From assembly GCA_964472085.1 (NCBI GenBank), contig CAYYIW010000014.1, positions 21,734-85,733 of the forward strand: a DNA stretch of 64,000 nt, in the 5' to 3' direction. Below are positions 1 to 64,000 of the stretch, one piece after another. The notes beneath the pieces are model-generated. The model made no database searches and was not told the origin of the DNA. It saw nothing but the letters and a program-made list of their open reading frames with translations. The position numbers were made by a program, and so were the translations under genes. Every line of letters begins with the position of its first letter. Positions within the stretch are counted from its first letter, which is position 1. The DNA is from an uncultured Rikenellaceae bacterium. Its GTDB lineage: Bacteria > Bacteroidota > Bacteroidia > Bacteroidales > VadinHA17.

Positions 1-138
1 AAGTCAGTTGCAGTTAAACCCAGGATGAAGAACCTTCGTGGCAGCTATACCGATTATTTTAGCGGAAAGCAGGTTAAAGTACCACTGACCGATTCACTGA
101 GAATGGGTCCCTGGGGATATAAGGTATTGACACGATAG
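1..138 (+). CDS. 3' end of an ORF entering from upstream (partial; product not assignable)
   Basis: Frame 1 is open from base 1 to TAG at 136-138 (...SLRMGPWGYKVLTR*). Only 45 codons are visible. It lies just upstream of a GH13 gene, so it may be another glycan-utilisation protein, but that is a guess. Confidence 0.35.
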   Translation, partial: KSVAVKPRMKNLRGSYTDYFSGKQVKVPLTDSLRMGPWGYKVLTR

Positions 139-204
139 AATATACAGATAGTAGCGCGGATTACAAATCCGTACAAACAAACATAAGGTACAAGACAAAG
201 CATT

Positions 205-2121
205 ATGTTTATCAGACGGGCAACCTATTTGTTGCTATTGCTTTTAACAGGTTTCTCCGGACCCGGATGTAGTCAGCAGAAGAGTGATGCAACTCTTCCT
301 TCAGACAGTTCTCTTACTTCTGTGCCTGGCTGGGCTAAGAACGCCATATGGTACCAGATATTTGTTGAACGATTCAGGAATGGTGATCCCGGTAATGATC
401 CTGCCCCGGTGGATATGTATGGTTCATATCCTGAAAAATTGCCGGCAGGGTGGAAAACAACTCCATGGGGTCATGACTGGTATGCACATGAATCCTGGCT
501 CGACAGTGTGAATGCTGATGATTTTTCATCCAAGATACAGGCCCGGCGTTACGGAGGTGACCTCCAGGGGGTCCTTGATGAGATCGACTATATTGCTGAT
601 CTGGGAGTTAACGCCATATATTTCAACCCCCTGAATGATTCCCCATCTTTGCATAAATATGATGCCAGGAATTATGCTCATATCGACCGTAATTTTGGTC
701 CCGATCCGGTTATGGATGCTGAGATAATGAACCGTGAAGTACATGATGATCCTTCTACCTGGAAACGGACTTCGGCTGACAGCTTGTTCCTCAGGCTGGT
801 AAAGGAATTTCACAGCAGGGGGATAAAGGTAATAATGGACTATTCGTGGAATCATACCGGAAAGGTATTCTGGGCCATTGATGATATTCGCCGTAACGGT
901 AAAAAGTCAAAGTATACAGACTGGTATAATATCACCAGGTATGATGACCCTGCAACACCACAGGATGAATTGAGCTATAAAGGCTGGGGTGGAAACAATC
1001 CCTGGATGCCGGTGTTCAGGAAAGATATTATCCCTCCGGATGACAGTACAATGCCTTTCGAGGGTAACCTTCACTCTGAATCACTTAAGAAACATATTTT
1101 TGATGTAACCAGGAGATGGCTTGATCCTGACGGTGACGGTGATCCATCAGACGGTATCGATGGTTTCAGGCTGGATGTGGCAGGAGAAATACCCATGGGT
1201 TTCTGGCGTGAATACCGCAGGGTGGTAAGATCAGTTAATCCTGAAGCTTACCTTGCCGGCGAGATCTGGTGGCAGAAATGGCCTGATAAACTGATGGATC
1301 CTTCGGTGTATCTAAGAGGTGATCAGTTCGATGCTGTAATGAACTACAGGTGGTATCGTATTGCCAGGGGTCTTTTCGGACAGGCGGATCCGGTTCTCAC
1401 ACCTTCAGAATTCGTTAGTGCCATCGATAGGATAAACCACGACATCGATGCAGATAACCTGGAAGCCATGATGAATGTAGCATCGACTCATGATTCTCCG
1501 CGATTGTCTACGTCTTTGTATAACAAGACTTTATATAAATACAGGGCAAAACCGGGGGAAAACCCTGATTATAAGGTAAACAGACCTGATGATCTGACCA
1601 GGAAAGAACAGATAATGTTACTTGTGAACCAGTTCACATTCATAGGTGCCCCGCAGATATGGAACGGGGAGGAGTGCGGTATGTGGGGAGCTGATGATCC
1701 TGATTGCCGTAAACCTGTGGTCTGGTCTGATATTAAATATGATGATGAGAAAGCAAATTATGACGGATCGGAAAGAAAACCGGCTGATGAAGTAAGGCCT
1801 GATACGTCATTACTTAATTTCTACAGGAGAATGTGTACCCTGAGAAATGAAAATCCCGTTCTGGCTGATGGTAAACTTTCCTTCTTACTGGCGGATGACA
1901 GTGAAATGCTCCTGGCCTATAAAAGATATAACGAAAGGGATGAGATACTTGTATGTTTTAATTGTTCCGGCAAGCAGCAAAAGGTGAATTTTGCCAATCC
2001 GGACCATCAAAAATATACGGATATCTTTACAGGGAAGAATAAGTATTCACAACATTCTGATTCTCTCGAATTGACTCTTGAGCCCTGTACCGCGACAATA
2101 CTGAAAAGAACCGGCAATTGA
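205..2121 (+). CDS. GH13-family alpha-amylase / neopullulanase-like glycoside hydrolase, probable lipoprotein
   Basis: 638-aa ORF with a lipoprotein-type signal (LLLLLTGFSGPGC). GH13 conserved regions are visible: GVNAIYFNP, DGFRLDVAGE (nucleophile Asp), AYLAGEIWW (acid/base Glu) and VASTHDSPR. Confidence 0.9.
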   Translation: MFIRRATYLLLLLLTGFSGPGCSQQKSDATLPSDSSLTSVPGWAKNAIWYQIFVERFRNGDPGNDPAPVDMYGSYPEKLPAGWKTTPWGHDWYAHESWLDSVNADDFSSKIQARRYGGDLQGVLDEIDYIADLGVNAIYFNPLNDSPSLHKYDARNYAHIDRNFGPDPVMDAEIMNREVHDDPSTWKRTSADSLFLRLVKEFHSRGIKVIMDYSWNHTGKVFWAIDDIRRNGKKSKYTDWYNITRYDDPATPQDELSYKGWGGNNPWMPVFRKDIIPPDDSTMPFEGNLHSESLKKHIFDVTRRWLDPDGDGDPSDGIDGFRLDVAGEIPMGFWREYRRVVRSVNPEAYLAGEIWWQKWPDKLMDPSVYLRGDQFDAVMNYRWYRIARGLFGQADPVLTPSEFVSAIDRINHDIDADNLEAMMNVASTHDSPRLSTSLYNKTLYKYRAKPGENPDYKVNRPDDLTRKEQIMLLVNQFTFIGAPQIWNGEECGMWGADDPDCRKPVVWSDIKYDDEKANYDGSERKPADEVRPDTSLLNFYRRMCTLRNENPVLADGKLSFLLADDSEMLLAYKRYNERDEILVCFNCSGKQQKVNFANPDHQKYTDIFTGKNKYSQHSDSLELTLEPCTATILKRTGN

Positions 2122-2253
2122 TCCTCCGGTTAATGACTGGATGCTGTTGATTAATTATGTCTTTTATCATAATTGAAGATCAAAAAAAGGCTTATTTTTG
2201 ACATGTTCACGATTGAGTGAGTATTGACTGATAACATTAAAAACCATCACAGT

Positions 2254-2628
2254 ATGAATGTTCCTGAAGATTTATTTTACACAAAAGACCATGAATGGCT
2301 TCGCGTGGAAGGCGACATGGGTTATGTGGGTGTTACTGACTTTGCCCAGGGGGAACTTGGCGATATAGTATTTATTGAGATTGAAACAGTGGGCGAAACC
2401 CTTGGTAAAGAAGAAGTGCTTGGTACTATTGAAGCAGTTAAGACAGTTTCTGACATGTTCATGCCTGTAGGAGGAGAGGTAGTTGAAGTCAATCCTGCTC
2501 TTGCCGAAACACCCGATATTGTCAATAAGGACCCTTACGGTAAAGGCTGGATGGTGAAAATAAAAATTACCAATCCCGATGAGATTAAGGAACTTCTTTC
2601 ACCTGGCAAGTATAAGGCATTGCTTTAA
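2254..2628 (+). CDS. gcvH: Glycine cleavage system H protein
   Basis: Shows HEWLRVEG...GVTDFAQ and the lipoyl-lysine motif EAVKTVSD. The track ORF starts at TTG 2224; the ATG at 2254 (MNVPEDLFY) gives the usual ~124 aa. Confidence 0.92.
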   Translation: MNVPEDLFYTKDHEWLRVEGDMGYVGVTDFAQGELGDIVFIEIETVGETLGKEEVLGTIEAVKTVSDMFMPVGGEVVEVNPALAETPDIVNKDPYGKGWMVKIKITNPDEIKELLSPGKYKALL

Positions 2629-2661
2629 AAGATTTTAGCAGACTCTTTGCTGAGAATGGTC

Positions 2662-5600
2662 TCAGAGAGTTTTCTTGACTTCAAACTCCTGGTATCCTTC
2701 AATCACGTCTCCAACTTTGATGTCGTTGAAATTGTGGATGTTGAGTCCACATTCATATCCTGATGTAACTTCCTTGACATCATCTTTGAATCGTTTGAGA
2801 GATCCCAGTTCTCCTGTATAGATGACAATACCATCGCGTATTATCCTTACTTTGGTATTGCGGGTTATCTTACCCTCTTTGACATAGCAGCCTGCTACTG
2901 TTCCGACTTTGGTAACCTTGAATATGTCACGTATGTCAAGAGTGGCAACGATCTCCTCTTTAAGCTCAGGAGACAACATACCTTCCATGGCTGATCTTAT
3001 CTCCTCGATAGCATTATAGATAATCGAATAGAGTCTTACGTCAATTTCCTCTTTCTCGGCCAGTCTTCGGGCGCTAAGTGACGGACGTACCTGGAATCCG
3101 ACTATAATGGCATTCGATGCAGCGGCAAGAAGTATATCCGATTCAGATATCTGTCCGACTGCCTTATGGATAATATTAAGCTGTATTTCAGGTGTTGACA
3201 GTTTAATGAGAGAATCGCTGAGCGCTTCAACAGAACCATCAACGTCACCTTTGACAATTATATTGAGTTCCTGGAAGTTGCCAATAGCAATCCTTCTTCC
3301 AATCTCGTCAAGTGTAATATGCTTCTGAGTACGGAGACCCTGTTCTCTCTGTAGCTGTGCTCTTTTTGTGGCAATATCCTTGGCTTCCCTGTCACTCTCC
3401 ATCACGTTGAACTTATCACCTGCCTGTGGTGCACCATTGAGACCAAGTATTAGAGCAGGAGTTGCAGGGCCCACTTCCTTGACCTTATTCCCCCTTTCAT
3501 TATACATTGCTTTAACATGGCCGTAACAGCTTCCTGCGAGCATTATATCACCCACCCTCAGGGTTCCGGCTTTTACAAGCATCGTTGCTGTAAATCCTCT
3601 TCCCTTATCGAGAGAAGACTCTATAACAGTTCCAATGGCGGGTTTCTCAGGATTTGCCTTCAGGTCAAGCATTTCGGCTTCAAGAAGTATCTTATCAAGG
3701 AGTATGTCCATATTTAGACCTGTTTTGGCCGAAATCTCCTGCGACTGATACTTCCCACCCCAGTCTTCCACAAGATAATTCATCGCTGCCAGGGCTTCTT
3801 TGATCTTGTCCGGATTGGCTGTTGGCTTATCAATTTTATTTATTGCAAATATTATTGGTACACCGGCTGCAGACGCATGGTTAATAGCTTCCTTTGTCTG
3901 TGGCATCACTCCGTCGTCAGCTGCCACAACGATAATTGCAATGTCTGTTATCTGGGCACCTCGTGCACGCATAGCTGTAAATGCCTCATGGCCAGGAGTA
4001 TCGAGGAAAGTTATCTTGCGCCCGTCAGGGAGTACGACAGCATAGGCACCTATGTGCTGGGTAATACCACCGGCTTCACCGGCAATGACATTGGTATTTC
4101 GTATATAATCGAGCAATTTGGTTTTACCATGATCAACATGACCCATTACAGTAACAATAGGAGGTCTTGGTTGAAGATCTTCCTCCAGGTCTTCCTCTTC
4201 CTTAACGGCTTCCTGGAGTTCCGCACTTACAAATTCCATCCTGTATCCGAATTCATCAGCCAGTAACGACATTGTCTCAGCATCCAGACGCTGATTAATA
4301 GACACGAACAGGCCAAGGCTCATACATGTGGAAATGATATCTGTGACAGGTATGTTCATCATGGTAGCCAGTTCGTTGACCGATACGAACTCCGTAACCT
4401 TGAGAATATTCTTATCCTGTTCAAGCCTGTCAGCTTCCTCCTGGTTTTTCAGGTTGATAGCCTCTCTCTTTTCCCTTCTGTACCTCGAGCCTTTAGATTT
4501 CCCTTTTGTGGTAAGTCTTGCAAGGGTTTCCTTTATCTGTTTCTGTACTTCTTCTTCATCTACCTCAGTCCTTAAAGGTCGTTTTCTGGAAGTCTTTCTT
4601 CCTCCGGGTTTATCCTTTTTGTCGGTTGTCACAGGCTTAGCCCGCGAGACCTCGTCCCTTTCCTTGGTAATCCTTTTCCTTTTTTTCTTCCTCTTGAATT
4701 CCTGGTCAGCATTTACACGTACAGGTTGAGATGACTGTGATTTTTTCTTCTCTTCAGCCGGAAGATCAATCTTGCCCACAACTCGGGGACCGGAAAGTCT
4801 TTTAAAGTCTGTTTTATAAACGGAAACATTATTTTCATCCGTCTCGTCAGGGGTAATTTCCCCGGATTCTCTTTTTGCCGGTTTCTTTTCTTCTATATGG
4901 CCGGCTTTTTTTTCAGCAGCAGCTTCTTCAGTCTTTCCTTCAACCTGCTTCTCCTCTTTCCCGGCTTTGAGGGTATCTGTCTTATCTTTTTCAGCAGGCT
5001 GAGTCTTTGCTTTTTTTGCCTCTCCCTTTTTCTCACTGCCTTTCTGTGCTTCTTTTTCCTTGGCGTCGAGATCGATCTTACCAACAATATGAATGTCTAT
5101 GTTGGATTTGGATTTTTCAGCTTCCGATTCAGGAGCTGCTGATTCTGGTTCCTTATCACCGGTAGCTTTCTTGTCTTCTTTCTTTTCAGTTTCTTTCGGG
5201 GGGGCAGCCTTTTTCTTTTCGGGCTCTTCACTAACAGGAGCAGGCTTCTCAGGACTTGCCTTACCTGACTTTTCCAGGTCAATCTTTCCAACGAGCTTGA
5301 TGTCCGGTTTCTTAATCTCGGTTTTGATGTCAACAGTATTGGTGTACCCGGTAGTGTCCTTAACCAGTACATTTTCATCTTTCTCCAAATCCTCCGGCTC
5401 ATTCTTTTCCGAGATATCATCAATTGAAACGGTTTCCTTTTTTTTATGAAGGTCTTTAAGAATAAGTTTCTCAGATTCTTTCTTGACGCTGATATCTGTG
5501 CTATACTCTTTTACAAGAAGAATATAAGCTTCAGGAGGAAGCTTGGTATTTGGGTTTGGATCAAGATCGAACCCTTTCTTGTGAAGAAAGTCCACAATAG

Positions 5601-5667
5601 TGGATATTCCCACATTAAACTCGCGGGCTGCCTTACTTAATCTTGTAACCTTAATATCCTCTGTCAT
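2662..5667 (-). CDS. infB: Translation initiation factor IF-2
   Basis: 1001 aa with G-domain motifs [16 protein letters not shown] and NKIDK. It has a long Lys/Glu-rich N-terminal region and sits downstream of nusA. Confidence 0.97.
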
Positions 5668-5731
5668 AAATATGCTTTCCCTTAATTAAATTCTTAATGC
5701 TGGTCCCAGGGATGGATTATATCACCTTTTT

Positions 5732-6970
5732 TTACTCAAATTCAGCTTTCAGTATGTTGACAACTTCTCTTACTGTCTCCTCTTCAAGGTCAGTTCTCTT
5801 TACCAGGTCACTTATTGAGAGGTTAAGCACACTCCTTGCTGTGTCGCAGCCTATAGCTTTCAGCTCATCAATGATCCATCCGTCAATCTCATCGCTGAAT
5901 TCTTCCAGGTTAACATCTTCTTCATCTTCACCTCCCGGTTCCCTGTAAACGTCTATATCATAGCCTGTAAGCTGGCTTGCCAGCTTTATATTAAGTCCTC
6001 CCTTGCCGATAGCAAGTGATACTTCATTGGGTTTCAGATAGATCTCTGCCCTCATCTCTTCATCATCGAGTTTGATCGATGTTATTTTGGCCGGGCTCAG
6101 GGCTCTCTGTATAAACAACTGGTTATTTGATGTGTAATTTATTACATCTATGTTTTCATTCCTGAGCTCTCTTACAATACCATGTATCCTCGATCCTTTC
6201 ATCCCCACACATGCACCAACCGGATCGATCCTTTCATCATACGATTCAACGGCAACTTTAGCCCTTTCCCCCGGCACTCTGACGATCTTCTTAATGGTGA
6301 TAAGACCATCGAATATCTCAGGTACTTCAAGCTCGAACAGCCTTTCAAGGAAAACAGGCGAAGTACGGCTAAGGATGATGAATGGTGTGTTGTTCCTCAT
6401 CTCTACCTTTATAACGACCGCCCGCACAGAGTCGCCCTTGCGGAAGTGATCTGAAGGTATCTGTTCCCCCTTTGGCAATATAAGCTCGTTACCATCATCA
6501 TCAAGAACAAGGATCTCTCTCTTCCATACCTGGTAAACTTCACCAGTCACGATCTCACCTATCCTGTCCTTGTATTTGATATAAATATTATTCTTCTCAA
6601 GATCAAGTATCCTTGCGGTTAGATTTTGCCTAAGTGATAATATTGCTCTTCTTCCGAAATCAAGAAACTTAACCTCATCAGAGACTTCTTCCCCGACTTC
6701 ATAGTCTGCATCAATCTCTTTTGCCTTTGAAAGAGGTATCTGTATAACATCATCTTCGAAATCGGCATCATCCACCACAACCCTGTTTCTCCATATTTCG
6801 AAGTCCCCTTTGTCAATATTGACAATAATGTCAAAATTATCAGCCGATCCGTACTTCTTTGCAAGCATGCTTCTGAACACATCTTCCAGAACACTCATCA
6901 TAGTAGGCCTGTCAATATTCTTCAGCTCTTTAAACTCCGAAAAAGTGTCGATCAAATTAACATTTTCCAT
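5732..6970 (-). CDS. nusA: Transcription termination/antitermination factor NusA
   Basis: 412 aa with an S1-like segment (GEIVTGEVYQV) and a KH region (RAKVAVESYDERIDPVGACVGMKGSRI). It lies in the conserved rimP-nusA-infB order. Confidence 0.96.
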   Translation of the reverse strand: MENVNLIDTFSEFKELKNIDRPTMMSVLEDVFRSMLAKKYGSADNFDIIVNIDKGDFEIWRNRVVVDDADFEDDVIQIPLSKAKEIDADYEVGEEVSDEVKFLDFGRRAILSLRQNLTARILDLEKNNIYIKYKDRIGEIVTGEVYQVWKREILVLDDDGNELILPKGEQIPSDHFRKGDSVRAVVIKVEMRNNTPFIILSRTSPVFLERLFELEVPEIFDGLITIKKIVRVPGERAKVAVESYDERIDPVGACVGMKGSRIHGIVRELRNENIDVINYTSNNQLFIQRALSPAKITSIKLDDEEMRAEIYLKPNEVSLAIGKGGLNIKLASQLTGYDIDVYREPGGEDEEDVNLEEFSDEIDGWIIDELKAIGCDTARSVLNLSISDLVKRTDLEEETVREVVNILKAEFE

Positions 6971-6990
6971 CTGGTGTAAACCTCTTAAAA

Positions 6991-7443
6991 TTATTTAATT
7001 GTTATAACTATCCTGGTTGATTTAACATCCTCAAAATTAAAAGAAATATCTTTTATTTCTTTTGGTTTGCCTTTTGCTCTTATCTCCGTTGAAAGCTCAA
7101 ACCCTCCGTCTGTCACATTTTTTAATGTACCTTCAAACTTACTGCCCTCATGATCAGTTACTTCTACTTTCCTGCCCTCGTTCTTATAGTACTGTTCAAT
7201 AACCAGGAAAGGTGTATCAAGACCCGGTGATGATACCTGCAGTTCGAAATCCTCCCTGTCGCGGCCGAGGCTCATTTCCATCTGGCGATGCAGCGCGGCG
7301 CATTCGTCTATGGTAATTCCTTCATTTCTGTCAACCATGACTTTTATTCGTCCTGAACTGCTAACTTTAACAGATACCAGAAATAAGCCGGTTCCGTCAA
7401 TGAACCCCTCCACCATTTCTTCTATCTCCTTCTGCCCTGCCAT
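6991..7443 (-). CDS. rimP: Ribosome maturation factor RimP
   Basis: 150 aa with the VSSPGLD motif, immediately upstream of nusA on the same strand. Confidence 0.88.
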   Translation of the reverse strand: MAGQKEIEEMVEGFIDGTGLFLVSVKVSSSGRIKVMVDRNEGITIDECAALHRQMEMSLGRDREDFELQVSSPGLDTPFLVIEQYYKNEGRKVEVTDHEGSKFEGTLKNVTDGGFELSTEIRAKGKPKEIKDISFNFEDVKSTRIVITIK

Positions 7444-7451
7444 ATTATAAA

Positions 7452-7485
7452 AACTTATAATAAAATAGGGGACTATGGTCCCCTA
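7452..7485 (-). promoter_or_regulatory. Terminator-like hairpin in the rimP-nusA-infB leader (candidate attenuator)
   Basis: On the transcribed strand the sequence is TAGGGGAC-cata-GTCCCCTA (7485..7466) followed by TTTTATTATAAGTTTTT. It ends 22 nt before the rimP ATG. No upstream co-directional gene exists for it to terminate. Confidence 0.4.
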
Positions 7486-7512
7486 GGTATCAAACACCCC
7501 TCAATTCTGTGG

Positions 7513-7520
7513 CAAAGGTA
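7513..7520 (-). promoter_or_regulatory. Candidate Bacteroidota -7 box (TACCTTTG) for rimP operon
   Basis: The minus strand reads TACCTTTG, matching TAnnTTTG. A second match, TAATTTTG, lies at 7540..7547. Motif match only. Confidence 0.25.
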
Positions 7521-7664
7521 ATTATTATTATTTAAAAGCCAAAATTATTGAAATTAATATTACTATTTCAGGCTTGTGGCTCAAAGATGTAGCGGTATTT
7601 TGCGTAAAGATTCAGATATTTGCAGGCACATATATTTATTTTTTTAATACATGTTTTTTGGTTT

Positions 7665-8612
7665 ATGCCGTTACGTGACAAATCAATATACAGAGGGAAT
7701 GACAGGCTGTTGCTTGAAAACTGCACCCTTTGCCCACGGGAATGCGGGATCGACAGGTTTGAAGGAGGGTCGGGATATTGCGGGACAGATGGCGGATTCA
7801 ATATAGCATCAGTATGTGTTCACAGGGGAGAGGAACCGGTTATCAGCGGAAGTAATGGTATCTGTAACATATTCTTCCGGGGCTGCAATCTGCGTTGCAT
7901 CTATTGCCAGAACCATGAGATAAGCAGGGTAACTTTTGATGACAGGAGGGAACCGGATCTGGCAGTCATAATAGAACAGGTAACTGAAATACTCGAACAG
8001 GGTGTTACAGCAGTGGGTTTTGTATCACCATCGCACGTTGTCCCCCAGGTGAAAGTGATTATTGAAGCTCTGCATACTAAAGGATATGATCCTGTTATTG
8101 TTTATAATACAAATAGTTATGATAAGGTGGATACTATTGGAAGCCTTGAGGGGATGATTGATGTGTACCTGCCCGACATTAAATATGTTACGCCGCACAT
8201 TTCTGCTGAATATTCGGATGCATCAGATTATCCGGCTGTAGCCCTTAAAGCGGTAAAGGAAATGTATTATCAGAAAGGATCTACTCTCAGGACTGATGAC
8301 CGGGGAAGGGCGGAAAGCGGTCTTTTGATACGTCACCTTGTACTTCCCGGGCACTCTGAGGAAAGCAAGCTTGTTTTGAAGACAATTGCCGAAGAAATAT
8401 CGACAGGAGTGACGATTTCATTAATGTCACAATATCATCCAACGCCGCAGGTGATCAATCATTCAACCCTGGGCAGATCACTCTGCAGGGAAGAATATGA
8501 ATCTGTCGTTGAAACAATGGAGGACCTGGGTTTCAGGAACGGATGGACCCAGGATATGGACAGCTACCTTAATTACAGGCCCGATTTCAGCAGGGATCAT
8601 CCGTTTGAATAG
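7665..8612 (+). CDS. Radical SAM protein, PflX-like (pyruvate formate-lyase activase homologue family)
   Basis: Carries the CX3CX2C motif CNLRCIYCQN plus an N-terminal Cys cluster, CTLCPRECGIDR...GYCG. The track ORF starts at TTG 7620 with an implausible hydrophobic extension. The in-frame ATG at 7665 (MPLRDKSIY) is preferred. Confidence 0.82.
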   Translation: MPLRDKSIYRGNDRLLLENCTLCPRECGIDRFEGGSGYCGTDGGFNIASVCVHRGEEPVISGSNGICNIFFRGCNLRCIYCQNHEISRVTFDDRREPDLAVIIEQVTEILEQGVTAVGFVSPSHVVPQVKVIIEALHTKGYDPVIVYNTNSYDKVDTIGSLEGMIDVYLPDIKYVTPHISAEYSDASDYPAVALKAVKEMYYQKGSTLRTDDRGRAESGLLIRHLVLPGHSEESKLVLKTIAEEISTGVTISLMSQYHPTPQVINHSTLGRSLCREEYESVVETMEDLGFRNGWTQDMDSYLNYRPDFSRDHPFE

Positions 8613-8717
8613 CCTGGTGAATAGCTTATAAAGGGAACTTTTGATTATCAGAAGTCTACAGAACCCCCTTTAGGGCCAGGGGATGGGCCCAGGGCTTTTG
8701 AAGCGCATACTGCTTTA

Positions 8718-9434
8718 TCACATGAATTTTTCCCTTTTCTGAAGGTTGAACAGTGCAACAAGGAGAAACACGACTGACCCGGTGATCAGTATGATTCTGT
8801 TCTTAAGGGTTATTATTGCCCATGTTGTTTCATTGACATCATATGGTGGTTCATAAGGATTCAGGAATACATTCCACTGGCTCTTTTCCAGGGCATCGCT
8901 GAGAATAAGAAAGAACAAACCGAATATTATCATAACAACAGCAGTCCCGTTTCCGTTTCTTATGACTGTTGAAAGCATGAATGCCATCATACCCAGGAAA
9001 ATCACAGGCACCATGACCTGCGCTGCCACTTTTACAAACCGGAACTTAACAATGAGCACAGATGAAACGAAGGTGAAAGCGATCATTATGAGGAAAGCGA
9101 TTGTAAAAATCAGTATGATCCTGACCAGCCACACTTTGTATCTGTAGTTTGGGATGCCGAACAATATTTCAATTGTCCTTGCATCCTGATCATTCTGAAT
9201 ACCAAAAACAGACGGATAAAACACAAGGAGAAGCCCTGAAAACAGGAATACACCATAGAGGTCATTAACTCTTGAAATGTCCGTTGAAAAGACGTAAATA
9301 ACCGACAATCCCAGGTAAAAGGCCACCGAACCTGCAAGGAACCAGATGAAACGGTTTGCAAAAATGATCCTCAGGTTGTAAATGATCATCCTGTATATCA
9401 GGTTAATGGTATTAAGTAGTCCGTTTGTCTTCAT
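8718..9434 (-). CDS. ABC-2-type transporter permease (multi-TM, 238 aa)
   Basis: About six hydrophobic segments and no soluble domain. Its start overlaps the end of the preceding NBD-containing ORF by 23 nt, which suggests translational coupling. Confidence 0.7.
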   Translation of the reverse strand: MKTNGLLNTINLIYRMIIYNLRIIFANRFIWFLAGSVAFYLGLSVIYVFSTDISRVNDLYGVFLFSGLLLVFYPSVFGIQNDQDARTIEILFGIPNYRYKVWLVRIILIFTIAFLIMIAFTFVSSVLIVKFRFVKVAAQVMVPVIFLGMMAFMLSTVIRNGNGTAVVMIIFGLFFLILSDALEKSQWNVFLNPYEPPYDVNETTWAIITLKNRIILITGSVVFLLVALFNLQKREKFM

Positions 9435-12400
9435 TTTTTAAAGAATTGTTATTGTCAGTCCCGGAATTATTATGTTTCCTCAGAAGCCAGAGATATGCAT
9501 CTTCAAGGTTGGGACTTGCCTGTACTGCTCCTTCCCACGGGGAAAACTCCGACACTACTCTTACCCTTACGTTATTACCTTCCGACATATGGTGCACTAC
9601 AAGATGACTTTCCACGAATTCGTTAAATGAATCAGCTGGTATATTGAACTGCCATACATGTCCCTCTGCTTCATGAGTCATATCGATGGGTTTCCCGAGA
9701 TATCTCAGCTTTCCTTTATTCATTACAGCAACCTGGTTGCATGAGCTGGATATATCCTCAATTATATGAGTTGAAAATATCACAACTCTTTCACGACTGA
9801 GTTCGACAAGAAGATTCCTGAATCTTATCCTCTCTCTTGGATCCAGTCCTGCAGTAGGCTCATCGACCACGAGTATCCTTGGCAGATGTAACAGTATCTG
9901 GGCAATACCCATCCTTTGTTTCATACCTCCGGAGAAAGAGCTTATCCTTTCATGCCTCCTGTCTTCCATATGCACTGCTTTCAGTACATATGTGACCCTT
10001 TCTTCCCTTACCTCCCGATCTGTAATATTCTTAAGCATCGCCTGGTAATGAAGATAATCGTTTGCTGTCATATTCTCATAGCTTCCGAACTCCTGTGGCA
10101 GGTAACCGATCAGTCCCTGAAGCTCTTCCCTCATTTTCTGTGTATCAAGACCATTTATCCATACCTTGCCATAACTCTGCTCCAGGATCCCGCATATTAT
10201 TCTCATAAGGGTTGTCTTCCCGGCCCCGTTTGGTCCTAGCAGTCCGAACATACCATTGCCAATATTAATAGTTACACAGCTAAGGGCTTTAAACGGTTTT
10301 TTCTTTCTTCCGATAAGAGGAACGGCAGCAACTAACTTGTATATAGCTTTTCTTATTCTCCTGAATCTGCCTTCCAGCCGGTAAATATCGGTATTTTCCC
10401 TTGTAAGCTTCTGCCCGGTTTTATAGATAAACAGACCTGCAAACCACAGGAAGCCAAGCATTAGTACAACAACAATGTTATTCCATCTGAGCTGATACCA
10501 GGCAAGGTTAAGAAAAGGTATTATCCAGAAGATGACAAAATCTGTTAGTCCGGTAATCCTTCGCAACCATTTACTCTCCTTGTCTCTGTTCAGATTCGCG
10601 ATCAGGTCCCTGAAAACAGTCCACATACCTGAAAGTGCAAACCATGTAAGAATGCTGAAGAAAAAGATCCAGAATCCCTTGTTCAGGTAAAAATATGTGA
10701 AGTATATCATATACCCCAGTAAAGGTACCTGCCACATGAACTGGTCAAGGTCTTTCCATGATGTAAGATCTTTCCGGAGTCCAAGCCTCTTCCTTATTCT
10801 CGCTCCTGCTTCCCATTCTCTCTTCCACCGGTTTTCCCTTTCATAGATCTTAACAAGACTCTGTATATAAATATTTATAGGTTCATCTTTACCTATAACA
10901 GTCTCCCTGGCTTTTCTCAGGCTGTTTATAACGAACCATGTTGATGCAGGAATAATTATAACAGACAGAATCGTTGTTATGAGCTTCCACAGGAACTTAT
11001 CTATGTAGGTATATATAAGGAAGATCATAAAACCGAACAGGATGAACTGTATCAGTTTTGTCTTCCAGTTCAGGGCATAAAACCATTTAAGAGCTGTTTC
11101 AAGACCTGTATAGAAGGTGGGTATGAATACCAGGGTAAGCAGTGTGCTGAGTGCCAGTCCGCCGATCACCGTAATTGCAAATGAAGCACCAATGGCTGAA
11201 ACGTATTCAGTTGTTCCCATAGCCAGGGGAACCATGGCTATTATGGTAGTGGTAGCTGTTATCAATATCGGCCTGATCCTTGAAACACCTGCTGTCATCA
11301 GTGCCCGGTGCATACGGTATCCTCTCCTTCGCAGGATGTTTGTGTAATCGATCAATATTATACCATTATTGACAACCACACCAAGCAGGATAAGAAAACC
11401 CGTAAGAGTATTGGCGTTAAGCAATGAGTTACCGGTAAGTATCAGGGCTATCAGGGAACCAAGGGCCGCAAGTGGTATGCTGAACATAAGGACTATCGGT
11501 GTGGCCATCGATTCAAAGACTGCAGCCAGGATCATATATATTAGCAGAAAAGCGACGCCGATAAGGTAATAAAAATCCTTGAGTGTATCTTCTTCATGTA
11601 CCACCTCAACGGCGATACCAGGAGGGATATTAAGGCCGGCTACTATCGATTCAACGTCCATCCTGGCTCCTGCAAGCAGATCCTTTGAATTGTTAATGTC
11701 GTCGTTAAAGCTGTAAGTTACGGTTACCCTTTTCTCCTGGTTTTCCCGGTGAATATTTCCCATTCCTGATGAAAAAACGATTTTGGAGAGTTCCTGCATC
11801 TCCATCACTGATCCGTTACTTCCTGTTACCTCCAGGTGTTTCAGATCGTCGATCGTCTTATCCTGGTTCCCATTGGTGTTGATGGTATCACCGGCATATT
11901 TGATCATTATATCGTATGTCTCATTTCCCTGTTTATAAGTCGCTCCTGATGAGTATTCACGGCCAAAAGTGGAAAGAGCTGAAGCGAGGTTACCAAGGGT
12001 CATATTATTCCTGCCTATGTAATCCATATCGAATTGTAGCTGGACCTCCGGATTATTATCCTGGACATTAACACTGGAACTGCTAATTGATGACATGTTA
12101 TCGAGATATGATTTAATGTCGTCTGCCAGGTTCTTCATCTGGGAAAAGTTCTGTCCCTTGATTATTATGCTCTCCCTTTGTGAGCCGATACCCAGGAGAT
12201 TCAGAAAATCTGATCCCGGATTATAAGTATCATTGCTACCACCACCTCCACCTGTGAATCCGCCGCTTGAGGTCAGTTCATCCATGCTTATTTCAGCTGA
12301 TGATATGTTCTTGACCTTCTCGGATATATCATTTTTGATCTCCGGGAGCGTCCTTTTGCTCTTTTTATCCCAGTCTTTTGCCAGGTTAACTGTTACGGTG

Positions 12401-14202
12401 GCCTTGTCTTCTTCAATCTTACTTATAATATCTTCCTTCTCCGGTATTGATTTGAGTCGTGATTCTATTTCAGAAACAACGGCATCAGTCTTTTCAAGTG
12501 TTGAGCCTCCTGGCATTGTAACAGAAAGCCTGAAATTAGGGGTCTGGACCTCCTGTGTTGAGTTGATGCTCAGGGTTAGACTGATAAGCAAAGCCGCAAA
12601 GAAAACCACCAGCGTCCCAATGATAGTACCTGCAGGGTTTCTCATACTTGATTTAAGTATAAGATGATAAGCCTGGATAAGCCTGTCGTGAATAGAGAGT
12701 TTCTTAAAAATTCCGGAGTTGCTGTATGACGACCTGCTGAGCAGATAATAGGTAGCCATTGGAATCAACAGCAACGCTACCGAGAGAGAGATGAGTAAGG
12801 TGGAAATGATTGACACACCAATGTTTTTCCCAATGATCCTTACCATAAAATTGGAGGAGAAAATAAAAGGAAGGAATACTATTATTGTGGTCAGGGTAGC
12901 TGCGAAAATGGATCTCCACACTTCACTTGTTCCCTGTTTTACTGCAATATCGGGTTTATTACCCTGACCCGCCAGCCGGTATATATTTTCCAGCACCACC
13001 ACAGAATTATCGACAAGCATTCCGACTGCCAATGCCATCCCAACAAGGGTAAGGCTGTTTATAGAAACATTGAAGGCATAGAACAGGTTGAATGCGGTAT
13101 AGACGGATACCGGGATAGATATAGCGATTATCGTTACAAGGCGGATATTCCGGAGAAAGAACCAGAGTATAAGTATAGCCAGTATACCACCTGTTATTGC
13201 CAGTTGTATGATCTGGTTAATATTATTTTCCATTATCGCCGCATTGTTGTTTTGAACAACTATGCTAATACCTGACGAAGCAAGTTTTTTATTCAGTGCT
13301 GCAACTTCCGCCAGGGCTTTATGCGACAGGTCAATCAGGTTTGCCTGGTTGTCATTTACCAGGCTGATAGTCACAGCATCAAGCCCGTTAACCCTGCTGT
13401 ATGACGTTTGCTGTTTTACACCAAAAAAGATCTGGGCAATATCCATTAATAGTACAGGTCCCTTTTGTTTTACGACGATATTACCGATATCCCTTACATC
13501 GGTATAATCGGATACAACATTAACGAAGTATTTATTGCTACCATCAACAACCCTTCCAACGAATGCTTTACTTGCACCGTTGTTATTCAGCAGGGCCCTT
13601 ATCTGGCCCATAGATATACCGTTTGCCCTGCAGGCTCTTTCGTTAAGTCTTACCTCAATAGAGTTCTCCTGGCCACCATAGACCTGTACTCCTGCTATAC
13701 CGTCAATGTTCTCAAGATCAGGTGTTATTTCCCTGTCGGCGAAGTTTCTTATCCTGTCTACGCCTCCTTCGCCTCGTACCTGTAGCTCCATAAACTGGTT
13801 GGTGAGCTGCTGCAGGTCTATCTTGATCACGTTCACAACGAATTCTGAAGGGAGAGTGCCCTTCACGGCATCTATTTTTTCCTGTAGCTTAAGGTTGGCA
13901 TATTTGAGATCAGCGTTCTGATTATAGTATATCATTATTATCCCGTACTGGGAGGTAATATTTGATTCGATCTTCTCTATCCCTTCCAGTGTACCTATTG
14001 CTCCTTCCAGTGGTATGACAGCCTGGTTTTCTATATACGCGGGATCCACTTCCAGCGGAGTTGCAACCTGTACAATGAGTGTTGGCAGCTCGGCATTAGG
14101 GAAAAGTTCGACTGACAACTTCTTATACGACACATAACCGAGCATGGTGAGCCCCAGGAAGAGCATGCTTATAAAGATCCTTCTTTTTAAAATGAAATTC
14201 AT
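9412..14202 (-). CDS. Fusion protein: RND (AcrB-like) efflux permease + 2 extra TM + ABC-transporter ATPase with internal membrane insertion
   Basis: 1596-aa uninterrupted ORF. Residues 1-~1040 parallel the neighbouring 1041-aa RND (for example GMLVDNSVVVLENI in TM4). The C-terminal part has Walker A GPNGAGKT (10210..10236), signature FSGGMKQR and Walker B ILVVDEPTAGLD. That part is paralogous to the ATPase at 23523..24416. Confidence 0.85.
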   Translation of the reverse strand: MNFILKRRIFISMLFLGLTMLGYVSYKKLSVELFPNAELPTLIVQVATPLEVDPAYIENQAVIPLEGAIGTLEGIEKIESNITSQYGIIMIYYNQNADLKYANLKLQEKIDAVKGTLPSEFVVNVIKIDLQQLTNQFMELQVRGEGGVDRIRNFADREITPDLENIDGIAGVQVYGGQENSIEVRLNERACRANGISMGQIRALLNNNGASKAFVGRVVDGSNKYFVNVVSDYTDVRDIGNIVVKQKGPVLLMDIAQIFFGVKQQTSYSRVNGLDAVTISLVNDNQANLIDLSHKALAEVAALNKKLASSGISIVVQNNNAAIMENNINQIIQLAITGGILAILILWFFLRNIRLVTIIAISIPVSVYTAFNLFYAFNVSINSLTLVGMALAVGMLVDNSVVVLENIYRLAGQGNKPDIAVKQGTSEVWRSIFAATLTTIIVFLPFIFSSNFMVRIIGKNIGVSIISTLLISLSVALLLIPMATYYLLSRSSYSNSGIFKKLSIHDRLIQAYHLILKSSMRNPAGTIIGTLVVFFAALLISLTLSINSTQEVQTPNFRLSVTMPGGSTLEKTDAVVSEIESRLKSIPEKEDIISKIEEDKATVTVNLAKDWDKKSKRTLPEIKNDISEKVKNISSAEISMDELTSSGGFTGGGGGSNDTYNPGSDFLNLLGIGSQRESIIIKGQNFSQMKNLADDIKSYLDNMSSISSSSVNVQDNNPEVQLQFDMDYIGRNNMTLGNLASALSTFGREYSSGATYKQGNETYDIMIKYAGDTINTNGNQDKTIDDLKHLEVTGSNGSVMEMQELSKIVFSSGMGNIHRENQEKRVTVTYSFNDDINNSKDLLAGARMDVESIVAGLNIPPGIAVEVVHEEDTLKDFYYLIGVAFLLIYMILAAVFESMATPIVLMFSIPLAALGSLIALILTGNSLLNANTLTGFLILLGVVVNNGIILIDYTNILRRRGYRMHRALMTAGVSRIRPILITATTTIIAMVPLAMGTTEYVSAIGASFAITVIGGLALSTLLTLVFIPTFYTGLETALKWFYALNWKTKLIQFILFGFMIFLIYTYIDKFLWKLITTILSVIIIPASTWFVINSLRKARETVIGKDEPINIYIQSLVKIYERENRWKREWEAGARIRKRLGLRKDLTSWKDLDQFMWQVPLLGYMIYFTYFYLNKGFWIFFFSILTWFALSGMWTVFRDLIANLNRDKESKWLRRITGLTDFVIFWIIPFLNLAWYQLRWNNIVVVLMLGFLWFAGLFIYKTGQKLTRENTDIYRLEGRFRRIRKAIYKLVAAVPLIGRKKKPFKALSCVTINIGNGMFGLLGPNGAGKTTLMRIICGILEQSYGKVWINGLDTQKMREELQGLIGYLPQEFGSYENMTANDYLHYQAMLKNITDREVREERVTYVLKAVHMEDRRHERISSFSGGMKQRMGIAQILLHLPRILVVDEPTAGLDPRERIRFRNLLVELSRERVVIFSTHIIEDISSSCNQVAVMNKGKLRYLGKPIDMTHEAEGHVWQFNIPADSFNEFVESHLVVHHMSEGNNVRVRVVSEFSPWEGAVQASPNLEDAYLWLLRKHNNSGTDNNNSLKNEDKRTT

Positions 14203-14230
14203 ATTCTGTCTTGTAAGAAGTACGTCTTAA

Positions 14231-17200
14231 CTATGTTGTTTTACCGGTTCGTGTCAGCCACTTGCTGAAGCTGTCAAAGACCCAGTATACACAGGGTATT
14301 ACTACCAGTGTAAGCAGTGTGGATGATATCATACCACCAATGACGGCCAGGGCCATAGGTGACCTCAGCGAAGCACTCTCCCCGAATCCAATTGTAAGCG
14401 GGAGCAGAGCCAGGATGGTTGTCAGGCTGGTCATCAAAATGGGCCTGATCCTCTGGCTGCCTGCCATAACAATGGCCTCCTTCCTGTTCATACCCGATTC
14501 TCTTAACTGGTTAATACGGTCTATAAGAATGATGGCATTATTGACCGCTATACCTCCCAGCATTATTATTCCTATATATGCCATCATATTAAGAGACTTG
14601 TGGAGGATGAAGAAAGTCAGCACTGTACCTACTCCTGCAAGAGGAATGGTAAGCATGATAATGAACGGCTGGATAAGCGATTCAAACTGTGCTGCCAGAA
14701 CCATGAATACCAGTATCAACGAGAGCGTAAGAGCAAAGGTAAGGTTCTTCATAGATTCCTCCCTTTTGAGCTCTTCACCTGTAAATCCCATTTTATAATC
14801 CACAGGCATAACAACCGGTTTAAGCAACTGCCTGGCTTCCTTAATGATCTTGTCAAAGGGAGTTTTATTATCGACCATTGCATATATATAGCATGTCCTT
14901 GCCTGGTTCCTTCGTGTAATTTCCATGGGGGTCAACACAGTTTTTATGTTTGCCAGTTCGCTGAGAGGAACCTTAACACTCCCTGCGGTAATAAGAAGAT
15001 CTCGAAGCTGGTTTATTGAGATGTCCCCAAGCTTAATGGTTATGTCGGTCATCTCACCGTCTCTCTCAAAGCTTCCTGCTGATGCTCCTTCCAGGTAACT
15101 CTTTACCTGGCTTATTATGCTCTCCACGGTTACGTTATAATAGCTGGTCTTAAACCTGTCAATATCAATGTCAACCTCGGGGGTGCCTTCGTCCAGTGAG
15201 GTAGTAATATTTTTCAGATCGGGATCTTTAATAAGGATGTCCTTAGACTGGGCCACCAGCTTTTCCAGCTCGGAATAATCCTTGCCCGAAATCTCCAGGG
15301 TAAATGGCGCCTCATCAGTTCCCAGCGTTGACTGCAGTGCCGTTTCTTCCCTTTTGAAGCTTACTTCCATATCGGGGACCGTTTTCAGGTAATTGCTTAC
15401 CAGGGTGATTGCATTCTCCGTTCCGGAAGCGAAATCTTTGGCCAGTATCACCTTCATCGATGCGGTATTTTCGCCAGTAATTTCTCCGTTCTCATCAGCT
15501 GTGGCAGTATTATCGGCCCCTGCCTGGCAATAGATCAGTCTGACCTTGTTGCCCAGCAACTCCCTGATCACATTCTCCGATTCAATGACAGTGCTCTCTG
15601 TTCGTGCAAGACTTGTTCCTTCGGGGAGCTTAATGTCAATAGTAAATTCAGCCGACTCGGACCTTGGCATGAATTCGCTGCCCAGCATCGGAATCAGAAG
15701 AGCTGTTGCACCCATAAGGACAATTGCCAGGATGATCACCAGCTTTCTTCTATCAATGATCTTTTCAAGCAAGGGAGGATACCATGTGAAATGAACAGCA
15801 TTATCGATCCTTGCCTTACTTTTTTTATCTCCGAATAATGTTGAAACCAGCATCGGGATAACAAGCATTGCAACGAACAGGGAAGAGATTAGTGCAAAGG
15901 CAACAGTCCAGGCCTGGTCCTTGAACATTTCACCGGAAGCCCCGTGCAGGTATACAATAGGAAGAAAAACAACTATGGTGGTTATGGTTGATGCTGTAAT
16001 AGCACCACCAACTTCACCGGTGCCTTTTATGACAGCATCTTTCAGAGTCATCCCTTCCTCACGGTTTCGTGTTATGTTCTCAAGTACTACAATTGCATTG
16101 TCGACAAGCATTCCCGCACCTAGAGCCAGCCCACCAAGTGTCATTATGTTCAGGGTAAGATGATCGAAATACATAAGGTTGAACGTAGCAATTATCGACA
16201 CCGGAATAGCCACACTTATGACGAATGTAGTGCCTATTCGCCTCAGGAAGATATATATAACAAACACTGCCAGTATTATACCTATAATAAGCGTGTTGGT
16301 GACTTCATTTATAGCGCTATGGATATAGCTGCCCTGGTCCTCCACCCTTATAAATTCATAGCCAGGCAGAGCCTTTTCCAGGTCGTTGATTTCAGTCTCC
16401 AGGCTCTTTACGGCATCAACAGTGTTGTACTTGGGCTCTTTATAGATTGATAAGCCAATGCATCTTTCGCCATTTACGGTTACAATATTGACCGGATCCT
16501 TATTCTCATATTTTATGGTAGCCACATCCTTGAGGTATACGGGAACTCTGCCGGATATCTGAGCTGTCTGAGTGGCGGTTTGTGATGAGGAGGAAGAAGC
16601 TGAGGATGGCTCCTTAAAACCTACTATAATGTTGCGCAGATCGTTAATGTCTTTCAGAACGCTGACACCCTTGACCACATATTTCAGGCCCATATCCACG
16701 ATGGAACCACCGGACACATTACGATTATAATTACTTATCTGGGCAGCGATGGCATCAGTTGTAAGACCGTAAGATTCGAGAATGTATTTGTTGGTCTCTA
16801 TCACTACTTCGCTCTCTTCAACTCCTGATAACCTGACATCGGCAATACCTTCTATTCTTACCAGTTCATTCCTGATATAGTTTTCAGCTACCTTCCTGAC
16901 CTCATCAAGGTTGGAAATGTTCCTGTTCCTCAATCCAATGATCATCACAGGTGATGCATTGGGGTCATACTGGGATAGTGTCAGATCATCAAGGTCAGAA
17001 TTCTGACGGAATGAGTTCAGCTCTTTCTGAAGATCAAGGAAAGCTTCATCCATATCCTTATTCCAGTCATATTCAACTGTTATGGTAGCAGCACCTACCT
17101 GTGAGACGGATGATACCTGGACAACGCCATTCTGGCGCATGGAAAGTGATTCAATCTGTTCGACGTAATTCTTTTCTATCTCTTCAGGAGGTCTTTCTCC

Positions 17201-17356
17201 TGCCTTTAGTTCAATATAGATCTTGGGATTATTAAGATCGGGGAACAGATCGGTACCTAGTTTCCCGAATGAGATAAATCCCAGGAGGATAATCCCAAGT
17301 ACGAACATTAAGACTGTAACCGGGTATTTTACGGCAAAACGGGCAATACTGTTCAT
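14231..17356 (-). CDS. RND efflux transporter permease (AcrB/HAE-type)
   Basis: 1041 aa with 12-TM/two-large-loop organisation and the TM4 motif GAGMLVDNAIVVLENI. Confidence 0.93.
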   Translation of the reverse strand: MNSIARFAVKYPVTVLMFVLGIILLGFISFGKLGTDLFPDLNNPKIYIELKAGERPPEEIEKNYVEQIESLSMRQNGVVQVSSVSQVGAATITVEYDWNKDMDEAFLDLQKELNSFRQNSDLDDLTLSQYDPNASPVMIIGLRNRNISNLDEVRKVAENYIRNELVRIEGIADVRLSGVEESEVVIETNKYILESYGLTTDAIAAQISNYNRNVSGGSIVDMGLKYVVKGVSVLKDINDLRNIIVGFKEPSSASSSSSQTATQTAQISGRVPVYLKDVATIKYENKDPVNIVTVNGERCIGLSIYKEPKYNTVDAVKSLETEINDLEKALPGYEFIRVEDQGSYIHSAINEVTNTLIIGIILAVFVIYIFLRRIGTTFVISVAIPVSIIATFNLMYFDHLTLNIMTLGGLALGAGMLVDNAIVVLENITRNREEGMTLKDAVIKGTGEVGGAITASTITTIVVFLPIVYLHGASGEMFKDQAWTVAFALISSLFVAMLVIPMLVSTLFGDKKSKARIDNAVHFTWYPPLLEKIIDRRKLVIILAIVLMGATALLIPMLGSEFMPRSESAEFTIDIKLPEGTSLARTESTVIESENVIRELLGNKVRLIYCQAGADNTATADENGEITGENTASMKVILAKDFASGTENAITLVSNYLKTVPDMEVSFKREETALQSTLGTDEAPFTLEISGKDYSELEKLVAQSKDILIKDPDLKNITTSLDEGTPEVDIDIDRFKTSYYNVTVESIISQVKSYLEGASAGSFERDGEMTDITIKLGDISINQLRDLLITAGSVKVPLSELANIKTVLTPMEITRRNQARTCYIYAMVDNKTPFDKIIKEARQLLKPVVMPVDYKMGFTGEELKREESMKNLTFALTLSLILVFMVLAAQFESLIQPFIIMLTIPLAGVGTVLTFFILHKSLNMMAYIGIIMLGGIAVNNAIILIDRINQLRESGMNRKEAIVMAGSQRIRPILMTSLTTILALLPLTIGFGESASLRSPMALAVIGGMISSTLLTLVVIPCVYWVFDSFSKWLTRTGKTT

Positions 17357-17361
17357 ATCAG

Positions 17362-18414
17362 CTATTTAATTATTTTTACCTTCGACCTGTTACTGAGGGT
17401 CTCAAAGCCACTTGTTACCAGGCGGTCATTCTTCGTAAGACCCCTGGTAACTTCAACCTCGGTAAGGTTCTCGAGTCCTGTCTCAATAATTCTTTCCATA
17501 GCTACCCCGCGATCTACCACAAACACTGTTTTTCCCCTCTGTCTTGAAAGGATGACATTCTTTGGAATCACAATGACTGAATCTTTATGGTTGGTAACAA
17601 TATCTGCCTTTACAAACATGCCCGGACGAAGAAGATAGTCTGAATTGTTAATGGAAATATATCCTTTAAATGTCCTGGTGTCCGGATCAATGGCAGGGGA
17701 GAGCTGAGTTACCTTTCCCGGTATTGTGTCATCGGGGATGGTGTAATTGGTGAGATTTACCGGCTGTCCGGGCTTAACCACAGATATATATTTCTCGGGT
17801 AGATTCACTTCCATATACATGGTTTTGTAATCCATTATCTTCACTATTGATGATCCTGTTGGTATCTGGGTGCCCTGGGTGTAATAGGGAAGATCCACAA
17901 TGACTCCGTCGATAGGGCTTATGATACGCGTCTTGTCCATTTGAAGCTTTGCTGTCTCAAGGTTGGTTTTGGCATTGGCATAATTTATCTCGGCTGTTTT
18001 AAGGTCATTTTGTGTGACCCCTCCTTTTTCGTACAGCGATTGTTGCTTTTTAAGCTCACTTTCCGTGAGGTCAAGATTGAGCTGGGTGGTCTCCATCTTG
18101 ATCGAATTGATATATTCCCTGTCTTCCAGCCTGGCTATAAGGTCACTTTTCTTTACCCTGTCATTGAGTTGCCAGAGCTTACCTGTTGCCGGATTCTTTT
18201 CCAGGAAGTATTTGGCGGTGATCTCCGACTTAAGTTCAATATCACCTTTGGGATATACTGTCCCGGAAGTATTAACATATTCTTCTATGGATTTAAGCGA
18301 TACATCCTGAACCGATACCGGTATTTCAACATCAGCATTAAGGTCAGGTGTGCTGTTCCTGCAGCCTATAACTGCGAGGGCCATTGCCAGGAATATTAAT
18401 ATATTTCTTCTCAT
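17362..18414 (-). CDS. RND efflux periplasmic adaptor (membrane fusion protein)
   Basis: 350 aa with a lipoprotein signal (LAMALAVIGC). It shows a coiled-coil hairpin and beta-barrel pattern typical of AcrA/HlyD_D23 adaptors. It lies 5 nt upstream of the RND gene. Confidence 0.9.
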   Translation of the reverse strand: MRRNILIFLAMALAVIGCRNSTPDLNADVEIPVSVQDVSLKSIEEYVNTSGTVYPKGDIELKSEITAKYFLEKNPATGKLWQLNDRVKKSDLIARLEDREYINSIKMETTQLNLDLTESELKKQQSLYEKGGVTQNDLKTAEINYANAKTNLETAKLQMDKTRIISPIDGVIVDLPYYTQGTQIPTGSSIVKIMDYKTMYMEVNLPEKYISVVKPGQPVNLTNYTIPDDTIPGKVTQLSPAIDPDTRTFKGYISINNSDYLLRPGMFVKADIVTNHKDSVIVIPKNVILSRQRGKTVFVVDRGVAMERIIETGLENLTEVEVTRGLTKNDRLVTSGFETLSNRSKVKIIK

Positions 18415-18426
18415 AGGTCTGTTATT

Positions 18427-19911
18427 TTACTGGTTTAATGTCTTTACCGGTATTACGGGTTGTTTTTTTTCAAAATCGTAAAGTGTCTGTATTTTAAGAT
18501 TGAGTAATTCAAGCTTATATGATATCAGCGAATTGGTATATGTAAGTTTATTTTGGGAAAGTTGGTTCTGGTATATATTCAGATCCATGCCTGTAAGGTC
18601 GCCGTTCTTATATTTTTCAAGATTAAGATCGTAGGTCATCTGGGCGTTCTTTACCGACTGCTGGGCAATCTCGATCTGGTTTTTCAGGTTATTAAGATTC
18701 CTGTAGCTTTGTCTTATACTAAGTATTATATCATTCTGTTCCGATTCGAGATCTATCTTGCTTGATTCGATAGCTGCCTCGCTTGCCTTGATCCTCGACT
18801 TCTTCTCTCCCCAGTCCCAGAGAGGTATTGTAAGTGATAAGGATACATTCTGGTTATCGGTTGGTTTGGAGTATATATCTCCCAGCTTTGGGTTATCACC
18901 CGATAATCCAACAGATAATCCAAGTGAACCCTTGAATTCATTTAATGCTTTTGTCTGTATAAGGTCGAACTGGGCTGTCTCGATTGATATCTGGCTCTGA
19001 CGCAGTTCCATCCTGTTCTGGAGTCCATGGTCGATGGCAAAGGCGATATCGACATTTACCGTGTCAACGGCAATGTTGGGTATTACTACAATATCATCAT
19101 AAAGGTTCATCCCAACCAGTATCTTAAAGTTATCCTTGGCATTTTCAAAGGCAACCTGCTTGTTTTCATAATCCGACCTGGTGGTTGCGAGGTTTACCTC
19201 TGCCTGGAATATTTCTGCCTGGGCTGAAATGCCTGCATCGACCTTGTTCTTTGAGATCGCATAGCTCTGCTGCATGTTCTCAAATGCCTGCAGGGCAATT
19301 TCCATACTCTGCTGAGCCTGGTAAACCGAATAAAAAGCCTGTGTTACATTTTTCTCCATCGACAGCAGCTGGATAGCATAATTAATCTGTGCGTTTTCCA
19401 GGGCAAGCTGAAGCTCTTTCAGCTGAAGCTTGGTCCTGTTGTAGGTAAAAAGCGGCTGGTCCAATGAAAGAGTGAGATTATTACTGAACCCTTTTGTGGT
19501 CATATTTGCATATTCACTGTAAGAATCAGTATAACCAAAACTATTTATCAGAGAGATCCTGGCATCGGTCAGTTTAATGGGCTGTGATATTGTGAACTGC
19601 CCGAAACTGGTAGTTGTGGTTGTAGTATTCCACTGAGAGATGAGATCATTGAAATTCCTGTTCTGACTATATTCGATCGGGTTAATGGTCAGGGAAAAAT
19701 TTGATTTAAGGGAAGCATTTTGGGCATTCAGATTTTCCTGGCTCCTGATGAGATTCAATCTTGTCTTTTTGAGAGTCGGGCTGTTTGTTTCTGCAATTTT
19801 CAATGCCTGTTCAAGCGTCAGGCCTGTCTGGGCTTTTGCATCGCTGAGACCCGATAGAGCCAGGCATAGCATAAGCATAAATGTCACGGGAAATATTACA
19901 TGGTGTTTCAT
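18427..19911 (-). CDS. TolC-family outer membrane efflux protein
   Basis: Two-repeat alpha/beta TolC-like organisation. The track ORF runs to 19971. The internal ATG at 19911 gives a clean signal peptide (MKHHVIFPVTFMLMLCLALSGLSDAKAQ). Confidence 0.87.
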   Translation of the reverse strand: MKHHVIFPVTFMLMLCLALSGLSDAKAQTGLTLEQALKIAETNSPTLKKTRLNLIRSQENLNAQNASLKSNFSLTINPIEYSQNRNFNDLISQWNTTTTTTSFGQFTISQPIKLTDARISLINSFGYTDSYSEYANMTTKGFSNNLTLSLDQPLFTYNRTKLQLKELQLALENAQINYAIQLLSMEKNVTQAFYSVYQAQQSMEIALQAFENMQQSYAISKNKVDAGISAQAEIFQAEVNLATTRSDYENKQVAFENAKDNFKILVGMNLYDDIVVIPNIAVDTVNVDIAFAIDHGLQNRMELRQSQISIETAQFDLIQTKALNEFKGSLGLSVGLSGDNPKLGDIYSKPTDNQNVSLSLTIPLWDWGEKKSRIKASEAAIESSKIDLESEQNDIILSIRQSYRNLNNLKNQIEIAQQSVKNAQMTYDLNLEKYKNGDLTGMDLNIYQNQLSQNKLTYTNSLISYKLELLNLKIQTLYDFEKKQPVIPVKTLNQ

Positions 19912-20069
19912 ACGTAAATAATTATTTTTAATGGACGTATGGAACCCGCATGTATACTTAATTCTTTTCATCAGTGTTTGTGTAATGCTTACATGTGGGT
20001 TTCATATAAGTTGTTTTATTCTTTATCCTGTATTCTTTTTTATTAAGTTATCAGATTATTGTCTTCTAT

Positions 20070-23000
20070 TTATTTCTCCTTAACCCATTTTATAGCGTCT
20101 CCCAGTACTATTCTGCCGGATGACTGGTTTGTCAGAACCACCTTTGCCGTATCCGGTGACAGGTAATATCTGCCCAGGCTGTTCCAGCCTGCCTCAGCCT
20201 TTTCGTAATCCAGGGTTATGTCATCTTCTCCCTCATCGTGATATATCTTATAATGCAGATCCTTGTAAGGACTTTCGGGTTGTCTGGCATTCTCTCCGGG
20301 TCCTCCTGGTCCGCCACGGCCACCCCGTCTTATCATCATCCTGTCGGGTGTCTTCCCGATGTAACTGTAAATCTCATAATATCCGGGCTTTTTTATAACT
20401 GCATCCCATGTTACGGATCTGTCACCTGAACCACCCCTGGTGTATACGGCCGACCTGATATATTTGCCGTAATAATCGGACTGGACCACGGACTGCCAGT
20501 ATTCAGGGATGAAGATCATACTGATTGACTGATAGCTTTTTCCCCTGTTGGTCCGGATGCCAAGAAGTCTCTTGAGAGGACTCGATGTATTTTGCTGACT
20601 TGTAGAGAATCCCGGGTCCTCATTATCAACTATAATATCCGACGGATCGGCGAATTCCGGTATCTTATCCAGCACTTCCTCCCCTGTGAATTCAGGTATA
20701 TTACCTTTTGTTTTTACTATATCGTTGATAGGCATTGTTATCTCACCGGGAATATTCCTGGCGAAGAGGGTGTTTATCATCATCTCTCTCGGCTGGGCAT
20801 CAAGTACTATTCCAATCCTCTTTGCCTCTTTGGGTTCCATCAGTACAATTTTGGAGATATCCTGGGCCTCCATTCCTCTTCCCTGCATTGAAATGGAGAT
20901 TCGTCCACCGCCACCTCCTCGTAGCATAAACATTGATGCCTGTCCTCCGCCTCTTCCGAAGCCACCGGTCCGGAAGGAGATATTAAACAGGCCGGCCACA
21001 GGCTCAGGATTGGAAGCAACGAAGGTAACCTGGTACCTCGACCTGTCACCCACGACTATCTGGCTTGTCTTCAAGCCCGAGAAGAGAAATCCAGGTTGTT
21101 TTTCCCCGTTGAACCAGCTATCCAGATAGGGATAAAATGCAAATCCGAATTTGTCCATTACATCCTTGTTGAAACTGGTAATATCCACTCTTTTGAAGCT
21201 GTTCTTTTTGAGATATGTTGTGAACCAGTCTGTGAATTCATCTATTCCTGCCTCAGACCTGAGAAGGTTAAACAACCAGTCCCCTTTGACGGCAAGGACA
21301 ATTCTGATGGTATCCCCCCTTGGATCACGGGCCAGAAGGTCCCTGAAGCTTATCCTGTTCAGGATCAGGTTTGCTTTGTCATTATCTGAAAGATCACTGA
21401 AGAATCCTCTGCCTCTTCCCTGGGGACCTGAATTCACCTGCTGCAAATGTGATTCAAAGACCGCATTTATTACGGGATATTTTACAGAATAGAAATTATT
21501 CCGGAAAAAATAAAAACTTGGTCCGAGAAGATATCTTCCCGGTTCATTGTATGCTCTGCCATTTATCATGGTGAAGTTTTGACCACTGATAAATGTATTT
21601 CTTATGAAATTGTTGAAAATCCTTACCTGCAGCTCTTTATCCGTGATCACCTGGTTATTCCTTTCATTTCTTCTTTTCTGTCTCTGATACTGCTTGTAAA
21701 AGCCGGCATTTTGTAAAGTAGCCAGTTTTTCAGGCAGCAGGACCATTGATGGCTGAACTTCAGAACGTGTCTGAGTGCACTCTCTCGGGAATGAATAGAA
21801 CTGTACCGGTACTTCAACAAGACTCAGTGTATTAAAGGGGAATTTAACAGAGAAATTGGTTTCAAGGTCTCTCATCACTCCCGAAATCATGCTTTTAAGA
21901 GTATCTTTCAACTCGTATAGATCTTTTTTATAATAATCATCACCGGGGAAATAATAGGTCAGGTATTCCACAGAATCCACTTTCAATGTGTCGGTTTTGT
22001 AATTACCGATTGCCAGTGTAAGTCCTGTAAGCGGTTTGTCCGGTCTGAAGACCTGGTGCCCTTCGGTCTTATGTGATATACCCTGCGATACTGCTGTAAG
22101 ACCGGGTTCATCCTTAACCTTTAATGAATACCTTGTGAAATCAACTTTTATCCGTGCCGGATTGGAAGGATAATAATTTAGTGATGGTAACGGATACCAG
22201 TAAGTCTCGGGTGTCAGGAGGAGATACTTATCCGTCAGGAAAGCCTGTCGTTTATTTACATTTACCATTGTAATCCTGTAAGGGGTCTCCTTCAGGTTAT
22301 CATTGTAATTCGGGTAGCAGAATGATTCGTTTATACCTCCCCTGTAGGATATTACCAGGCTGTCGGCCTGTCCCGGAGACAGCGACCTTAGAGGAGAAAT
22401 ATCAATCACCTGGTTTACTCTTCTGAATGAGAGCTCCTGTCCGGCAGAGGTGATCTTTTCAACTTCCAGGGAGGGATTAAGGGTAAAGATATAATGGTCG
22501 ATAGGGACACTGTTGTCGTTCTCAATTTTTAATGATGCAGTTGCCTGTATCCTGTTCCCTATATGTGCCAGATCGATATTGGCATCGGTAAGTGCAGGGA
22601 AATTCATGTTTTCAAATTCCCTGTTGGCTTTTATTGTCATGGCTTTTTCCCTGACACCGGACCTGTAGGCATTGTATGTATTATATGCACAGAATCCGGC
22701 AGCGATAAAGAAAACTGTCATAAAGGTAACCGAGAATATACGGTGCAGTCTCGACTGCGGAAGGCGGTTGAAAAGTAAAACAGTGGCAAGAACCAAAGCC
22801 AGTCCCAGGAATAGGTACAGAAGCCTCTGGTTAATGATAAGGGAAAGATCATCATAGCCCACCATCCCCGATTTGAACAGGGGAAGGCCAAAGGCCATAT
22901 AGTCAAACACTGAACCTGCCCTGAACCACAGGTAAAACATGTCGAGAGCTGAAATACCCAGAAGCAGGAGGAATGTTATCGCCTGGTTACGAATGACAGT

Positions 23001-23507
23001 CATCAGGACATAGGCCAGACCAAGACTGAAAATTATTGTCGGGACACAAATGATCAGAAGATATGAAAGGTACGAACTTATATCAATTGTCATCGTTTTT
23101 GAAATGAAATTGATCAGCAGTGCTATAGCCAGGATCATCAGGTCAAGGCCAAGGAAAAGCTTAAGGATTCCCCAGGTCTTGCCGATAATATATTCGAAAT
23201 TTGACATTGACCTGGTATACAGCACTTCATTTGTATCAACCTTCTTGTCCCTTTTCAGGAAGTCGGCTGCAAGGAAGATCACCACTATTGCCTGTCCTAT
23301 GTTAAGGAGGTAGAGGTTTACCAGAGGAACTGATGACGGGATGGCCACAAGATTCCACGGCTCATCTCCCACAGGGGAGAAAAGGCCAATGTTTAGGAAA
23401 ACAAATATGACAAGTGCACCGAGTGAAAATAGCCGGAAGAACCAGCTCCTTCTCAGTGTTTTTGCCTCATATCTTGCAACTGTGCTTATGTTGTGAAGAA
23501 ATGCCAT
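20070..23507 (-). CDS. Large membrane protein: N-terminal ABC-2-permease-like multi-TM domain + ~860-aa extracytoplasmic region resembling an M1-aminopeptidase fold but lacking HEXXH
   Basis: 1145 aa. Residues 1-~280 are multi-TM. The following region has an aminopeptidase-N-like layout (…LVISYRGG…, …NFSVKFPFNTLSLVEVP…). There is no HE dipeptide anywhere in the protein. It has Gly/Arg-rich tracts. It lies directly downstream of an ABC ATPase. Confidence 0.65.
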   Translation of the reverse strand: MAFLHNISTVARYEAKTLRRSWFFRLFSLGALVIFVFLNIGLFSPVGDEPWNLVAIPSSVPLVNLYLLNIGQAIVVIFLAADFLKRDKKVDTNEVLYTRSMSNFEYIIGKTWGILKLFLGLDLMILAIALLINFISKTMTIDISSYLSYLLIICVPTIIFSLGLAYVLMTVIRNQAITFLLLLGISALDMFYLWFRAGSVFDYMAFGLPLFKSGMVGYDDLSLIINQRLLYLFLGLALVLATVLLFNRLPQSRLHRIFSVTFMTVFFIAAGFCAYNTYNAYRSGVREKAMTIKANREFENMNFPALTDANIDLAHIGNRIQATASLKIENDNSVPIDHYIFTLNPSLEVEKITSAGQELSFRRVNQVIDISPLRSLSPGQADSLVISYRGGINESFCYPNYNDNLKETPYRITMVNVNKRQAFLTDKYLLLTPETYWYPLPSLNYYPSNPARIKVDFTRYSLKVKDEPGLTAVSQGISHKTEGHQVFRPDKPLTGLTLAIGNYKTDTLKVDSVEYLTYYFPGDDYYKKDLYELKDTLKSMISGVMRDLETNFSVKFPFNTLSLVEVPVQFYSFPRECTQTRSEVQPSMVLLPEKLATLQNAGFYKQYQRQKRRNERNNQVITDKELQVRIFNNFIRNTFISGQNFTMINGRAYNEPGRYLLGPSFYFFRNNFYSVKYPVINAVFESHLQQVNSGPQGRGRGFFSDLSDNDKANLILNRISFRDLLARDPRGDTIRIVLAVKGDWLFNLLRSEAGIDEFTDWFTTYLKKNSFKRVDITSFNKDVMDKFGFAFYPYLDSWFNGEKQPGFLFSGLKTSQIVVGDRSRYQVTFVASNPEPVAGLFNISFRTGGFGRGGGQASMFMLRGGGGGRISISMQGRGMEAQDISKIVLMEPKEAKRIGIVLDAQPREMMINTLFARNIPGEITMPINDIVKTKGNIPEFTGEEVLDKIPEFADPSDIIVDNEDPGFSTSQQNTSSPLKRLLGIRTNRGKSYQSISMIFIPEYWQSVVQSDYYGKYIRSAVYTRGGSGDRSVTWDAVIKKPGYYEIYSYIGKTPDRMMIRRGGRGGPGGPGENARQPESPYKDLHYKIYHDEGEDDITLDYEKAEAGWNSLGRYYLSPDTAKVVLTNQSSGRIVLGDAIKWVKEK

Positions 23508-23522
23508 ACAGGTGATTTGTAG

Positions 23523-24416
23523 TTACTCTATAATATCAGCATGAAGCTTGTGCTCCATATAATATACATATGCATGTTCTATATTAGGGATTATCTTTTC
23601 AGAACTGTAATCAGGCGGATTGTCACATACAATCTGTACTTCCCATCCTGTTTCAACCGGTATCGTACTGATGACATTATAGTATTCCTTGACCTTGTCA
23701 TACTCATACTGATTAAGGTGAAGCCTGAAGACATGACCGTCTGCTTTTTTGACCAGGTCCTCCGGGGAGCCGGCAAAAACCACTTCTCCCTTGTTCAGTA
23801 ATGCCATCCCCTGGCATGTTGATGAAATATCACCAACTATATGAGTTGACAGTATTATTGTGACATCATGCTGGCTGAGCTGTGACAGGATATTCCTGAA
23901 ACGGATCCTTTCATCAGGATCAAGACCTGTTGTTGGTTCATCAACTACTATAATTTTCGGATTACCAATCAGAGCCTGTGCAATACCAAGACGACGTTTC
24001 ATACCTCCTGATAACCTGTTAGCCTGCCTGTCTCTTACTTCAAGCAGTCCTACCTGGTCAAGGAGACTGTCAACCTGTTGCATCCTTTCTTTCCTGTTCT
24101 TCAGACCTGCCAGGGAACCTGAATAATCAAGAAACTCCCATGTACGCAGAGAGGTAAAAAACCTGAAATCCTGCGGGAGATAACCCAGCATACTCCTCAA
24201 CTCCTTTCTTTGTTTCTGAATATCCTTACCGTTTACAAGGACCAACCCCGAGGAGGGTTTCATGAGAGTCACCATTATTCTCATGAGGCTCGATTTGCCG
24301 GCACCATTCGGACCGAGAAGTCCGAACATACCAGTTCCGAATTCAAGGTTAACATTTTTTAATGCATGGTTGCCGTTAGGGTATATTTTGTTAAGTCCCA
24401 GGATCTCAATTTTCAT
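23523..24416 (-). CDS. ABC transporter ATP-binding protein
   Basis: 297 aa with Walker A GPNGAGKS, signature LSGGMKRR and Walker B IIVVDEPTTGLD. Confidence 0.94.
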   Translation of the reverse strand: MKIEILGLNKIYPNGNHALKNVNLEFGTGMFGLLGPNGAGKSSLMRIMVTLMKPSSGLVLVNGKDIQKQRKELRSMLGYLPQDFRFFTSLRTWEFLDYSGSLAGLKNRKERMQQVDSLLDQVGLLEVRDRQANRLSGGMKRRLGIAQALIGNPKIIVVDEPTTGLDPDERIRFRNILSQLSQHDVTIILSTHIVGDISSTCQGMALLNKGEVVFAGSPEDLVKKADGHVFRLHLNQYEYDKVKEYYNVISTIPVETGWEVQIVCDNPPDYSSEKIIPNIEHAYVYYMEHKLHADIIE

Positions 24417-24701
24417 AGGTTCAAAGGCTTTTAAAAAGAAATTAGTTTTCCGGTTACAAAATTCAATTCGTGTTAAAATCTTCTTTGATTTCCGGTCTAC
24501 TGCTTATCCTGATAAATAACACTCTAGTAACTTTAAATGGAAATTATTTCTACTTACATTGGACTACTTAAAGACGTTAATTATTTCAAATGTTACACTA
24601 AAATAACATGTTTTGCAACATAATTGTGGTTTTTCTGTTAAAATTCTAACATAGTCGTGATCTTTAAAAGTGAATTTTATTTATTTCCAGGATTGAAGCA
24701 G

Positions 24702-24738
24702 TTTATTTGTCTCCCCGGCTGCGGGGCAGACAAATAAA
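24702..24738. repeat. Long near-perfect inverted repeat in divergent intergenic region
   Basis: The sequence is TTTATTTGTCTCCCCG-gctg-CGGGGCAGACAAATAAA. It forms 11+5 bp with one bulged G. Confidence 0.6.
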
Positions 24739-24798
24739 TACAAATAAATATAGAGACCTGAAGCATGCCGCAATATTCGTGTTCTCAAAATAAAAGCA

Positions 24799-24806
24799 TA
24801 TTTTTG
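24799..24806 (+). promoter_or_regulatory. Candidate -7 box (TATTTTTG) for the HD/lpx gene cluster
   Basis: Matches TAnnTTTG and lies 19 nt upstream of the TTG start at 24825. Motif match only. Confidence 0.3.
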
Positions 24807-24824
24807 TAGATTAAAATTTATTGA

Positions 24825-26078
24825 TTGACATACATTACCAACAAGAAGAAAATAATCAACGATCCGGTTTATGGTTTTATAAACATCCCGGGTGATTTTG
24901 TATTTGATCTCATTGAACACCCCTGGTTTCAGCGTCTCAGGAATATTAAGCAGTTGGGACTGACAAGCTTTGTATACCCGGGGGCCAATCACACCCGTTT
25001 TCAGCATGGCTTAGGTGCTTTGCATTTAATGGACATGGCCATAACTACGCTAAGAAGTAAGGGTGTATATATCTCTCCCGAGGAAGAAGAAGCTGTGAGC
25101 GTGGCTATTCTTCTCCATGATGCCGGTCATGGCCCATTTTCTCATGCACTGGAGAAATCAATAATAAATGGTATAAGTCATGAAGATATGTCACTCCTGC
25201 TGATGTGGAAGCTAAACGAGGAGTTCAGGGGAAGGCTCGACATGGCGTTGGCTATATTCAACGGCTCATATCCAAGGAAGTTCTTTCACGAGCTGATTAC
25301 CGGGCAGGTTGATATGGACAGGCTTGATTACCTCAGGCGCGACAGCTTTTTTACAGGTGTAATAGAGGGATCGGTAGGATCTGACAGGATCATAAGGATG
25401 CTTAATGTAGTGGATGACGGTCTTGTTATTGATGAGAAAGGCATCTATTCTCTTGAAAAGTTCCTGATAGCACGTCGTCTCATGTACTGGCAGGTTTATA
25501 TGCATAAAACAGTACTGTCGTCCGAAAGCCTGCTTGTTAAGGTTCTTAAAAGGGCCAAGGAGCTGGCTGATGAAGGTGTTGATATGTATGCCTCACCGGC
25601 TCTGAGGTTTTTCCTGTATAACAGGATCGGCCAAGATGACCTGGCACATGACGGAAAGTTCACACCGGGACTGGTGGCTTCAAACTTCACACGACTTGAT
25701 GATTCTGATATACTTGTATCTGCCAAGTACTGGGGAGACCATTCCGATAAGGTTCTGTCCGATCTTTCGGGACGGCTTATGAGAAGGGCTTTGCTGGCCA
25801 TTGAGCTTCAGAATGATCCCTTCCCCCTGGAAAGAGTAAAGGAGCTCAGTTCACTGGCAGGAAAGATAATGGGCATAAATAAGGGCCTTGAAGATTATTA
25901 TGTATACACGGAAAGTGTCTCGAACCTGGCATATACGGCTGATGAAGCGGAAGTAAGGATACTTCTGAAAAGCGGAAAAACAGCCAATATTTCAGAAGTC
26001 TCAGATATGTTCGATCACGGCTTCGTACACGATAGAATTACCAAATATTTCCTTTGTTATCCAAAAGAATGCAAATAA
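24825..26078 (+). CDS. HD-domain phosphohydrolase (YdhJ/SAMHD1-like, COG1078-type)
   Basis: 417 aa with [28 protein letters not shown] and DRLDYLRRD. It starts at TTG, and there is no in-frame ATG nearby. Confidence 0.85.
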
Positions 26079-26094
26079 TTTAAAATATTGTCAA

Positions 26095-27132
26095 ATGGAA
26101 TTTACTGCTGCAACAATTGCCGGTTTTCTTAACGGTAAAATAGAGGGCAACCCTGATGTGAAAGTCAATACGGTTGCAAAAATAGAGGAGGGCCACAGCG
26201 GAGCCTTGTCATTCCTGGCCAATCCAAAATATGAACATTACATATATACCACACAATCCTCGATCGTCCTGGTAAATAATACATTTGTCCCGTCATCAAA
26301 AATTGAGGCTACACTGATCAGGGTCGATAATGCCTACGAGGCATTCGCCTCTCTGCTGAGGCTTGTGGATCAGTCGCGTCCAAGGAAGAAGGGGATACAT
26401 CCAACTGCCATTATAGAACCGACAGCCACGATAGGTTCAGATGTCTATGTCGGTCCTTATGCCTATATAGGTGATAACTGCCTGATAGGCGACGGCTGCT
26501 CAGTTTACCCCCATGTATATATTGGCGATAATACAAGGCTCGGAAAAAACTGCAGTGTTAATCCGGGCGTAAAGATCTACCACGAATGTATTATTGGTGA
26601 TGACTGTACAATACATGCAGGATCGGTGATCGGAGGCGACGGATTCGGCTTTGCCCCCCAGTCGGACAGTGAGTATATGAAGATTCCGCAACTTGGCAAT
26701 GTCATCCTTGAGGACCAGGTGGAGATAGGAGCTAATGTGACCATAGACAGGGCAACGATGGGATCAACAATAATAAGGAAGGGCGTCAAGCTTGATAACC
26801 TGATTCAGATAGGTCATAACGTTGAAATAGGAGAGAATACAGTTATGGCTGCACAGACTGGTATTGCAGGCTCCACAAAGATTGGAAAGAACTGTATGTT
26901 CGGAGGACAGGTGGGTATTTCCGGTCATGTTAAGATACCCGGAGGTACAAAAATAGGTGCCCAGGCTGGTATCCTCGGGGATATAAAGGAAGAAAATGCT
27001 GTACTTCTTGGTTCACCCTCCATGGATCTTAAAAAATTCCTGAGATCCTTTGCCGTATTTAAGAAACTGCCCGAGATCCAGGCACAACTCAGTTCTATCC
27101 AAAAAGAGGTTGAAGCTGAGAAAAATAAGTGA
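26095..27132 (+). CDS. lpxD: UDP-3-O-acylglucosamine N-acyltransferase
   Basis: 345 aa with an N-terminal LpxD-type domain ([12 protein letters not shown]). Left-handed beta-helix hexapeptide repeats follow. Lies in lpx gene context. Confidence 0.92.
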
Positions 27133-27253
27133 TCTTTCAGCACGTTCGGAATGAAAAGCATTGTTTTAAATTTAGTTAAAAGATAAATTTCTGGATTGTT
27201 CGAAAAATTTTTATTTTTTTTGTACCCGGAATTTAACTTAATACCTGATATTA

Positions 27254-28648
27254 ATGAGTGAAAAACAGAGGACCCTGGCAAAAGAGGTAAGTCTTTCTGG
27301 TAAGGGGTTGCATTCGGGGATCGAGGTAACTTTGACATTTAAACCTGCTCCTGATAACTTCGGCTATAAATTCTGCAGGACTGATATGCCGGATAAGCCG
27401 ATGATTGAGGCTTTGGCTGAACACGTGACCGATACTTCAAGAGGTACCACTCTTGTACATAACAATGCTTCGGTATCGACTATTGAACATGTTCTTGCAG
27501 CTCTTCACGGTATGCAGATAGATAATGCCATAATTGAACTGAACGGACCTGAAGCCCCTATAATGGGGGGTTCTTCATGGAGATTTGTTGAAGCGATTAA
27601 GGAAGCCGGTATCGTTGAACAGAAAGAAGAAAGGAACTATTTTGTTGTGCAACAGAAAATAACCTTTTCGGATGAAGAGCATGGAGTTGACCTGATGGTA
27701 TATCCCGACGATCATTTCAGTGTAAACGTATTTATCGATTATAACTCAAGGATACTCGGTAATCAATATGCAATTCTGGATAACATAGAGGATTTTGAAG
27801 AAGAGATAAGTCATAGCCGCACATTTGTATTTTTCCATGAACTTGAGCCGTTGTTCAGGATGGGACTTATCAAAGGTGGTGACCTTGATAATGCCATTGT
27901 GATACTTGAAAAAGAGGTGGAACAATCAGAGATCGACCGTATTGCCACCCTGTTTAACAGGCCGGGTATCAACACTCATAAAACAGGGATACTTAATAAT
28001 ACGGAGTTGAGGTATCCTAATGAACCTGCACGTCATAAGCTCCTCGACATCATGGGCGATCTGGCCCTTGTCGGCCATCCTATCAAAGGGAAGATTGTTG
28101 CAACACGACCGGGTCATCATGCCAATACCCGTCTGGCGAAGGTGATGCGCCAGGAGATGAAAAAGGCACTGCTTAAAAAGGATATTCCCGTTTATGACCC
28201 CACTGCTAAACCTGTATTTAACCTTGATGACATAAGGAAACGTCTTCCTCACCGGTTTCCTTTTCTCCTGGTTGACAAAATTATCGCCCTGGGAGAGAGT
28301 TCGATAGTAGGCATAAAGAATGTCACTTTTAACGAAGAATTTTTCCAGGGGCATTTCCCCGGAGAACCTGTCATGCCCGGAGTTCTTATGGTCGAGGCAC
28401 TTGCCCAGACAGGAGGATTGCTGGTCCTGAGTACCGTTAACGAACCTGAGAAATATTCAACATATTTCCTGAAGATAGATAAGGTAAAATTTAAAAATAA
28501 AGTTGTACCGGGAGATACCCTTATACTTAAGCTTGAACTGGCGGATGTAATAAGGAGAGGAATAGTCACCATGTTCGGACAGGCGTTTGTTGGTAATAAA
28601 CTGGTGCTTGAAGGAGAACTTACAGCCCAGGTTGTAAAAAATAAATAG
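27254..28648 (+). CDS. lpxC/fabZ: Bifunctional UDP-3-O-acyl-GlcNAc deacetylase / 3-hydroxyacyl-ACP dehydratase
   Basis: 464 aa. The N-terminal LpxC part shows SGKGLHSG and ATRPGHHANT. The C-terminal FabZ hot-dog part shows LPHRFPFLLVDKI and FFQGHFPGEPVMPGVL. Confidence 0.95.
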   Translation: MSEKQRTLAKEVSLSGKGLHSGIEVTLTFKPAPDNFGYKFCRTDMPDKPMIEALAEHVTDTSRGTTLVHNNASVSTIEHVLAALHGMQIDNAIIELNGPEAPIMGGSSWRFVEAIKEAGIVEQKEERNYFVVQQKITFSDEEHGVDLMVYPDDHFSVNVFIDYNSRILGNQYAILDNIEDFEEEISHSRTFVFFHELEPLFRMGLIKGGDLDNAIVILEKEVEQSEIDRIATLFNRPGINTHKTGILNNTELRYPNEPARHKLLDIMGDLALVGHPIKGKIVATRPGHHANTRLAKVMRQEMKKALLKKDIPVYDPTAKPVFNLDDIRKRLPHRFPFLLVDKIIALGESSIVGIKNVTFNEEFFQGHFPGEPVMPGVLMVEALAQTGGLLVLSTVNEPEKYSTYFLKIDKVKFKNKVVPGDTLILKLELADVIRRGIVTMFGQAFVGNKLVLEGELTAQVVKNK

Positions 28649-28657
28649 TAACAGTTA

Positions 28658-29431
28658 ATGATCTCAAATTTAGCCTTTATTCATCCGGATGCAAGAATTG
28701 GTAAAGATGTAACCATTGAGGCATTCGCATATGTAGCCGGGAATGTTGAAATTGGAGAAGGAACCTGGATAAGCCCTAATGCAACCATCCTCGACGGAGC
28801 ACGTATTGGCAGGAATTGCAGGATATTTCCAACGGCAGTTATATCGGGTATCCCCCAGGATCTGAAATTCAGGGGAGAGGATTCAACCGCTGAGATAGGA
28901 GATGACACCACAATAAGGGAAGGTGTGACAGTTAACCGTGGAACTGCTGCTGTGGGTAGGACCATTGTGGGTAACAACTGTCTGGTGATGGCATATGCCC
29001 ATGTCGGCCACGATTGTGCAATTGGTAATAATTGTATCATCGGGAATGCCACAGGCATGGCAGGTGAGGCAAAGGTCGACGACTGGGCCATCATCAGCGG
29101 CGGAACACTGGTGCATCAGTTCACTCATATAGGTGCACATGTTATTATCGGCGGCGGATCCAAAGTGCGAATAGATGTACCACCCTATATCAAGGCTGAC
29201 AGGGAACCACTGTCATACATGGGGCTTAATTCTGTGGGGCTGAATCGCAGGGGATTCGCGAAAGAAAGGATAGATGAGATACATAACATCTACAGGGTGA
29301 TATATCAGAATGGGTTGAATTTCACAAAGGCTCTGGCTCAAGTTGAAAATACATTCATCCCGTCGCAAGATCGTGATTATATTCTTAATTTCTTCAGAAC
29401 ATCTGAAAGGGGCGTAATACGAGCCCGCTAA
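28658..29431 (+). CDS. lpxA: Acyl-ACP--UDP-GlcNAc O-acyltransferase
   Basis: 257 aa with hexapeptide repeats and a C-terminal YMGLNSVGLNRRGF motif. Confidence 0.93.
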   Translation: MISNLAFIHPDARIGKDVTIEAFAYVAGNVEIGEGTWISPNATILDGARIGRNCRIFPTAVISGIPQDLKFRGEDSTAEIGDDTTIREGVTVNRGTAAVGRTIVGNNCLVMAYAHVGHDCAIGNNCIIGNATGMAGEAKVDDWAIISGGTLVHQFTHIGAHVIIGGGSKVRIDVPPYIKADREPLSYMGLNSVGLNRRGFAKERIDEIHNIYRVIYQNGLNFTKALAQVENTFIPSQDRDYILNFFRTSERGVIRAR

Positions 29432-29441
29432 CAACGGCCGA

Positions 29442-30482
29442 TCATTCGGCCTGCATCCAGCCCCTGGCTTTGAGCTCTATTTCAGTACCCCCTTCTCCAA
29501 TAAGAAAGTTTCCTGATTCCAAGGGTGTAATATGACCAATAACTTTTACCTGTTTCAATTTCTCGGTTTTGTCATACAAATCAAGAGGTACTGTGAAAAG
29601 TAACTCATAATCCTCACCTCCATTCAACGCCGGAACCAGGGGATCCATATTAAACTCTTCAGCTACCCTTGCAGTCTCATGATCCACAGGAATCTTATTG
29701 GAAAAGATCCTGCAACCGGTTCCTGAAAGCCTGCAGATATGCATAAGATCCGATGCGAGCCCGTCTGTCACATCCGCCATTGCAGTAGGAACAATTCCTT
29801 CCTGTCTCAGTTCATCAAGAACAGATACAGGGAACTCGGGCTTAAGCTGTCTTCCTATTATATATTCAAAACCTGACAGGTCGGGTTGAACATTCTTTTC
29901 CTGGCTGAAGAGCTTTCTCTCCCTTTCAAGTACCTGTAATCCCATGTATGAAGCTCCAAAGTTACCCGTGACACAGATCAGGTCATTAGGCCTGGCTCCG
30001 GTACGCATTACGAGACTATCCTTTTCAGCCGATCCTGCTGCGGAAAGACTTATTGTCAGGCCTGTAATTGAACTGGTAATGTCGCCTCCCGCAAGGTCCA
30101 CGTTGTATTTTTCACATGCAAGTTTTATACCGTCATAAAGCTCATCGGTATCTTCAACAGAGAACCTTGAGCTGATCCCCAGGCCCACAAGCAATTGTCC
30201 CGGTGTCCCATTCATGGCATATATATCAGAGATAGCCCTGATAACCGATTTGTATCCAAGGTGTTTTAAGGGATTGTAGACAAGATTGAAATGAATGCCC
30301 TCCAGCATAAGGTCTGTGGTAACAAGTGTCAGGGTGCTTCCATTGTTGATTACAGCCGCATCATCACCGATACCTGCGATAGTTGTCCTGTTGGTGTTTT
30401 TTATGCCGGCAGTCAGATGATCTATCAGTCCGAATTTACCGAAATCACCTATCGGCGTCTTACCATTATCCTCTTTCCCCAT
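29442..30482 (-). CDS. thiL: Thiamine-monophosphate kinase
   Basis: 346 aa with the IGDDAAV motif and an AIR-synthase-like two-domain pattern. Confidence 0.87.
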   Translation of the reverse strand: MGKEDNGKTPIGDFGKFGLIDHLTAGIKNTNRTTIAGIGDDAAVINNGSTLTLVTTDLMLEGIHFNLVYNPLKHLGYKSVIRAISDIYAMNGTPGQLLVGLGISSRFSVEDTDELYDGIKLACEKYNVDLAGGDITSSITGLTISLSAAGSAEKDSLVMRTGARPNDLICVTGNFGASYMGLQVLERERKLFSQEKNVQPDLSGFEYIIGRQLKPEFPVSVLDELRQEGIVPTAMADVTDGLASDLMHICRLSGTGCRIFSNKIPVDHETARVAEEFNMDPLVPALNGGEDYELLFTVPLDLYDKTEKLKQVKVIGHITPLESGNFLIGEGGTEIELKARGWMQAE

Positions 30483-30514
30483 AGTGTAATATTAGTTTTT
30501 CACTTGGCCCTTCG

Positions 30515-30889
30515 TCATTTCCTGATGATGTCCCGGCCAAAAGGTGATAACGCGATAGCTGTCAGTTTAAAATGCTGAAGCCCGAAAGGGATACCAATAA
30601 TTGTTAAACACAGAATAGATCCGAAGATTGCATGAGTAACAGCGATCCACAAACCTCCTGTAAGGAGCCATATTATGTTCATCAGGATATAAAGGCATCC
30701 GGAGGCCCTTTCGTGTACCCTGGTGTCGCGGCCAAATGGCCAGAGAGAAAGGGATGCCATTTTTAGGGTTTGAATACCAAAGGGTATTCCGACTATTGTT
30801 ATCATCAGGCACAGGCTTCCTACGAAGTATTCAACTGCAATAACAAGACCGCCAAAAATGAGCCATATGAGATTTCCTATCAGGTTCAT
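30515..30889 (-). CDS. yccF: YccF-family inner membrane protein (DUF307)
   Basis: 124 aa with two internal repeats, each containing GIPFG(I/L)Q..K. Confidence 0.85.
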   Translation of the reverse strand: MNLIGNLIWLIFGGLVIAVEYFVGSLCLMITIVGIPFGIQTLKMASLSLWPFGRDTRVHERASGCLYILMNIIWLLTGGLWIAVTHAIFGSILCLTIIGIPFGLQHFKLTAIALSPFGRDIIRK

Positions 30890-30904
30890 CAGGATGCTGT
30901 TGGA

Positions 30905-32518
30905 TTATTCCAGAATTACTTTCTTATCTTTTGGGTATTTTGCTGACCATGTCAGAATAATCTGTTTTGTTTCACCCGGAGCCATATCAAGGTTCCACCT
31001 GACTTCCCCGGTCTGTGAATTGAGTTTCCCTCCTGAAAGCTCAACTGGATCGATATTTATACTGCTGTTGGAGGAAACGGGTACCTGGTCGGCAACAGTA
31101 ATACTTATCCTGCTGTCCTTATTATTCCGTACTGTAATTAAGTATGATAATGTTACCGTCCTGTTCGACCCGATGGTGCGGGTGCTTGTAAAATCCTTCC
31201 TCTTTTCCCTTTTTACCAGTATGCTGTTGTCGGTACCCAGGGAAATGGTAAGAGTGTCTTTTAACTGATCTACATTCAGGGTTGATTTACCGACATATGA
31301 ATTTTCAAAATAGAGTGTTGCCTCTCCGTTCTGAAGACTGAGTCTTGACCAGTCGGGAATATTGGCAGTCAGGTATGCCTGTAATGATAATTTCGGGACA
31401 GTAAAATAACTATACTGCCCGGGAGCACTTATCCTCTGTATCTCCACCGTCTCTGTCTTGCCATCCGATGCTATTGAATAAGGCGCTGATACATCAAAGT
31501 TAATTGTAGTTTCACCAACTCGTTTGTGTACCGGAACAGGCAACGCCTCGGACAATGGCATTGCTTTGGATTTCTTAGCTGCAACTTCATTTACTGCAGG
31601 TGCTTTGATCGTTGAATAGCCACGGATCCTTATTTGAGAAGAAGATGAAGGAGGGGTATAAAAATCAACGAACCATGGGTTAAGTTCAGGGATATTACCT
31701 GAGCGCCATGGAGTAGCATTAGAGAAGCTTAGCTTCACATCTTTCCATGGGACACCTGTACTCTGGGATACATTTGCCCTGTATATTATTGAAACAGGAG
31801 TTTTTATATCCTTTACCCTGATATCATAGGAAGGATACCATCCGGCATTTGAAACGACATAACTTATTTCCAGTCTCCCGGCAGTTTGCCTGTCAGACTG
31901 GATTGTTACAGTTATTTCTCCGGAAGGAAGCTGTTGCTTTCCCATTTTATCGGATAACTGCTTCTGCAAAGCTGCTATCTGCTTTTCATAGTCTTTGATC
32001 AGTCTCTCTTTTTTGAGACTGGACATTGTAACCTGGTCCATATTGTTGGTATACATGTCCATCAGGCTTTTGAATTTCTCAAGGGTAAAACCGGTATCCT
32101 TTACCAGTACCGACTGGTTGGATCTCAGAAAATCAGCTTTTGACTTGAGGACACTGATGGCAGCTTTCTCATCTTCTGTTTTTAACTTCAGTGTCTCGAT
32201 CTGTTCCCTGATATTCTTAATTTCAGGAGTATCTTCAAGATTCTGAAGGTAATTGTTCTGATGCCTGACAGAAAGAATTGTGAAATTACCATATCCTTTT
32301 ACCTGGATGCTTTGCATATCTATATAAGGTGAAAGACCAGTCAACCTCCACGAAGATTTTCCGGATGTTACCGTAAGTGAGACTTCACGGTCTACCTGTG
32401 CCCTGTCAGGAAATACAGTGACATGTTTTATTTCAGTCCTGATATCCCTGCTTTCCTGGGCTGCCAGTGTAAGGGAGCACAGGAAGAACAATAAGATTAT
32501 GGAAGTACTTCTTATCAT
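30905..32518 (-). CDS. DUF4139/DUF4140-type secreted protein (MuiA-like conserved hypothetical)
   Basis: 537 aa with a signal peptide. The N-terminal VTVFPDRAQV segment, central coiled-coil and beta-rich C-terminus resemble this family as I recall it. Confidence 0.6.
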   Translation of the reverse strand: MIRSTSIILLFFLCSLTLAAQESRDIRTEIKHVTVFPDRAQVDREVSLTVTSGKSSWRLTGLSPYIDMQSIQVKGYGNFTILSVRHQNNYLQNLEDTPEIKNIREQIETLKLKTEDEKAAISVLKSKADFLRSNQSVLVKDTGFTLEKFKSLMDMYTNNMDQVTMSSLKKERLIKDYEKQIAALQKQLSDKMGKQQLPSGEITVTIQSDRQTAGRLEISYVVSNAGWYPSYDIRVKDIKTPVSIIYRANVSQSTGVPWKDVKLSFSNATPWRSGNIPELNPWFVDFYTPPSSSSQIRIRGYSTIKAPAVNEVAAKKSKAMPLSEALPVPVHKRVGETTINFDVSAPYSIASDGKTETVEIQRISAPGQYSYFTVPKLSLQAYLTANIPDWSRLSLQNGEATLYFENSYVGKSTLNVDQLKDTLTISLGTDNSILVKREKRKDFTSTRTIGSNRTVTLSYLITVRNNKDSRISITVADQVPVSSNSSINIDPVELSGGKLNSQTGEVRWNLDMAPGETKQIILTWSAKYPKDKKVILE

Positions 32519-32695
32519 ATCAGCAGATAAATTTATTTTAATTCTAAAGGTAGTGTTTTTTTAATAAACAGAGATATACCTTATTTTCCGTAGATATGTA
32601 AAAAAGCCCAGCCTTGAGACTGTCTTGAAAGTCCCCTTCAGGGGATTTAGGGGTGAGATTAAGAGAGATAGATTATTGTGACTACCCCGAATAGA

Positions 32696-34108
32696 TCAGT
32701 GTTTAATAAGATCGAGATAGCTTATGGACCCCTGCCGGTCGGCAGGTACATTTCCGAACGGGCAGCCTGGCACAGGACAATCTACAACCTTATGTTCTTT
32801 ATTATCTGCCGGTTCCCATCCCATAATCATGAAAAGAAAGACAAAGCCGAAAACATATGCCGGGGCAATGTGCCAGCCTTTCCTGAGCCAGAGAAAGACA
32901 TCCCTTCCTTCGGGAAATTTATTTGTTATAGCCACACCGGCCGATGAACCGAACCATACCATTGATCCACCGAAACCAACAGTATAGGCAAGCATTCCCC
33001 AGTCGAAATGACCCTGGTCGAGGCACAGCTTCGTTAGTGGAATATTGTCAAATACTGATGAAAGAAAACCAAGAGAGAAAGCGGTGAACCATGATGCTGT
33101 GGGTAGTTCTTCAACAGGCATTAGTGAAGCGCTGGTCACAAGACAAAGCAGGAATACAGTTCCCTTTATGGCTCCAGGAACTTCTTTCCAGGGCATCTTA
33201 ATAATAAACGATCCGATAAACAGTGCAATCCATACACCAAGGGCAGGCATGTCGTATACAATATTCATCACTATGGCTCCTACCAGTATCAGTCCGACCA
33301 CTCCGATCCTTGTCCAGTCGACCCTGGCTCCGCGTTTTGCATCCTTCTGTATACGATGGTATCTGTCCTGCTGGTGTGATCCGAACCATGCAAATATTAC
33401 AAAGGCGAAAGCGGAAGCAATAAAAGCATGCAGGACACTAAAGGCACTTACACCGTCGATCCACATCATCGTTGTGGTAGTATCACCCACGACACTGCCG
33501 GCACCTCCTGCATTACTGGCAGCCACCATGGCAGCTATATAGCCTATGTGTACCTTATGTTTGAAAACAACCAGGGCAATTGTTCCCCCTATGAGCGCAG
33601 CTGCTATATTATCGAGAAATATTGACATTATAAAGACAAATACAAGAAGCATTAGCGGACCTTTCCAATCGTTGGGAAGGTAATGGGGCAGGATATCAGG
33701 CACCCTGGATTCTTCGAATATTTTGGATAACAGTGCAAAACCCAGGAGAAGACCCAATAGATTAAGCAAAATTCCCCACTCTCCCTGGCGCATTTCCTTG
33801 TTTGTCAACTGCTCAAAGAAAGAGTTCGTACCGAAAAAATGTTCCACGAAATGAAAGCCCGGATCAAAAATGAACTTATATATAAGGAGAACAGTAACTC
33901 CTGTTAATGCAACCCAGAACGTCTTGTGATGAAATATTGCCACTCCCAGCAATATCATTCCGAAGAAGATGAATTCAATCCTTACAGGTCCTATTGATGG
34001 TGGGTTGCCTGTTGTGGCAAATATAAAAAGAGGAGAGATAAGGATAATAAATAGAAGGATGGTCTTCTGTGACAATCCGGCTGCAGATGGTATAATTTTT
34101 TTTATCAT
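32696..34108 (-). CDS. Ion-transporter-superfamily permease, NhaD/ArsB-like (paralog 1)
   Basis: 470 aa and polytopic. The motif SNAGGAGSVVGDTTTTMMWIDGV resembles NhaD-type antiporters. The family assignment is from memory. Confidence 0.6.
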   Translation of the reverse strand: MIKKIIPSAAGLSQKTILLFIILISPLFIFATTGNPPSIGPVRIEFIFFGMILLGVAIFHHKTFWVALTGVTVLLIYKFIFDPGFHFVEHFFGTNSFFEQLTNKEMRQGEWGILLNLLGLLLGFALLSKIFEESRVPDILPHYLPNDWKGPLMLLVFVFIMSIFLDNIAAALIGGTIALVVFKHKVHIGYIAAMVAASNAGGAGSVVGDTTTTMMWIDGVSAFSVLHAFIASAFAFVIFAWFGSHQQDRYHRIQKDAKRGARVDWTRIGVVGLILVGAIVMNIVYDMPALGVWIALFIGSFIIKMPWKEVPGAIKGTVFLLCLVTSASLMPVEELPTASWFTAFSLGFLSSVFDNIPLTKLCLDQGHFDWGMLAYTVGFGGSMVWFGSSAGVAITNKFPEGRDVFLWLRKGWHIAPAYVFGFVFLFMIMGWEPADNKEHKVVDCPVPGCPFGNVPADRQGSISYLDLIKH

Positions 34109-34149
34109 TGATAAATTATTCAGGTTAGTTAGATCGGGGCCAAAAATAA

Positions 34150-35607
34150 TTAAATATTTGATCTGGGGATATGATAATTATCCGTCATTTTTTTTGTTAA
34201 AACGTCCAGGCTTACTGATCCGGAAGGCTTCTCTTTCTCTTTCCTGGTCTCCCGGATGTTTTCCGGTACCGGTTTTTTAACACCTTTATCTTCCTTGTCG
34301 TCAACAGGATTCCATCCCATAACCAGGTACAGGGTTAAAAAACCCACCACATATGCGACAGCTACATGCCAGCCTTTTTTAACCCATTGTATCACATCAC
34401 GGCTTTCAGGAAACTTGTTTGTCATGGCAACTCCTGTTGATGAACCGAACCAGATAATGGATCCTCCGAATCCGACACTGAAGGCAAGCATGCCCCAGTC
34501 AAAATGTCCCTCTTCCAGACAAAGACGGGTAAGTGGAATATTATCGAAAACTGAAGAAAGGAGTCCAAGGAAAAATGCAGTCATCACCGAAGCATCAGGT
34601 AAATCATTCACCGGCATCATGGAAGCACTTGCAACAAGGCAAAGAAGAAAGATGGTTCCTTTAATGGCCCCGGGTACTTCTTTCCATGGGACAGGCCTTA
34701 GTGCTCCACCCAGCAGAATTGCTATCCATACCCCAAGAGCCGGCATATCATATAAAATATTGGATATTATTGCTCCCGCCAGGATCATCGCTACAATAAA
34801 GATCCTGACCCAGTCTATTCTTACGGTTGGATCAGCATCCTTCTGGATCCTCTGGTACCTGTCCTGCTGATGAGATGCAAACCAGGCAAAGAAGAGCAAT
34901 GCGACAATAGCAGCTATAAACCCGTGTATTACATTCAGTGCTGAGACACCGTCAATCCACATCATGGTTGTTGTTGTGTCGCCAACAACACTTCCGCTGC
35001 CACCAGCATTGCTGGCTGCCACGAGCGCAGCAATATAACCCATATGAACCCTGTTCCTGAAAACCACCAGGGCTATGGTCCCGCCTATAAGAGCCGCAGC
35101 AATATTATCAAGAAAGGAAGATAAGATAAATACAAATATCAAAAGCACAAACGGACCTTTCCAGTCGTCAGGCAGGTAATTTGGAAGAATATCCGGAACC
35201 CTCGACTGCTCAAATATCTTCGAAAGAATGGAAAAACCAAGCAGAAGTCCCAGCAGATTGACAAGTATCTCCCATTCTCCTTCTCTCAGGTTCCTGTGAA
35301 GAAGCTGTTCCAGGAATGGAGTCCTGCCAAACAGGTGATGCATGATATCGAATGAAGGATCGAATATGAGTTTGAAGACCAGGAGAACAGAAAGTCCAAT
35401 AAGTGCCGCCTTGAAGGTATGTTTGTGAAACAGGGCAATACTTATCAGTACGAGGCTGAATATAATGAATTCAAACCTTATGGGGCCGATTGAAGGGACC
35501 TGGCCGGTGGCTGCGAAAAGACCTGAGGGTGATAATAATATTAGTGATAGTACCAGTAATTTCTTGCCGTAACTCCTGATGAGCGACGAAACGCAGTATT
35601 TCATCAA
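34150..35607 (-). CDS. Ion-transporter-superfamily permease, NhaD/ArsB-like (paralog 2)
   Basis: 485 aa, colinear with the downstream paralog and roughly two-thirds identical by eye. It shares the GDTTTTMMWIDGV motif. Confidence 0.6.
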   Translation of the reverse strand: MMKYCVSSLIRSYGKKLLVLSLILLSPSGLFAATGQVPSIGPIRFEFIIFSLVLISIALFHKHTFKAALIGLSVLLVFKLIFDPSFDIMHHLFGRTPFLEQLLHRNLREGEWEILVNLLGLLLGFSILSKIFEQSRVPDILPNYLPDDWKGPFVLLIFVFILSSFLDNIAAALIGGTIALVVFRNRVHMGYIAALVAASNAGGSGSVVGDTTTTMMWIDGVSALNVIHGFIAAIVALLFFAWFASHQQDRYQRIQKDADPTVRIDWVRIFIVAMILAGAIISNILYDMPALGVWIAILLGGALRPVPWKEVPGAIKGTIFLLCLVASASMMPVNDLPDASVMTAFFLGLLSSVFDNIPLTRLCLEEGHFDWGMLAFSVGFGGSIIWFGSSTGVAMTNKFPESRDVIQWVKKGWHVAVAYVVGFLTLYLVMGWNPVDDKEDKGVKKPVPENIRETRKEKEKPSGSVSLDVLTKKMTDNYHIPRSNI

Positions 35608-35826
35608 ACTATTTTTTGAAGTATTCCAGAATATAAAGGAATAAATAATATACTAAATATATATTTTTTTTGACTGGGAATCATTATACAATTACGGGCC
35701 TTTAAAAATTTTGTTTATCATATTGTATTCAATTTTCATTGTTGTATCTATCTCAAATCCTTAAATTTTCTTAATTTTGCATTCTTATTTAGATTAAATA
35801 TAATTAACAAAATAACAATTACTACT

Positions 35827-35834
35827 TAGGTTTG
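35827..35834 (+). promoter_or_regulatory. Candidate -7 box (TAGGTTTG) for the suf operon
   Basis: Matches TAnnTTTG and lies 34 nt upstream of the sufB ATG. Motif match only. Confidence 0.3.
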
Positions 35835-35867
35835 TTTAAACTGGTGTAACCGCAGGTGTAAGAAGAA

Positions 35868-37316
35868 ATGGAAAAAGATCAGGATAAAATATTAAGTGAT
35901 GTAACCTCAGGTGAATATAAGTACGGATTTTATTCCGACATTGAGATGGACCGTATTCCAAAGGGTCTGAGTGAAGAGGTTATAAGGGTGATTTCCGCAA
36001 AAAAGAATGAACCTGACTGGCTTCTTGAATTCCGTCTTAAATCTTACAGGCACTGGCTTACAAAGAAGATGCCTTCATGGGCAAATCTTAAGATACCTCC
36101 TATAAGATATCAGGACATAATATATTATGCGGCTCCAAAACAGAGAAAGGCTCTCGACAGCCTTGATGATATTGATCCGGAACTTAAGAAGACCTTTGAC
36201 AAGCTTGGCATTCCCCTGGAAGAGCAGAAGCATCTTGCAGGAGTAGCCGTTGATGCTGTCATGGACAGTGTGTCTGTTAAGACCACCTTCAGGGAGACGC
36301 TGGCAGAACTGGGTATTATTTTCTGTTCCTTCAGCGAAGCTGTCAGGGAATACCCTGAACTTGTTAAGAGATATATGGGAACGGTGGTTCCTTATACCGA
36401 TAACTATTTTGCATCGTTAAATTCAGCTGTTTTCAGCGACGGGTCATTCTGCTATATCCCCAAGGGTGTGAGGTGCCCCATGGAACTCTCGACGTATTTC
36501 CGGATCAATTCCGCAAATACAGGTCAGTTTGAAAGGACACTCCTTATAGCAGATGAGGAGGCTTATGTGAGCTATCTTGAGGGATGTACGGCTCCTATGC
36601 GTGACGAGAATCAACTTCATGCGGCCATTGTGGAAATAGTTGCAGAAAAAAATGCAGAGGTCAAATATTCAACAGTACAGAACTGGTACCCGGGGGATAA
36701 GGACGGTAATGGCGGAGTCTTTAACTTTGTTACCAAAAGGGGATTATGTAAGGGAGAGAATTCGAAGATATCATGGACACAGATCGAAACCGGTTCCGCG
36801 ATAACATGGAAATACCCGTCGTGTATCCTCAGGGGTGATAATTCCACCGGCGAATTCTATTCGGTAGCCGTGACAAACAATTATCAACAGGCTGATACCG
36901 GAACCAAGATGATGCATATAGGGAAAAATACAAAAAGCACTATTGTATCCAAAGGTATTTCAGCAGGCAGAAGCCAGAACAGCTACCGTGGGCTGGTTAA
37001 GGTTTTAAAAAATGCAAGCAATGCCAGGAATTATTCACAATGTGACTCCCTGCTGATGGGGGACAGATGCGGAGCACATACCTTCCCTTATCTTGAGGTT
37101 GATAACCAGACCGCAGTGGTCGAACATGAAGCAACAACCTCCAGGATAGGAGAAGACCAGATATTCTATTGTAACCAACGTGGTATATCAACTGAGGATG
37201 CAATAGGTCTTATAGTAAACGGTTATGCACGTGAAGTGCTGAATAAACTGCCAATGGAGTTTGCTGTTGAAGCGCAGAAGCTGCTTCAGATCAGCCTTGA
37301 AGGCAGTGTAGGTTAA
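35868..37316 (+). CDS. sufB: Fe-S cluster assembly protein SufB
   Basis: 482 aa, with [16 protein letters not shown] near the C-terminus. First gene of the sufBCDS order. Confidence 0.96.
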
Positions 37317-37338
37317 ATATTATATTAAATTACATTAT

Positions 37339-38103
37339 ATGCTTGTTATAGATAACTTAAAAGCAGCTATTGACGGCAAGAATATCCTGAAAGGAATAAG
37401 CCTTGAAATAAAACCGGGAGAGGTGCATGCCCTGATGGGACCAAACGGATCGGGGAAAAGTACCCTTGCTGCTGTACTAGCCGGCCGCGAGTTTGTTGAA
37501 GTAACGGAAGGCTCTGTAACATATAAAGGCAGGGACCTTTTATCGATGGCAGCTGAGGACAGGTCAAAGGAAGGAATATTCCTTGGGTTTCAGTATCCCA
37601 TTGAAATTCCGGGAGTGAGTATGGTTAATTTTATGAAAACCGCTGTTAATGAGCACCGTAAGCACGATGGTCTTGAGCCGTTATCAGCATCCGATTTCCT
37701 GAAGCTGATGAGGGATAAGAAAGAGCTTGTGGAGATCGATTCCAAGCTGGCAAACAGATCCGTCAATGAAGGATTCTCCGGGGGAGAAAAAAAGAAGAAC
37801 GAGATATTCCAGATGGCCATACTGGAACCAACACTGGCAATTCTGGATGAAACGGATTCGGGGCTTGACATAGATGCCCTGCGTATTGTGGCAAATGGAG
37901 TCAACAAGCTGAAGAAGCCAGATAACTCTTTCATTGTTATTACTCATTACCAGAGATTACTGGAATATATTATACCGGATGTCGTACATGTTATGTACGA
38001 CGGCAGAATAGTTAAGACAGCAGGTAAGGAACTGGCCCTTGAACTTGAGGAAAAGGGATACGACTGGATAAAGAAAGAGGTTGAAAACAGTATTGTGGCA
38101 TGA
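37339..38103 (+). CDS. sufC: Fe-S cluster assembly ATPase SufC
   Basis: 254 aa with GPNGSGKST, FSGGEKKKNE and ILDETDSGLD. Confidence 0.96.
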   Translation: MLVIDNLKAAIDGKNILKGISLEIKPGEVHALMGPNGSGKSTLAAVLAGREFVEVTEGSVTYKGRDLLSMAAEDRSKEGIFLGFQYPIEIPGVSMVNFMKTAVNEHRKHDGLEPLSASDFLKLMRDKKELVEIDSKLANRSVNEGFSGGEKKKNEIFQMAILEPTLAILDETDSGLDIDALRIVANGVNKLKKPDNSFIVITHYQRLLEYIIPDVVHVMYDGRIVKTAGKELALELEEKGYDWIKKEVENSIVA

Positions 38104-39458
38104 GTGTAAGTACTGAAATAGCCGACAGATACCTGTCGATCTATACAGAGAATATTGAAAAGATCTCAGGCAATTCCTCTGCTTATATCAATTCTTTCAG
38201 GAAAGAAGCATTTGAGAAATTCAGGGAGCTTGGTGTACCCACCAGGAAGGATGAAGCTTATAAATATACCAACCTGAATATTTTTTTCGATCATGATTAT
38301 AAGAATTATTTCATTCCTGTAACCTCAGATTTTGTCAGGGCGGAGGAATTCAGATGTGATGTGGCAGACCTCGATACACATGGTATTGTTCTTCTGAATG
38401 GATTTTACCCGACCATAAACGGTAAGCTGAGGCAGCTGCCCGGTGGCATAGTGGTCGGTAGCCTGAATGAAGCGGCAGCTAAATATCCCGATCTTGTCAG
38501 GGAACATTACGGTAAATATGCCGATAGTAAGACCGACGGACTTATTCACCTGAATACAGCTTTGGCACCAGATGGTATGTTCATTTATATTCCGGCAGGA
38601 GCGGTCCTTTCAAAACCTGTACAGATCGTTAACCTGGTTTATTCTGAAGAGGATATCTTCAACCAGCACAGAAACCTGATCATTGTTGAAAAAAATGCAG
38701 AGGCCTCAGTCCTGGTTTGCGATCATACCCTCTCTCCAAATAAGTTTCTGACAAATGCAGTTACAGAAGTGTATGTTGGCGAGAACTCTCATTTTGACCT
38801 GATCAGGGTACAGAATGAACATAATAATGCAGGAAAGATAACACATACATTTATCCATCAGGAAAAGAACAGTGTTGCTTCATCCAATAACATGACCCTT
38901 CATGGCGGACTGGTCAGGAACAGTACATACCATTACCTTGGAGGCCAGGGAGCTGACACAATGTCGTACGGGCTTTTCCTCACAGATAAATGGCAACATG
39001 TCGATAATTATGTAAATGTCGATCATGCTTTCCCGAACTGCACCAGCAACCAGCTTTTCAAAGGTGTTCTTGATGATATGTCGACAGGATCATTTAACGG
39101 TCGTATCCTTGTAAGGCAGGATGCACAGGGAACAATGGCTTACCAGAGAAATAATAATATCCTTCTTACTGATGATGCAAAAATGGACAGCAAACCACAG
39201 CTGGAGATCTTTGCGAATGATGTAAAATGCAGTCACGGAGCAACTGTTGGGCAGCTTGATGAAGATGCACTTTTCTATTTGCGGTCCAGGGGCATTGAGA
39301 CACACGAGGCGCGCCTCATGCTTATGTTCGGCTTCGCCCATGAGGTGATCCAGAATATAAAAATTGATGCCTTGCGCGAACGGCTCGATGGCCTTGTTAT
39401 TCAACGGCTGAGGGGAGAATTGTCAAGATGTGCCAGCTGCGTTGTGAAATGCGGATAA
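38100..39458 (+). CDS. sufD: Fe-S cluster assembly protein SufD
   Basis: 452 aa and SufB-like at the C-terminus (EDALFYLRSRGI). Its ATG overlaps the sufC stop. Confidence 0.92.
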   Translation: MSVSTEIADRYLSIYTENIEKISGNSSAYINSFRKEAFEKFRELGVPTRKDEAYKYTNLNIFFDHDYKNYFIPVTSDFVRAEEFRCDVADLDTHGIVLLNGFYPTINGKLRQLPGGIVVGSLNEAAAKYPDLVREHYGKYADSKTDGLIHLNTALAPDGMFIYIPAGAVLSKPVQIVNLVYSEEDIFNQHRNLIIVEKNAEASVLVCDHTLSPNKFLTNAVTEVYVGENSHFDLIRVQNEHNNAGKITHTFIHQEKNSVASSNNMTLHGGLVRNSTYHYLGGQGADTMSYGLFLTDKWQHVDNYVNVDHAFPNCTSNQLFKGVLDDMSTGSFNGRILVRQDAQGTMAYQRNNNILLTDDAKMDSKPQLEIFANDVKCSHGATVGQLDEDALFYLRSRGIETHEARLMLMFGFAHEVIQNIKIDALRERLDGLVIQRLRGELSRCASCVVKCG

Positions 39459-40690
39459 ACATTGAAGGGAAAGTGAAAAATATAGATGAGATAAGATCAG
39501 ATTTCCCGATACTGGGCAGGGAGGTTTACGGTAAACCGCTTGTTTATTTTGATAACGGCGCTACGACACAGAAACCCAAAAGTGTTATTGATGCAGTAGC
39601 CGGGGTATATACGTCGTATAATGCCAATATTCACCGTGGGGTTCATTTCCTGAGCGATCTTGCCTCCGAAGCATATGAGAATTCAAGGGAAAAGGTAAGA
39701 TCATTCATTAATGCCGGCAGGACAGAGGAGATAATCTATACTTCAGGAACAACAGGTTCAATAAATGGAATTGCCTTTTCATTCGGGGAACGTTATATAA
39801 GCAAGGGTGATGAGATAATTGTCAGCCATCTCGAGCATCATGCTAATATTGTGCCCTGGCAAATGATGTGTGAACGTAAGGGGGCGTTACTTAAAGTCAT
39901 TCCTGTAAATGAAGACGGAGATCTGCTGCTGGATGAGTATCTTAAGATGTTATCTCCCAGGACCCGTCTTGTTTCTGTTGCACAGGCTTCCAATACACTG
40001 GGGACAATTCTTCCGGTTGATGAAATAATATCAGCTGCCCATTCAATGGATATACCGGTGCTGATAGATGGTGCACAGGGTATTCAACATGGTGTTGTAG
40101 ATGTAGCGGCTATGGATTGCGATTTTTATGTCTTTTCCGGACATAAGATATATGGCCCTGCTGGAATAGGAGTACTTTACGGAAAAGAAAAATGGCTTAC
40201 AGAACTTCCTCCTTTCCAGGGAGGGGGTGATATGGTGGACCAGGTGACCTTTGAAAAGACCACCTATAATGAGTTGCCATTTAAATTCGAGGCAGGGACT
40301 ACCAATTACCCTGCTGCTGTAGGACTGGCAGCAGCCCTTGATTATGTGCTGGAAGCCGGCAGGGAGGATATTTTGCAGCGTGAGGACCTGCTTCTTGATT
40401 ATGCAACTGCTAAACTATCTGGAATAAAGGGCCTTAAAATCTATGGTAATTCGAAAAACAAAATACCTACAATATCTTTTTTGCTCAAAGGCATTCACCA
40501 GTATGATACAGGCATGGTACTTGACAAAATGGGTATTGCAGTAAGAACTGGAACACATTGTGCCCAGCCGGTAATGGACAGGTATGGAATTAAAGGTACA
40601 GTGAGGGCTTCAATGTGTTTTTACAATACCAATGAAGAAATAGATGTCATGGCCGATGGATTGACCAGGATTAAAAAAATGTTTGAATAA
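39449..40690 (+). CDS. sufS: Cysteine desulfurase SufS
   Basis: Has the PLP-lysine motif SGHKIYGP and the active-site motif RTGTHCAQP. The ATG at 39449 (MRINIEG) is preferred over the track start at 39428. Confidence 0.93.
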   Translation: MRINIEGKVKNIDEIRSDFPILGREVYGKPLVYFDNGATTQKPKSVIDAVAGVYTSYNANIHRGVHFLSDLASEAYENSREKVRSFINAGRTEEIIYTSGTTGSINGIAFSFGERYISKGDEIIVSHLEHHANIVPWQMMCERKGALLKVIPVNEDGDLLLDEYLKMLSPRTRLVSVAQASNTLGTILPVDEIISAAHSMDIPVLIDGAQGIQHGVVDVAAMDCDFYVFSGHKIYGPAGIGVLYGKEKWLTELPPFQGGGDMVDQVTFEKTTYNELPFKFEAGTTNYPAAVGLAAALDYVLEAGREDILQREDLLLDYATAKLSGIKGLKIYGNSKNKIPTISFLLKGIHQYDTGMVLDKMGIAVRTGTHCAQPVMDRYGIKGTVRASMCFYNTNEEIDVMADGLTRIKKMFE

Positions 40691-40700
40691 CTGAGTTTTA

Positions 40701-41123
40701 ATGACCATCAACGAAATACAGGATAAGATCATCGATGAATTTTCCATGTTCGAGGACTGGATGGATAAATACAACCTGCTGATTGATATTGGCAAGGATC
40801 TCCCTGTTATTGATCCCAGATACAAGGTGAAGGATTTCCTGATTGAGGGGTGCCAGTCAAAAGTATGGCTCCATCCGGATTATAATGGTAAAATGATAAC
40901 GTTCAGCGCAGACAGCGATGCCATTATCACAAGAGGCATAGTTGCCCTTCTTATACGTGTCCTGTCAGACCATACTCCTGAAGAGATATTATCTGCCGAT
41001 CTTTATTTCATAGACAGGATCGGACTGCGGCAGAATCTCTCACCTACACGTTCAAACGGATTGCTTTCGATGGTGCGCCAGATAAAACTCTATGCAATGG
41101 CATACGGTGCGATAAATAAATAA
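40701..41123 (+). CDS. sufE: SufE-family sulfur acceptor
   Basis: 140 aa with the EGCQSKVWL active-site Cys motif. Confidence 0.9.
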   Translation: MTINEIQDKIIDEFSMFEDWMDKYNLLIDIGKDLPVIDPRYKVKDFLIEGCQSKVWLHPDYNGKMITFSADSDAIITRGIVALLIRVLSDHTPEEILSADLYFIDRIGLRQNLSPTRSNGLLSMVRQIKLYAMAYGAINK

Positions 41124-41135
41124 TACATTTATAAT

Positions 41136-41456
41136 ATGGACGCGTCAGAACAGCTCGAAATAGAAACAAGGATTACTGATGTCCTGAAAAGTATATATGA
41201 TCCGGAGATACCGGTCAATATCTATGACCTGGGTCTGATTTATGAAATTAACCTGGATGATGATCATATAGCTCATATTACTATGACCCTTACTGCTCCG
41301 AATTGTCCACTGGCTGAAGAACTTGTTGAAGAGGTTAAATACAAAGTGGGTGGTACGCGGGGAGTTAAGGAATGTGACCTCAACCTGACCTTTACCCCCC
41401 CCTGGGATAAAAGCATGCTCAGCGATGAAGCAAAACTGCAACTTGGTTTCCTGTAA
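41136..41456 (+). CDS. DUF59 / SufT-like Fe-S assembly protein
   Basis: 106 aa with DPEIPVNIYDLGLIY and TLTAPNCPLAEEL. Confidence 0.85.
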   Translation: MDASEQLEIETRITDVLKSIYDPEIPVNIYDLGLIYEINLDDDHIAHITMTLTAPNCPLAEELVEEVKYKVGGTRGVKECDLNLTFTPPWDKSMLSDEAKLQLGFL

Positions 41457-41470
41457 ATATTGAACAAACA

Positions 41471-42421
41471 ATGACCGGATCAGATAACAGGACAATTTCG
41501 GAACTGATCAGGGCAAAAGCATTTGAACTTGGTTTCGACCTTTGTGGCATTGCCAGGACAAGACCTTTAGCCCGGCAGCGGGATATCCTCGAAAAGTGGT
41601 GTTCAGACGGGATGAATGCAGGAATGCATTATCTGGAACGGAATACTGACCGGAGAACCGATCCCGGCCTTCTGGTCTCCGGAGCTGAATCAATGGTGGT
41701 GACCGGCCTTAATTATTACTCAGGTAACGCAGAAACACTTACAGGAGTTCCTGTAATATCACGATACGCCTACGGTACAGATTATCATATTATCATAGGA
41801 GAAAAACTGGATAAACTTCTTGATTTCGTCAAATCATGCGATCCAGGTGTTGAAGGAAGATCTTATGTCGACTCGGGACCTGTAATGGAAAAAGCCTGGG
41901 CTGTTGAGGCAGGCATAGGATGGCAGGGCCGTCATTCAGTGGTCATTAATAAGGACATTGGCTCCTTCTTCTTCATTGGGATAATGATTCTGAATATAAA
42001 GCTTGATTATGATGAGCCCTGGACAAAGGATTATTGTGGAACCTGCAGGGCATGCATTGATGCCTGCCCTACATCTGCAATAAATGATAACAGGACTATT
42101 GATGCCAGGAACTGTATAGCGAATCTAACTATCGAAAACAGGGGACCCATACCGGAAGATATAATTCCCAGACTGGGAGGCAGGGTATATGGGTGTGATA
42201 TATGCCAGGAAGTATGCCCATGGAACAATCGACCTGTTTTAACGCATATAAAGGAATTTGAAATGCCTGAACATCTGAGATCGTTGAGCAAAGATGAATG
42301 GAGATCACTCTCGGAAGATCAGTTCCATGCCCTATTTGACCGGTCACCGGTTGCCAGGAGAAAATATGAGCCTTTTATTACAAATGTTAGACTTGTAACC
42401 GGGGAAATCGAACGGATGTAA
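41471..42421 (+). CDS. queG: Epoxyqueuosine reductase
   Basis: 316 aa with two 4Fe-4S motifs, CGTCRACIDACP and CDICQEVCPWN. Confidence 0.9.
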   Translation: MTGSDNRTISELIRAKAFELGFDLCGIARTRPLARQRDILEKWCSDGMNAGMHYLERNTDRRTDPGLLVSGAESMVVTGLNYYSGNAETLTGVPVISRYAYGTDYHIIIGEKLDKLLDFVKSCDPGVEGRSYVDSGPVMEKAWAVEAGIGWQGRHSVVINKDIGSFFFIGIMILNIKLDYDEPWTKDYCGTCRACIDACPTSAINDNRTIDARNCIANLTIENRGPIPEDIIPRLGGRVYGCDICQEVCPWNNRPVLTHIKEFEMPEHLRSLSKDEWRSLSEDQFHALFDRSPVARRKYEPFITNVRLVTGEIERM

Positions 42422-42422
42422 A

Positions 42423-42830
42423 TCAACTTTCCGCAATTACAGTCACAATGATCTCTCTTTTCGCACGTGGACCGTCAAACTCACACAGAAATATATTCTG
42501 CCAAGTCGACAAACCCGGGTTATTGTCTATTACAGGTATTGTCTCGGAAGCACCTACCAGCCCGGCTTTCAGGTGTGCATCACCGTTATCGTCCTGGTGA
42601 TCATGTTCCCAGACACCCGGTGGTATAATGCCTCTGAGAAAGGTGATCACATCATTCTGGACCGACTGATCCCAGTTCTCCTGGATCATAATTGCGGCTG
42701 TTGCTCCCCTCGCATATACTGAGGCAATACCTGAAATTACCCCGCTCGACCTGATAATCGATGTTACTTCCGCAGTAATATCGTATAATCCGTTCTGCCT
42801 GTCTGTTCTTAGTGTAATGATCTTTTGCAT
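42423..42830 (-). CDS. yjbQ: YjbQ-family (UPF0047) secondary thiamine-phosphate synthase-like protein
   Basis: 135 aa with TAAIMIQENWD and DNGDAHLKAGLVG. Confidence 0.85.
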   Translation of the reverse strand: MQKIITLRTDRQNGLYDITAEVTSIIRSSGVISGIASVYARGATAAIMIQENWDQSVQNDVITFLRGIIPPGVWEHDHQDDNGDAHLKAGLVGASETIPVIDNNPGLSTWQNIFLCEFDGPRAKREIIVTVIAES

Positions 42831-42921
42831 AAACGATAGTTTACCGTAAAATTATAATTTATTTAATTGTTTTTTACCTTGGTGAATATTTGACGTCTTA
42901 TTAGCATAACAACTGAATACC

Positions 42922-43467
42922 TTGACAGATTTAAAACTTATAGAAGAGAGCAGAAGTGGCAATCTGAGCAGTTTCAGGAAACTTATTGATCAGACATCCC
43001 CTTTTGCTTATTCGGTAGCTTTCAGGTTGCTTGGTGATGATGACCAGGCAAAAGATGTGGTGCAGGAAACTATGATTACTATCTGGTTGAAACTGAAAAA
43101 GATAAGAACAGCAGAGGTATATAAGACATGGATTTACAGGATTGTGGTAAATAAGTGCTATGATCAGCTACGGAAAATGAAAAGACGCCCGGAATATTTT
43201 ACAGATGACAGGACATGGTCGGTTATTGCCGATAATACAGCCGATACTGCTTCTGCAGAACTGGAAAACAGTGAAATAGCCGGCGTTATAAACCTTTTAA
43301 CAGAAAAACTGAGCCCCAGGCAGAAAATGGTATTTGTTCTGTCTGAGATCGAACAATTGTCAGCAGATGAAGTAATGGCAATAACAGGGCTGGCAAGGAC
43401 GGTAATTAAAGCTAACCTGTACTATGCAAGGAAAAGGATTTCTGAATTGTTAGAAAAATATTTGTGA
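42922..43467 (+). CDS. ECF-type RNA polymerase sigma-70 factor
   Basis: 181 aa with region 2 (WIYRIVVNKCYDQLRK) and region 4 (LSPRQKMVFVLSEIEQLSADEVMAITG). TTG start. Confidence 0.88.
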   Translation: MTDLKLIEESRSGNLSSFRKLIDQTSPFAYSVAFRLLGDDDQAKDVVQETMITIWLKLKKIRTAEVYKTWIYRIVVNKCYDQLRKMKRRPEYFTDDRTWSVIADNTADTASAELENSEIAGVINLLTEKLSPRQKMVFVLSEIEQLSADEVMAITGLARTVIKANLYYARKRISELLEKYL

Positions 43468-44015
43468 TGATGAAAACAGGATACCATAAATATGAAAAGG
43501 TGAGAGACCTGCTCAGACGTTCAGTACCTGGGCTGGATTCGCAGGCACAGCTGGAGGAAAAGATCATTACTTCAATAAAGGAGGGGAATAAAAGGGGAAA
43601 CGGATATCCTGATATTCTCGGTTTTCTGTTTGGGTGGGTCTATATCGGATGGGTGCGCAGAAGCCTTGTGGCTGTTTCAGCAGTACTTGTTATCTTCTTT
43701 GTTTATCAGCAGGCTGTTATAATGAAAGAACTGGATTACCTCTCAAGGAAGAGTATAATAATAGACGGAAGTACGGGAACAGTTAATACAGGGGATATTG
43801 AAAAAAGACTGCTTATGTACAAATTATCCGGTAAGAAGCCGGCAGAGGAGGACCTGAATATTTCAAGGCAACAGATGGATGAACTCATTGAATCGGTTAA
43901 TGAGTTGCATGATAAATACAGGGACCTGATCAATATTATAAATTCCGATCCCGAACTCAGGAAATATATAGAGCAAAAACTTGATAAAAAGGAAAAATCA
44001 AAATTTAATCTTTGA
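43464..44015 (+). CDS. Putative anti-sigma factor (single-pass membrane protein)
   Basis: 183 aa with one central TM (LVAVSAVLVIFFVYQ). Its start codons (GTGATGATG) overlap the sigma factor stop. Assignment is by position only. Confidence 0.5.
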   Translation: MMMKTGYHKYEKVRDLLRRSVPGLDSQAQLEEKIITSIKEGNKRGNGYPDILGFLFGWVYIGWVRRSLVAVSAVLVIFFVYQQAVIMKELDYLSRKSIIIDGSTGTVNTGDIEKRLLMYKLSGKKPAEEDLNISRQQMDELIESVNELHDKYRDLINIINSDPELRKYIEQKLDKKEKSKFNL

Positions 44016-44019
44016 TCCC

Positions 44020-45072
44020 ATGAAAAATATTCGTTTAAAAATGACTGTCGTTCTGGTACTGTTATCTGTCATGTCGTGTGATGAACCGGAAACCGTTGTA
44101 ACAGATATCGTACATACTGACGGATCTGTAACACGTAAGATTGAAATGAGAAATAATGAAGACAAATTCAAGGATTCTGACCTGCAGGTTCCTTTTGACA
44201 GCACCTGGGTTATCAGGGATTCGCTTGAAATTAATGATAAAGGAGACACTACATGGGTAAAGCGGGCTGAGAAAACATTCATCAATGTTGAAGAGCTTAA
44301 TCTTACTTATAAGAATGATTCCGGTGCTAACAGGAAAATAGTACGCAGCGCGCATTTTTCCAAAAAATTCAGATGGTTCAATACAGAATTCCGGTTTTCG
44401 GAAAAGATTGACAGAACAATGGAATTTGGCTATCCGGTGAGTGATTTTCTTGACAGCGAAGAACTTCATTTTTATTATGCCCCGGATAACTTCCGGGAAG
44501 AAAAGCTGCATAGTGCAGATAGTCTCAGGTATAAGAGACTGAAAGATTCAATTAATGTAAAAACAGATCGATGGGCGATGAAAAATCTTATTGACGAGTG
44601 GGTAGGGGAGTTTACACGCCTTATGCATGGCAAGGATACCGGAGCTCTTTCTGCCGATTCCCTCAGGCTGCATGAAAATGAATTTGTGAGAATGGCAGAG
44701 GCTAATGAGGATAAACTGGACAGCCTCTGGACAAACGGGATCATCCTCAGAGAACTTATCGGAGATGAAAATGCGAACAGGTATAAGACTGAGGCCGATT
44801 CAGCTATTGATATGGCCGCTGATAAGCTCTGGATACATTTCAACCGCTATACAGTGAAAATAGTAATGCCTGGTAAACTGACCGGCACAAACGGGTATAT
44901 CGACAGCAGCAAGGTACTGGTTTGGCCTGTTAAATCAGATTTCTTTATGACTGAACCATATGAGATGTGGGCAGAATCAAAAATACAGAACAGGTGGGCC
45001 TGGATCATCTCCGGGGTCTTTCTGCTATTCGTAATTACAGGAGTTTTGATTAGGGTAACAAAAAAGGGCTGA
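44020..45072 (+). CDS. Hypothetical lipoprotein with C-terminal TM anchor
   Basis: The internal ATG at 44020 gives the lipoprotein signal MKNIRLKMTVVLVLLSVMSC. There is a C-terminal hydrophobic helix (WAWIISGVFLLFVITGVLI). No recognisable family. Confidence 0.6.
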   Translation: MKNIRLKMTVVLVLLSVMSCDEPETVVTDIVHTDGSVTRKIEMRNNEDKFKDSDLQVPFDSTWVIRDSLEINDKGDTTWVKRAEKTFINVEELNLTYKNDSGANRKIVRSAHFSKKFRWFNTEFRFSEKIDRTMEFGYPVSDFLDSEELHFYYAPDNFREEKLHSADSLRYKRLKDSINVKTDRWAMKNLIDEWVGEFTRLMHGKDTGALSADSLRLHENEFVRMAEANEDKLDSLWTNGIILRELIGDENANRYKTEADSAIDMAADKLWIHFNRYTVKIVMPGKLTGTNGYIDSSKVLVWPVKSDFFMTEPYEMWAESKIQNRWAWIISGVFLLFVITGVLIRVTKKG

Positions 45073-45089
45073 AAATCTCAGCCCTTTTT
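45066..45089 (+). terminator. Rho-independent terminator
   Basis: The sequence is GGGCTGA-aaatc-TCAGCCC followed by TTTTT. The stem includes the stop codon. Confidence 0.8.
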
Positions 45090-45136
45090 AACCCTAACTA
45101 ACTAAAAACCACCAACTATCTGCCAATAGTGTATTT

Positions 45137-45643
45137 TTATTCTACATAATCCTTTAACATGTGCATCAGTTTCTGGCGGGTAAAGAATATCCTGCTCTTT
45201 ACCGTACCTATCTTAAGACCCAGCTCATCTGCTATTTCTTTATACTTATACCCTTCAACATGCATCATGAATGGGATCCTGAATTCATCATTAAGTGAAT
45301 TTATGGCTTTCTCAATTTCACCTTCCGAGAAATGCGACTCAGGGGAGATGAATCCTTTGTCGTGCGGCTGATTGATGTAATATAGATCCTGTGTGCCATC
45401 GATTATTGTATTTTCCTTTATGCTTCTCCTGTAATTATTTATGAAGGTGTTTTTCATAATTGTGAAAACCCATGCTTTAAGATTGGTATAATCCACAAAT
45501 TTGTCTTTATACGTGATTGCCTTAAGATATGTATCCTGTACAAGATCAAGTGCTGTGTCCCTGTCGGACGTAAGGCTCATTGCAAACCGCTGAAGGTTGC
45601 TTTTCATTTCTATAAGGCTGGTGTTAAATTCAATCTGTGTCAT
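45137..45643 (-). CDS. ECF-type RNA polymerase sigma-70 factor
   Basis: 168 aa with FTIMKNTFINNYRR (region 2) and YKEIADELGLKIGTVKSRIFFTRQKL (region 4). Confidence 0.88.
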   Translation of the reverse strand: MTQIEFNTSLIEMKSNLQRFAMSLTSDRDTALDLVQDTYLKAITYKDKFVDYTNLKAWVFTIMKNTFINNYRRSIKENTIIDGTQDLYYINQPHDKGFISPESHFSEGEIEKAINSLNDEFRIPFMMHVEGYKYKEIADELGLKIGTVKSRIFFTRQKLMHMLKDYVE

Positions 45644-46028
45644 AACTCTTGTTTTTAAAATTGTTCAAACAAATTTAAACCGATAATAAAAGATATACAA
45701 ATCTTAATATCTTAAAATCGTTATATTCTCCCTCTCTTATAAATAATATATTGCAGTAATATCAACATATACAGGGAGTTGGTGTCTTTTTGTTTAACTT
45801 TTTCTAAATATTGTATAAATAAATATTTCATAATTTATCTTTTATGAGTGGGTACCTGGGAAGAGGTATATAATGCTATTTTTGTTTAATGAACATATCA
45901 TTACAAAGGTAGGACCCTATTATAAGTCTGAGGTTAAGATTGAGTTAAGGTTTCATTAATTTGAGATTAATATTCATTAAGGATTTCTCCGGCATTCTTA
46001 AGTTTTGTACTTTTAAAGAAAAATCTCT

Positions 46029-46841
46029 ATGGATTTCAGTATCAGGTTAAAGAATGGTGTGCTTCTTCAGGGTTTCATACTGAGCCCGGGCGACAATACA
46101 AGGGCAGTGATCCTTATGGTACACGGTCTTGGAGAACATATACAGCGATATACAGAATGGGCAGGTATGTTCAGGGATGAAGGGATAGGATTTACCGGAC
46201 TGGATCTGCCCGGGCACGGACGTTCAGGGGGAAGGAGGGGGCATATAGGAAGCTACAGGGAGACAGATGAAATGATTGATATACTTCTTACAACATGTTA
46301 CAGGACCTTCCCGGGGATACCTATATATATATATGGTCATAGTCTTGGAGGAGGAATAGTACTTGATTATATCCTGAGGAAAAATCCGAAGGTTAAAGGT
46401 GCCATCGTAACATCTCCATGGCTCAGGTTATCTTTTGAACCTTCCAGGACAAAGCTTGTCCTCGCCTCAGTCATGAAATACATACTTCCCGGACTGACGC
46501 AGCCTTCCGGGCTTAATGCTGATCAAATCTCACATGAAAAAGATGTTGTTGAAAAATATAGATCTGATCCTCTTGTACACGACAGGATATCAGTGAGTCT
46601 CTTTAACAGTGCAATGAATGCTGCCAGATATTCTCTTGATCATGCCGGAGAGCTTAACATTCCCACACTTATTATTCACGGCAGCGACGATCTGATATGT
46701 TCTCCAGACGGAAGCAGGGAATTTGCCTCTAAGACAGGTAAGGTTACGCTGAAGATATGGGAGGGGGGATATCATGAACTGCATAACGAGGCATATCATG
46801 AAGATGTTTTCAGGTATATCATCCAGTGGATGGGAGTATAG
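46029..46841 (+). CDS. Alpha/beta hydrolase (lysophospholipase / monoacylglycerol-lipase-like)
   Basis: 270 aa with MVHGLGEH (oxyanion region), the nucleophile elbow GHSLGG and a C-terminal GGYHELHNE. Confidence 0.85.
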   Translation: MDFSIRLKNGVLLQGFILSPGDNTRAVILMVHGLGEHIQRYTEWAGMFRDEGIGFTGLDLPGHGRSGGRRGHIGSYRETDEMIDILLTTCYRTFPGIPIYIYGHSLGGGIVLDYILRKNPKVKGAIVTSPWLRLSFEPSRTKLVLASVMKYILPGLTQPSGLNADQISHEKDVVEKYRSDPLVHDRISVSLFNSAMNAARYSLDHAGELNIPTLIIHGSDDLICSPDGSREFASKTGKVTLKIWEGGYHELHNEAYHEDVFRYIIQWMGV

Positions 46842-46866
46842 TTCCGTTGATCTTAATATTTGATAT

Positions 46867-47850
46867 ATGGATTTCAGGACAAAAATAGGCATAACACCTT
46901 CGTCTTTAAAGATCACATACGACCACCCTGTGATGTTCATTGGTTCATGCTTTTCCTCCTATATTGGTTCAAAGATGGCAGAAGGTCATATGCCAGTGAT
47001 GATAAATCCTTCAGGAACAGTGTATAATCCTGTGTCGGTGATCAGCACACTGGATACCGTTCTTACCCGGAGGTGGTATAAACAGGAAGATATTTTCTTT
47101 CACAATGGCATGTGGCACAGCTTTGATCATTATGCGGAGTTCTCCGGTGATGATCCGGAAAAGGTACTGGAGAAGATAAACAACAACATGCAGAAAGCTT
47201 ATTCATTCATTAAGAATTCAGGATTTCTCTTTATCACTTTCGGTACTGCGCGGGTTTACAGGTACAGGAAAACAGGCAGGATAGTATCTAATTGTCACAA
47301 GGTACCTGCAAAGGAATTTGTTTCTGAATTGCTCGAAGTGGAGGACATTGTAAGTTTGTGGACAGAAAAACTGAACGAGTTAAACAGGCAGTTCCCAAGC
47401 CTTAAGGTAATTTTTACAATAAGCCCTGTGAGGCACTGGAAAGACGGAGCTCACGGGAACCAGGTCAGTAAATCTGTTTTATTTCTTGCAGTTGAGGAAT
47501 TGTTAAAAAACAACCCGGAGACGAATTATTTTCCTGCTTATGAGCTAGTAATGGATGATCTGCGGGATTACAGGTTCTATGACGAGGACATGCTTCATCC
47601 ATCAGCTTCTGCTGTCAGTTATATATGGGATGCCTTTGCAGAATGCTACCTTGACGGGAAAACACAGAATACCTGGCGTGAAGTGGGCAGGATATCCAAA
47701 GCAACAGCTCACCGTTTTGTAAGTGATTCCCAGTCGGCAATAAAAGAATTTGCGCTGGGAATGCTAAATCAGATAGAACGCATAACAAAAATCAACCCGG
47801 GAATAGATCTTTCTCTTGAAAGGAAATACTTTCTTGATCTATCGGATTAG
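46867..47850 (+). CDS. GSCFA-domain protein
   Basis: 327 aa with the FIGSCFSSY (GSCF) motif near the N-terminus. Confidence 0.8.
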   Translation: MDFRTKIGITPSSLKITYDHPVMFIGSCFSSYIGSKMAEGHMPVMINPSGTVYNPVSVISTLDTVLTRRWYKQEDIFFHNGMWHSFDHYAEFSGDDPEKVLEKINNNMQKAYSFIKNSGFLFITFGTARVYRYRKTGRIVSNCHKVPAKEFVSELLEVEDIVSLWTEKLNELNRQFPSLKVIFTISPVRHWKDGAHGNQVSKSVLFLAVEELLKNNPETNYFPAYELVMDDLRDYRFYDEDMLHPSASAVSYIWDAFAECYLDGKTQNTWREVGRISKATAHRFVSDSQSAIKEFALGMLNQIERITKINPGIDLSLERKYFLDLSD

Positions 47851-47885
47851 CCTGAGATAAGTCCGGATAAGTAAATCTTTACTGA

Positions 47886-48785
47886 TCAGTCCAGCGAATC
47901 GATCACCTTAATAAATGCTGCAGGATCCTTTGTTATAATTACCTTATCGTATGTTTTCCTTGTAATCTGTTCCGGGGAATCGGTAAAGATAATTTTTCTC
48001 AGCATCAGTGATTTTCCAATACTTGTGAAATAACCGATCTTTTTTTCAGCAAAATCGAAAGCACTGGAATTGACAACAAGGTAATCGAATGATTTTATCT
48101 TATGCATTTCTATCACCTCCGAAGCCGGGAGGATTCCACCTGTAAAAATAACATCATATCCTCTTTTCCTGAGGGCATATTTGTAAAACAGGAAATTATT
48201 ATCTGTAAGATTGTCGGAGGTATTTATCATGGCAACTGCGGCTCCACGCTTTATGATGGTTGCCTTAAGCCTGTTGTCCTCAGTTATGATAATCTGCTTT
48301 ATTGTGTTTCTTACAAACTGTTCCTGTGCCCTGGAAAGACTACCTGTCTGCCAAAGTATCCTGGCTTTCTCGAGAAGAGGATAAAGGTTTTCAACATAAG
48401 CCTCCTCTATTCCCCTGTTATTAACATAAGGCATAAGAGCTTCCTTGAATGATGACTCGTTAAACCTGATTGCCGACATCAATATCTTACCGGGCTGAAA
48501 ATCCTGGCTGACATCATCATGTTTACTGCTTATTGTCATTACCTTCTGGGTGAGTTCATCATCATCCAGCCTGGCTATTTTTGATATCTTAAGCCCGTTA
48601 CGATTAAGATAAGCCACGTTAAGGATTTTCTTAAGCTCTGATTCACTGTAGGTTCTGATATTTGAATCGGTGCGGTCAGGTTCAAGTATTTTATATCTTT
48701 TTTCCCAAATCCTTATTGTGTGAGCCTTTATACCCGAAAAGTTTTCAAGATCTTTAATTGAAAATACATTAAGACCATCTTCCAT
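47886..48785 (-). CDS. MerR-family transcriptional regulator with C-terminal B12-binding-like Rossmann domain
   Basis: Has an N-terminal MerR HTH (FSIKDLENFSGIKAHTIRIWEKRY). The C-terminal AAVAMINTSDNLTDNN...GYDVIFTGG resembles a cobalamin-binding domain. The usual DxHxxG His is absent. Confidence 0.7.
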   Translation of the reverse strand: MEDGLNVFSIKDLENFSGIKAHTIRIWEKRYKILEPDRTDSNIRTYSESELKKILNVAYLNRNGLKISKIARLDDDELTQKVMTISSKHDDVSQDFQPGKILMSAIRFNESSFKEALMPYVNNRGIEEAYVENLYPLLEKARILWQTGSLSRAQEQFVRNTIKQIIITEDNRLKATIIKRGAAVAMINTSDNLTDNNFLFYKYALRKRGYDVIFTGGILPASEVIEMHKIKSFDYLVVNSSAFDFAEKKIGYFTSIGKSLMLRKIIFTDSPEQITRKTYDKVIITKDPAAFIKVIDSLD

Positions 48786-48939
48786 AGCTTATTTACTTAT
48801 TTTTTTATACTGGCACCACTCTCAAATGTTAACAAACAAAAAATAGATTTGTTTATTTCTGTTTGGCTAAACTTATATGGTTAATTGCAGGGGCTATTCC
48901 GGGATTAGTGATGGTCCGGGATATAGATGAAGGGAATTG

Positions 48940-49314
48940 TTATTCCAATTCTTCCACCATTATTTTTTTGACAGTCCTGGTCCCGTCGCTGAATACAATT
49001 GTAACCAGGTACATTCCCCTTTTTGGATTATCAAGTGTTATCTTTATCAGCTGTAGCGGCTCATTATATTTCGCCCTGTAAATATCCTGCCCAATAATAT
49101 TGGTGATTCTTACAAAGGAAATATCCTTGTCGGCTTTAATGGTGAAAGTGTTGTATTTAACAGGTACAGGATAAATTGAAACGTTTATGCTGGCGGAATT
49201 GTAGTAACTGCTGTGCTGAGGAGTAACGGCAACAGTACTTGTATCCCTCTGTGCGTGAAGGATAACTGTAAACATCAACATCATAAGGACGAGTAGAAAT
49301 CTCCTCATATACAT
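48940..49314 (-). CDS. Small secreted protein with T9SS (Por) C-terminal sorting domain
   Basis: 124 aa with a signal peptide. The C-terminal YPVPVKYNTFTIK...ITNIIGQDIY...GMYLVTIVFSDGTRTVKKIMV matches the T9SS CTD pattern. Confidence 0.75.
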   Translation of the reverse strand: MYMRRFLLVLMMLMFTVILHAQRDTSTVAVTPQHSSYYNSASINVSIYPVPVKYNTFTIKADKDISFVRITNIIGQDIYRAKYNEPLQLIKITLDNPKRGMYLVTIVFSDGTRTVKKIMVEELE

Positions 49315-49359
49315 CCTTTTTGTTTAACCCGCCTCAAAAATTGTGCTAAAGTTAATGAT

Positions 49360-50136
49360 TTATAAATTAAATTGATCTAAAAATCTCTTTGCTTTTTCAA
49401 GATCTTCGGGTACATCAATACCTATGCTTTCCCACTGTGTTATTGCAGTCCTTATTTTATACCCGTTCTCAATCCACCTGTTCTGTTCGAGCGATTCGCA
49501 TATTTCGAGAGGAGTTCGGGCGAGTTTTGTGATTTTACTGAGAGTGGAAGTACGGTATGCATACAGACCTATATGCTTGTAATACACATGCTTACTAGCC
49601 CATTCGTTCATTTCGACATCTCTGAAGAAAGGTATGGCAGCCCTGCTGAAATATATAGCATCGCTATCCATGTTCAGGATGACCTTGGGCTGGTTAGGAT
49701 GGAAAATATCTTCATCCGGGCGGGCTTCCCTTACCAGTGTGGCAATCTCAACTCTCCTGTCAGAGAAGCATTTTTTTATCAGGTCGATCTGTTCCGGTCT
49801 TATAAAAGGTTCATCCCCCTGTATATTGATTACTATCTCAATTTTGGAATTTTTTCTCGAATTGATAATATCAACTGCCTCAGCACACCTGTCGGTACCG
49901 CTCATATGACTTGAGGAGGTCATAACTGCTTTGCCCCCGAATCCGGTTACCACATCGTATATTCGTTTGTCGTCTGTGGCCACATAAATGGCATCCAGTG
50001 ATTTTGAGGCCTGTTCATACACTTTTTGTATCATTGGTTTATCGCCGATCATGGCCAGTGGTTTGCCCGGGAATCGTGAAGAGGCGTAACGTGCCGGAAT
50101 GATGCCGGCAAAATTGTATTGCTGATATTCTTCCAT
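49360..50136 (-). CDS. kdsB: 3-deoxy-manno-octulosonate cytidylyltransferase (CMP-KDO synthetase)
   Basis: 258 aa with IIPARYASSRFPGKPL and NIQGDEP. Confidence 0.93.
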   Translation of the reverse strand: MEEYQQYNFAGIIPARYASSRFPGKPLAMIGDKPMIQKVYEQASKSLDAIYVATDDKRIYDVVTGFGGKAVMTSSSHMSGTDRCAEAVDIINSRKNSKIEIVINIQGDEPFIRPEQIDLIKKCFSDRRVEIATLVREARPDEDIFHPNQPKVILNMDSDAIYFSRAAIPFFRDVEMNEWASKHVYYKHIGLYAYRTSTLSKITKLARTPLEICESLEQNRWIENGYKIRTAITQWESIGIDVPEDLEKAKRFLDQFNL

Positions 50137-50211
50137 AATGCTAAATTACAAAAAATGCATTTCCCAATATTTCAAAAAAATCTTAAATTCGCAGCATTGT
50201 AAGTACAGAAA

Positions 50212-51459
50212 ATGAAAGACCTGCAAAATATTAAACAAAGGTTCGGAATTATAGGGAATTATGATGGACTGAACAGGGCAATCGATATCGCCATGCAGGT
50301 TGCTCCAACTGACCTCTCTGTTTTGATATCCGGTGAAAGTGGTACAGGAAAGGAGATTTTTCCGCAGGTAATTCATACCTACAGCAGCAGGAAGCACGGA
50401 CAGTATATTGCTGTCAACTGCGGGGCTATTCCCGAAGGTACAATAGACTCCGAACTGTTCGGACATGAAAAAGGTTCCTTCACCGGCGCAACAGAAAGCA
50501 GGAAAGGTTATTTTGAAGTAGCTGACGGGGGAACGATTTTTCTTGATGAAATATCAGATCTTCCTCTTTCCACCCAGGTCCGTCTGCTTCGAGTGCTGGA
50601 AACCGGCGAGTTTATAAGGGTTGGATCATCAAAGGTACAGAAAACAAATGTCCGGGTCATTGCTGCAAGTAATATTGACGTGCCAAAAGCGATCGAGAAC
50701 GGTAGATTCAGGGAAGACCTTTTTTACAGGCTGAATACGGTTCCAATAAGGATACCGGCACTACGTGAAAGAGGGGACGACATTTTTCTGCTGTTCCGTA
50801 AATTCTCGGTCGACTTTGCCGAAAAATACAGGATGCCGGCTATACGACTTGACCAGGATGCCAGGAACGTACTTATGGGTTATTCCTGGCCGGGGAACGT
50901 CAGACAGCTAAAGAATATTACAGAACAGATATCAATTATAGAAAACGAAAGAGAGATAAGTGCATCTGCTTTAAGGAGTTATCTGCCGGATTACGGGGAA
51001 GCCAAACTTCCTGCTCTTATCAGGAAAGAAGAAGACAGGTCTTTTGCTTCCGAAAGGGAAATTCTCTACAAGATCCTTTTTGACATGAAAAGCGATATGA
51101 ATGATCTGAAAAAACTGGTTTTCGATTTGATAAGAAAAGGAGATATAGATGTATCACTTCAGGATACAGACCCGCGGGTCATCAAAAACCTTTTTCGTGA
51201 AGCCAGTAAGGAAAACGTAAATCATCAGGCTGAAGAAACCCTTCCCTCCGACCTTGTGAAGCAGCATTCAGCACACAAGGATATCCAGGATACGGAAGAG
51301 ATAATCGAGGAATCACTGTCACTTGCAGATAAAGAGGTGGAAATGATACAAAAGGCCCTTGAGAAATTCAATGGCAAGAGAAAGATGGCAGCAAAGGAAC
51401 TTGGGATTTCAGAGAGAACACTTTACAGGAAAATAAAGGAGTATGGGATTGAGTCGTAA
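50212..51459 (+). CDS. Sigma-54-dependent transcriptional activator (AAA+ and Fis-type HTH only, no N-terminal sensor domain)
   Basis: Has GESGTGKE, the GAFTGA-type loop GSFTGA, Walker B GTIFLDEI and the C-terminal HTH AAKELGISERTLYRKIK. The AAA+ core begins within ~10 residues of the N-terminus. Confidence 0.9.
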   Translation: MKDLQNIKQRFGIIGNYDGLNRAIDIAMQVAPTDLSVLISGESGTGKEIFPQVIHTYSSRKHGQYIAVNCGAIPEGTIDSELFGHEKGSFTGATESRKGYFEVADGGTIFLDEISDLPLSTQVRLLRVLETGEFIRVGSSKVQKTNVRVIAASNIDVPKAIENGRFREDLFYRLNTVPIRIPALRERGDDIFLLFRKFSVDFAEKYRMPAIRLDQDARNVLMGYSWPGNVRQLKNITEQISIIENEREISASALRSYLPDYGEAKLPALIRKEEDRSFASEREILYKILFDMKSDMNDLKKLVFDLIRKGDIDVSLQDTDPRVIKNLFREASKENVNHQAEETLPSDLVKQHSAHKDIQDTEEIIEESLSLADKEVEMIQKALEKFNGKRKMAAKELGISERTLYRKIKEYGIES

Positions 51460-51985
51460 TAACAGGAATGGAAAGCCGCTTCTCGCGTTCAGACTTGCAT
51501 TTTTGTCTGCACTGTTTGTTCTGATGGGGGGATGCACAGTGAAGTATTCATTTTCGGGTGCAAGTATATCTCCCGAGGTTAAGACTTTCAGTGTTGCATA
51601 TTTCCAGAACAGGGCCCCGCTTGTGCAGGTTGGACTGAGTCAGAATATAACCAACGCTCTTATAGATAAGTGCAAGGCACAGACAAACCTGAGATATGTG
51701 ACAGGAACAGGTGATGTCAGTTTCGAGGGAGATATTACAGATTATAAAACAGTACCTCTAACTGTAGCCGCCGACGCACTTGCTGCTACGAACAGGTTCA
51801 CTATAACGGTGAAGGTTAAATTCATTAATTCGGTGAATCCTGATCTGAGCTTCGACCAGACTTTTTCAAGATACTCTGATTACAGTGCCAGTCTCAATCT
51901 TACGGATGTTGAAAATGAACTGTCGGACGAGATCGTTTCGCAGCTCGTAGAAGATATATTTAACCAGGCTTTTGTTAACTGGTGA
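51443..51985 (+). CDS. LptE-like lipoprotein
   Basis: 180 aa with the lipobox LMGGC followed by TVKYSFSG and FQNRA, which are typical of Bacteroidota LptE-family proteins as I recall them. It overlaps the upstream gene by 17 nt. Confidence 0.5.
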   Translation: MGLSRNNRNGKPLLAFRLAFLSALFVLMGGCTVKYSFSGASISPEVKTFSVAYFQNRAPLVQVGLSQNITNALIDKCKAQTNLRYVTGTGDVSFEGDITDYKTVPLTVAADALAATNRFTITVKVKFINSVNPDLSFDQTFSRYSDYSASLNLTDVENELSDEIVSQLVEDIFNQAFVNW

Positions 51986-52947
51986 TAAACATGAACAGGA
52001 ACGACTTCTTGCATATAATGGAAGGTTCTGCTACTATGAGCCGCCAGATGATAGGAGAGGTTTACGAACTAATAAATATCTTTCCCTATTTTCAAAGTGC
52101 TCATATGCTCCTTTTGAAAGGACTTCAGAATTCGGCAGATGTTAAATTTGAGAAACAACTGCGCGATTCATCAGTGCATATTGCTGACCGGGAGGTCCTT
52201 TACTATTACCTCAGGAATAATCCGATTGAAAACCAGAAGGAGGAAGATCCGGTTTCTGAAACACCTGTGCCTGATAAAAGGACTAACAACCTGAACACGG
52301 ATGAGGAATATAATAACCAGCAGACTGTAATTGAAGCTGCAAAGAACAGCGAAGACCTGATCAGTAAAATTGAAGAGGACGAAGGCATTCCCCCGGTAAC
52401 ATCTGAAGTGGATAGAATGAATTCAGAATTGCAGGGTCACTCCATATTGATTGGTTCAGAGGCAGATGATGAAGATCCGGCAGGTATAATCCTTATTACA
52501 GATGAAGAGCAGGACGGGGAAAATGAAAAGATCTTCTATATGGATCCGGGAATATCAACTGAAGCCACCCCTGATCTGCTTGAACTTGATATTGATGAAA
52601 AAAATTCCGCCCAGGAGGAAGGGCAGCCCGAAAATTTCATGGATAAGGAGTCTGAAAAAACGGGGGAAAAACTGGTACAATCGGAACTGATTGACAGGTT
52701 CATCCTTGAAAATCCAAGGATAGAACCGGACAGGGAAAAGGCAGATGCCCCTCAGAAGGATATTTCCAGTCAGTTTGTTGGGGAGATGGGAGGCTTTGTT
52801 ACTGAGACACTTGCGCGTATTTATGTCAACCAGGGATATTATTCAAAGGCTATTGATATTTATGAAAAATTAAGTTTGAAATTTCCGGAAAAAAGCAGTT
52901 ACTTTGCATCTCAAATTGAAATGGTAAAAGAGCTTATAAAAAAGTAA
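51982..52947 (+). CDS. Hypothetical protein with acidic linker and C-terminal TPR-like helix pair
   Basis: 321 aa. The start is GTG 51982 or ATG 51991. The C-terminus reads ARIYVNQGYYSKAIDIYEKLSLKFPEKSSYF. Confidence 0.55.
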   Translation: MINMNRNDFLHIMEGSATMSRQMIGEVYELINIFPYFQSAHMLLLKGLQNSADVKFEKQLRDSSVHIADREVLYYYLRNNPIENQKEEDPVSETPVPDKRTNNLNTDEEYNNQQTVIEAAKNSEDLISKIEEDEGIPPVTSEVDRMNSELQGHSILIGSEADDEDPAGIILITDEEQDGENEKIFYMDPGISTEATPDLLELDIDEKNSAQEEGQPENFMDKESEKTGEKLVQSELIDRFILENPRIEPDREKADAPQKDISSQFVGEMGGFVTETLARIYVNQGYYSKAIDIYEKLSLKFPEKSSYFASQIEMVKELIKK

Positions 52948-52951
52948 AGCG

Positions 52952-53317
52952 ATGGGTATTTATATTTTTGTTTCAGTATTAGTAATAATTGCCTGTGTTC
53001 TGCAGGTGATGATAGTACTTGTTCAAAATGACAAGGGCGGAGGACTAGCAGCAAACTTTACATCAGCAGGTCAATCTCTGGGTGTTCGGAAAACAGCGGA
53101 TTTTCTTGAAAAAGCGACATGGACTCTTGCAGGAGCAATACTGATACTGTGTGTTGTGGCAACAGCAACCATACCGCGTGCAGCTACCGAAGAACATTCA
53201 AGGATTGAAAACCAGATAAGGACAACCGTTGATCCGAATGCAATTCCTACTCTTCCGACAGCGGTACCTCCTGCTTCCGACCAGCAACCGGCACAGCAGG
53301 ATCAACCGGCAAAATGA
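52952..53317 (+). CDS. secG: Preprotein translocase subunit SecG
   Basis: 121 aa. The N-terminal TM is followed by LVQNDKGGGLAANF, then a second TM. Confidence 0.85.
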   Translation: MGIYIFVSVLVIIACVLQVMIVLVQNDKGGGLAANFTSAGQSLGVRKTADFLEKATWTLAGAILILCVVATATIPRAATEEHSRIENQIRTTVDPNAIPTLPTAVPPASDQQPAQQDQPAK

Positions 53318-53343
53318 TAATTCTTAATGAGGATATAAAAAAA

Positions 53344-53376
53344 AGTGTCAGTTTGTCACATACTGACACTTTTTTA
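53344..53376 (+). terminator. Rho-independent terminator after secG
   Basis: The sequence is AGTGTCAGT-ttgtcacat-ACTGACACT followed by TTTTT. Confidence 0.8.
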
Positions 53377-53494
53377 TTATTTATAAATAATGCTGTTAAT
53401 CAGCATGTTAAATAAAAAGCCCGAAATTGTCTTAAAAAATCTGGCAGAAGAACATAGATAAATTATGTACAGATTATCAAATTTGACATTTTTT

Positions 53495-53502
53495 TAAATT
53501 TG
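53495..53502 (+). promoter_or_regulatory. Candidate -7 box (TAAATTTG) for groES-groEL
   Basis: Matches TAnnTTTG and lies 60 nt upstream of the groES ATG. Motif match only. Confidence 0.3.
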
Positions 53503-53561
53503 GCACAGATTATGTTCGGGGAGGAAATCAGAAATGATGTTTAACTTTAAAACTTAATAAC

Positions 53562-53840
53562 ATGGCACAATTGAAAGGCAGAATTTTAGCGGGAAAGGTT
53601 CTTGTTAAACCAAACGAAGCTGAAGAAAAGACAACAAGTGGTATTATTATCCCTGATTCCGCAAAAGAAAAACCTCGTCAGGGTAAGGTTGTCATGGTAG
53701 GTGCATCAAAAAAGGACGAAGAGATGGAAATCAAGGCAGGCGATACGGTCCTTTATGGTAAATATGCAGGGCAGGAGCTAAATATCGATGGTGAGGAGTA
53801 CCTGCTTATTTCACAATCAGATGTTCTTTTTATAGCTTAA
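53562..53840 (+). CDS. groES: Co-chaperonin GroES
   Basis: 92 aa with TTSGIIIPDSAKEKP and a mobile-loop pattern. Confidence 0.96.
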   Translation: MAQLKGRILAGKVLVKPNEAEEKTTSGIIIPDSAKEKPRQGKVVMVGASKKDEEMEIKAGDTVLYGKYAGQELNIDGEEYLLISQSDVLFIA

Positions 53841-53851
53841 CAAATAAATAG

Positions 53852-55513
<1,662 letters not shown>

Positions 55514-55539
55514 AATACTATATCTTAGAGTTAATATAA

Positions 55540-55572
55540 GGGACATGCCTGTGCATGTCCCTTATTTGTTTT
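55540..55572 (+). terminator. Rho-independent terminator after groEL
   Basis: The sequence is GGGACATGC-ctgt-GCATGTCCC followed by TTATTTGTTTT. Confidence 0.8.
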
Positions 55573-55612
55573 ATTTTATATATTTGCAGCTGATTTAAAG
55601 CACGTTTATTAT

Positions 55613-57400
55613 ATGCGCAATATCCGGAATTTCTGCATTATAGCTCATATCGATCATGGTAAAAGTACCCTGGCCGACAGACTCCTTGAAAGGACCAATA
55701 CTGTTTCTTCAAGAGAATTCCAGGCACAGGTACTTGATGATATGGAACTTGAAAGGGAAAGGGGGATCACGATCAAGAGCCATGCGATCCAGATGGAATA
55801 CATCGATGAAGGACAGAAGTATCTTCTGAACCTTATTGATACTCCAGGGCATGTTGATTTTTCGTACGAGGTATCACGTTCCATAGCTGCATGCGAAGGT
55901 GCTTTGCTTGTGATTGATGCCACCCAGGGGATACAGGCCCAGACTATTTCAAACCTTTATATGGCTATCGACCACGACCTGGAAATAATTCCTGTATTGA
56001 ACAAGATGGACATGCCTGCTGCTATGCCTGAGGATGTAAAGGACCAGATCGTTGACCTCGTTGGCTGTGCAAGGGAAGATATTATTGAGGCCAGCGCCAA
56101 AACAGGCATGGGAGTCGACCGTATACTATCGGAAATTGTTAGCCGTATACCACCTCCGAAGGGCGACCCTGAAGCTCCATTGCAGGCTCTTATTTTCGAC
56201 TCTGTGTTTAACTCCTTCAGAGGGATTATTGCCTACTTCAAGATAGTGAACGGAACTCTGTCCAGAGGCGACAGGGTGAAGTTTGTAAATACTGGTCACG
56301 AGTATAATGCTGAAGAAATAGGAGTTCTTAAACTTAAACAATCGCCACGTAATACAATGGGAGCCGGAGATGTAGGATATATAATATCGGGAATCAAGAA
56401 CTCGGTGGAGGTCAAGGTGGGTGATACCATAACCCATGTTAAGAATCCCTGCAGAAAAGCTATTGCAGGTTTCGAAGATGTTAAACCAATGGTCTTTGCT
56501 GGTATCTATCCTGTTGATGCCGATGAATATGAGGACCTCAGGTTGTCAATCGAGAAACTGCAGCTTAATGATGCGTCTCTGTCTTTTGTCCCTGAATCAT
56601 CGGCAGCTCTAGGTTTTGGATTCAGGTGTGGCTTCCTGGGATTGCTTCATATGGAAATAATACAGGAAAGACTTGACAGGGAGTTTGATATGGATGTTAT
56701 TACAACAGTCCCGAACGTGTCGTACAAAGTTCTTACAACCAGGGGGGAAGAGATCGATGTCCATAATCCTTCAGGATTACCACCGGTCACCAATATTGAT
56801 CATATTGAAGAGCCTTATATTGTGGCACAGGTAATAACCCAGGCAGATTATATAGGATCGATCATGAATCTGTGCATTGATAAACGCGGAATCCTTAAGA
56901 ACCAGGTCTATCTTACACGCGACAGGGTGGAAATTACATTTGAGATGCCCCTGGCAGAAATAGTCTTTGATTTTTATGATAAGCTTAAGAGTATTTCAAA
57001 GGGCTATGCCTCATTCGACTATTATTATTCCAGTTATCAGAAAGCTGACCTTGTCAGGCTTGATATTCTGCTTAACGGCGAAATGGTAGATGCCTTGTCA
57101 ACCCTCATTCACAGGGCAAATGCATATGATTTTGGAAGAAGGATGTGCATAAAGCTGAAGGAACTTATTCCCCGGCAACAGTTTGAGATAGCCATTCAGG
57201 CCGCCATTGGTGCCAAGATAATAGCCCGTGAGACAGTTAAGGCTGTCAGGAAAGATGTTACAGCAAAATGCTATGGCGGAGATATTACACGTAAAAGGAA
57301 ACTGCTTGAAAAGCAGAAAAAGGGAAAGAAGAGGATGAGACAGGTTGGTAATGTGGAAGTACCGCAGCAGGCTTTCCTGGCCGTACTTAAACTGGATTAA
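55613..57400 (+). CDS. lepA: Elongation factor 4 (LepA)
   Basis: 595 aa with [21 protein letters not shown] and the LepA-specific C-terminal domain. Confidence 0.97.
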
Positions 57401-57421
57401 TCCGGTTGGAATACCTGCCGG

Positions 57422-58108
57422 CTAACAGAGTAACTTATATCCCCTGCCGTGAATATTCAGTATTTTCACTGCCGGATCCTTTCTCAGGTATTTTCTGAGA
57501 CGCGTGATGTAAACATCCATGCTTCTTGCATTGAAATAGTTATCGTCTATCCAGATTGTCTTTAAAGCATAATTTCTTTCAAGTATCTCATTCCTGTGAA
57601 TACACAGAAGATCAAGCAGTTCTGATTCCTTTGTTGTCAGCTTTGTTGAGGTGTTTTTATGATACAGGATCTGTTTCAGCGGATCAAACGTATATCCACC
57701 TATATCATATGATTCCTCTTTTTTCTTTGCAGGGGCAGTGTTCGATCTTCTCAGAATAGCTTCTATACGGTATAAAAGCTCTTCCATCGAAAAAGGCTTG
57801 GTTATGTAATCGTCACCTCCGTATTTGAATCCTTCTAAGATATCCTCTTTCTGGTTTTTTGCCGTAAGGAATATTATGGGGATGTTGGGATCTGTCTCCC
57901 GAATTTCTTTTGCAAGAGTAAGACCATCCATTTCCGGCATCATTATGTCGAGTATACATAATCCGAAATTGCCTGACTTAAATGCATCCAGTGCAACCAC
58001 ACCGTTCTCAAAAAGCAAAGTTTCATATTCCTTTGCCTTAAGATAATTCATGAGCAGGTTTCCAAGGTTGCTGTCATCTTCTGCAAGAAGAATTTTTGTG
58101 TCTTTCAT
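57422..58108 (-). CDS. OmpR/PhoB-type response regulator
   Basis: 228 aa with a receiver domain (LLAEDD, ILDIMMPEMDG, LTAK) and a winged-helix C-terminus. Confidence 0.92.
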   Translation of the reverse strand: MKDTKILLAEDDSNLGNLLMNYLKAKEYETLLFENGVVALDAFKSGNFGLCILDIMMPEMDGLTLAKEIRETDPNIPIIFLTAKNQKEDILEGFKYGGDDYITKPFSMEELLYRIEAILRRSNTAPAKKKEESYDIGGYTFDPLKQILYHKNTSTKLTTKESELLDLLCIHRNEILERNYALKTIWIDDNYFNARSMDVYITRLRKYLRKDPAVKILNIHGRGYKLLC

Positions 58109-58158
58109 AATTTTCCGGTATTAACTGAACTTAAGAGCCACCCAATTTTTTTACATTT

Positions 58159-59709
58159 CTAATTGCTCCGGGGGAGAAAAATAATGAATTTTGTACCCTT
58201 ATTTACCTGGCTTTCAACTTTAATTGAGCCATTCAATTCATCAATTATTTTCCTGACATAACTTAGTCCCAGACCAAATCCCTTTACATTATGAAGGTTT
58301 CCCGAAGGTACACGGTAGAACTTATCAAATATCCGTTTAAGGTTCTCCTTACTTATCCCTATTCCTTTATCCTCGATAGTGATCAAAATACCTTTTTTAT
58401 TATTCCTGGTGGAAATAGTAATAAGCGGTTTTCCCCCGGAGTATTTTATAGCATTATCAATGAGGTTGGATATCGAGTTGTGAAAATGTATCTCGTCTAT
58501 ATACACCATTGAAGATACTGCCTGGTAGTCCTTAATAATCTTTCCATCGTGGCTCTTTATCTGCAATTCGAAATTATCAACAGCCCTGTCAATAATACTG
58601 TGAATATCCAATTCCACAAGGCGCAGCTTAAGCCTGAGTTTCTCAAAAATGGCCATCTGAAGGACCTTTTCAACCTGAAACTTGAGCCTTGTGCTTTCAT
58701 CACTTATTACCCTGGCCAGGTTGTCCATGTTCTTATCTTTATCGGAGATCGATTTATCAGCTATCATTTGTGATGCCAGCGATATGGTGGAAATGGGTGT
58801 TTTTAGTTCATGGGTCATATTATTTATGAAGTCACTCCTTATTTCGGAGATCTTTTTCTGCCTGAAGATCACTATGAAGGTCCCGGTGGAAAGTATAAGG
58901 AGCAGCAGTGTAAACAGCAGGGACAGGAAGCCCAGGCTCCCTATTTTTTCAAATTTATACTGTCCTTCCTGCAGGCAGTATAAAACAATCTGATTCTGGC
59001 TGGGTACCGGATCATTTGGGAAAAGCTGTATAATAAATTTATTGGTCCCGGGTTTGTCAGTGAATCCCGGGGTTTTCCATATGCTACCATAGCGGCCCGA
59101 CCTGATTGAGAATTCAAAATCGAGATTTATGCCAACATTATCAAGCGCTCTGCGGATCTGTTTCTTCAGATCATTAAAATCAATTCTTTCCCTTATGTCC
59201 GGTGAGGTACGGAGTATCTTTTCCATTATCTTCTCCAGGAAAATTATTTTATTGGTCACTCTTCCGGATATTTCAGAATTCATTATCTCCTGTGATGATT
59301 CTGATGCCTCTTCCGAAGGGAAGGGTGGTGGGTTTTCGGATGTGATGAATATTTTATGTCCCGCGCTTGTAATTGTAATGGGCTGGTCGGGATTGTCAAG
59401 GCCATAAGTTTCAAGAAGGCCTGAATTTGGCTGATAACCCTGTAATTTCCTGGCAAGAGGTGAGTTCGGTGGTACGATCGCAGTAATAGAATCAATGGAT
59501 GATGAGTCAATGTCTTCATCTATGTTCCGGATAAGTTCTTTTTCTTCGAGATTGAGAACAACGGATTCAAGAGCCTTGTTGGCAGAGTACCTGAATTGCT
59601 GATCGGTTATGGCAATAGCATTACGTATCCAGTATAATTGAATAAGAAGCAATCCTGATATAGCCAGGAAAAAGAAAGCTGCCAGTAAAACTATTGTTCT
59701 CCGCTTCAT
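58159..59709 (-). CDS. Sensor histidine kinase
   Basis: 516 aa with two TM segments, the H-box MTHELKTPIS, the N-box NLIDNAIKYS, and the G-boxes DKGIGIS and GFGLGLS. Confidence 0.92.
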   Translation of the reverse strand: MKRRTIVLLAAFFFLAISGLLLIQLYWIRNAIAITDQQFRYSANKALESVVLNLEEKELIRNIDEDIDSSSIDSITAIVPPNSPLARKLQGYQPNSGLLETYGLDNPDQPITITSAGHKIFITSENPPPFPSEEASESSQEIMNSEISGRVTNKIIFLEKIMEKILRTSPDIRERIDFNDLKKQIRRALDNVGINLDFEFSIRSGRYGSIWKTPGFTDKPGTNKFIIQLFPNDPVPSQNQIVLYCLQEGQYKFEKIGSLGFLSLLFTLLLLILSTGTFIVIFRQKKISEIRSDFINNMTHELKTPISTISLASQMIADKSISDKDKNMDNLARVISDESTRLKFQVEKVLQMAIFEKLRLKLRLVELDIHSIIDRAVDNFELQIKSHDGKIIKDYQAVSSMVYIDEIHFHNSISNLIDNAIKYSGGKPLITISTRNNKKGILITIEDKGIGISKENLKRIFDKFYRVPSGNLHNVKGFGLGLSYVRKIIDELNGSIKVESQVNKGTKFIIFLPRSN

Positions 59710-59733
59710 ACAGTTACAAAAGTAAGTGTATAT

Positions 59734-60435
59734 ATGTTATTCATATACTATTTAACTTTCTTTAACAACAATGGAGTACAACTATCTGATTTCAGGACAC
59801 CGGAGGGTCATCTCGAAGAAAAAGTAATTAAAATTAGTCGTTTCAGAAGTGATTCGGCTGCCTGTACAAAAGAGGTTCTTGCCTATCTGGATACAAAGCC
59901 AGATATTGAGTATTTTATTAAATTTCATAAGCACAGGAACTCATTTACAAAAGTATCAATGGTCAGAAACTGGGTGGAAATACCAAAGTATAATGTGAAC
60001 GTTGGAGATATTCAGTATTCTTTATATGGTAAACGTCGAAGAATGGTTGTTATAAGAAATCTGGATGATGATGATCCCAGTAGCTATTCAGGAATAGTGA
60101 CTAATAACAATTCATTATCAAATAAAGAGGTTTTTTGTTTCTATGCACTTCGAGGTGCCATTGAAAGAAATTTTGATGATCTGAAGAATAATTTCAACTG
60201 GGGTAGATTGCCCTTCAGCTTTTTGAACGAGAATACAGTATTCCTTTTAATCAGTGCCATAGCTTATTGCATTTATCAGTTTATTATCGACTTGTTTAGT
60301 AAAAAAGTTGATTTTGTGAAGAAGACATTCAGACTTAAGAATTTTATATTTCATTTTATTACCGTAGGATCTGAATGGGAGGAAGAGCAAACTTTAAGAT
60401 TGTTTACGGATAAAGAGTATAACCTTTTGATTTAA
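59734..60435 (+). pseudogene. 5'-truncated IS4/IS1380-type DDE transposase remnant
   Basis: The 233-aa ORF carries the C-terminal Y-(2)-R-(3)-E-(6)-K signature (YALRGAIERNFDDLK) and a probable second catalytic Asp region (FRSDSAA). The N-terminal half with the first Asp is missing. The ORF abuts the histidine kinase start. Confidence 0.65.
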
Positions 60436-60632
60436 AAATAGTCTTTGTATTGTTGAAAAAAATTGTTAATTATTAGTACTTGTTAATAAATAGATGCATT
60501 GATAATTAACAAATATTTTATATGTACTAAGAAATAGATGTTTATGGTTATTTATAATGTTTAAATTTTTTTTTAATAAATTAATTTTACTTTATAAATT
60601 TAATGTTATAATAAATTTAATGTATTAACCTG

Positions 60633-60815
60633 ATGAAAACAGAGAATCATAGCTACAAAGATTTAAATGAAATCAAGAATAAAAGTCAACTTGATTTTAG
60701 GTATGTTTTTGGATCTATTCGACTGATTTTAAGAAAATTACTGCTTAAATCTGATTCAGATTTAATTGTGAATGAATTTATTAATTATAAATTTAAGATC
60801 CCCCATATTAAATAA
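60633..60815 (+). CDS. Hypothetical 60-aa ORF (possibly the detached N-terminus of the next ORF)
   Basis: ATG-initiated with no recognisable motif. It ends 3 nt after the following reading frame opens (60812). Confidence 0.3.
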   Translation: MKTENHSYKDLNEIKNKSQLDFRYVFGSIRLILRKLLLKSDSDLIVNEFINYKFKIPHIK

Positions 60816-61468
60816 TAATAAATAACGTAATAGGATTTTCACTTGAAGACTATTCTCTGTACATTCAGAAGGAATTAGCACCTCTTTATCTTAAAATCAA
60901 AAAAATCATTATTGAGGCAGAAGAAAACGATCCCGAAAAGGAGTCTTACATAGCTCCGTTTAATGAATTGAGAAATACACTTGATCATGTAATGAAAAGT
61001 GCATTAAATGGAGATGAATCAGAAAGAGAGAGAAATTTAAAACATGCAAAAGTCCATTTAAATCGAGCCGGATATGATGTATTCGAGATACTTTCATCCA
61101 ATTTAGGCCTGAAAATAACTAAATCGATTGAAAAATACTCTTCAGAAATTATTTCTCGAGTTTTCCCTGCATATTATACAGAATACCAACCAAAGCTTTT
61201 TAATATTCAAGGTCGATTGATAGAAATAAGAAATGCAAAAAATGTAGACGAAAATTGGGATCCAGGTTCATTTGAAGCATTTGAAAAGATTAAAGATGAG
61301 ATATTAGAAATTTATCAACTTATTTACAGATATATTCCACTATTAGAAAAAGAAAGGAAGAGAAGTTTATTAAAGTTAATCTGTAATAATGCGATTGTAA
61401 TTATTACTACATTAATAATAGGAATAGTAGTCGGGTGGGTCATATATAAAATGGGATGGGGTGGATAA
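60812..61468 (+). CDS. Hypothetical protein with Rx4H (HEPN-like) motif and C-terminal TM helix; start codon unclear
   Basis: The frame is open from 60812. The first conventional start is TTG 60968, which would put the motif ELRNTLDH (R..H at 60971..60988) at the extreme N-terminus. The protein is helical with a C-terminal hydrophobic helix, AIVIITTLIIGIVVGWVIY. Confidence 0.45.
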   Translation: MIINNVIGFSLEDYSLYIQKELAPLYLKIKKIIIEAEENDPEKESYIAPFNELRNTLDHVMKSALNGDESERERNLKHAKVHLNRAGYDVFEILSSNLGLKITKSIEKYSSEIISRVFPAYYTEYQPKLFNIQGRLIEIRNAKNVDENWDPGSFEAFEKIKDEILEIYQLIYRYIPLLEKERKRSLLKLICNNAIVIITTLIIGIVVGWVIYKMGWGG

Positions 61469-61477
61469 TTCAATTCT

Positions 61478-61617
61478 TATAATAAAAAATTAAAAAGGGA
61501 CCGGACAGATTGTGACCCCGATTGAGTCGAAAAAAGTCTTAAACTTAATTCGATAGTAACCTGCCCGGTATTGATATTACTTGATTTTATGTTTTAAATA
61601 TAAAGGAAATATAGAAT
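61478..61617 (-). ncRNA. Structured repeat unit copy 1 (candidate small RNA; promoter box degenerate)
   Basis: The stem is ACCGGACAG (61500..61508) / CTGCCCGGT (61561..61569), 8 of 9 pairs. On the minus strand it is followed by CCCTTTTTAATTTTTT. It shares flanking motifs with copies 2 and 3. Strand assignment is tentative. Confidence 0.35.
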
Positions 61618-61828
61618 TTATTACATCATCGTATTTGATCGTTTTATTTTCAATATTAATCTCTTCAGAATTTCAAACTTGTCATCGTATTTGCGATATT
61701 TAAATATGAATTTTATTCGTGTTTAATCCATCGTTATACATCGCTCCATTATTACTAATATGGATTCGTCAACTTTTTTATGATAACTAATTTAATTTGC
61801 TCAATAATTAGCTATATTAGCATACCCA

Positions 61829-61969
61829 TATAATAAAGAAAACTGAAAAGGAACCGGACGGATTGTTACACTATTTTTCGGAAAAGCTTCATAACCGAAC
61901 TTTAATGACATCCCGTCCGGTATTTTTATAATTTGATTGCACAGTAGTGATACAAAGATAATATAGAAT
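61829..61969 (-). ncRNA. Structured repeat unit copy 2 (candidate small RNA gene)
   Basis: The stem is ACCGGACGG (61853..61861) / CCGTCCGGT (61913..61921), 9 of 9 pairs. The minus-strand -7 box TATCTTTG lies at 61953..61960. The minus-strand tail after the stem is TCCTTTTCAGTTTTC. Confidence 0.4.
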
Positions 61970-62215
61970 GGGATTCATTATCATTTTCTTCACTATTTTA
62001 TTATATATATGTTAATTTAGACAAATTCTAAGTCCATTTGTTCTTGAATAATTGTATTATTGTCATATAGCTATAATGGGGATGGGAAATAGTAGTGAGA
62101 TAACCTCGATCTTAAATAATTGATCGGGGCTTATTAGCTTATTATTATTGATTTGGTGGATGCTTAAAATAATTTGAAGTATCTTTGAATAGACTAATTG
62201 AATTGAACCTCAGTT

Positions 62216-62351
62216 TATATTAAAAAAATTTTTATTTAAGTGCCAGATTGTTAAACTTTTGTTAATTACGTGTTTTAACGATACACTTGCGGAATTTAGA
62301 CATTATATTTGTAATGGATTTGGCACGAAATTTGAATACAAAGATATAGAG
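62216..62351 (-). ncRNA. Structured repeat unit copy 3 (candidate small RNA gene)
   Basis: The stem is GTGCCAG (62240..62246) / TTGGCAC (62320..62326). The minus-strand -7 box TATCTTTG lies at 62339..62346. A T-run follows on the minus strand. Confidence 0.35.
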
Positions 62352-62387
62352 GTTTTTTTCATAGGTTAGGTTAGTTTTAGGGTTATC

Positions 62388-62417
62388 AAAAACGTGGGGC
62401 TGGCGATCGTCAGCCCC
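62388..62417 (-). terminator. Rho-independent terminator of the rnc-side operon
   Basis: The minus strand reads GGGGCTG-acgatcgc-CAGCCCC-acg-TTTTT. The stem overlaps the stop codon of the 171-aa ORF. Confidence 0.75.
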
Positions 62418-62925
62418 TTCTTTTTTGTGCTTTCCCAGAATAATTGCGTACTCTGAGTATGTTTATATTCTTCTCCCTTGCAAAGTAATACAGTCGTTTT
62501 CGAATTAAAGCAGCCTTATGTTTTTGCAGCCAGTTAAGGTTTATAATAAAAGAAGAACCTTCTTTAAAAATAAGAATGGCTTTCTTTTGACCCGATGGCA
62601 TTACAATATCTTTTACCCGGATCCATTCAAAAGTATGTTTTTTGGGTTTCAACAAACCATACCTGAATTCAATTTTGTCATTGTCAATGGAAAAGAATAG
62701 ATCTTTTCTTTTTATTGTGGCAAATGAAGCTATAATGGCAACAACAACACTTATGCCGAAAGGTGCCGAGGAAAGGCCGGCATTAATACTTTTATGACCG
62801 AATACAAGACTGACAAGGAGAATATAAATGCCTGCAAGAAAAAACAATCCTGCAAAAGCCCATATAAGAAATTTTCTGCCTTTTGAAAATTCTTCTTCAG
62901 ACAGATTGAAGTACAGATTTTCCAT
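62410..62925 (-). CDS. Hypothetical membrane protein (two N-terminal TM helices + small soluble C-terminal domain)
   Basis: 171 aa with TM segments FLIWAFAGLFFLAGIYILLVSLVF and FGISVVVAIIASFATI. There is a basic C-terminal tail. No family recognised. Confidence 0.6.
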   Translation of the reverse strand: MENLYFNLSEEEFSKGRKFLIWAFAGLFFLAGIYILLVSLVFGHKSINAGLSSAPFGISVVVAIIASFATIKRKDLFFSIDNDKIEFRYGLLKPKKHTFEWIRVKDIVMPSGQKKAILIFKEGSSFIINLNWLQKHKAALIRKRLYYFAREKNINILRVRNYSGKAQKRRG

Positions 62926-62928
62926 AAC

Positions 62929-63369
62929 CTACTGTATTAAAAAGTGTAAATTCTTGTCTTTAAAAGTGTTAAGATCTATCTTGAAAACAGCATTTATTGA
63001 ATCAATCTCTCTCAGCTTATTTGCTATATCGTCCTGATCGTGTTCATTTTCAGGATCATATACCTGGAATATGTAATCTACGTTTTTTAGGTTTTTTAAA
63101 AGGAATTTCTTCTCGATTCTGTTTGAAACCAGGTTGAAAACAACCCCCGGAGCCATCCTGTTGTCTGTAAACCTGCTGAAAATCAATTCTTCACCTGGAA
63201 TATCCCTATCTTTCACAGGTGTTGCATTCCGGAGAGAAATGCTGAATTTCCTGTTTATAGAAAGAGAGAGTTTATAGTCCGGTTCGGTAGATACAATGCC
63301 AAGAATAATGAATTCATCTATGGTATTAAGCTTAAGCTGAACCCGTTTGATTTTCTGAGGATTCTTCAT
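62929..63369 (-). CDS. Small conserved hypothetical protein (resembles the Bacteroidota IPExxxVDY family)
   Basis: 146 aa. FIILGIVSTEPDYKLSLSINRKF and LKNLKNVDYIFQV resemble that family as I remember it. The IPE part is not conserved here. Confidence 0.45.
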   Translation of the reverse strand: MKNPQKIKRVQLKLNTIDEFIILGIVSTEPDYKLSLSINRKFSISLRNATPVKDRDIPGEELIFSRFTDNRMAPGVVFNLVSNRIEKKFLLKNLKNVDYIFQVYDPENEHDQDDIANKLREIDSINAVFKIDLNTFKDKNLHFLIQ

Positions 63370-63420
63370 ATTACAGGACTTGCCTGTTAAAGGTAATTAA
63401 AAAAAGAAACAAATCTCTTT

Positions 63421-64000
63421 TTAGTCGGAATATTCTTTTAGCCTTTCCCATGCCATGCTTGATGCTTCCTGCTCAGCCTCTTTTTTGGATGATCCCTGTC
63501 CTTCTCCCATCACCTTCTTGTCAATATAAAGTGTGGTGGAGAAAATAGATTTTTTCAGGTTAAAATCATATTCCTCGTTATATGTGAAGATAAGGTTTGA
63601 TTTATGTTTCTGCACCCATTCAAATACCATACTCTTATAATCAGTGTCGGTACTTACAATCTGTTTAAGATCGAGATATTTGTTAAGGACATGTTTCAGG
63701 AAGAACCTTTTGGTCTTTTTAAACCCCCTGTCGAGGAAGACAGAACCTATAAGAGCCTCAAAAGCATCACCATAGAGATTCCTGGTCTGGTTTGACGAAT
63801 TCACATTACTGATGAGTATTTTATTTATTCCCATCGATACGGAAAGCTGGTTGAGTACATCCCTGTTTACAATCCTTGATCTGATCTTTGTGAGGAAACC
63901 TTCATTGGCATCAGGAAATTTCACAAAGAGGTAATCTGATAAAATAGCATCTATAACGGCATCACCGAGGTATTCTAGCCTTTCATTATTGATTTTTTTC
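63421..64000 (-). CDS. rnc: Ribonuclease III (partial, N-terminus beyond window end)
   Basis: The frame stays open past the track start at 63924 up to the window edge. It encodes the NERLEYLGDAVIDAILSDYLF signature. The C-terminal dsRBD shows GEGQGSSKKEAEQEAS. Confidence 0.92.
   Translation of the reverse strand, partial: KKINNERLEYLGDAVIDAILSDYLFVKFPDANEGFLTKIRSRIVNRDVLNQLSVSMGINKILISNVNSSNQTRNLYGDAFEALIGSVFLDRGFKKTKRFFLKHVLNKYLDLKQIVSTDTDYKSMVFEWVQKHKSNLIFTYNEEYDFNLKKSIFSTTLYIDKKVMGEGQGSSKKEAEQEASSMAWERLKEYSD

What the first reader, a model, noticed from the sequence alone, without database searches (positions are those of the whole stretch)
9412..14202. One 1596-aa ORF covalently fuses a complete RND (AcrB-like) permease to an ABC-transporter ATPase
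Residues 1 to ~1040 are colinear with the adjacent stand-alone 1041-aa RND pump, that is, a full 12-TM permease. The same frame then continues with no stop through two extra hydrophobic helices (res ~1049-1092, about 10927..11058) into an ABC nucleotide-binding domain. That domain has a beta-1 strand INIYIQSLVKIYE, Walker A GPNGAGKT (10210..10236), signature FSGGMKQR and Walker B ILVVDEPTAGLD. It is clearly paralogous to the separate ATPase at 23523..24416, sharing GMFGLLGPNGAGK..LMRI and LGYLPQ(D/E)F. RND pumps are proton-motive-force driven and ABC pumps are ATP driven. I do not know of a described architecture that joins both energy modules in one polypeptide. The 3' end overlaps an ABC-2 permease gene by 23 nt. 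This suggests the tethered NBD powers that permease while physically attached to the RND trimer.
Basis: partly seen in the sequence, partly recalled or inferred. Interest (0 to 1): 0.75.

Follow-up and report, generated by a model that had tools for sequence, protein, structure and literature searches.

The report
RND pump fused to ABC ATPase
A single 1596-residue protein that joins a complete proton-driven RND efflux pump to an ATP-driven ABC motor is real, is conserved in several bacterial phyla inside a fixed seven-gene operon, and no paper I could search describes it.

Summary
ORF 9412..14202 (-) encodes a full RND permease (Pfam ACR_tran, residues 2-1032) joined to a canonical ABC ATPase (core 1303-1575). 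It is not an assembly artefact. More than 120 protein clusters and over 20 species genomes, including cultured Prolixibacter, Draconibacterium, Parabacteroides massiliensis and Marivirga, carry the same uninterrupted protein. There are no gaps across the junction, and the junction is under purifying selection.

The linker holds six extra membrane helices, not two. The ATPase itself is split: its first strand and A-loop tyrosine (1109-1121) lie 203 residues before Walker A, separated by a four-helix membrane insertion. A shorter variant of about 1440 aa, without extra helices, occurs in Omnitrophota, Sumerlaeota and other phyla.

The gene always sits with a second RND, an adaptor, an outer-membrane channel, a second ATPase and two ABC-2 permeases. 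One of those permeases carries an inactive M1-peptidase-like domain.

Most likely this is a hard-wired two-stage efflux machine. An ABC-2 exporter moves substrate across or out of the inner membrane and hands it to an RND pair that expels it. That mechanism is inferred, not shown. No literature on the architecture was found, and databases name it generically.

The parts
9412..14202 (-). Whole fusion gene (1596 aa): RND permease, then 2 TM, then NBD strand beta-1 with the A-loop, then 4 TM, then the NBD core
   Evidence: ORF list and translation; Pfam ACR_tran plus ABC_tran; over 120 full-length homologue clusters of 1566-1606 aa
11101..14202 (-). RND module, residues 1-1034 (12 TM and two periplasmic loops). 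Proton-relay positions relative to AcrB/MexB: D407=D398, D408->N399, K940->N945, R971=R975, T978=T982
   Evidence: ACR_tran 2-1032; best solved relative is MdtB 9lyq_B; TM4, TM10 and TM11 alignments to MexB, MdtB and ZneA; positions invariant across the family
10927..11055 (-). Extra helices TM13 (1050-1068) and TM14 (1074-1092), a hairpin that returns the chain to the cytoplasm
   Evidence: Hydropathy; AlphaFold helices 1046-1066 and 1070-1099; absent in the short variant L025/L027
10840..10878 (-). Displaced NBD strand beta-1 with the A-loop tyrosine (INIYIQSLVKIYE, 1109-1121; Tyr1120), followed by the conserved R..REW helix
   Evidence: Resembles the N-terminus KIEILGLNKIYPNG of the free ATPase. 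I1111 and K1118 are invariant and Y1120 nearly invariant. An HMM built from 49 free ABC-2-type ATPase N-termini hits this same position in 15 of 15 diverse fusions, scoring up to 13.2 bits against a maximum of 7.3 in 3000 shuffles. The AlphaFold strand 1111-1120 has pLDDT about 92
10423..10749 (-). Four-helix membrane insertion (TM15-TM18, 1152-1260) inside the NBD, between beta-1 and beta-2
   Evidence: Hydropathy and charge distribution; AlphaFold helices; no Pfam or PDB match; least conserved segment, at 0.62 identity, but with no gaps
10282..10395 (-). Conserved basic segment before beta-2 (NTDIYRLEGRFRRIRKAIYKLVAAVPLIGRKKKPFKAL, 1270-1307)
   Evidence: Conserved motif NINI.R..GR...R+..Y....P.IGKKK.PFKAL in diverse members
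9478..10296 (-). NBD core (1303-1575): Walker A, Q-loop, signature, Walker B with catalytic Glu, H-loop, and a DrrA-type C-terminal domain
   Evidence: ABC_tran; best NCBIfam matches are GldA and DrrA, both below cutoff; 41% identity to the free ATPase; all catalytic residues invariant; Foldseek best hits are TM_1403, NosF and ABCA NBDs
8718..9434 (-). 238-aa six-helix membrane protein, probably an ABC-2-type permease; overlaps the fusion by 23 nt
   Evidence: Always follows the fusion in the long-linker type (Bacteroidota and Latescibacterota); in the short-linker variant the small permease follows the free ATPase instead. hhalign to the Pfam-positive ABC-2 permease of L025/L027 gives probability 83%, E 9e-6, 178 columns. 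It has no Pfam hit itself
14231..17356 (-). Second, unfused RND permease (1041 aa), the likely heterotrimer partner
   Evidence: ACR_tran E 7.5e-219; always immediately upstream of the fusion in the long-linker type; in the short-linker variant L025/L027 the large permease lies between them
17362..18414 (-). Periplasmic adaptor (MFP, 350 aa)
   Evidence: HlyD_D23 and HlyD_3; conserved synteny
18427..19971 (-). Outer-membrane factor (TolC-like, 514 aa)
   Evidence: OEP E 2.4e-50; conserved synteny
20070..23507 (-). 1145-aa protein: N-terminal ABC-2-type permease, a periplasmic M1-peptidase-like domain without HEXXH, and a Golvesin_C domain
   Evidence: Golvesin_C. Among orthologues, 13 of 15 hit Golvesin_C, 9 of 15 Peptidase_M1 and 5 of 15 ABC2_membrane_2. 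No HEXXH or GxMEN motif in any
23523..24416 (-). Free ABC ATPase (297 aa), paralogue of the fused NBD and first gene of the operon
   Evidence: ABC_tran E 7e-32; 41% identity to the fused NBD; conserved synteny

Best explanation
The gene encodes a genuine 18-helix membrane protein. A complete RND permease is covalently followed by an ABC-2/DrrA-type ATPase whose own fold is interrupted by a four-helix membrane insertion. It is the centrepiece of a conserved seven-gene envelope machine made of a free ATPase, a large ABC-2 permease with an inactive M1-like periplasmic domain, an outer-membrane channel, an adaptor, a plain RND, the RND-NBD fusion and a small ABC-2 permease. My proposed mechanism is inferred. 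The two ATPases and two ABC-2 permeases form an ATP-driven exporter or flippase. It moves substrate from the cytoplasm or inner leaflet to the outer leaflet or periplasm. There the physically tethered RND heterotrimer (plain RND plus fused RND) captures it and expels it through the adaptor and outer-membrane channel using the proton gradient. This would be a hard-wired version of the two-step 'supplier to RND' efflux relay. A heterotrimer carrying one or two fused protomers would resolve the mismatch between a trimeric RND and a dimeric ABC. The existence, conservation, topology, split NBD and operon are shown. The complex, stoichiometry, energy use and substrate are inferred.
For: The fusion is real and selected for. 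Over 120 clusters at 77-97% identity all measure 1566-1606 aa and carry both domains. Species genomes from Bacteroidales, Marinilabiliales, Cytophagales and Latescibacterota carry it, including cultured strains and complete genomes. A second family of about 1410-1470 aa occurs in Omnitrophota, Hinthialibacter and BRC1/Sumerlaeota. There are no gaps at the junction, and pN is far below pS. The NBD looks catalytically competent: every motif is invariant, and it is the best-conserved part at 0.89 identity. The topology places the NBD in the cytoplasm. The NBD is split but complete: the beta-1/A-loop motif is found in 15 of 15 diverse members and is modelled as a confident strand. The component set is constant even where gene order is shuffled and the NBD-permease adjacency is swapped, which argues for one functional unit. 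Both permeases are ABC-2 type. The RND pair resembles MdtB/MdtC, and MdtBC is known to work as a B2C heterotrimer (established knowledge). Shuster et al. 2016 (PMC4822809) showed functional supplier-to-AcrAB-TolC cooperation and postulated direct physical interaction.
Against: There is no experimental data on any member. No structure or co-purification shows that the ABC and RND parts contact each other beyond the tether. The substrate is unknown. The 238-aa permease is assigned to ABC-2 only by a moderate profile match (probability 83%). I could not inspect the AlphaFold coordinates, so pairing of beta-1 with the NBD sheet rests on the secondary-structure call and its confidence. The RND modules lack two canonical AcrB relay residues (D408->N, K940->N), so proton coupling is assumed rather than demonstrated. 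A heteromeric ABC is inferred only from co-conservation and swapped adjacency. Two separate homodimeric ABC transporters remain possible.
Confidence: 0.55

Rival explanations
1. Co-expression tether only. The fusion is real, but the RND pump and the ABC transporter work independently on unrelated steps or substrates. Fusion merely guarantees equal dosage or co-localisation.
For: Nothing found here demonstrates mechanistic coupling. The extra helices are dispensable, since the short variant lacks them. The linker is the least conserved part.
Against: The fusion and the full seven-part gene set persist across at least five phyla, with RND identity down to 26-36%. Apart from one unresolved 2.4-kb contig, no unfused orthologous locus was seen. 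Dosage matching would not explain a trimer-dimer pairing or the co-conserved second ATPase and second permease.
Confidence: 0.25
2. ATP-driven or ATP-gated RND. The fused NBD, dimerising with the free ATPase or with a second protomer, drives or gates the conformational cycle of the RND itself through the extra helices. This would replace or supplement proton coupling.
For: Both RND paralogues invariantly carry Asn where AcrB has the essential D408 and K940. The NBD is the most conserved segment. The chain passes directly from RND TM12 into the NBD-bearing region.
Against: D407, R971 and T978 equivalents are retained and invariant. Other proton-driven RNDs such as ZneA also lack the DD/K pattern. 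Two ABC-2 permeases that would normally be the NBD's partners are always present. In the short variant the NBD hangs on a soluble linker with no helices to transmit force.
Confidence: 0.12
3. Artefact. A missed stop codon, frameshift or chimeric assembly joined two neighbouring genes.
For: The window is a single unverified sequence. One 2.4-kb contig (L082) shows an in-frame stop 14 codons upstream of the called start, near the RND-linker boundary.
Against: The same continuous ORF appears in hundreds of independent assemblies from NCBI, JGI, ENA and Logan, and in isolate genomes: Prolixibacter bellariivorans WP_025863973.1, Draconibacterium orientale WP_038558060.1 and Parabacteroides massiliensis WP_075966940.1. 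There are no gaps at the junction, and selection is purifying in this frame.
Confidence: 0.01

Closest known systems
MdtABC (MdtB2C heterotrimeric RND pump of E. coli) and other paired-RND operons
   Same: Two tandem RND paralogues sit in one operon with a single adaptor. MdtB is the best solved relative (9lyq_B). The MdtB/MuxB and MdtC NCBIfam models match, but far below their cutoffs.
   Different: No Mdt protein carries an ATPase or extra helices. Scores are far below the equivalog cutoffs (260 and 254 bits against 1584 and 1774). The relay residues differ (DN/N instead of DD/K).
ABC-2 / DrrA-type (type V) exporters with separate NBD and six-helix permease, e.g. DrrAB, NosDFY, GldAFG and the ABCA family
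   Same: The NBD sequence and fold class match. It has the C-terminal domain ending in an LEDAYL motif. The neighbouring six-helix permeases carry the D..LEIL..P..R motif.
   Different: In known members the NBD is a free soluble protein, or is fused to its own permease, and its beta-1 to beta-2 hairpin is contiguous. Here it is fused behind an RND and split by four helices. GldA and DrrA scores are below cutoff (169.5 against 402.6, and 158.2 against 312.45).
MacAB-TolC and YbhGFSR (ABC transporters that use an adaptor, plus TolC in the case of MacAB)
   Same: An ATPase-driven inner-membrane component sits in an operon with an MFP and an outer-membrane factor.
   Different: MacB has a four-helix FtsX-type fold with its own periplasmic domain, and no such domain is found here. 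Neither system contains an RND.
Functional two-step efflux between single-component inner-membrane pumps and AcrAB-TolC (Shuster et al. 2016, PMC4822809)
   Same: The logic I propose is the same: a cytoplasm-to-periplasm supplier feeds a periplasm-to-outside RND pump. The authors postulated close physical interaction.
   Different: There the partners are separate proteins with no demonstrated contact. Here they are one polypeptide.
CFTR NBD1 regulatory insertion (recalled from memory, not tested here)
   Same: An insertion sits at the same permissive site, between NBD strands beta-1 and beta-2.
   Different: It is about 30 soluble, disordered residues, against about 187 residues with four membrane helices here, or about 65 soluble residues in the short variant.
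'ABC transporter permease / M1 family aminopeptidase' fusion proteins (database annotation class; TCDB 'peptidase-fused uncharacterised ABC2' families recalled from memory)
   Same: The operon's 1145-aa protein has this architecture.
   Different: The catalytic HEXXH is absent in all 15 orthologues examined. This class is itself uncharacterised.

Membership tests
RND permease (Pfam ACR_tran, HAE-type) | Full-length 12-helix architecture with two large periplasmic loops | tested here: met
   ACR_tran 2-1032 covers profile positions 3-1018 of 1021, E 2e-158; colinear with the neighbouring RND
RND permease (Pfam ACR_tran, HAE-type) | AcrB-type proton relay (D407, D408, K940, R971, T978) | tested here: inconclusive
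   D398, R975 and T982 are present and invariant. D408->N399 and K940->N945 are invariant substitutions, and the unfused paralogue carries them too. Other proton-driven RNDs such as ZneA also deviate.
RND permease (Pfam ACR_tran, HAE-type) | Operon with a periplasmic adaptor and an outer-membrane factor | tested here: met
   MFP at 17362..18414 and OMF at 18427..19971; conserved in over 20 loci
RND permease (Pfam ACR_tran, HAE-type) | Trimeric assembly and proton-driven transport | not testable with these tools
   Requires a structure or biochemistry
ABC ATPase (ABC_tran; ABC-2/DrrA subfamily) | Walker A, Q-loop, signature, Walker B with catalytic Glu, D-loop and H-loop | tested here: met
   All are present and invariant across 15 diverse members
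ABC ATPase (ABC_tran; ABC-2/DrrA subfamily) | Contiguous domain with the A-loop aromatic residue about 25 residues before Walker A | tested here: not met
   Tyr1120 lies 203 residues before Walker A, against 23 in the free paralogue. The Pfam and NCBIfam matches start at profile positions 13 and 16. The missing strand is supplied from across the insertion.
ABC ATPase (ABC_tran; ABC-2/DrrA subfamily) | Adjacent ABC-2 type permease partner | tested here: met
   The 238-aa gene matches by hhalign at E 9e-6. The large permease orthologues hit ABC2_membrane_2 and ABC2_membrane_3.
GldA (gliding-motility ABC ATPase, TIGR03522) | Score above the equivalog cutoff | tested here: not met
   169.5 bits against a cutoff of 402.6; the free ATPase scores 191.5
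MdtBC-type heteromeric RND | Two tandem RND paralogues served by one adaptor | tested here: met
MdtBC-type heteromeric RND | Equivalog-level similarity to MdtB/MdtC, and 2:1 heterotrimer stoichiometry | tested here: not met
   260 and 254 bits against cutoffs of 1584 and 1774. Stoichiometry is not testable.
MacB-type tripartite ABC pump | FtsX/MacB four-helix permease with a periplasmic domain, fused to the NBD | tested here: not met
   No FtsX or MacB_PCD hit in any operon protein

The most novel reading that the evidence does not exclude
The fused ATPase does not merely ride along. ATP binding and hydrolysis directly drive or gate the RND transport cycle, giving a dual-energised or ATP-powered RND pump. 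This would fit the invariant loss of the AcrB-essential D408 and K940 in both RND paralogues. The split NBD and its membrane insertion would act as the force-transmitting element.
Probability: 0.12. Interest if true: 0.95.

Novelty: new variant of a known kind. Interest (0 to 1): 0.77.

Why it matters
RND and ABC pumps are treated as separate energetic classes of efflux machinery. A covalent union of the two, conserved across at least five phyla, acts as a natural 'Rosetta stone'. It implies that the two classes can operate as one physical unit.

It makes an open question directly testable: do inner-membrane 'supplier' transporters physically dock onto RND tripartite pumps? Shuster et al. 2016 (PMC4822809) raised this explicitly. 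Cultured hosts are available for the test, including Draconibacterium, Prolixibacter, Maribellus and Parabacteroides massiliensis.

It also poses a symmetry puzzle, a trimer joined to a dimer, and offers a possible solution through a paired RND heterotrimer. It shows as well that an ABC nucleotide-binding domain can tolerate a four-helix membrane insertion between its first two strands.

Practically, these proteins are named only 'efflux RND transporter permease subunit' or 'ABC transporter ATP-binding protein' in RefSeq. Their architecture is therefore invisible to anyone who reads annotations.

Tried and rejected
- **First AlphaFold run:** I modelled residues 1030-1596 with 27 close homologues. 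Mean pLDDT was 52.6, which is unusable. A rerun with diverse members reached 81.1.
- **Model coordinates:** They are not exposed, so I could not measure strand pairing directly.
- **Foldseek on the model:** It returned only NBD hits and nothing for the membrane insertion.
- **Linker searches:** The linker alone found nothing in Pfam. The linker profile found nothing significant in PDB sequences (best E 0.059).
- **Genome scan with a linker-only alignment:** I used the full-length alignment instead.
- **The 238-aa permease in Pfam:** It gave no hit. BLASTP against the large permease was only E 0.027.
- **Candidate split form P0142 (526 aa):** It lies on a 2.4-kb contig with an in-frame stop 14 codons upstream. 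This cannot be told apart from a sequencing error.
- **Promoter and terminator scan:** It did not differ from shuffled sequence, and it uses a sigma-70 consensus unsuited to Bacteroidota.
- **Literature:** Six full-text searches, and a term search in the main 2021 review of tripartite pumps (only its first 300,000 characters are held), found no description of an RND-ABC fusion.
- **GldA identity:** Considered and rejected because the score is below cutoff.


Full report
**1. The observation**

The window contains a 1596-codon ORF at 9412..14202 on the minus strand. Pfam places a full-length AcrB-type RND domain at residues 2-1032 (E 2e-158, covering profile positions 3-1018 of 1021). It places an ABC ATPase domain at 1318-1451 (E 3e-27).

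The RND part aligns end to end with the neighbouring 1041-aa RND (28% identity). The ATPase part is 41% identical to the free ATPase at 23523..24416. Walker A, the Q-loop, the signature, Walker B and the H-loop are all canonical. The gene overlaps the next one (8718..9434) by 23 nt.

**2. Not an artefact**

- A search of 5.8 billion proteins returned at least 120 clusters at 77-97% identity. Every one is 1566-1606 aa and carries both Pfam domains. They come from independent NCBI, JGI, ENA and Logan assemblies.
- Across these 120 there is not one gap between residues 1035 and 1575. Identity is 0.80 in the RND, 0.62-0.79 in the linker and 0.89 in the ATPase.
- Against five orthologues, non-synonymous differences across the junction are 0.09-0.31, while synonymous sites are saturated at 0.72-0.86.
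- A scan of one genome per species found the full-length fusion in Prolixibacter bellariivorans, Draconibacterium mangrovi, Parabacteroides massiliensis and Marivirga tractuosa (a complete genome). It also found it in MAGs of Marinilabiliaceae, Rikenellaceae, Proteiniphilum, Bacteroidaceae, Carboxylicivirga and Breznakibacter, and in Candidatus Latescibacterota.
- RefSeq holds these proteins under generic names, for example WP_025863973.1, WP_038558060.1 and WP_075966940.1, all called 'efflux RND transporter permease subunit'.

**3.

The linker (1035-1302) has six hydrophobic helices, not two. The charge distribution fits three hairpins with every long loop in the cytoplasm: 39 K/R inside against 4 outside. 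An even number of helices puts the ATPase in the cytoplasm, as required.

More striking is the position of the segment INIYIQSLVKIYE (1109-1121). It lies between TM14 and TM15, while the rest of the ATPase starts at about 1303. The Pfam and NCBIfam ATPase matches begin only at profile positions 13 and 16. The core domain therefore lacks its first strand and its A-loop aromatic residue.

Three lines of evidence indicate that the displaced segment supplies them.

- It resembles the N-terminus of the free paralogue, KIEILGLNKIYPNG. I1111 and K1118 are invariant and Y1120 nearly invariant in 15 members whose RND identity falls to 33%.
- I built an HMM from the N-termini of 49 free ABC-2-type ATPases. 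Its best hit falls at exactly this position in 15 of 15 diverse fusions. Scores reach 13.2 bits, against a maximum of 7.3 in 3000 shuffled linkers. The window's own copy scores only -2.4 bits, although its best hit falls at the same position.
- An AlphaFold model built with a diverse alignment (mean pLDDT 81.1, pTM 0.66) makes 1111-1120 a ten-residue beta strand with pLDDT about 92. It is followed by an amphipathic helix, four long helices, and then strands 1304-1314 and 1317-1322 leading into Walker A.

I could not inspect the coordinates. Pairing of this strand with the ATPase sheet is therefore inferred, from the fact that the ATPase contains the only other strands in the model.

The A-loop tyrosine is 203 residues from Walker A, against 23 in the free paralogue. 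The linker matches nothing in Pfam or in PDB sequences.

**4. Family size and a second variant**

Searching 1.84 billion representative proteins with the linker alone gave only 102 hits. About 14 are full-length proteins of 1550-1585 aa, and most of the rest are fragments.

Two unclassified genomes (L025, L027) carry a fusion of 1437-1438 aa at 26-29% identity. Its linker has no extra helices. After TM12 come a short basic segment and the strand LVIVTKNLTRIY. A soluble insert of about 65 residues follows, and then strand 2 and Walker A.

A protein search with this variant returned about 34 clusters of roughly 1410-1470 aa (two are truncated fragments), including Candidatus Omnitrophota, Hinthialibacter and BRC1/Sumerlaeota. 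The long Bacteroidota type followed in the list. All 120 listed hits carry both domains.

The fusion itself and an insertion between strands 1 and 2 are therefore the constant features. The six helices are a lineage-specific elaboration.

**5. Genomic context**

In the window the gene is sixth of seven closely spaced minus-strand genes. Gaps run from a 23-nt overlap to 98 nt.

| Gene | Coordinates | Role |
|---|---|---|
| 1 | 23523..24416 | free ATPase |
| 2 | 20070..23507 | 1145-aa membrane protein |
| 3 | 18427..19971 | TolC-like outer-membrane factor |
| 4 | 17362..18414 | adaptor (MFP) |
| 5 | 14231..17356 | plain RND |
| 6 | 9412..14202 | RND-NBD fusion |
| 7 | 8718..9434 | 238-aa six-helix protein |

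The same set in the same order occurs in every Bacteroidota locus with enough flanking sequence. The Latescibacterota locus keeps the set and order but shows no outer-membrane factor in the fetched stretch.

Orthologues of the 1145-aa protein hit Golvesin_C (13 of 15), Peptidase_M1 (9 of 15) and ABC2_membrane_2 (5 of 15). None has HEXXH or GxMEN. It is therefore an ABC-2 permease carrying an inactive M1-like periplasmic domain.

The 238-aa protein has no Pfam hit itself. Its family aligns to the Pfam-positive ABC-2 permease of L025/L027 at hhalign probability 83%, E 9e-6, over 178 columns, and shares the D..LEIL..P..R motif.

In L025/L027 the same seven components are present in a different order: adaptor, ATPase, small permease, plain RND, large permease, fusion, outer-membrane factor. 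There the fusion adjoins the large permease and the free ATPase adjoins the small one, the reverse of the Bacteroidota arrangement.

**6. Mechanism**

*Shown:* a selected covalent RND-ATPase protein with a cytoplasmic, motif-complete ATPase, always accompanied by a second RND, one adaptor, usually one outer-membrane factor, a second ATPase and two ABC-2 permeases.

*Inferred:* these parts form one machine.

The most economical model is a two-stage relay. An ABC-2 (type V) exporter or flippase is probably heteromeric, given the co-conservation and the swapped adjacency. It delivers substrate to the outer leaflet or periplasm. The tethered RND then takes it up, as RND pumps typically do (established knowledge), and expels it through the adaptor and channel.

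This matches the functional 'supplier to AcrAB-TolC' cooperation shown in E. coli. For that system direct physical contact was postulated but left open (PMC4822809).

The paired RND genes resemble MdtB/MdtC, and MdtBC functions as a 2:1 heterotrimer (established knowledge). A heterotrimer with one or two fused protomers would present one or two ATPase domains. This would remove the trimer-dimer mismatch. I put about 0.55 on this model as a whole and about 0.99 on the fusion being real.

**7. Rivals**

- A pure co-expression tether without mechanistic coupling cannot be excluded (0.25).
- An ATP-driven or ATP-gated RND is the most novel reading (0.12). Both RND paralogues invariantly have Asn at the AcrB D408 and K940 positions. 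However, D407, R971 and T978 equivalents are kept, and proton-driven ZneA also deviates. Dedicated ABC-2 permeases are always present, and the short variant has no helices to transmit force.
- An assembly artefact is excluded in practice (0.01).

**8. Comparison with what is known**

The parts belong to known families: an HAE-type RND, a DrrA/ABC-2-type ATPase, an MFP and an OMF. The combination does not.

- It fails the equivalog cutoffs for GldA, DrrA, MdtB and MdtC.
- It has no MacB/FtsX domain.
- It violates the contiguity of the ABC domain.

Six full-text literature searches, and a term search of the held part (the first 300,000 characters) of the major 2021 review of tripartite systems, found no mention of an RND-ABC fusion. 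JGI's automatic dual name, 'AcrB/ABC-type ... ATPase subunit', shows that pipelines see both domains, but nobody appears to have commented on it. TCDB could not be consulted.

**9. Verdict**

This is a real, widespread, uncharacterised architecture. I class it as a new variant of tripartite efflux systems. It would become a new category if direct energetic coupling is demonstrated. Interest 0.77.

Noticed in passing
window 20070..23507 (-): The 1145-aa operon protein is an ABC-2-type permease fused to a periplasmic M1-aminopeptidase-like domain and a Golvesin_C domain. None of the 15 orthologues has the HEXXH or GxMEN catalytic motifs, so the peptidase fold is probably a non-catalytic binding module.
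   Followed up: partly
window 12985..13023 and 11347..11382 (-); also the plain RND at 14231..17356: Both RND paralogues carry Asn at the positions of AcrB D408 and K940 (VDN and VNN instead of VDD and AKN). This is invariant across the family, while the D407, R971 and T978 equivalents are kept. Whether this subfamily is still proton-coupled is open.
   Followed up: partly
window 9412..14202 (-), residues about 643-667; window 20070..23507 (-): There are glycine-rich low-complexity loops. One is in the periplasmic part of the fused RND (SSGGFTGGGGGSNDTYNPG). Others are in the large permease (GGFGRGGGQ...RGGGGGR and RRGGRGGPGGPG). The RND loop is partly conserved in the family consensus (F.GGG.G).
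   Followed up: no
L082:1-130 (2.4-kb contig of GCA_028748505.1): In one short contig an in-frame stop lies 14 codons upstream of the called start, close to the RND-linker boundary. The called 526-aa protein starts at TM13. This is either a genuine split form or a sequencing error.
   Followed up: partly
L020 (Marivirga tractuosa strain ac6), 2449..5779 and 8509..11680: The large permease and the plain RND each appear as two consecutive ORFs, while the fusion is intact at 1566 aa. These may be frameshifts or pseudogenes in this strain, or assembly errors. L013 and L017 (MAGs) show similar fragmentation of several operon genes.
   Followed up: no
window 2662..8612 and 24825..29431: The operon lies between rimP-nusA-infB with a radical-SAM gene on one side and, divergently, an HD-domain gene followed by lpxD, lpxC-fabZ and lpxA on the other. 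The rimP-nusA-infB side is conserved in the 84%-identical locus L001. Whether the lipid A neighbourhood is conserved could not be checked, because the fetched loci end at the operon.
   Followed up: partly
L001:3626-4009: The closest fetched genomic locus (84% identical fusion) has an extra 127-aa gene without a Pfam hit between the large permease and the outer-membrane factor. The window has only a 98-nt gap at that place.
   Followed up: no
P0332: One RND plus ABC fusion homologue is 1859 aa, about 290 residues longer than the rest. The extra segment was not examined.
   Followed up: no

Follow-up and report, generated by a model that had tools for sequence, protein, structure and literature searches.

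Two paralogous hairpin modules and an apparent third copy at an IS1380-family insertion beside a FopS-like small RNA locus

The stretch 61478-62351 of the window (the whole 64-kb stretch of DNA that was analysed) had been read, from its letters alone, as three diverged copies of a structured RNA unit standing beside a putative toxin gene. A three-member covarying RNA family in this position does not hold. With moderate confidence, the locus can be described as a composite that consists of an insertion of the IS1380 family, a junction between this insertion and ancestral DNA that mimics a third copy, and two paralogous hairpin modules. For copies 1 and 2, the best reading is that of orphan duplicated hairpin modules in the passenger DNA of the insertion, which form no conserved RNA family. 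The covariation argument fails because copy 3 is the right end of the insertion joined to the promoter of a FopS-like small RNA (sRNA). This case illustrates that an IS/target junction together with a nearby conserved sRNA promoter can imitate a third repeat and create seeming covariation. Had the three-copy reading held, it would have introduced a new tandem sRNA or antitoxin system; what is left over is an orphan pair of long-loop, G+C-clamped hairpins, whose candidate roles are transcript ends, an sRNA or an inverted-repeat relic.

The literal features behind the sequence-only reading are all in place. GATTGT occurs at 61508, 61861 and 62246, and the claimed stems were found in all three units, namely ACCGGACAG/CTGCCCGGT in copy 1 (61500-08/61561-69), ACCGGACGG/CCGTCCGGT in copy 2 (61853-61/61913-21) and GTGCCAG/TTGGCAC in copy 3 (62240-46/62320-26). 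The minus-strand box TATCTTTG is present at 61953-60 and 62339-46. The stretch is rightly called ORF-free, as its longest stop-free frame has at most 57 aa. A possible coding remnant, the peptide likeness VTI.PVPF, was rejected as the translation of the conserved arm only, broken by a 1-nt indel, and a tRNA/tmRNA scan returned no match.

Comparison with related genomes shows 59798 to ~62300 (plus strand) to be an IS1380-family transposition unit that is truncated at its 5' end, contains passenger DNA and is found only in this lineage. In the relatives, the histidine-kinase gene and the 166-aa gene lie ~310 nt apart, and the insertion takes the place of ~97 nt of this ancestral intergenic region; IS-free relatives (four close and two more distant) match the window at 59681-59797 and again from 62300 onward. 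The C-terminal half of the transposase is encoded at 59803-60435 on the plus strand and is assigned to the IS1380-type DDE transposases by both Pfam (PF13701) and NCBIfam (NF033539). It covers model positions 208-405 of the 419 of NF033539 (101 bits, E 5.6e-29); the truncation of the gene keeps this score under the full-length cut-off. The transposase is 71% identical to that of L077, a relative in which an IS1380 transposase travels with other cargo and the same end sequence adjoins the same sRNA promoter. The site has been the recipient of IS1380-borne cargo twice, in the window lineage and in L077. The right boundary of the insertion is an IRR-like end, CTTGCGGAATTTAGA (62286-62300, plus strand), located exactly at the homology break, and ATTGTTAAACTTT and CTTGCGGAATTTAG(G) are common to the window and L077. 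The right end CTTGCGGAATTTAG(A/G) agrees with the IRR of ISEcp1, ACGTGGAATTTAGG (PMC7864471), in 10-11 of 14 positions, the window's own end in 10. IS1380-family elements are bounded by terminal inverted repeats, with CC...GG outermost, and by direct repeats of 4-5 bp; of these features, the deletion of the left end leaves only the right terminus visible here. In viral contigs, an IS1380 relative (51-53% aa identity) was identified whose ends are unrelated. The passenger DNA comprises a decaying two-gene module and ~800 nt of non-coding sequence, and was probably captured by one-ended transposition. In addition, the insertion removed a conserved upstream palindrome of the sRNA locus, AATTAACA-N14-TGTTAATT.

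The two-gene module (60633-61468, plus strand) consists of a 60-aa ORF (60633-60815) and a HEPN-like (Rx4H) protein whose C-terminus carries a transmembrane helix. The reading frame of the HEPN-like ORF is open from 60812 and carries ATA at 60830-32 where its homologues have ATG, leaving the window's copy of this ~211-aa family without a start codon. PADLOC, Pfam and NCBIfam assigned neither the HEPN-like protein nor its 60-aa partner to a family, and homologues of the HEPN-like ORF in five other contexts (49-63% identity) have no unit downstream. The position of copy 1 next to this convergent ORF had been compared with type I toxin-antitoxin pairs, in which an antisense RNA overlaps or base-pairs with the mRNA for a small toxic peptide. 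Here, the two elements do not overlap, since a 17-nt gap follows the stop codon, and the supposed toxin is a member of a ~211-aa family that has lost its start codon.

Copy 3 extends across the right boundary of the insertion. Its left part (62216-62300, plus strand) is the right-terminal region of the IS1380-family insertion and contains an A-run, GTGCCAG (62240-46) and GATTGTTAAAC, while its right part (62300-62351, plus strand) is the ancestral sRNA promoter region with TATATTTG (62304-11), TTGGCAC (62320-26), GAAATTTG (62327-34) and ATACAAAGATATAGAG. Homology with the IS-free relatives restarts at 62300-62303. The right part is 95-97% identical in L025, L028 and L030 and conserved in L032, L033 and L077, and the 5' arm GTGCCAG is absent from 6 of 6 relatives. 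These alignments show copy 3 to be the IS right end fused to ancestral DNA, with TTGGCAC and ACAAAGATATAGA assigned to the promoter or 5' end of the sRNA. The sequence-only reading had named fragments of a mobile-element terminus as an outcome that would speak against it, and the left part of copy 3 is such a fragment. The minus-strand box of copy 3 overlaps the promoter/5' end of the plus-strand sRNA and is unconserved, reading TATCTTTA, TATTTTTA or TATCTTCA in relatives. On the minus strand, the fold of copy 3 lacks significance (z -0.57), and its hairpin is more stable on the plus strand (-20.1 versus -11.5 kcal/mol), in contrast to the minus-strand preference of copies 1 and 2. Strict alignment of copy 3 with copies 1 and 2 gave no signal, a covariance model of copies 1 and 2 missed it with filters off (best fragment 8.3 bits, E 1.3), and nhmmer profiles run in both directions detected no relation.

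The sRNA beyond the junction (~62340-62425, plus strand) is predicted to have a single-stranded 5' region of the anti-start-codon type, UUUUUUUCAU, and a terminator hairpin at 62396-62417. The Rfam model RF04319 matches at full length at 62352-62429 on the plus strand with 36.3 bits (E 0.002 in a 1.2-kb search) and reaches 37.0 bits in L032; the gathering score is 56, so the locus stays below the threshold for membership. A 48-nt core is invariant in six aligned genomes, and the core of L077 differs only at the 5' edge (ATATATAGG), keeping the 38 nt GGTTTTTTTCATAGG...GGGTTATC. The terminator is formed by three different hairpins among the relatives, each followed by a T-rich run. At the 5' end, ATATAGAGG is invariant in 6 of 7 genomes. 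A conserved GAAATTTG or GATATTTG, which matches the -7 box at 7 of 8 positions, ends 6-9 nt before the invariant stretch, and the perfect TATATTTG, also conserved, is located ~30 nt further upstream. In the FopS family, the transcription start directly follows a canonical sigma-ABfr promoter, TAnnTTTG (PMC11697453). The GibS 'PM2' promoter motif, by which ATATAGA could be judged as a plus-strand promoter element, is not given as a sequence in the text of the papers. FopS RNAs form a family of several paralogous copies, are bound by RbpB and repress mRNAs of the susC type; a profile built from the relatives revealed no second sRNA copy in the 64-kb window. The sRNA adjoins a two-component system and is strongly conserved in environmental Bacteroidales. 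For work on sRNA regulation in Bacteroidota, this locus represents a more promising object than the hairpins.

Four covarying stem positions had been presented as the signature of selection on structure. Three of the four rest on copy 3, and the one compensatory pair that is left between two sequences proves nothing about such selection. Between the clamps of copies 1 and 2, seven pairs are invariant, one is compensatory (A-U/G-C) and one changes from G.U to A-U; all stem cells of the two copies pair (18/18), and 245 of 500 shuffles reach the observed covariation value, a control that has no power with two sequences. The inner 5-bp stems described for these copies use non-homologous 5' arms, offset by ~6 nt in a near-gapless model alignment, and therefore do not represent covariation. 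A covariation-supported RNA family would require several homologues whose compensatory changes exceed what phylogeny predicts; here there are two members, and the searches described below found no further homologues.

Copies 1 and 2 are shown by alignment to be true paralogues within the passenger DNA. To this extent the claim of homologous units stands; it does not extend to copy 3, which neither the covariance model nor nhmmer detects. The copy 1 unit (61478-61660) is composed of an A-rich flank, the hairpin, a ATATAAAGGAAATATAGAAT block and a tail, and is homologous to the copy 2 unit (61829-62016), the strand being left unassigned for both. Their Smith-Waterman score is 54, compared with 23.4 +/- 2.8 for shuffles, and z is 9-12 under four scoring schemes. 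Identity is distributed as a mosaic, with 79% in the flank, 89% in the 5' arm, 58% in the interior and 80% in the 3' arm. The ATAYAAAG..AATATAGAAT block is 85% identical, and AATATAGAAT is the best-conserved 10-mer between the copies. The homology block runs from ~55 nt upstream of the copy 2 -7 box to just beyond the U-rich tract, an extent that would be expected of a small transcription unit, and the spacers between the units share no homology (z 0.8). Sibling contigs from this organism, at 99.8-100% identity, add no information on the units; they contain a T61876C polymorphism in the copy 2 loop.

No other copies of the units were found within the 64 kb. Scans of genome contigs with the pattern AAAAGGNACCGGACNGATTGT (six matches), of metagenome contigs with ACCGGACNGATTGTN{45,68}CCGGTATT (nine matches) and of viral contigs with three patterns returned chance or coding matches only, and these exact patterns held flank bases and were poorly suited to MITE-like dispersed copies. 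Homologues in other genomes that would preserve the pairing were not found in these contig scans. A blastn search of 61470-62300 against plasmids and phages yielded nothing meaningful. The covariance model of copies 1 and 2, which the sequence-only reading had proposed as a check, was applied to the window, 13 related loci and 41 viral loci and recovered only its two training copies. The Rfam scan proposed alongside it produced nothing credible that overlaps the hairpins of copies 1 and 2. Against Rfam 15, the 64-kb window has no match at gathering score; in E-value mode, only FopS beside copy 3 is notable, at a sub-threshold score, and a chance-level match to 6A RNA (18.2 bits, E 2.7, 61793-61852) touches the left flank of copy 2.

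In both copies, a G+C clamp of 9-12 bp closes an interior of ~51-55 nt. The copy 1 hairpin (61500-61569, minus strand), whose clamp reaches up to 12 bp with two G.U pairs, has a folding energy of -26.9 kcal/mol on the minus and -16.9 kcal/mol on the plus strand, and the copy 2 hairpin (61853-61921, minus strand) has -28.8 and -26.0 kcal/mol, respectively. The minus strand is favoured through G.U pairs, by 10 kcal/mol for copy 1 and 2.8 kcal/mol for copy 2, and whole-unit minus-strand folds have z values of -3.6 and -3.4. The arms extend to imperfect inverted repeats of 13-16 nt, and in the 64-kb window no other perfect 8-bp G+C stem combines a long loop with a T-rich tail as the copy 2 hairpin does. 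Each hairpin is followed on the minus strand by a U-rich tract that is conserved between the copies, CCCUUUUUAAUUUUU at 61485-61499, whose end is separated by 17 nt from the convergent ORF's stop codon, and UCCUUUUCAGUUUUC at 61838-61852. Intrinsic terminators are defined by a G+C-rich stem, a loop of 3-8 nt and a U-tract that follows the stem immediately. Copies 1 and 2 present the stem and a U-rich tail on both strands, better on the minus strand, but their loops of 51-55 nt lie outside this definition and outside the 4-7 nt of ordinary terminators in the window, and a consensus terminator scan did not call either hairpin. A -7 box, TATCTTTG (61953-61960, minus strand), is a perfect Bacteroidota TAnnTTTG located 32 nt upstream of the copy 2 stem; a composition-based estimate predicts ~1.6 perfect boxes by chance on both strands of the AT-rich 930 nt. 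Sigma-ABfr promoters combine TAnnTTTG at -7 with TTTG near -33, and no -33 TTTG element is found upstream of the copy 2 box. In copy 1, the aligned sequence TTCCTTTA has lost A2 and G8. The proposed arrangement of minus-strand promoter, hairpin and U-tract is thereby retained in part: the hairpins and U-rich tracts of both copies and the box of copy 2 are real features, whereas the copy 1 box is lost and copy 3 drops out. An RNA of ~105 nt, transcribed from copy 2 on the minus strand, is a possible candidate.

We infer that copies 1 and 2 are each a hairpin module read on the minus strand. As the clamp closes an interior of ~52 nt and is then followed by the conserved U-rich tract, it would stop or end minus-strand transcripts. 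These transcripts would be either read-through from the rnc/166-aa operon or the ~105-nt RNA from the TATCTTTG box of copy 2. Their termination would protect the imported module, which lies in the opposite orientation, from antisense transcription, and copy 1, having lost its promoter box, would serve only as a second stop. Several observations weigh against the minus-strand reading, including the long loops, the consensus scan without a call, the destroyed box of copy 1 and the missing -33 TTTG. In addition, AATATAGAAT is left unexplained by a minus-strand promoter and resembles ATATAGAGG of the plus-strand sRNA. The arms begin with CC and end with GG, as do IS1380-family termini, and the left halves weakly resemble the IS right end (z 3-4), so that an inverted-repeat origin at the DNA level would fit.

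Such an origin underlies a proposal that we consider unlikely, namely that copies 1 and 2 are what remains of mobile-element termini. They would represent either a MITE-like deletion derivative of an IS1380-type element with the arms CCGGACNG...CNGNCCGG as inverted-repeat ends or older, decayed duplicates of an "IS right end + sRNA-promoter" junction of the kind now found at copy 3, and compensatory change would reflect the matching of both arms to one transposase, not RNA pairing. The units are located inside the IS1380 transposition unit, oriented as its right end, and the 13-16-nt inverted repeats to which their arms extend would suit this origin. Their left halves reach z ~4 against the window's IS end, and copy 1 reaches z 3.2 against the L077 IS end with TTAAACTT..AATT..ATA..AC.TG..CGG.ATT.A collinear, but copy 2 yields z 0.9 in the same comparison. 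For the right halves, comparison with the sRNA promoter region yields z 2.0-2.8; the crossed comparisons are without signal, and control AT-rich segments range from -0.9 to +1.0. The values of 3-4 for terminus likeness are fragile because many alignments were tried, and profile HMMs in both directions find no relation. The arms are also unlike the insertion's own end CTTGCGGAATTTAG and unlike the ends CCATCCCCAAACAT of a 51%-identical full-length relative. MITEs are recognized by terminal inverted repeats, a target-site duplication, many dispersed copies and unrelated flanks. Copies 1 and 2 have arms resembling inverted repeats and are the only two copies in 64 kb; target-site duplications are missing and both hairpin flanks are homologous between the copies, which indicates segmental duplication and not independent insertion.

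The minus-strand reading can also be taken further, with copies 1 and 2 as a pair of previously undescribed structured RNAs of ~105 nt that travel as an IS1380 passenger and constitute a mobile sRNA module, not a relic. This extension is improbable; if true, the RNAs could act on the HEPN-like module, or on host targets via a conserved 5' single strand that contains AAUCAA.

On the plus strand, the units might be cassette junctions, each with the terminator of an upstream cassette followed by a promoter/leader (TTGATT...ATAYAAAG..AATATAGAAT) for a short downstream transcript, which could be a diverged FopS-like sRNA paralogue or encode a tiny hydrophobic peptide. The conservation of AATATAGAAT and its likeness to ATATAGAGG at the 5' end of the plus-strand sRNA are consistent with this proposal, as is the AUUUUUAUAAUUU tail 3' of the copy 2 hairpin, and an ATG after the A-rich block of copy 2 opens a hydrophobic ORF of 15 codons, MGFIIIFFTILLYIC. 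However, hydrophobic peptides are the default product of T-rich DNA, an equivalent ATG is lacking in copy 1 and indels shift the frames. Furthermore, a canonical plus-strand -7 box is not in place, the bodies after ATATAGA are not FopS-like and are missed by the profile of the real sRNA, and the copy 1 hairpin loses 10 kcal/mol of stability on the plus strand. Overall, the cassette-junction proposal appears quite improbable.

The original proposal of three tandem minus-strand sRNA genes, each with promoter, covarying clamp and U-tract and perhaps acting as antitoxins to the convergent membrane ORF, is largely refuted and must be rated as very improbable. It could draw on the hairpins and U-rich tracts of copies 1 and 2, the -7 box of copy 2, the finding that GTGCCAG/TTGGCAC pairing beside GATTGT arises in only ~0.5% of shuffles, and a weak collinear signal that ties copy 3 to copies 1 and 2 under permissive alignment (z 3.7-4.5). 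Against these stand the course of copy 3 across the IS/target junction, its 5' arm missing from the relatives, its plus-strand fold, the blindness of the covariance model and profile HMMs to it, and its unconserved minus-strand box overlying the 5' end of the plus-strand sRNA. Moreover, the ORF is not overlapped, has lost its start codon and occurs elsewhere without the units. Integron-type attC sites or another recombinase site, suggested by ~70-nt imperfect inverted repeats with a variable centre and cassette-like spacing, are scarcely credible, as attC sites have R''/R' cores RYYYAAC and GTTRRRY, extrahelical bases and an integrase or array, whereas inspection of the arms ACCGGAC/GTCCGGT found no RYYYAAC/GTTRRRY core pair, conservation reaches well beyond either end of the palindrome, ORFs are lacking in the cassettes and no integrase is found among the neighbourhood gene calls.

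The composite reading can be set beside several known systems. ISEcp1-type transposition units of the IS1380 family carry adjacent passenger DNA (PMC7864471). The element at 59798-62300 shares with them an IS1380-family transposase followed by passenger genes and a right boundary that resembles the ISEcp1 IRR, but its left end and half of its transposase are deleted and its cargo is the HEPN-like module, with no resistance gene. The hairpin modules of copies 1 and 2 resemble bidirectional terminators and sRNAs built from a 5' single strand and a terminator in that their G+C stem has an A-tract upstream and a T-tract downstream, which gives either strand a hairpin with a U-rich tail behind it, and in that a -7 box of the sigma-ABfr type precedes copy 2. 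They differ in their interior of 52-55 nt compared to 4-7 nt, in the copy 1 unit without a promoter and in their confinement to one locus. MITEs, Correia and ERIC elements are imperfect palindromes of ~70-150 nt in intergenic regions that are associated with IS elements, and such small palindromic repeats can become terminators or RNase III substrates once transcribed. Copies 1 and 2 are likewise imperfect palindromes in intergenic, IS-associated DNA; unlike these elements, only two of them were seen, with homologous flanks and no target-site duplication. Finally, the sRNA beside the junction can be compared with FopS/GibS of Bacteroides (RF04319; PMC11697453). It differs from these in its score of 36-37 bits, under the gathering score of 56, in a GAGG/AUAUAGAGG extension 5' of the model start, in a nearest upstream box, GAAATTTG, that matches 7 of 8 positions with the perfect TATATTTG 40 nt before the model start, and in its origin from an uncultured sediment Bacteroidales lineage. 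In common with FopS/GibS, it is an intergenic RNA of ~75-85 nt with a single-stranded 5' U-run and CAU, GUUUUUUUCAUAGG compared to the consensus GUGUUUUUCAUGG, followed by UUAG.UUUA.GGUUA..AAAA and a Rho-independent terminator, and among its relatives the seed is constant while the terminator sequence is swapped.

The analysis yields chiefly a corrected anatomy of the locus and a conserved FopS-like sRNA beside a possible IS1380 insertion hot spot. The flanking protein next to the insertion (171 aa) has many relatives, and its gene lies ~310 nt from a histidine-kinase gene in IS-free loci of both close relatives (L025, L028, L029 and L030; 83-93% protein identity) and distant ones (L032 and L033; 69-72%). 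The window matches this ancestral spacer, with 93-97% identity, in just two places, 59681-59797 and 62300 onwards; since the match is confined to these two edges, the ~2.5 kb between them (59798-62300) represent an insertion that replaced ~97 nt. Within it lie an IS1380-family transposase reduced to its C-terminal half, an ORF of 60 aa, a HEPN-like protein with the Rx4H motif, copies 1 and 2 of the three units that the sequence-only reading had described as tandem small-RNA genes, and the left portion of copy 3. As called, the 233-aa 'transposase' ORF (59734-60435, +) begins in ancestral intergenic DNA, 59734-59797 being 93-97% identical to the IS-free relatives, so that its ATG and first ~21 codons are fortuitous and the true transposase remnant runs from ~59798. 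Loose likeness to the IS right end is seen in ACTTGTTAATAAATAGA (60481-60497), 46-62 nt past the transposase stop and at the expected end of a compact IS1380 element, and in ATGTTAATTTAGAC (62008-62021), directly after copy 2; these may be marks of successive one-ended transposition or chance matches in AT-rich DNA. In L077, a relative with ~70% nucleotide identity to the window in the flanking genes, the same site carries an IS1380 transposase 71% identical to the window's with a cargo unlike it (an SDH-type protease and a 67-aa ORF), and the insertion has the same end, CTTGCGGAATTTAGG, adjoining the same downstream sequence. IS1380-family elements with different cargo are found in the histidine-kinase/sRNA spacer of two lineages (window 59798-62300; L077 1-2372), and their common right end, CTTGCGGAATTTAG(A/G), lies a few nt upstream of the TATATTTG box of the sRNA; the site may be an insertion hot spot, or the two lineages may share an old insertion whose cargo was exchanged.

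The passenger two-gene module (60633-61468, +) also occurs in L031 and L012-L014, in varied contexts, one of them adjoining a type III restriction-modification pair. It encodes proteins of 58-60 aa and ~211 aa, the latter carrying a strictly conserved Rx4H motif (RNTLDH) and, at its C terminus, a membrane helix, and matched no family in Pfam, PADLOC or NCBIfam. The larger gene is probably a pseudogene in the window, because ATA (60830-32) replaces the ATG of its homologues. None of the homologues in five other contexts has units of the copy 1/2 type. A long hairpin 3' of the homologue in L013 (1790-1895; CGCTAACTGA/TCAGTTAGCG around GGTTTTCCCAA..TTGGGAAAACC, with GATTGTG just before) is unrelated to copies 1 and 2, with no similarity by BLAST or covariance model.

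Every literal feature reported for the units is present in the sequence: GATTGT in all three copies (61508, 61861 and 62246), the stem pair and A-rich left flank of each, the ACAAAGATA(AT)ATAGA motifs, and two minus-strand occurrences of TATCTTTG, at 61953-60 and 62339-46. The stretch was also rightly described as ORF-free, 61470-62400 having no notable ORF and stop-free frames of at most 57 codons. Homology, claimed for three units, is borne out for two. Copies 1 and 2 pair in local alignment (61478-61660 with 61829-62016; score 54 versus 23.4 +/- 2.8 for shuffles; z 9-12 under four scoring schemes) and are genuine paralogues. Their identity is mosaic (A-rich flank 79%, 5' arm 89%, 3' arm 80%, ATAYAAAG..AATATAGAAT block 85%, interior 58% with numerous indels), similarity is down to background at ~61680/62040, and the inter-unit spacers show no homology to each other (z 0.8). 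Sibling contigs from other samples (L001-L003) are 99.8-100% identical to the window over 4.3 kb, apart from T61876C in the copy 2 loop and, in the spacer that follows copy 2, a 7-nt tandem indel (GCTTATT) at 62129.

Copy 3, by comparison, gives no signal in strict alignment with copies 1 and 2. A covariance model built from these two, which scores both training copies at 134-135 bits, missed it in a 1-kb search with filters off (top fragment 8.3 bits, E 1.3), and nhmmer profiles gave no match between them and copy 3 in either direction. Its minus-strand fold is unremarkable (z -0.57), its hairpin favours the plus strand (-20.1 vs -11.5 kcal/mol), and in a sequence-based alignment its stem falls outside the columns of the copy 1/2 stems; the original 'column by column' alignment had been anchored on the stems themselves. 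The 7-bp pairing across the junction arises in ~0.5% of shuffles, improbable by chance but without conservation, and is treated as coincidence. The 5' arm, GTGCCAG, is absent in all six relatives examined, GATTGTTAAAC lies within the IS right-end region, and ATTGTTAAACTTT is common to copy 3 and L077. Since the IS right edge falls inside copy 3 and a conserved candidate sRNA promoter occupies its right half, copy 3 is an IS end fused to that promoter. Covariation as a signature of selection on structure is likewise lost, as three of the four claimed positions depend on copy 3. In the 9-bp clamp (the G+C-rich closing stem), copies 1 and 2 present seven invariant pairs, one compensatory change (A-U/G-C) and one G.U/A-U change; 245 of 500 shuffles reach the observed value, a control that is uninformative with two sequences only. 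The inner 5-bp stems do not covary, a homologous 3' segment pairing with non-homologous 5' segments, and a 50-nt loop is expected to form stems this short by chance. Moreover, a compensatory change in an inverted repeat cannot by itself separate RNA from DNA function, because a protein-bound terminal-repeat pair would show the same pattern.

The small-RNA interpretation of copies 1 and 2 retains the hairpin, the U-rich tract and one promoter box. On the minus strand, copy 1 folds at -26.9 kcal/mol (z -3.6 vs shuffles) and copy 2 at -32.0 kcal/mol (z -3.4), and the isolated hairpins favour this strand by 10 and 2.8 kcal/mol, respectively, because G.U pairs turn into A.C mismatches on the plus strand. 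Ranked first, and given about an even chance, is that copies 1 and 2 are minus-strand transcript ends, either of a small RNA that would start at the putative copy 2 promoter, or as insulating stops that would keep transcription of the rnc/166-aa operon from running on into the imported module, which has the opposite orientation. This is favoured by the strand asymmetry, by a U-rich tract conserved 3' of each clamp, and by a homology block covering the extent needed by a small transcription unit. A perfect -7 box (a Bacteroidota promoter element) precedes the copy 2 stem by 32 nt; copy 1 reads TTCCTTTA at the aligned position, and this dead box counts against transcript ends, as do the 52-nt interior, atypical beside the 4-7-nt loops of ordinary terminators here, and the perfect 10-mer AATATAGAAT, which is left unexplained. 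A toxin-antitoxin geometry, suggested earlier, is not found at the locus. Less likely, and ranked second, is that the copies are relics of mobile-element termini. Their arms begin with CC and finish with GG like IS1380 ends and, when scored permissively, the left halves resemble the right end of the IS (z ~4) and copy 1 the L077 end (z 3.2); the right halves are weakly like the sRNA promoter region (z 2-2.8), and crossed comparisons and AT-rich controls give no signal. However, profile HMMs lend no support, copy 2 against the L077 end is flat, target duplications are absent, and a large number of tests was run. Plus-strand cassette junctions are the least supported of the three readings, all of which agree in rejecting a conserved three-member RNA family. 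No homologue of copies 1 and 2 was found in the rest of the window, relatives, plasmids or phages, nor by pattern scans of species-representative genomes, metagenomes and viral contigs, in which flank bases were included and exact matches required, so that only close, same-context relatives were detectable. As orphan, IS-borne hairpin repeats, the two copies offer little that is new.

The right half of copy 3 belongs to the gene for the FopS-like sRNA (62340-62425, +), also present in L025, L028, L030, L032, L033 and L077. In E-value mode, Rfam returns a full-length FopS (RF04319) match at 62352-62429 (+) with 36.3 bits, and one of 37 bits in L032, both below the gathering score of 56. The ATATAGAGGTTTTTTTCATAGGTTAGGTTAGTTTTAGGGTTATCAAAA block shows no variation among six aligned genomes, and L077 differs from it only at the 5' edge (ATATATAGG); six genomes share an identical 48-nt core, AUAUAGAGGUUUUUUUCAUAGGUUAGGUUAGUUUUAGGGUUAUCAAAA, with a flanking protein that has just 69-93% identity to the window's. 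The terminator exists in three unrelated versions, each a perfect hairpin (GGGGCTGGCGATCGTCAGCCCC; GAGAGCCGC..GCGGCTCTT; GTGAGCCGC..GCGGCTCAC). Conserved TATATTTG (62304-11, +) and GA(A/T)ATTTG (62327-34, +) are candidate promoters, with TTGGCAC and ACAAAGATATAGA between them and the sRNA. The minus-strand 'box' assigned to copy 3 (62339-46) is not conserved, relatives reading TATCTTTA, TATTTTTA or TATCTTCA. A palindrome, AATTAACA-N14-TGTTAATT, ~55-95 nt upstream of TATATTTG is conserved in L025, L028, L030 and L032, more diverged in L033, and absent in the window, where the insertion removed it; a regulator, perhaps the adjacent OmpR-type response regulator, may bind there. The IS-bearing genomes have TTGTTAA direct repeats instead, with 11-nt spacing (window 62248-62268; L077 ~2322-2342).

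Two known systems can be set beside this locus. The right edge of the insertion, CTTGCGGAATTTAGA (62286-62300), resembles the right inverted repeat of ISEcp1, ACGTGGAATTTAGG (PMC7864471). The constant block with swapped terminators shows the seed-plus-terminator pattern of FopS, an sRNA that represses susC-type mRNAs at start codons (PMC11697453).
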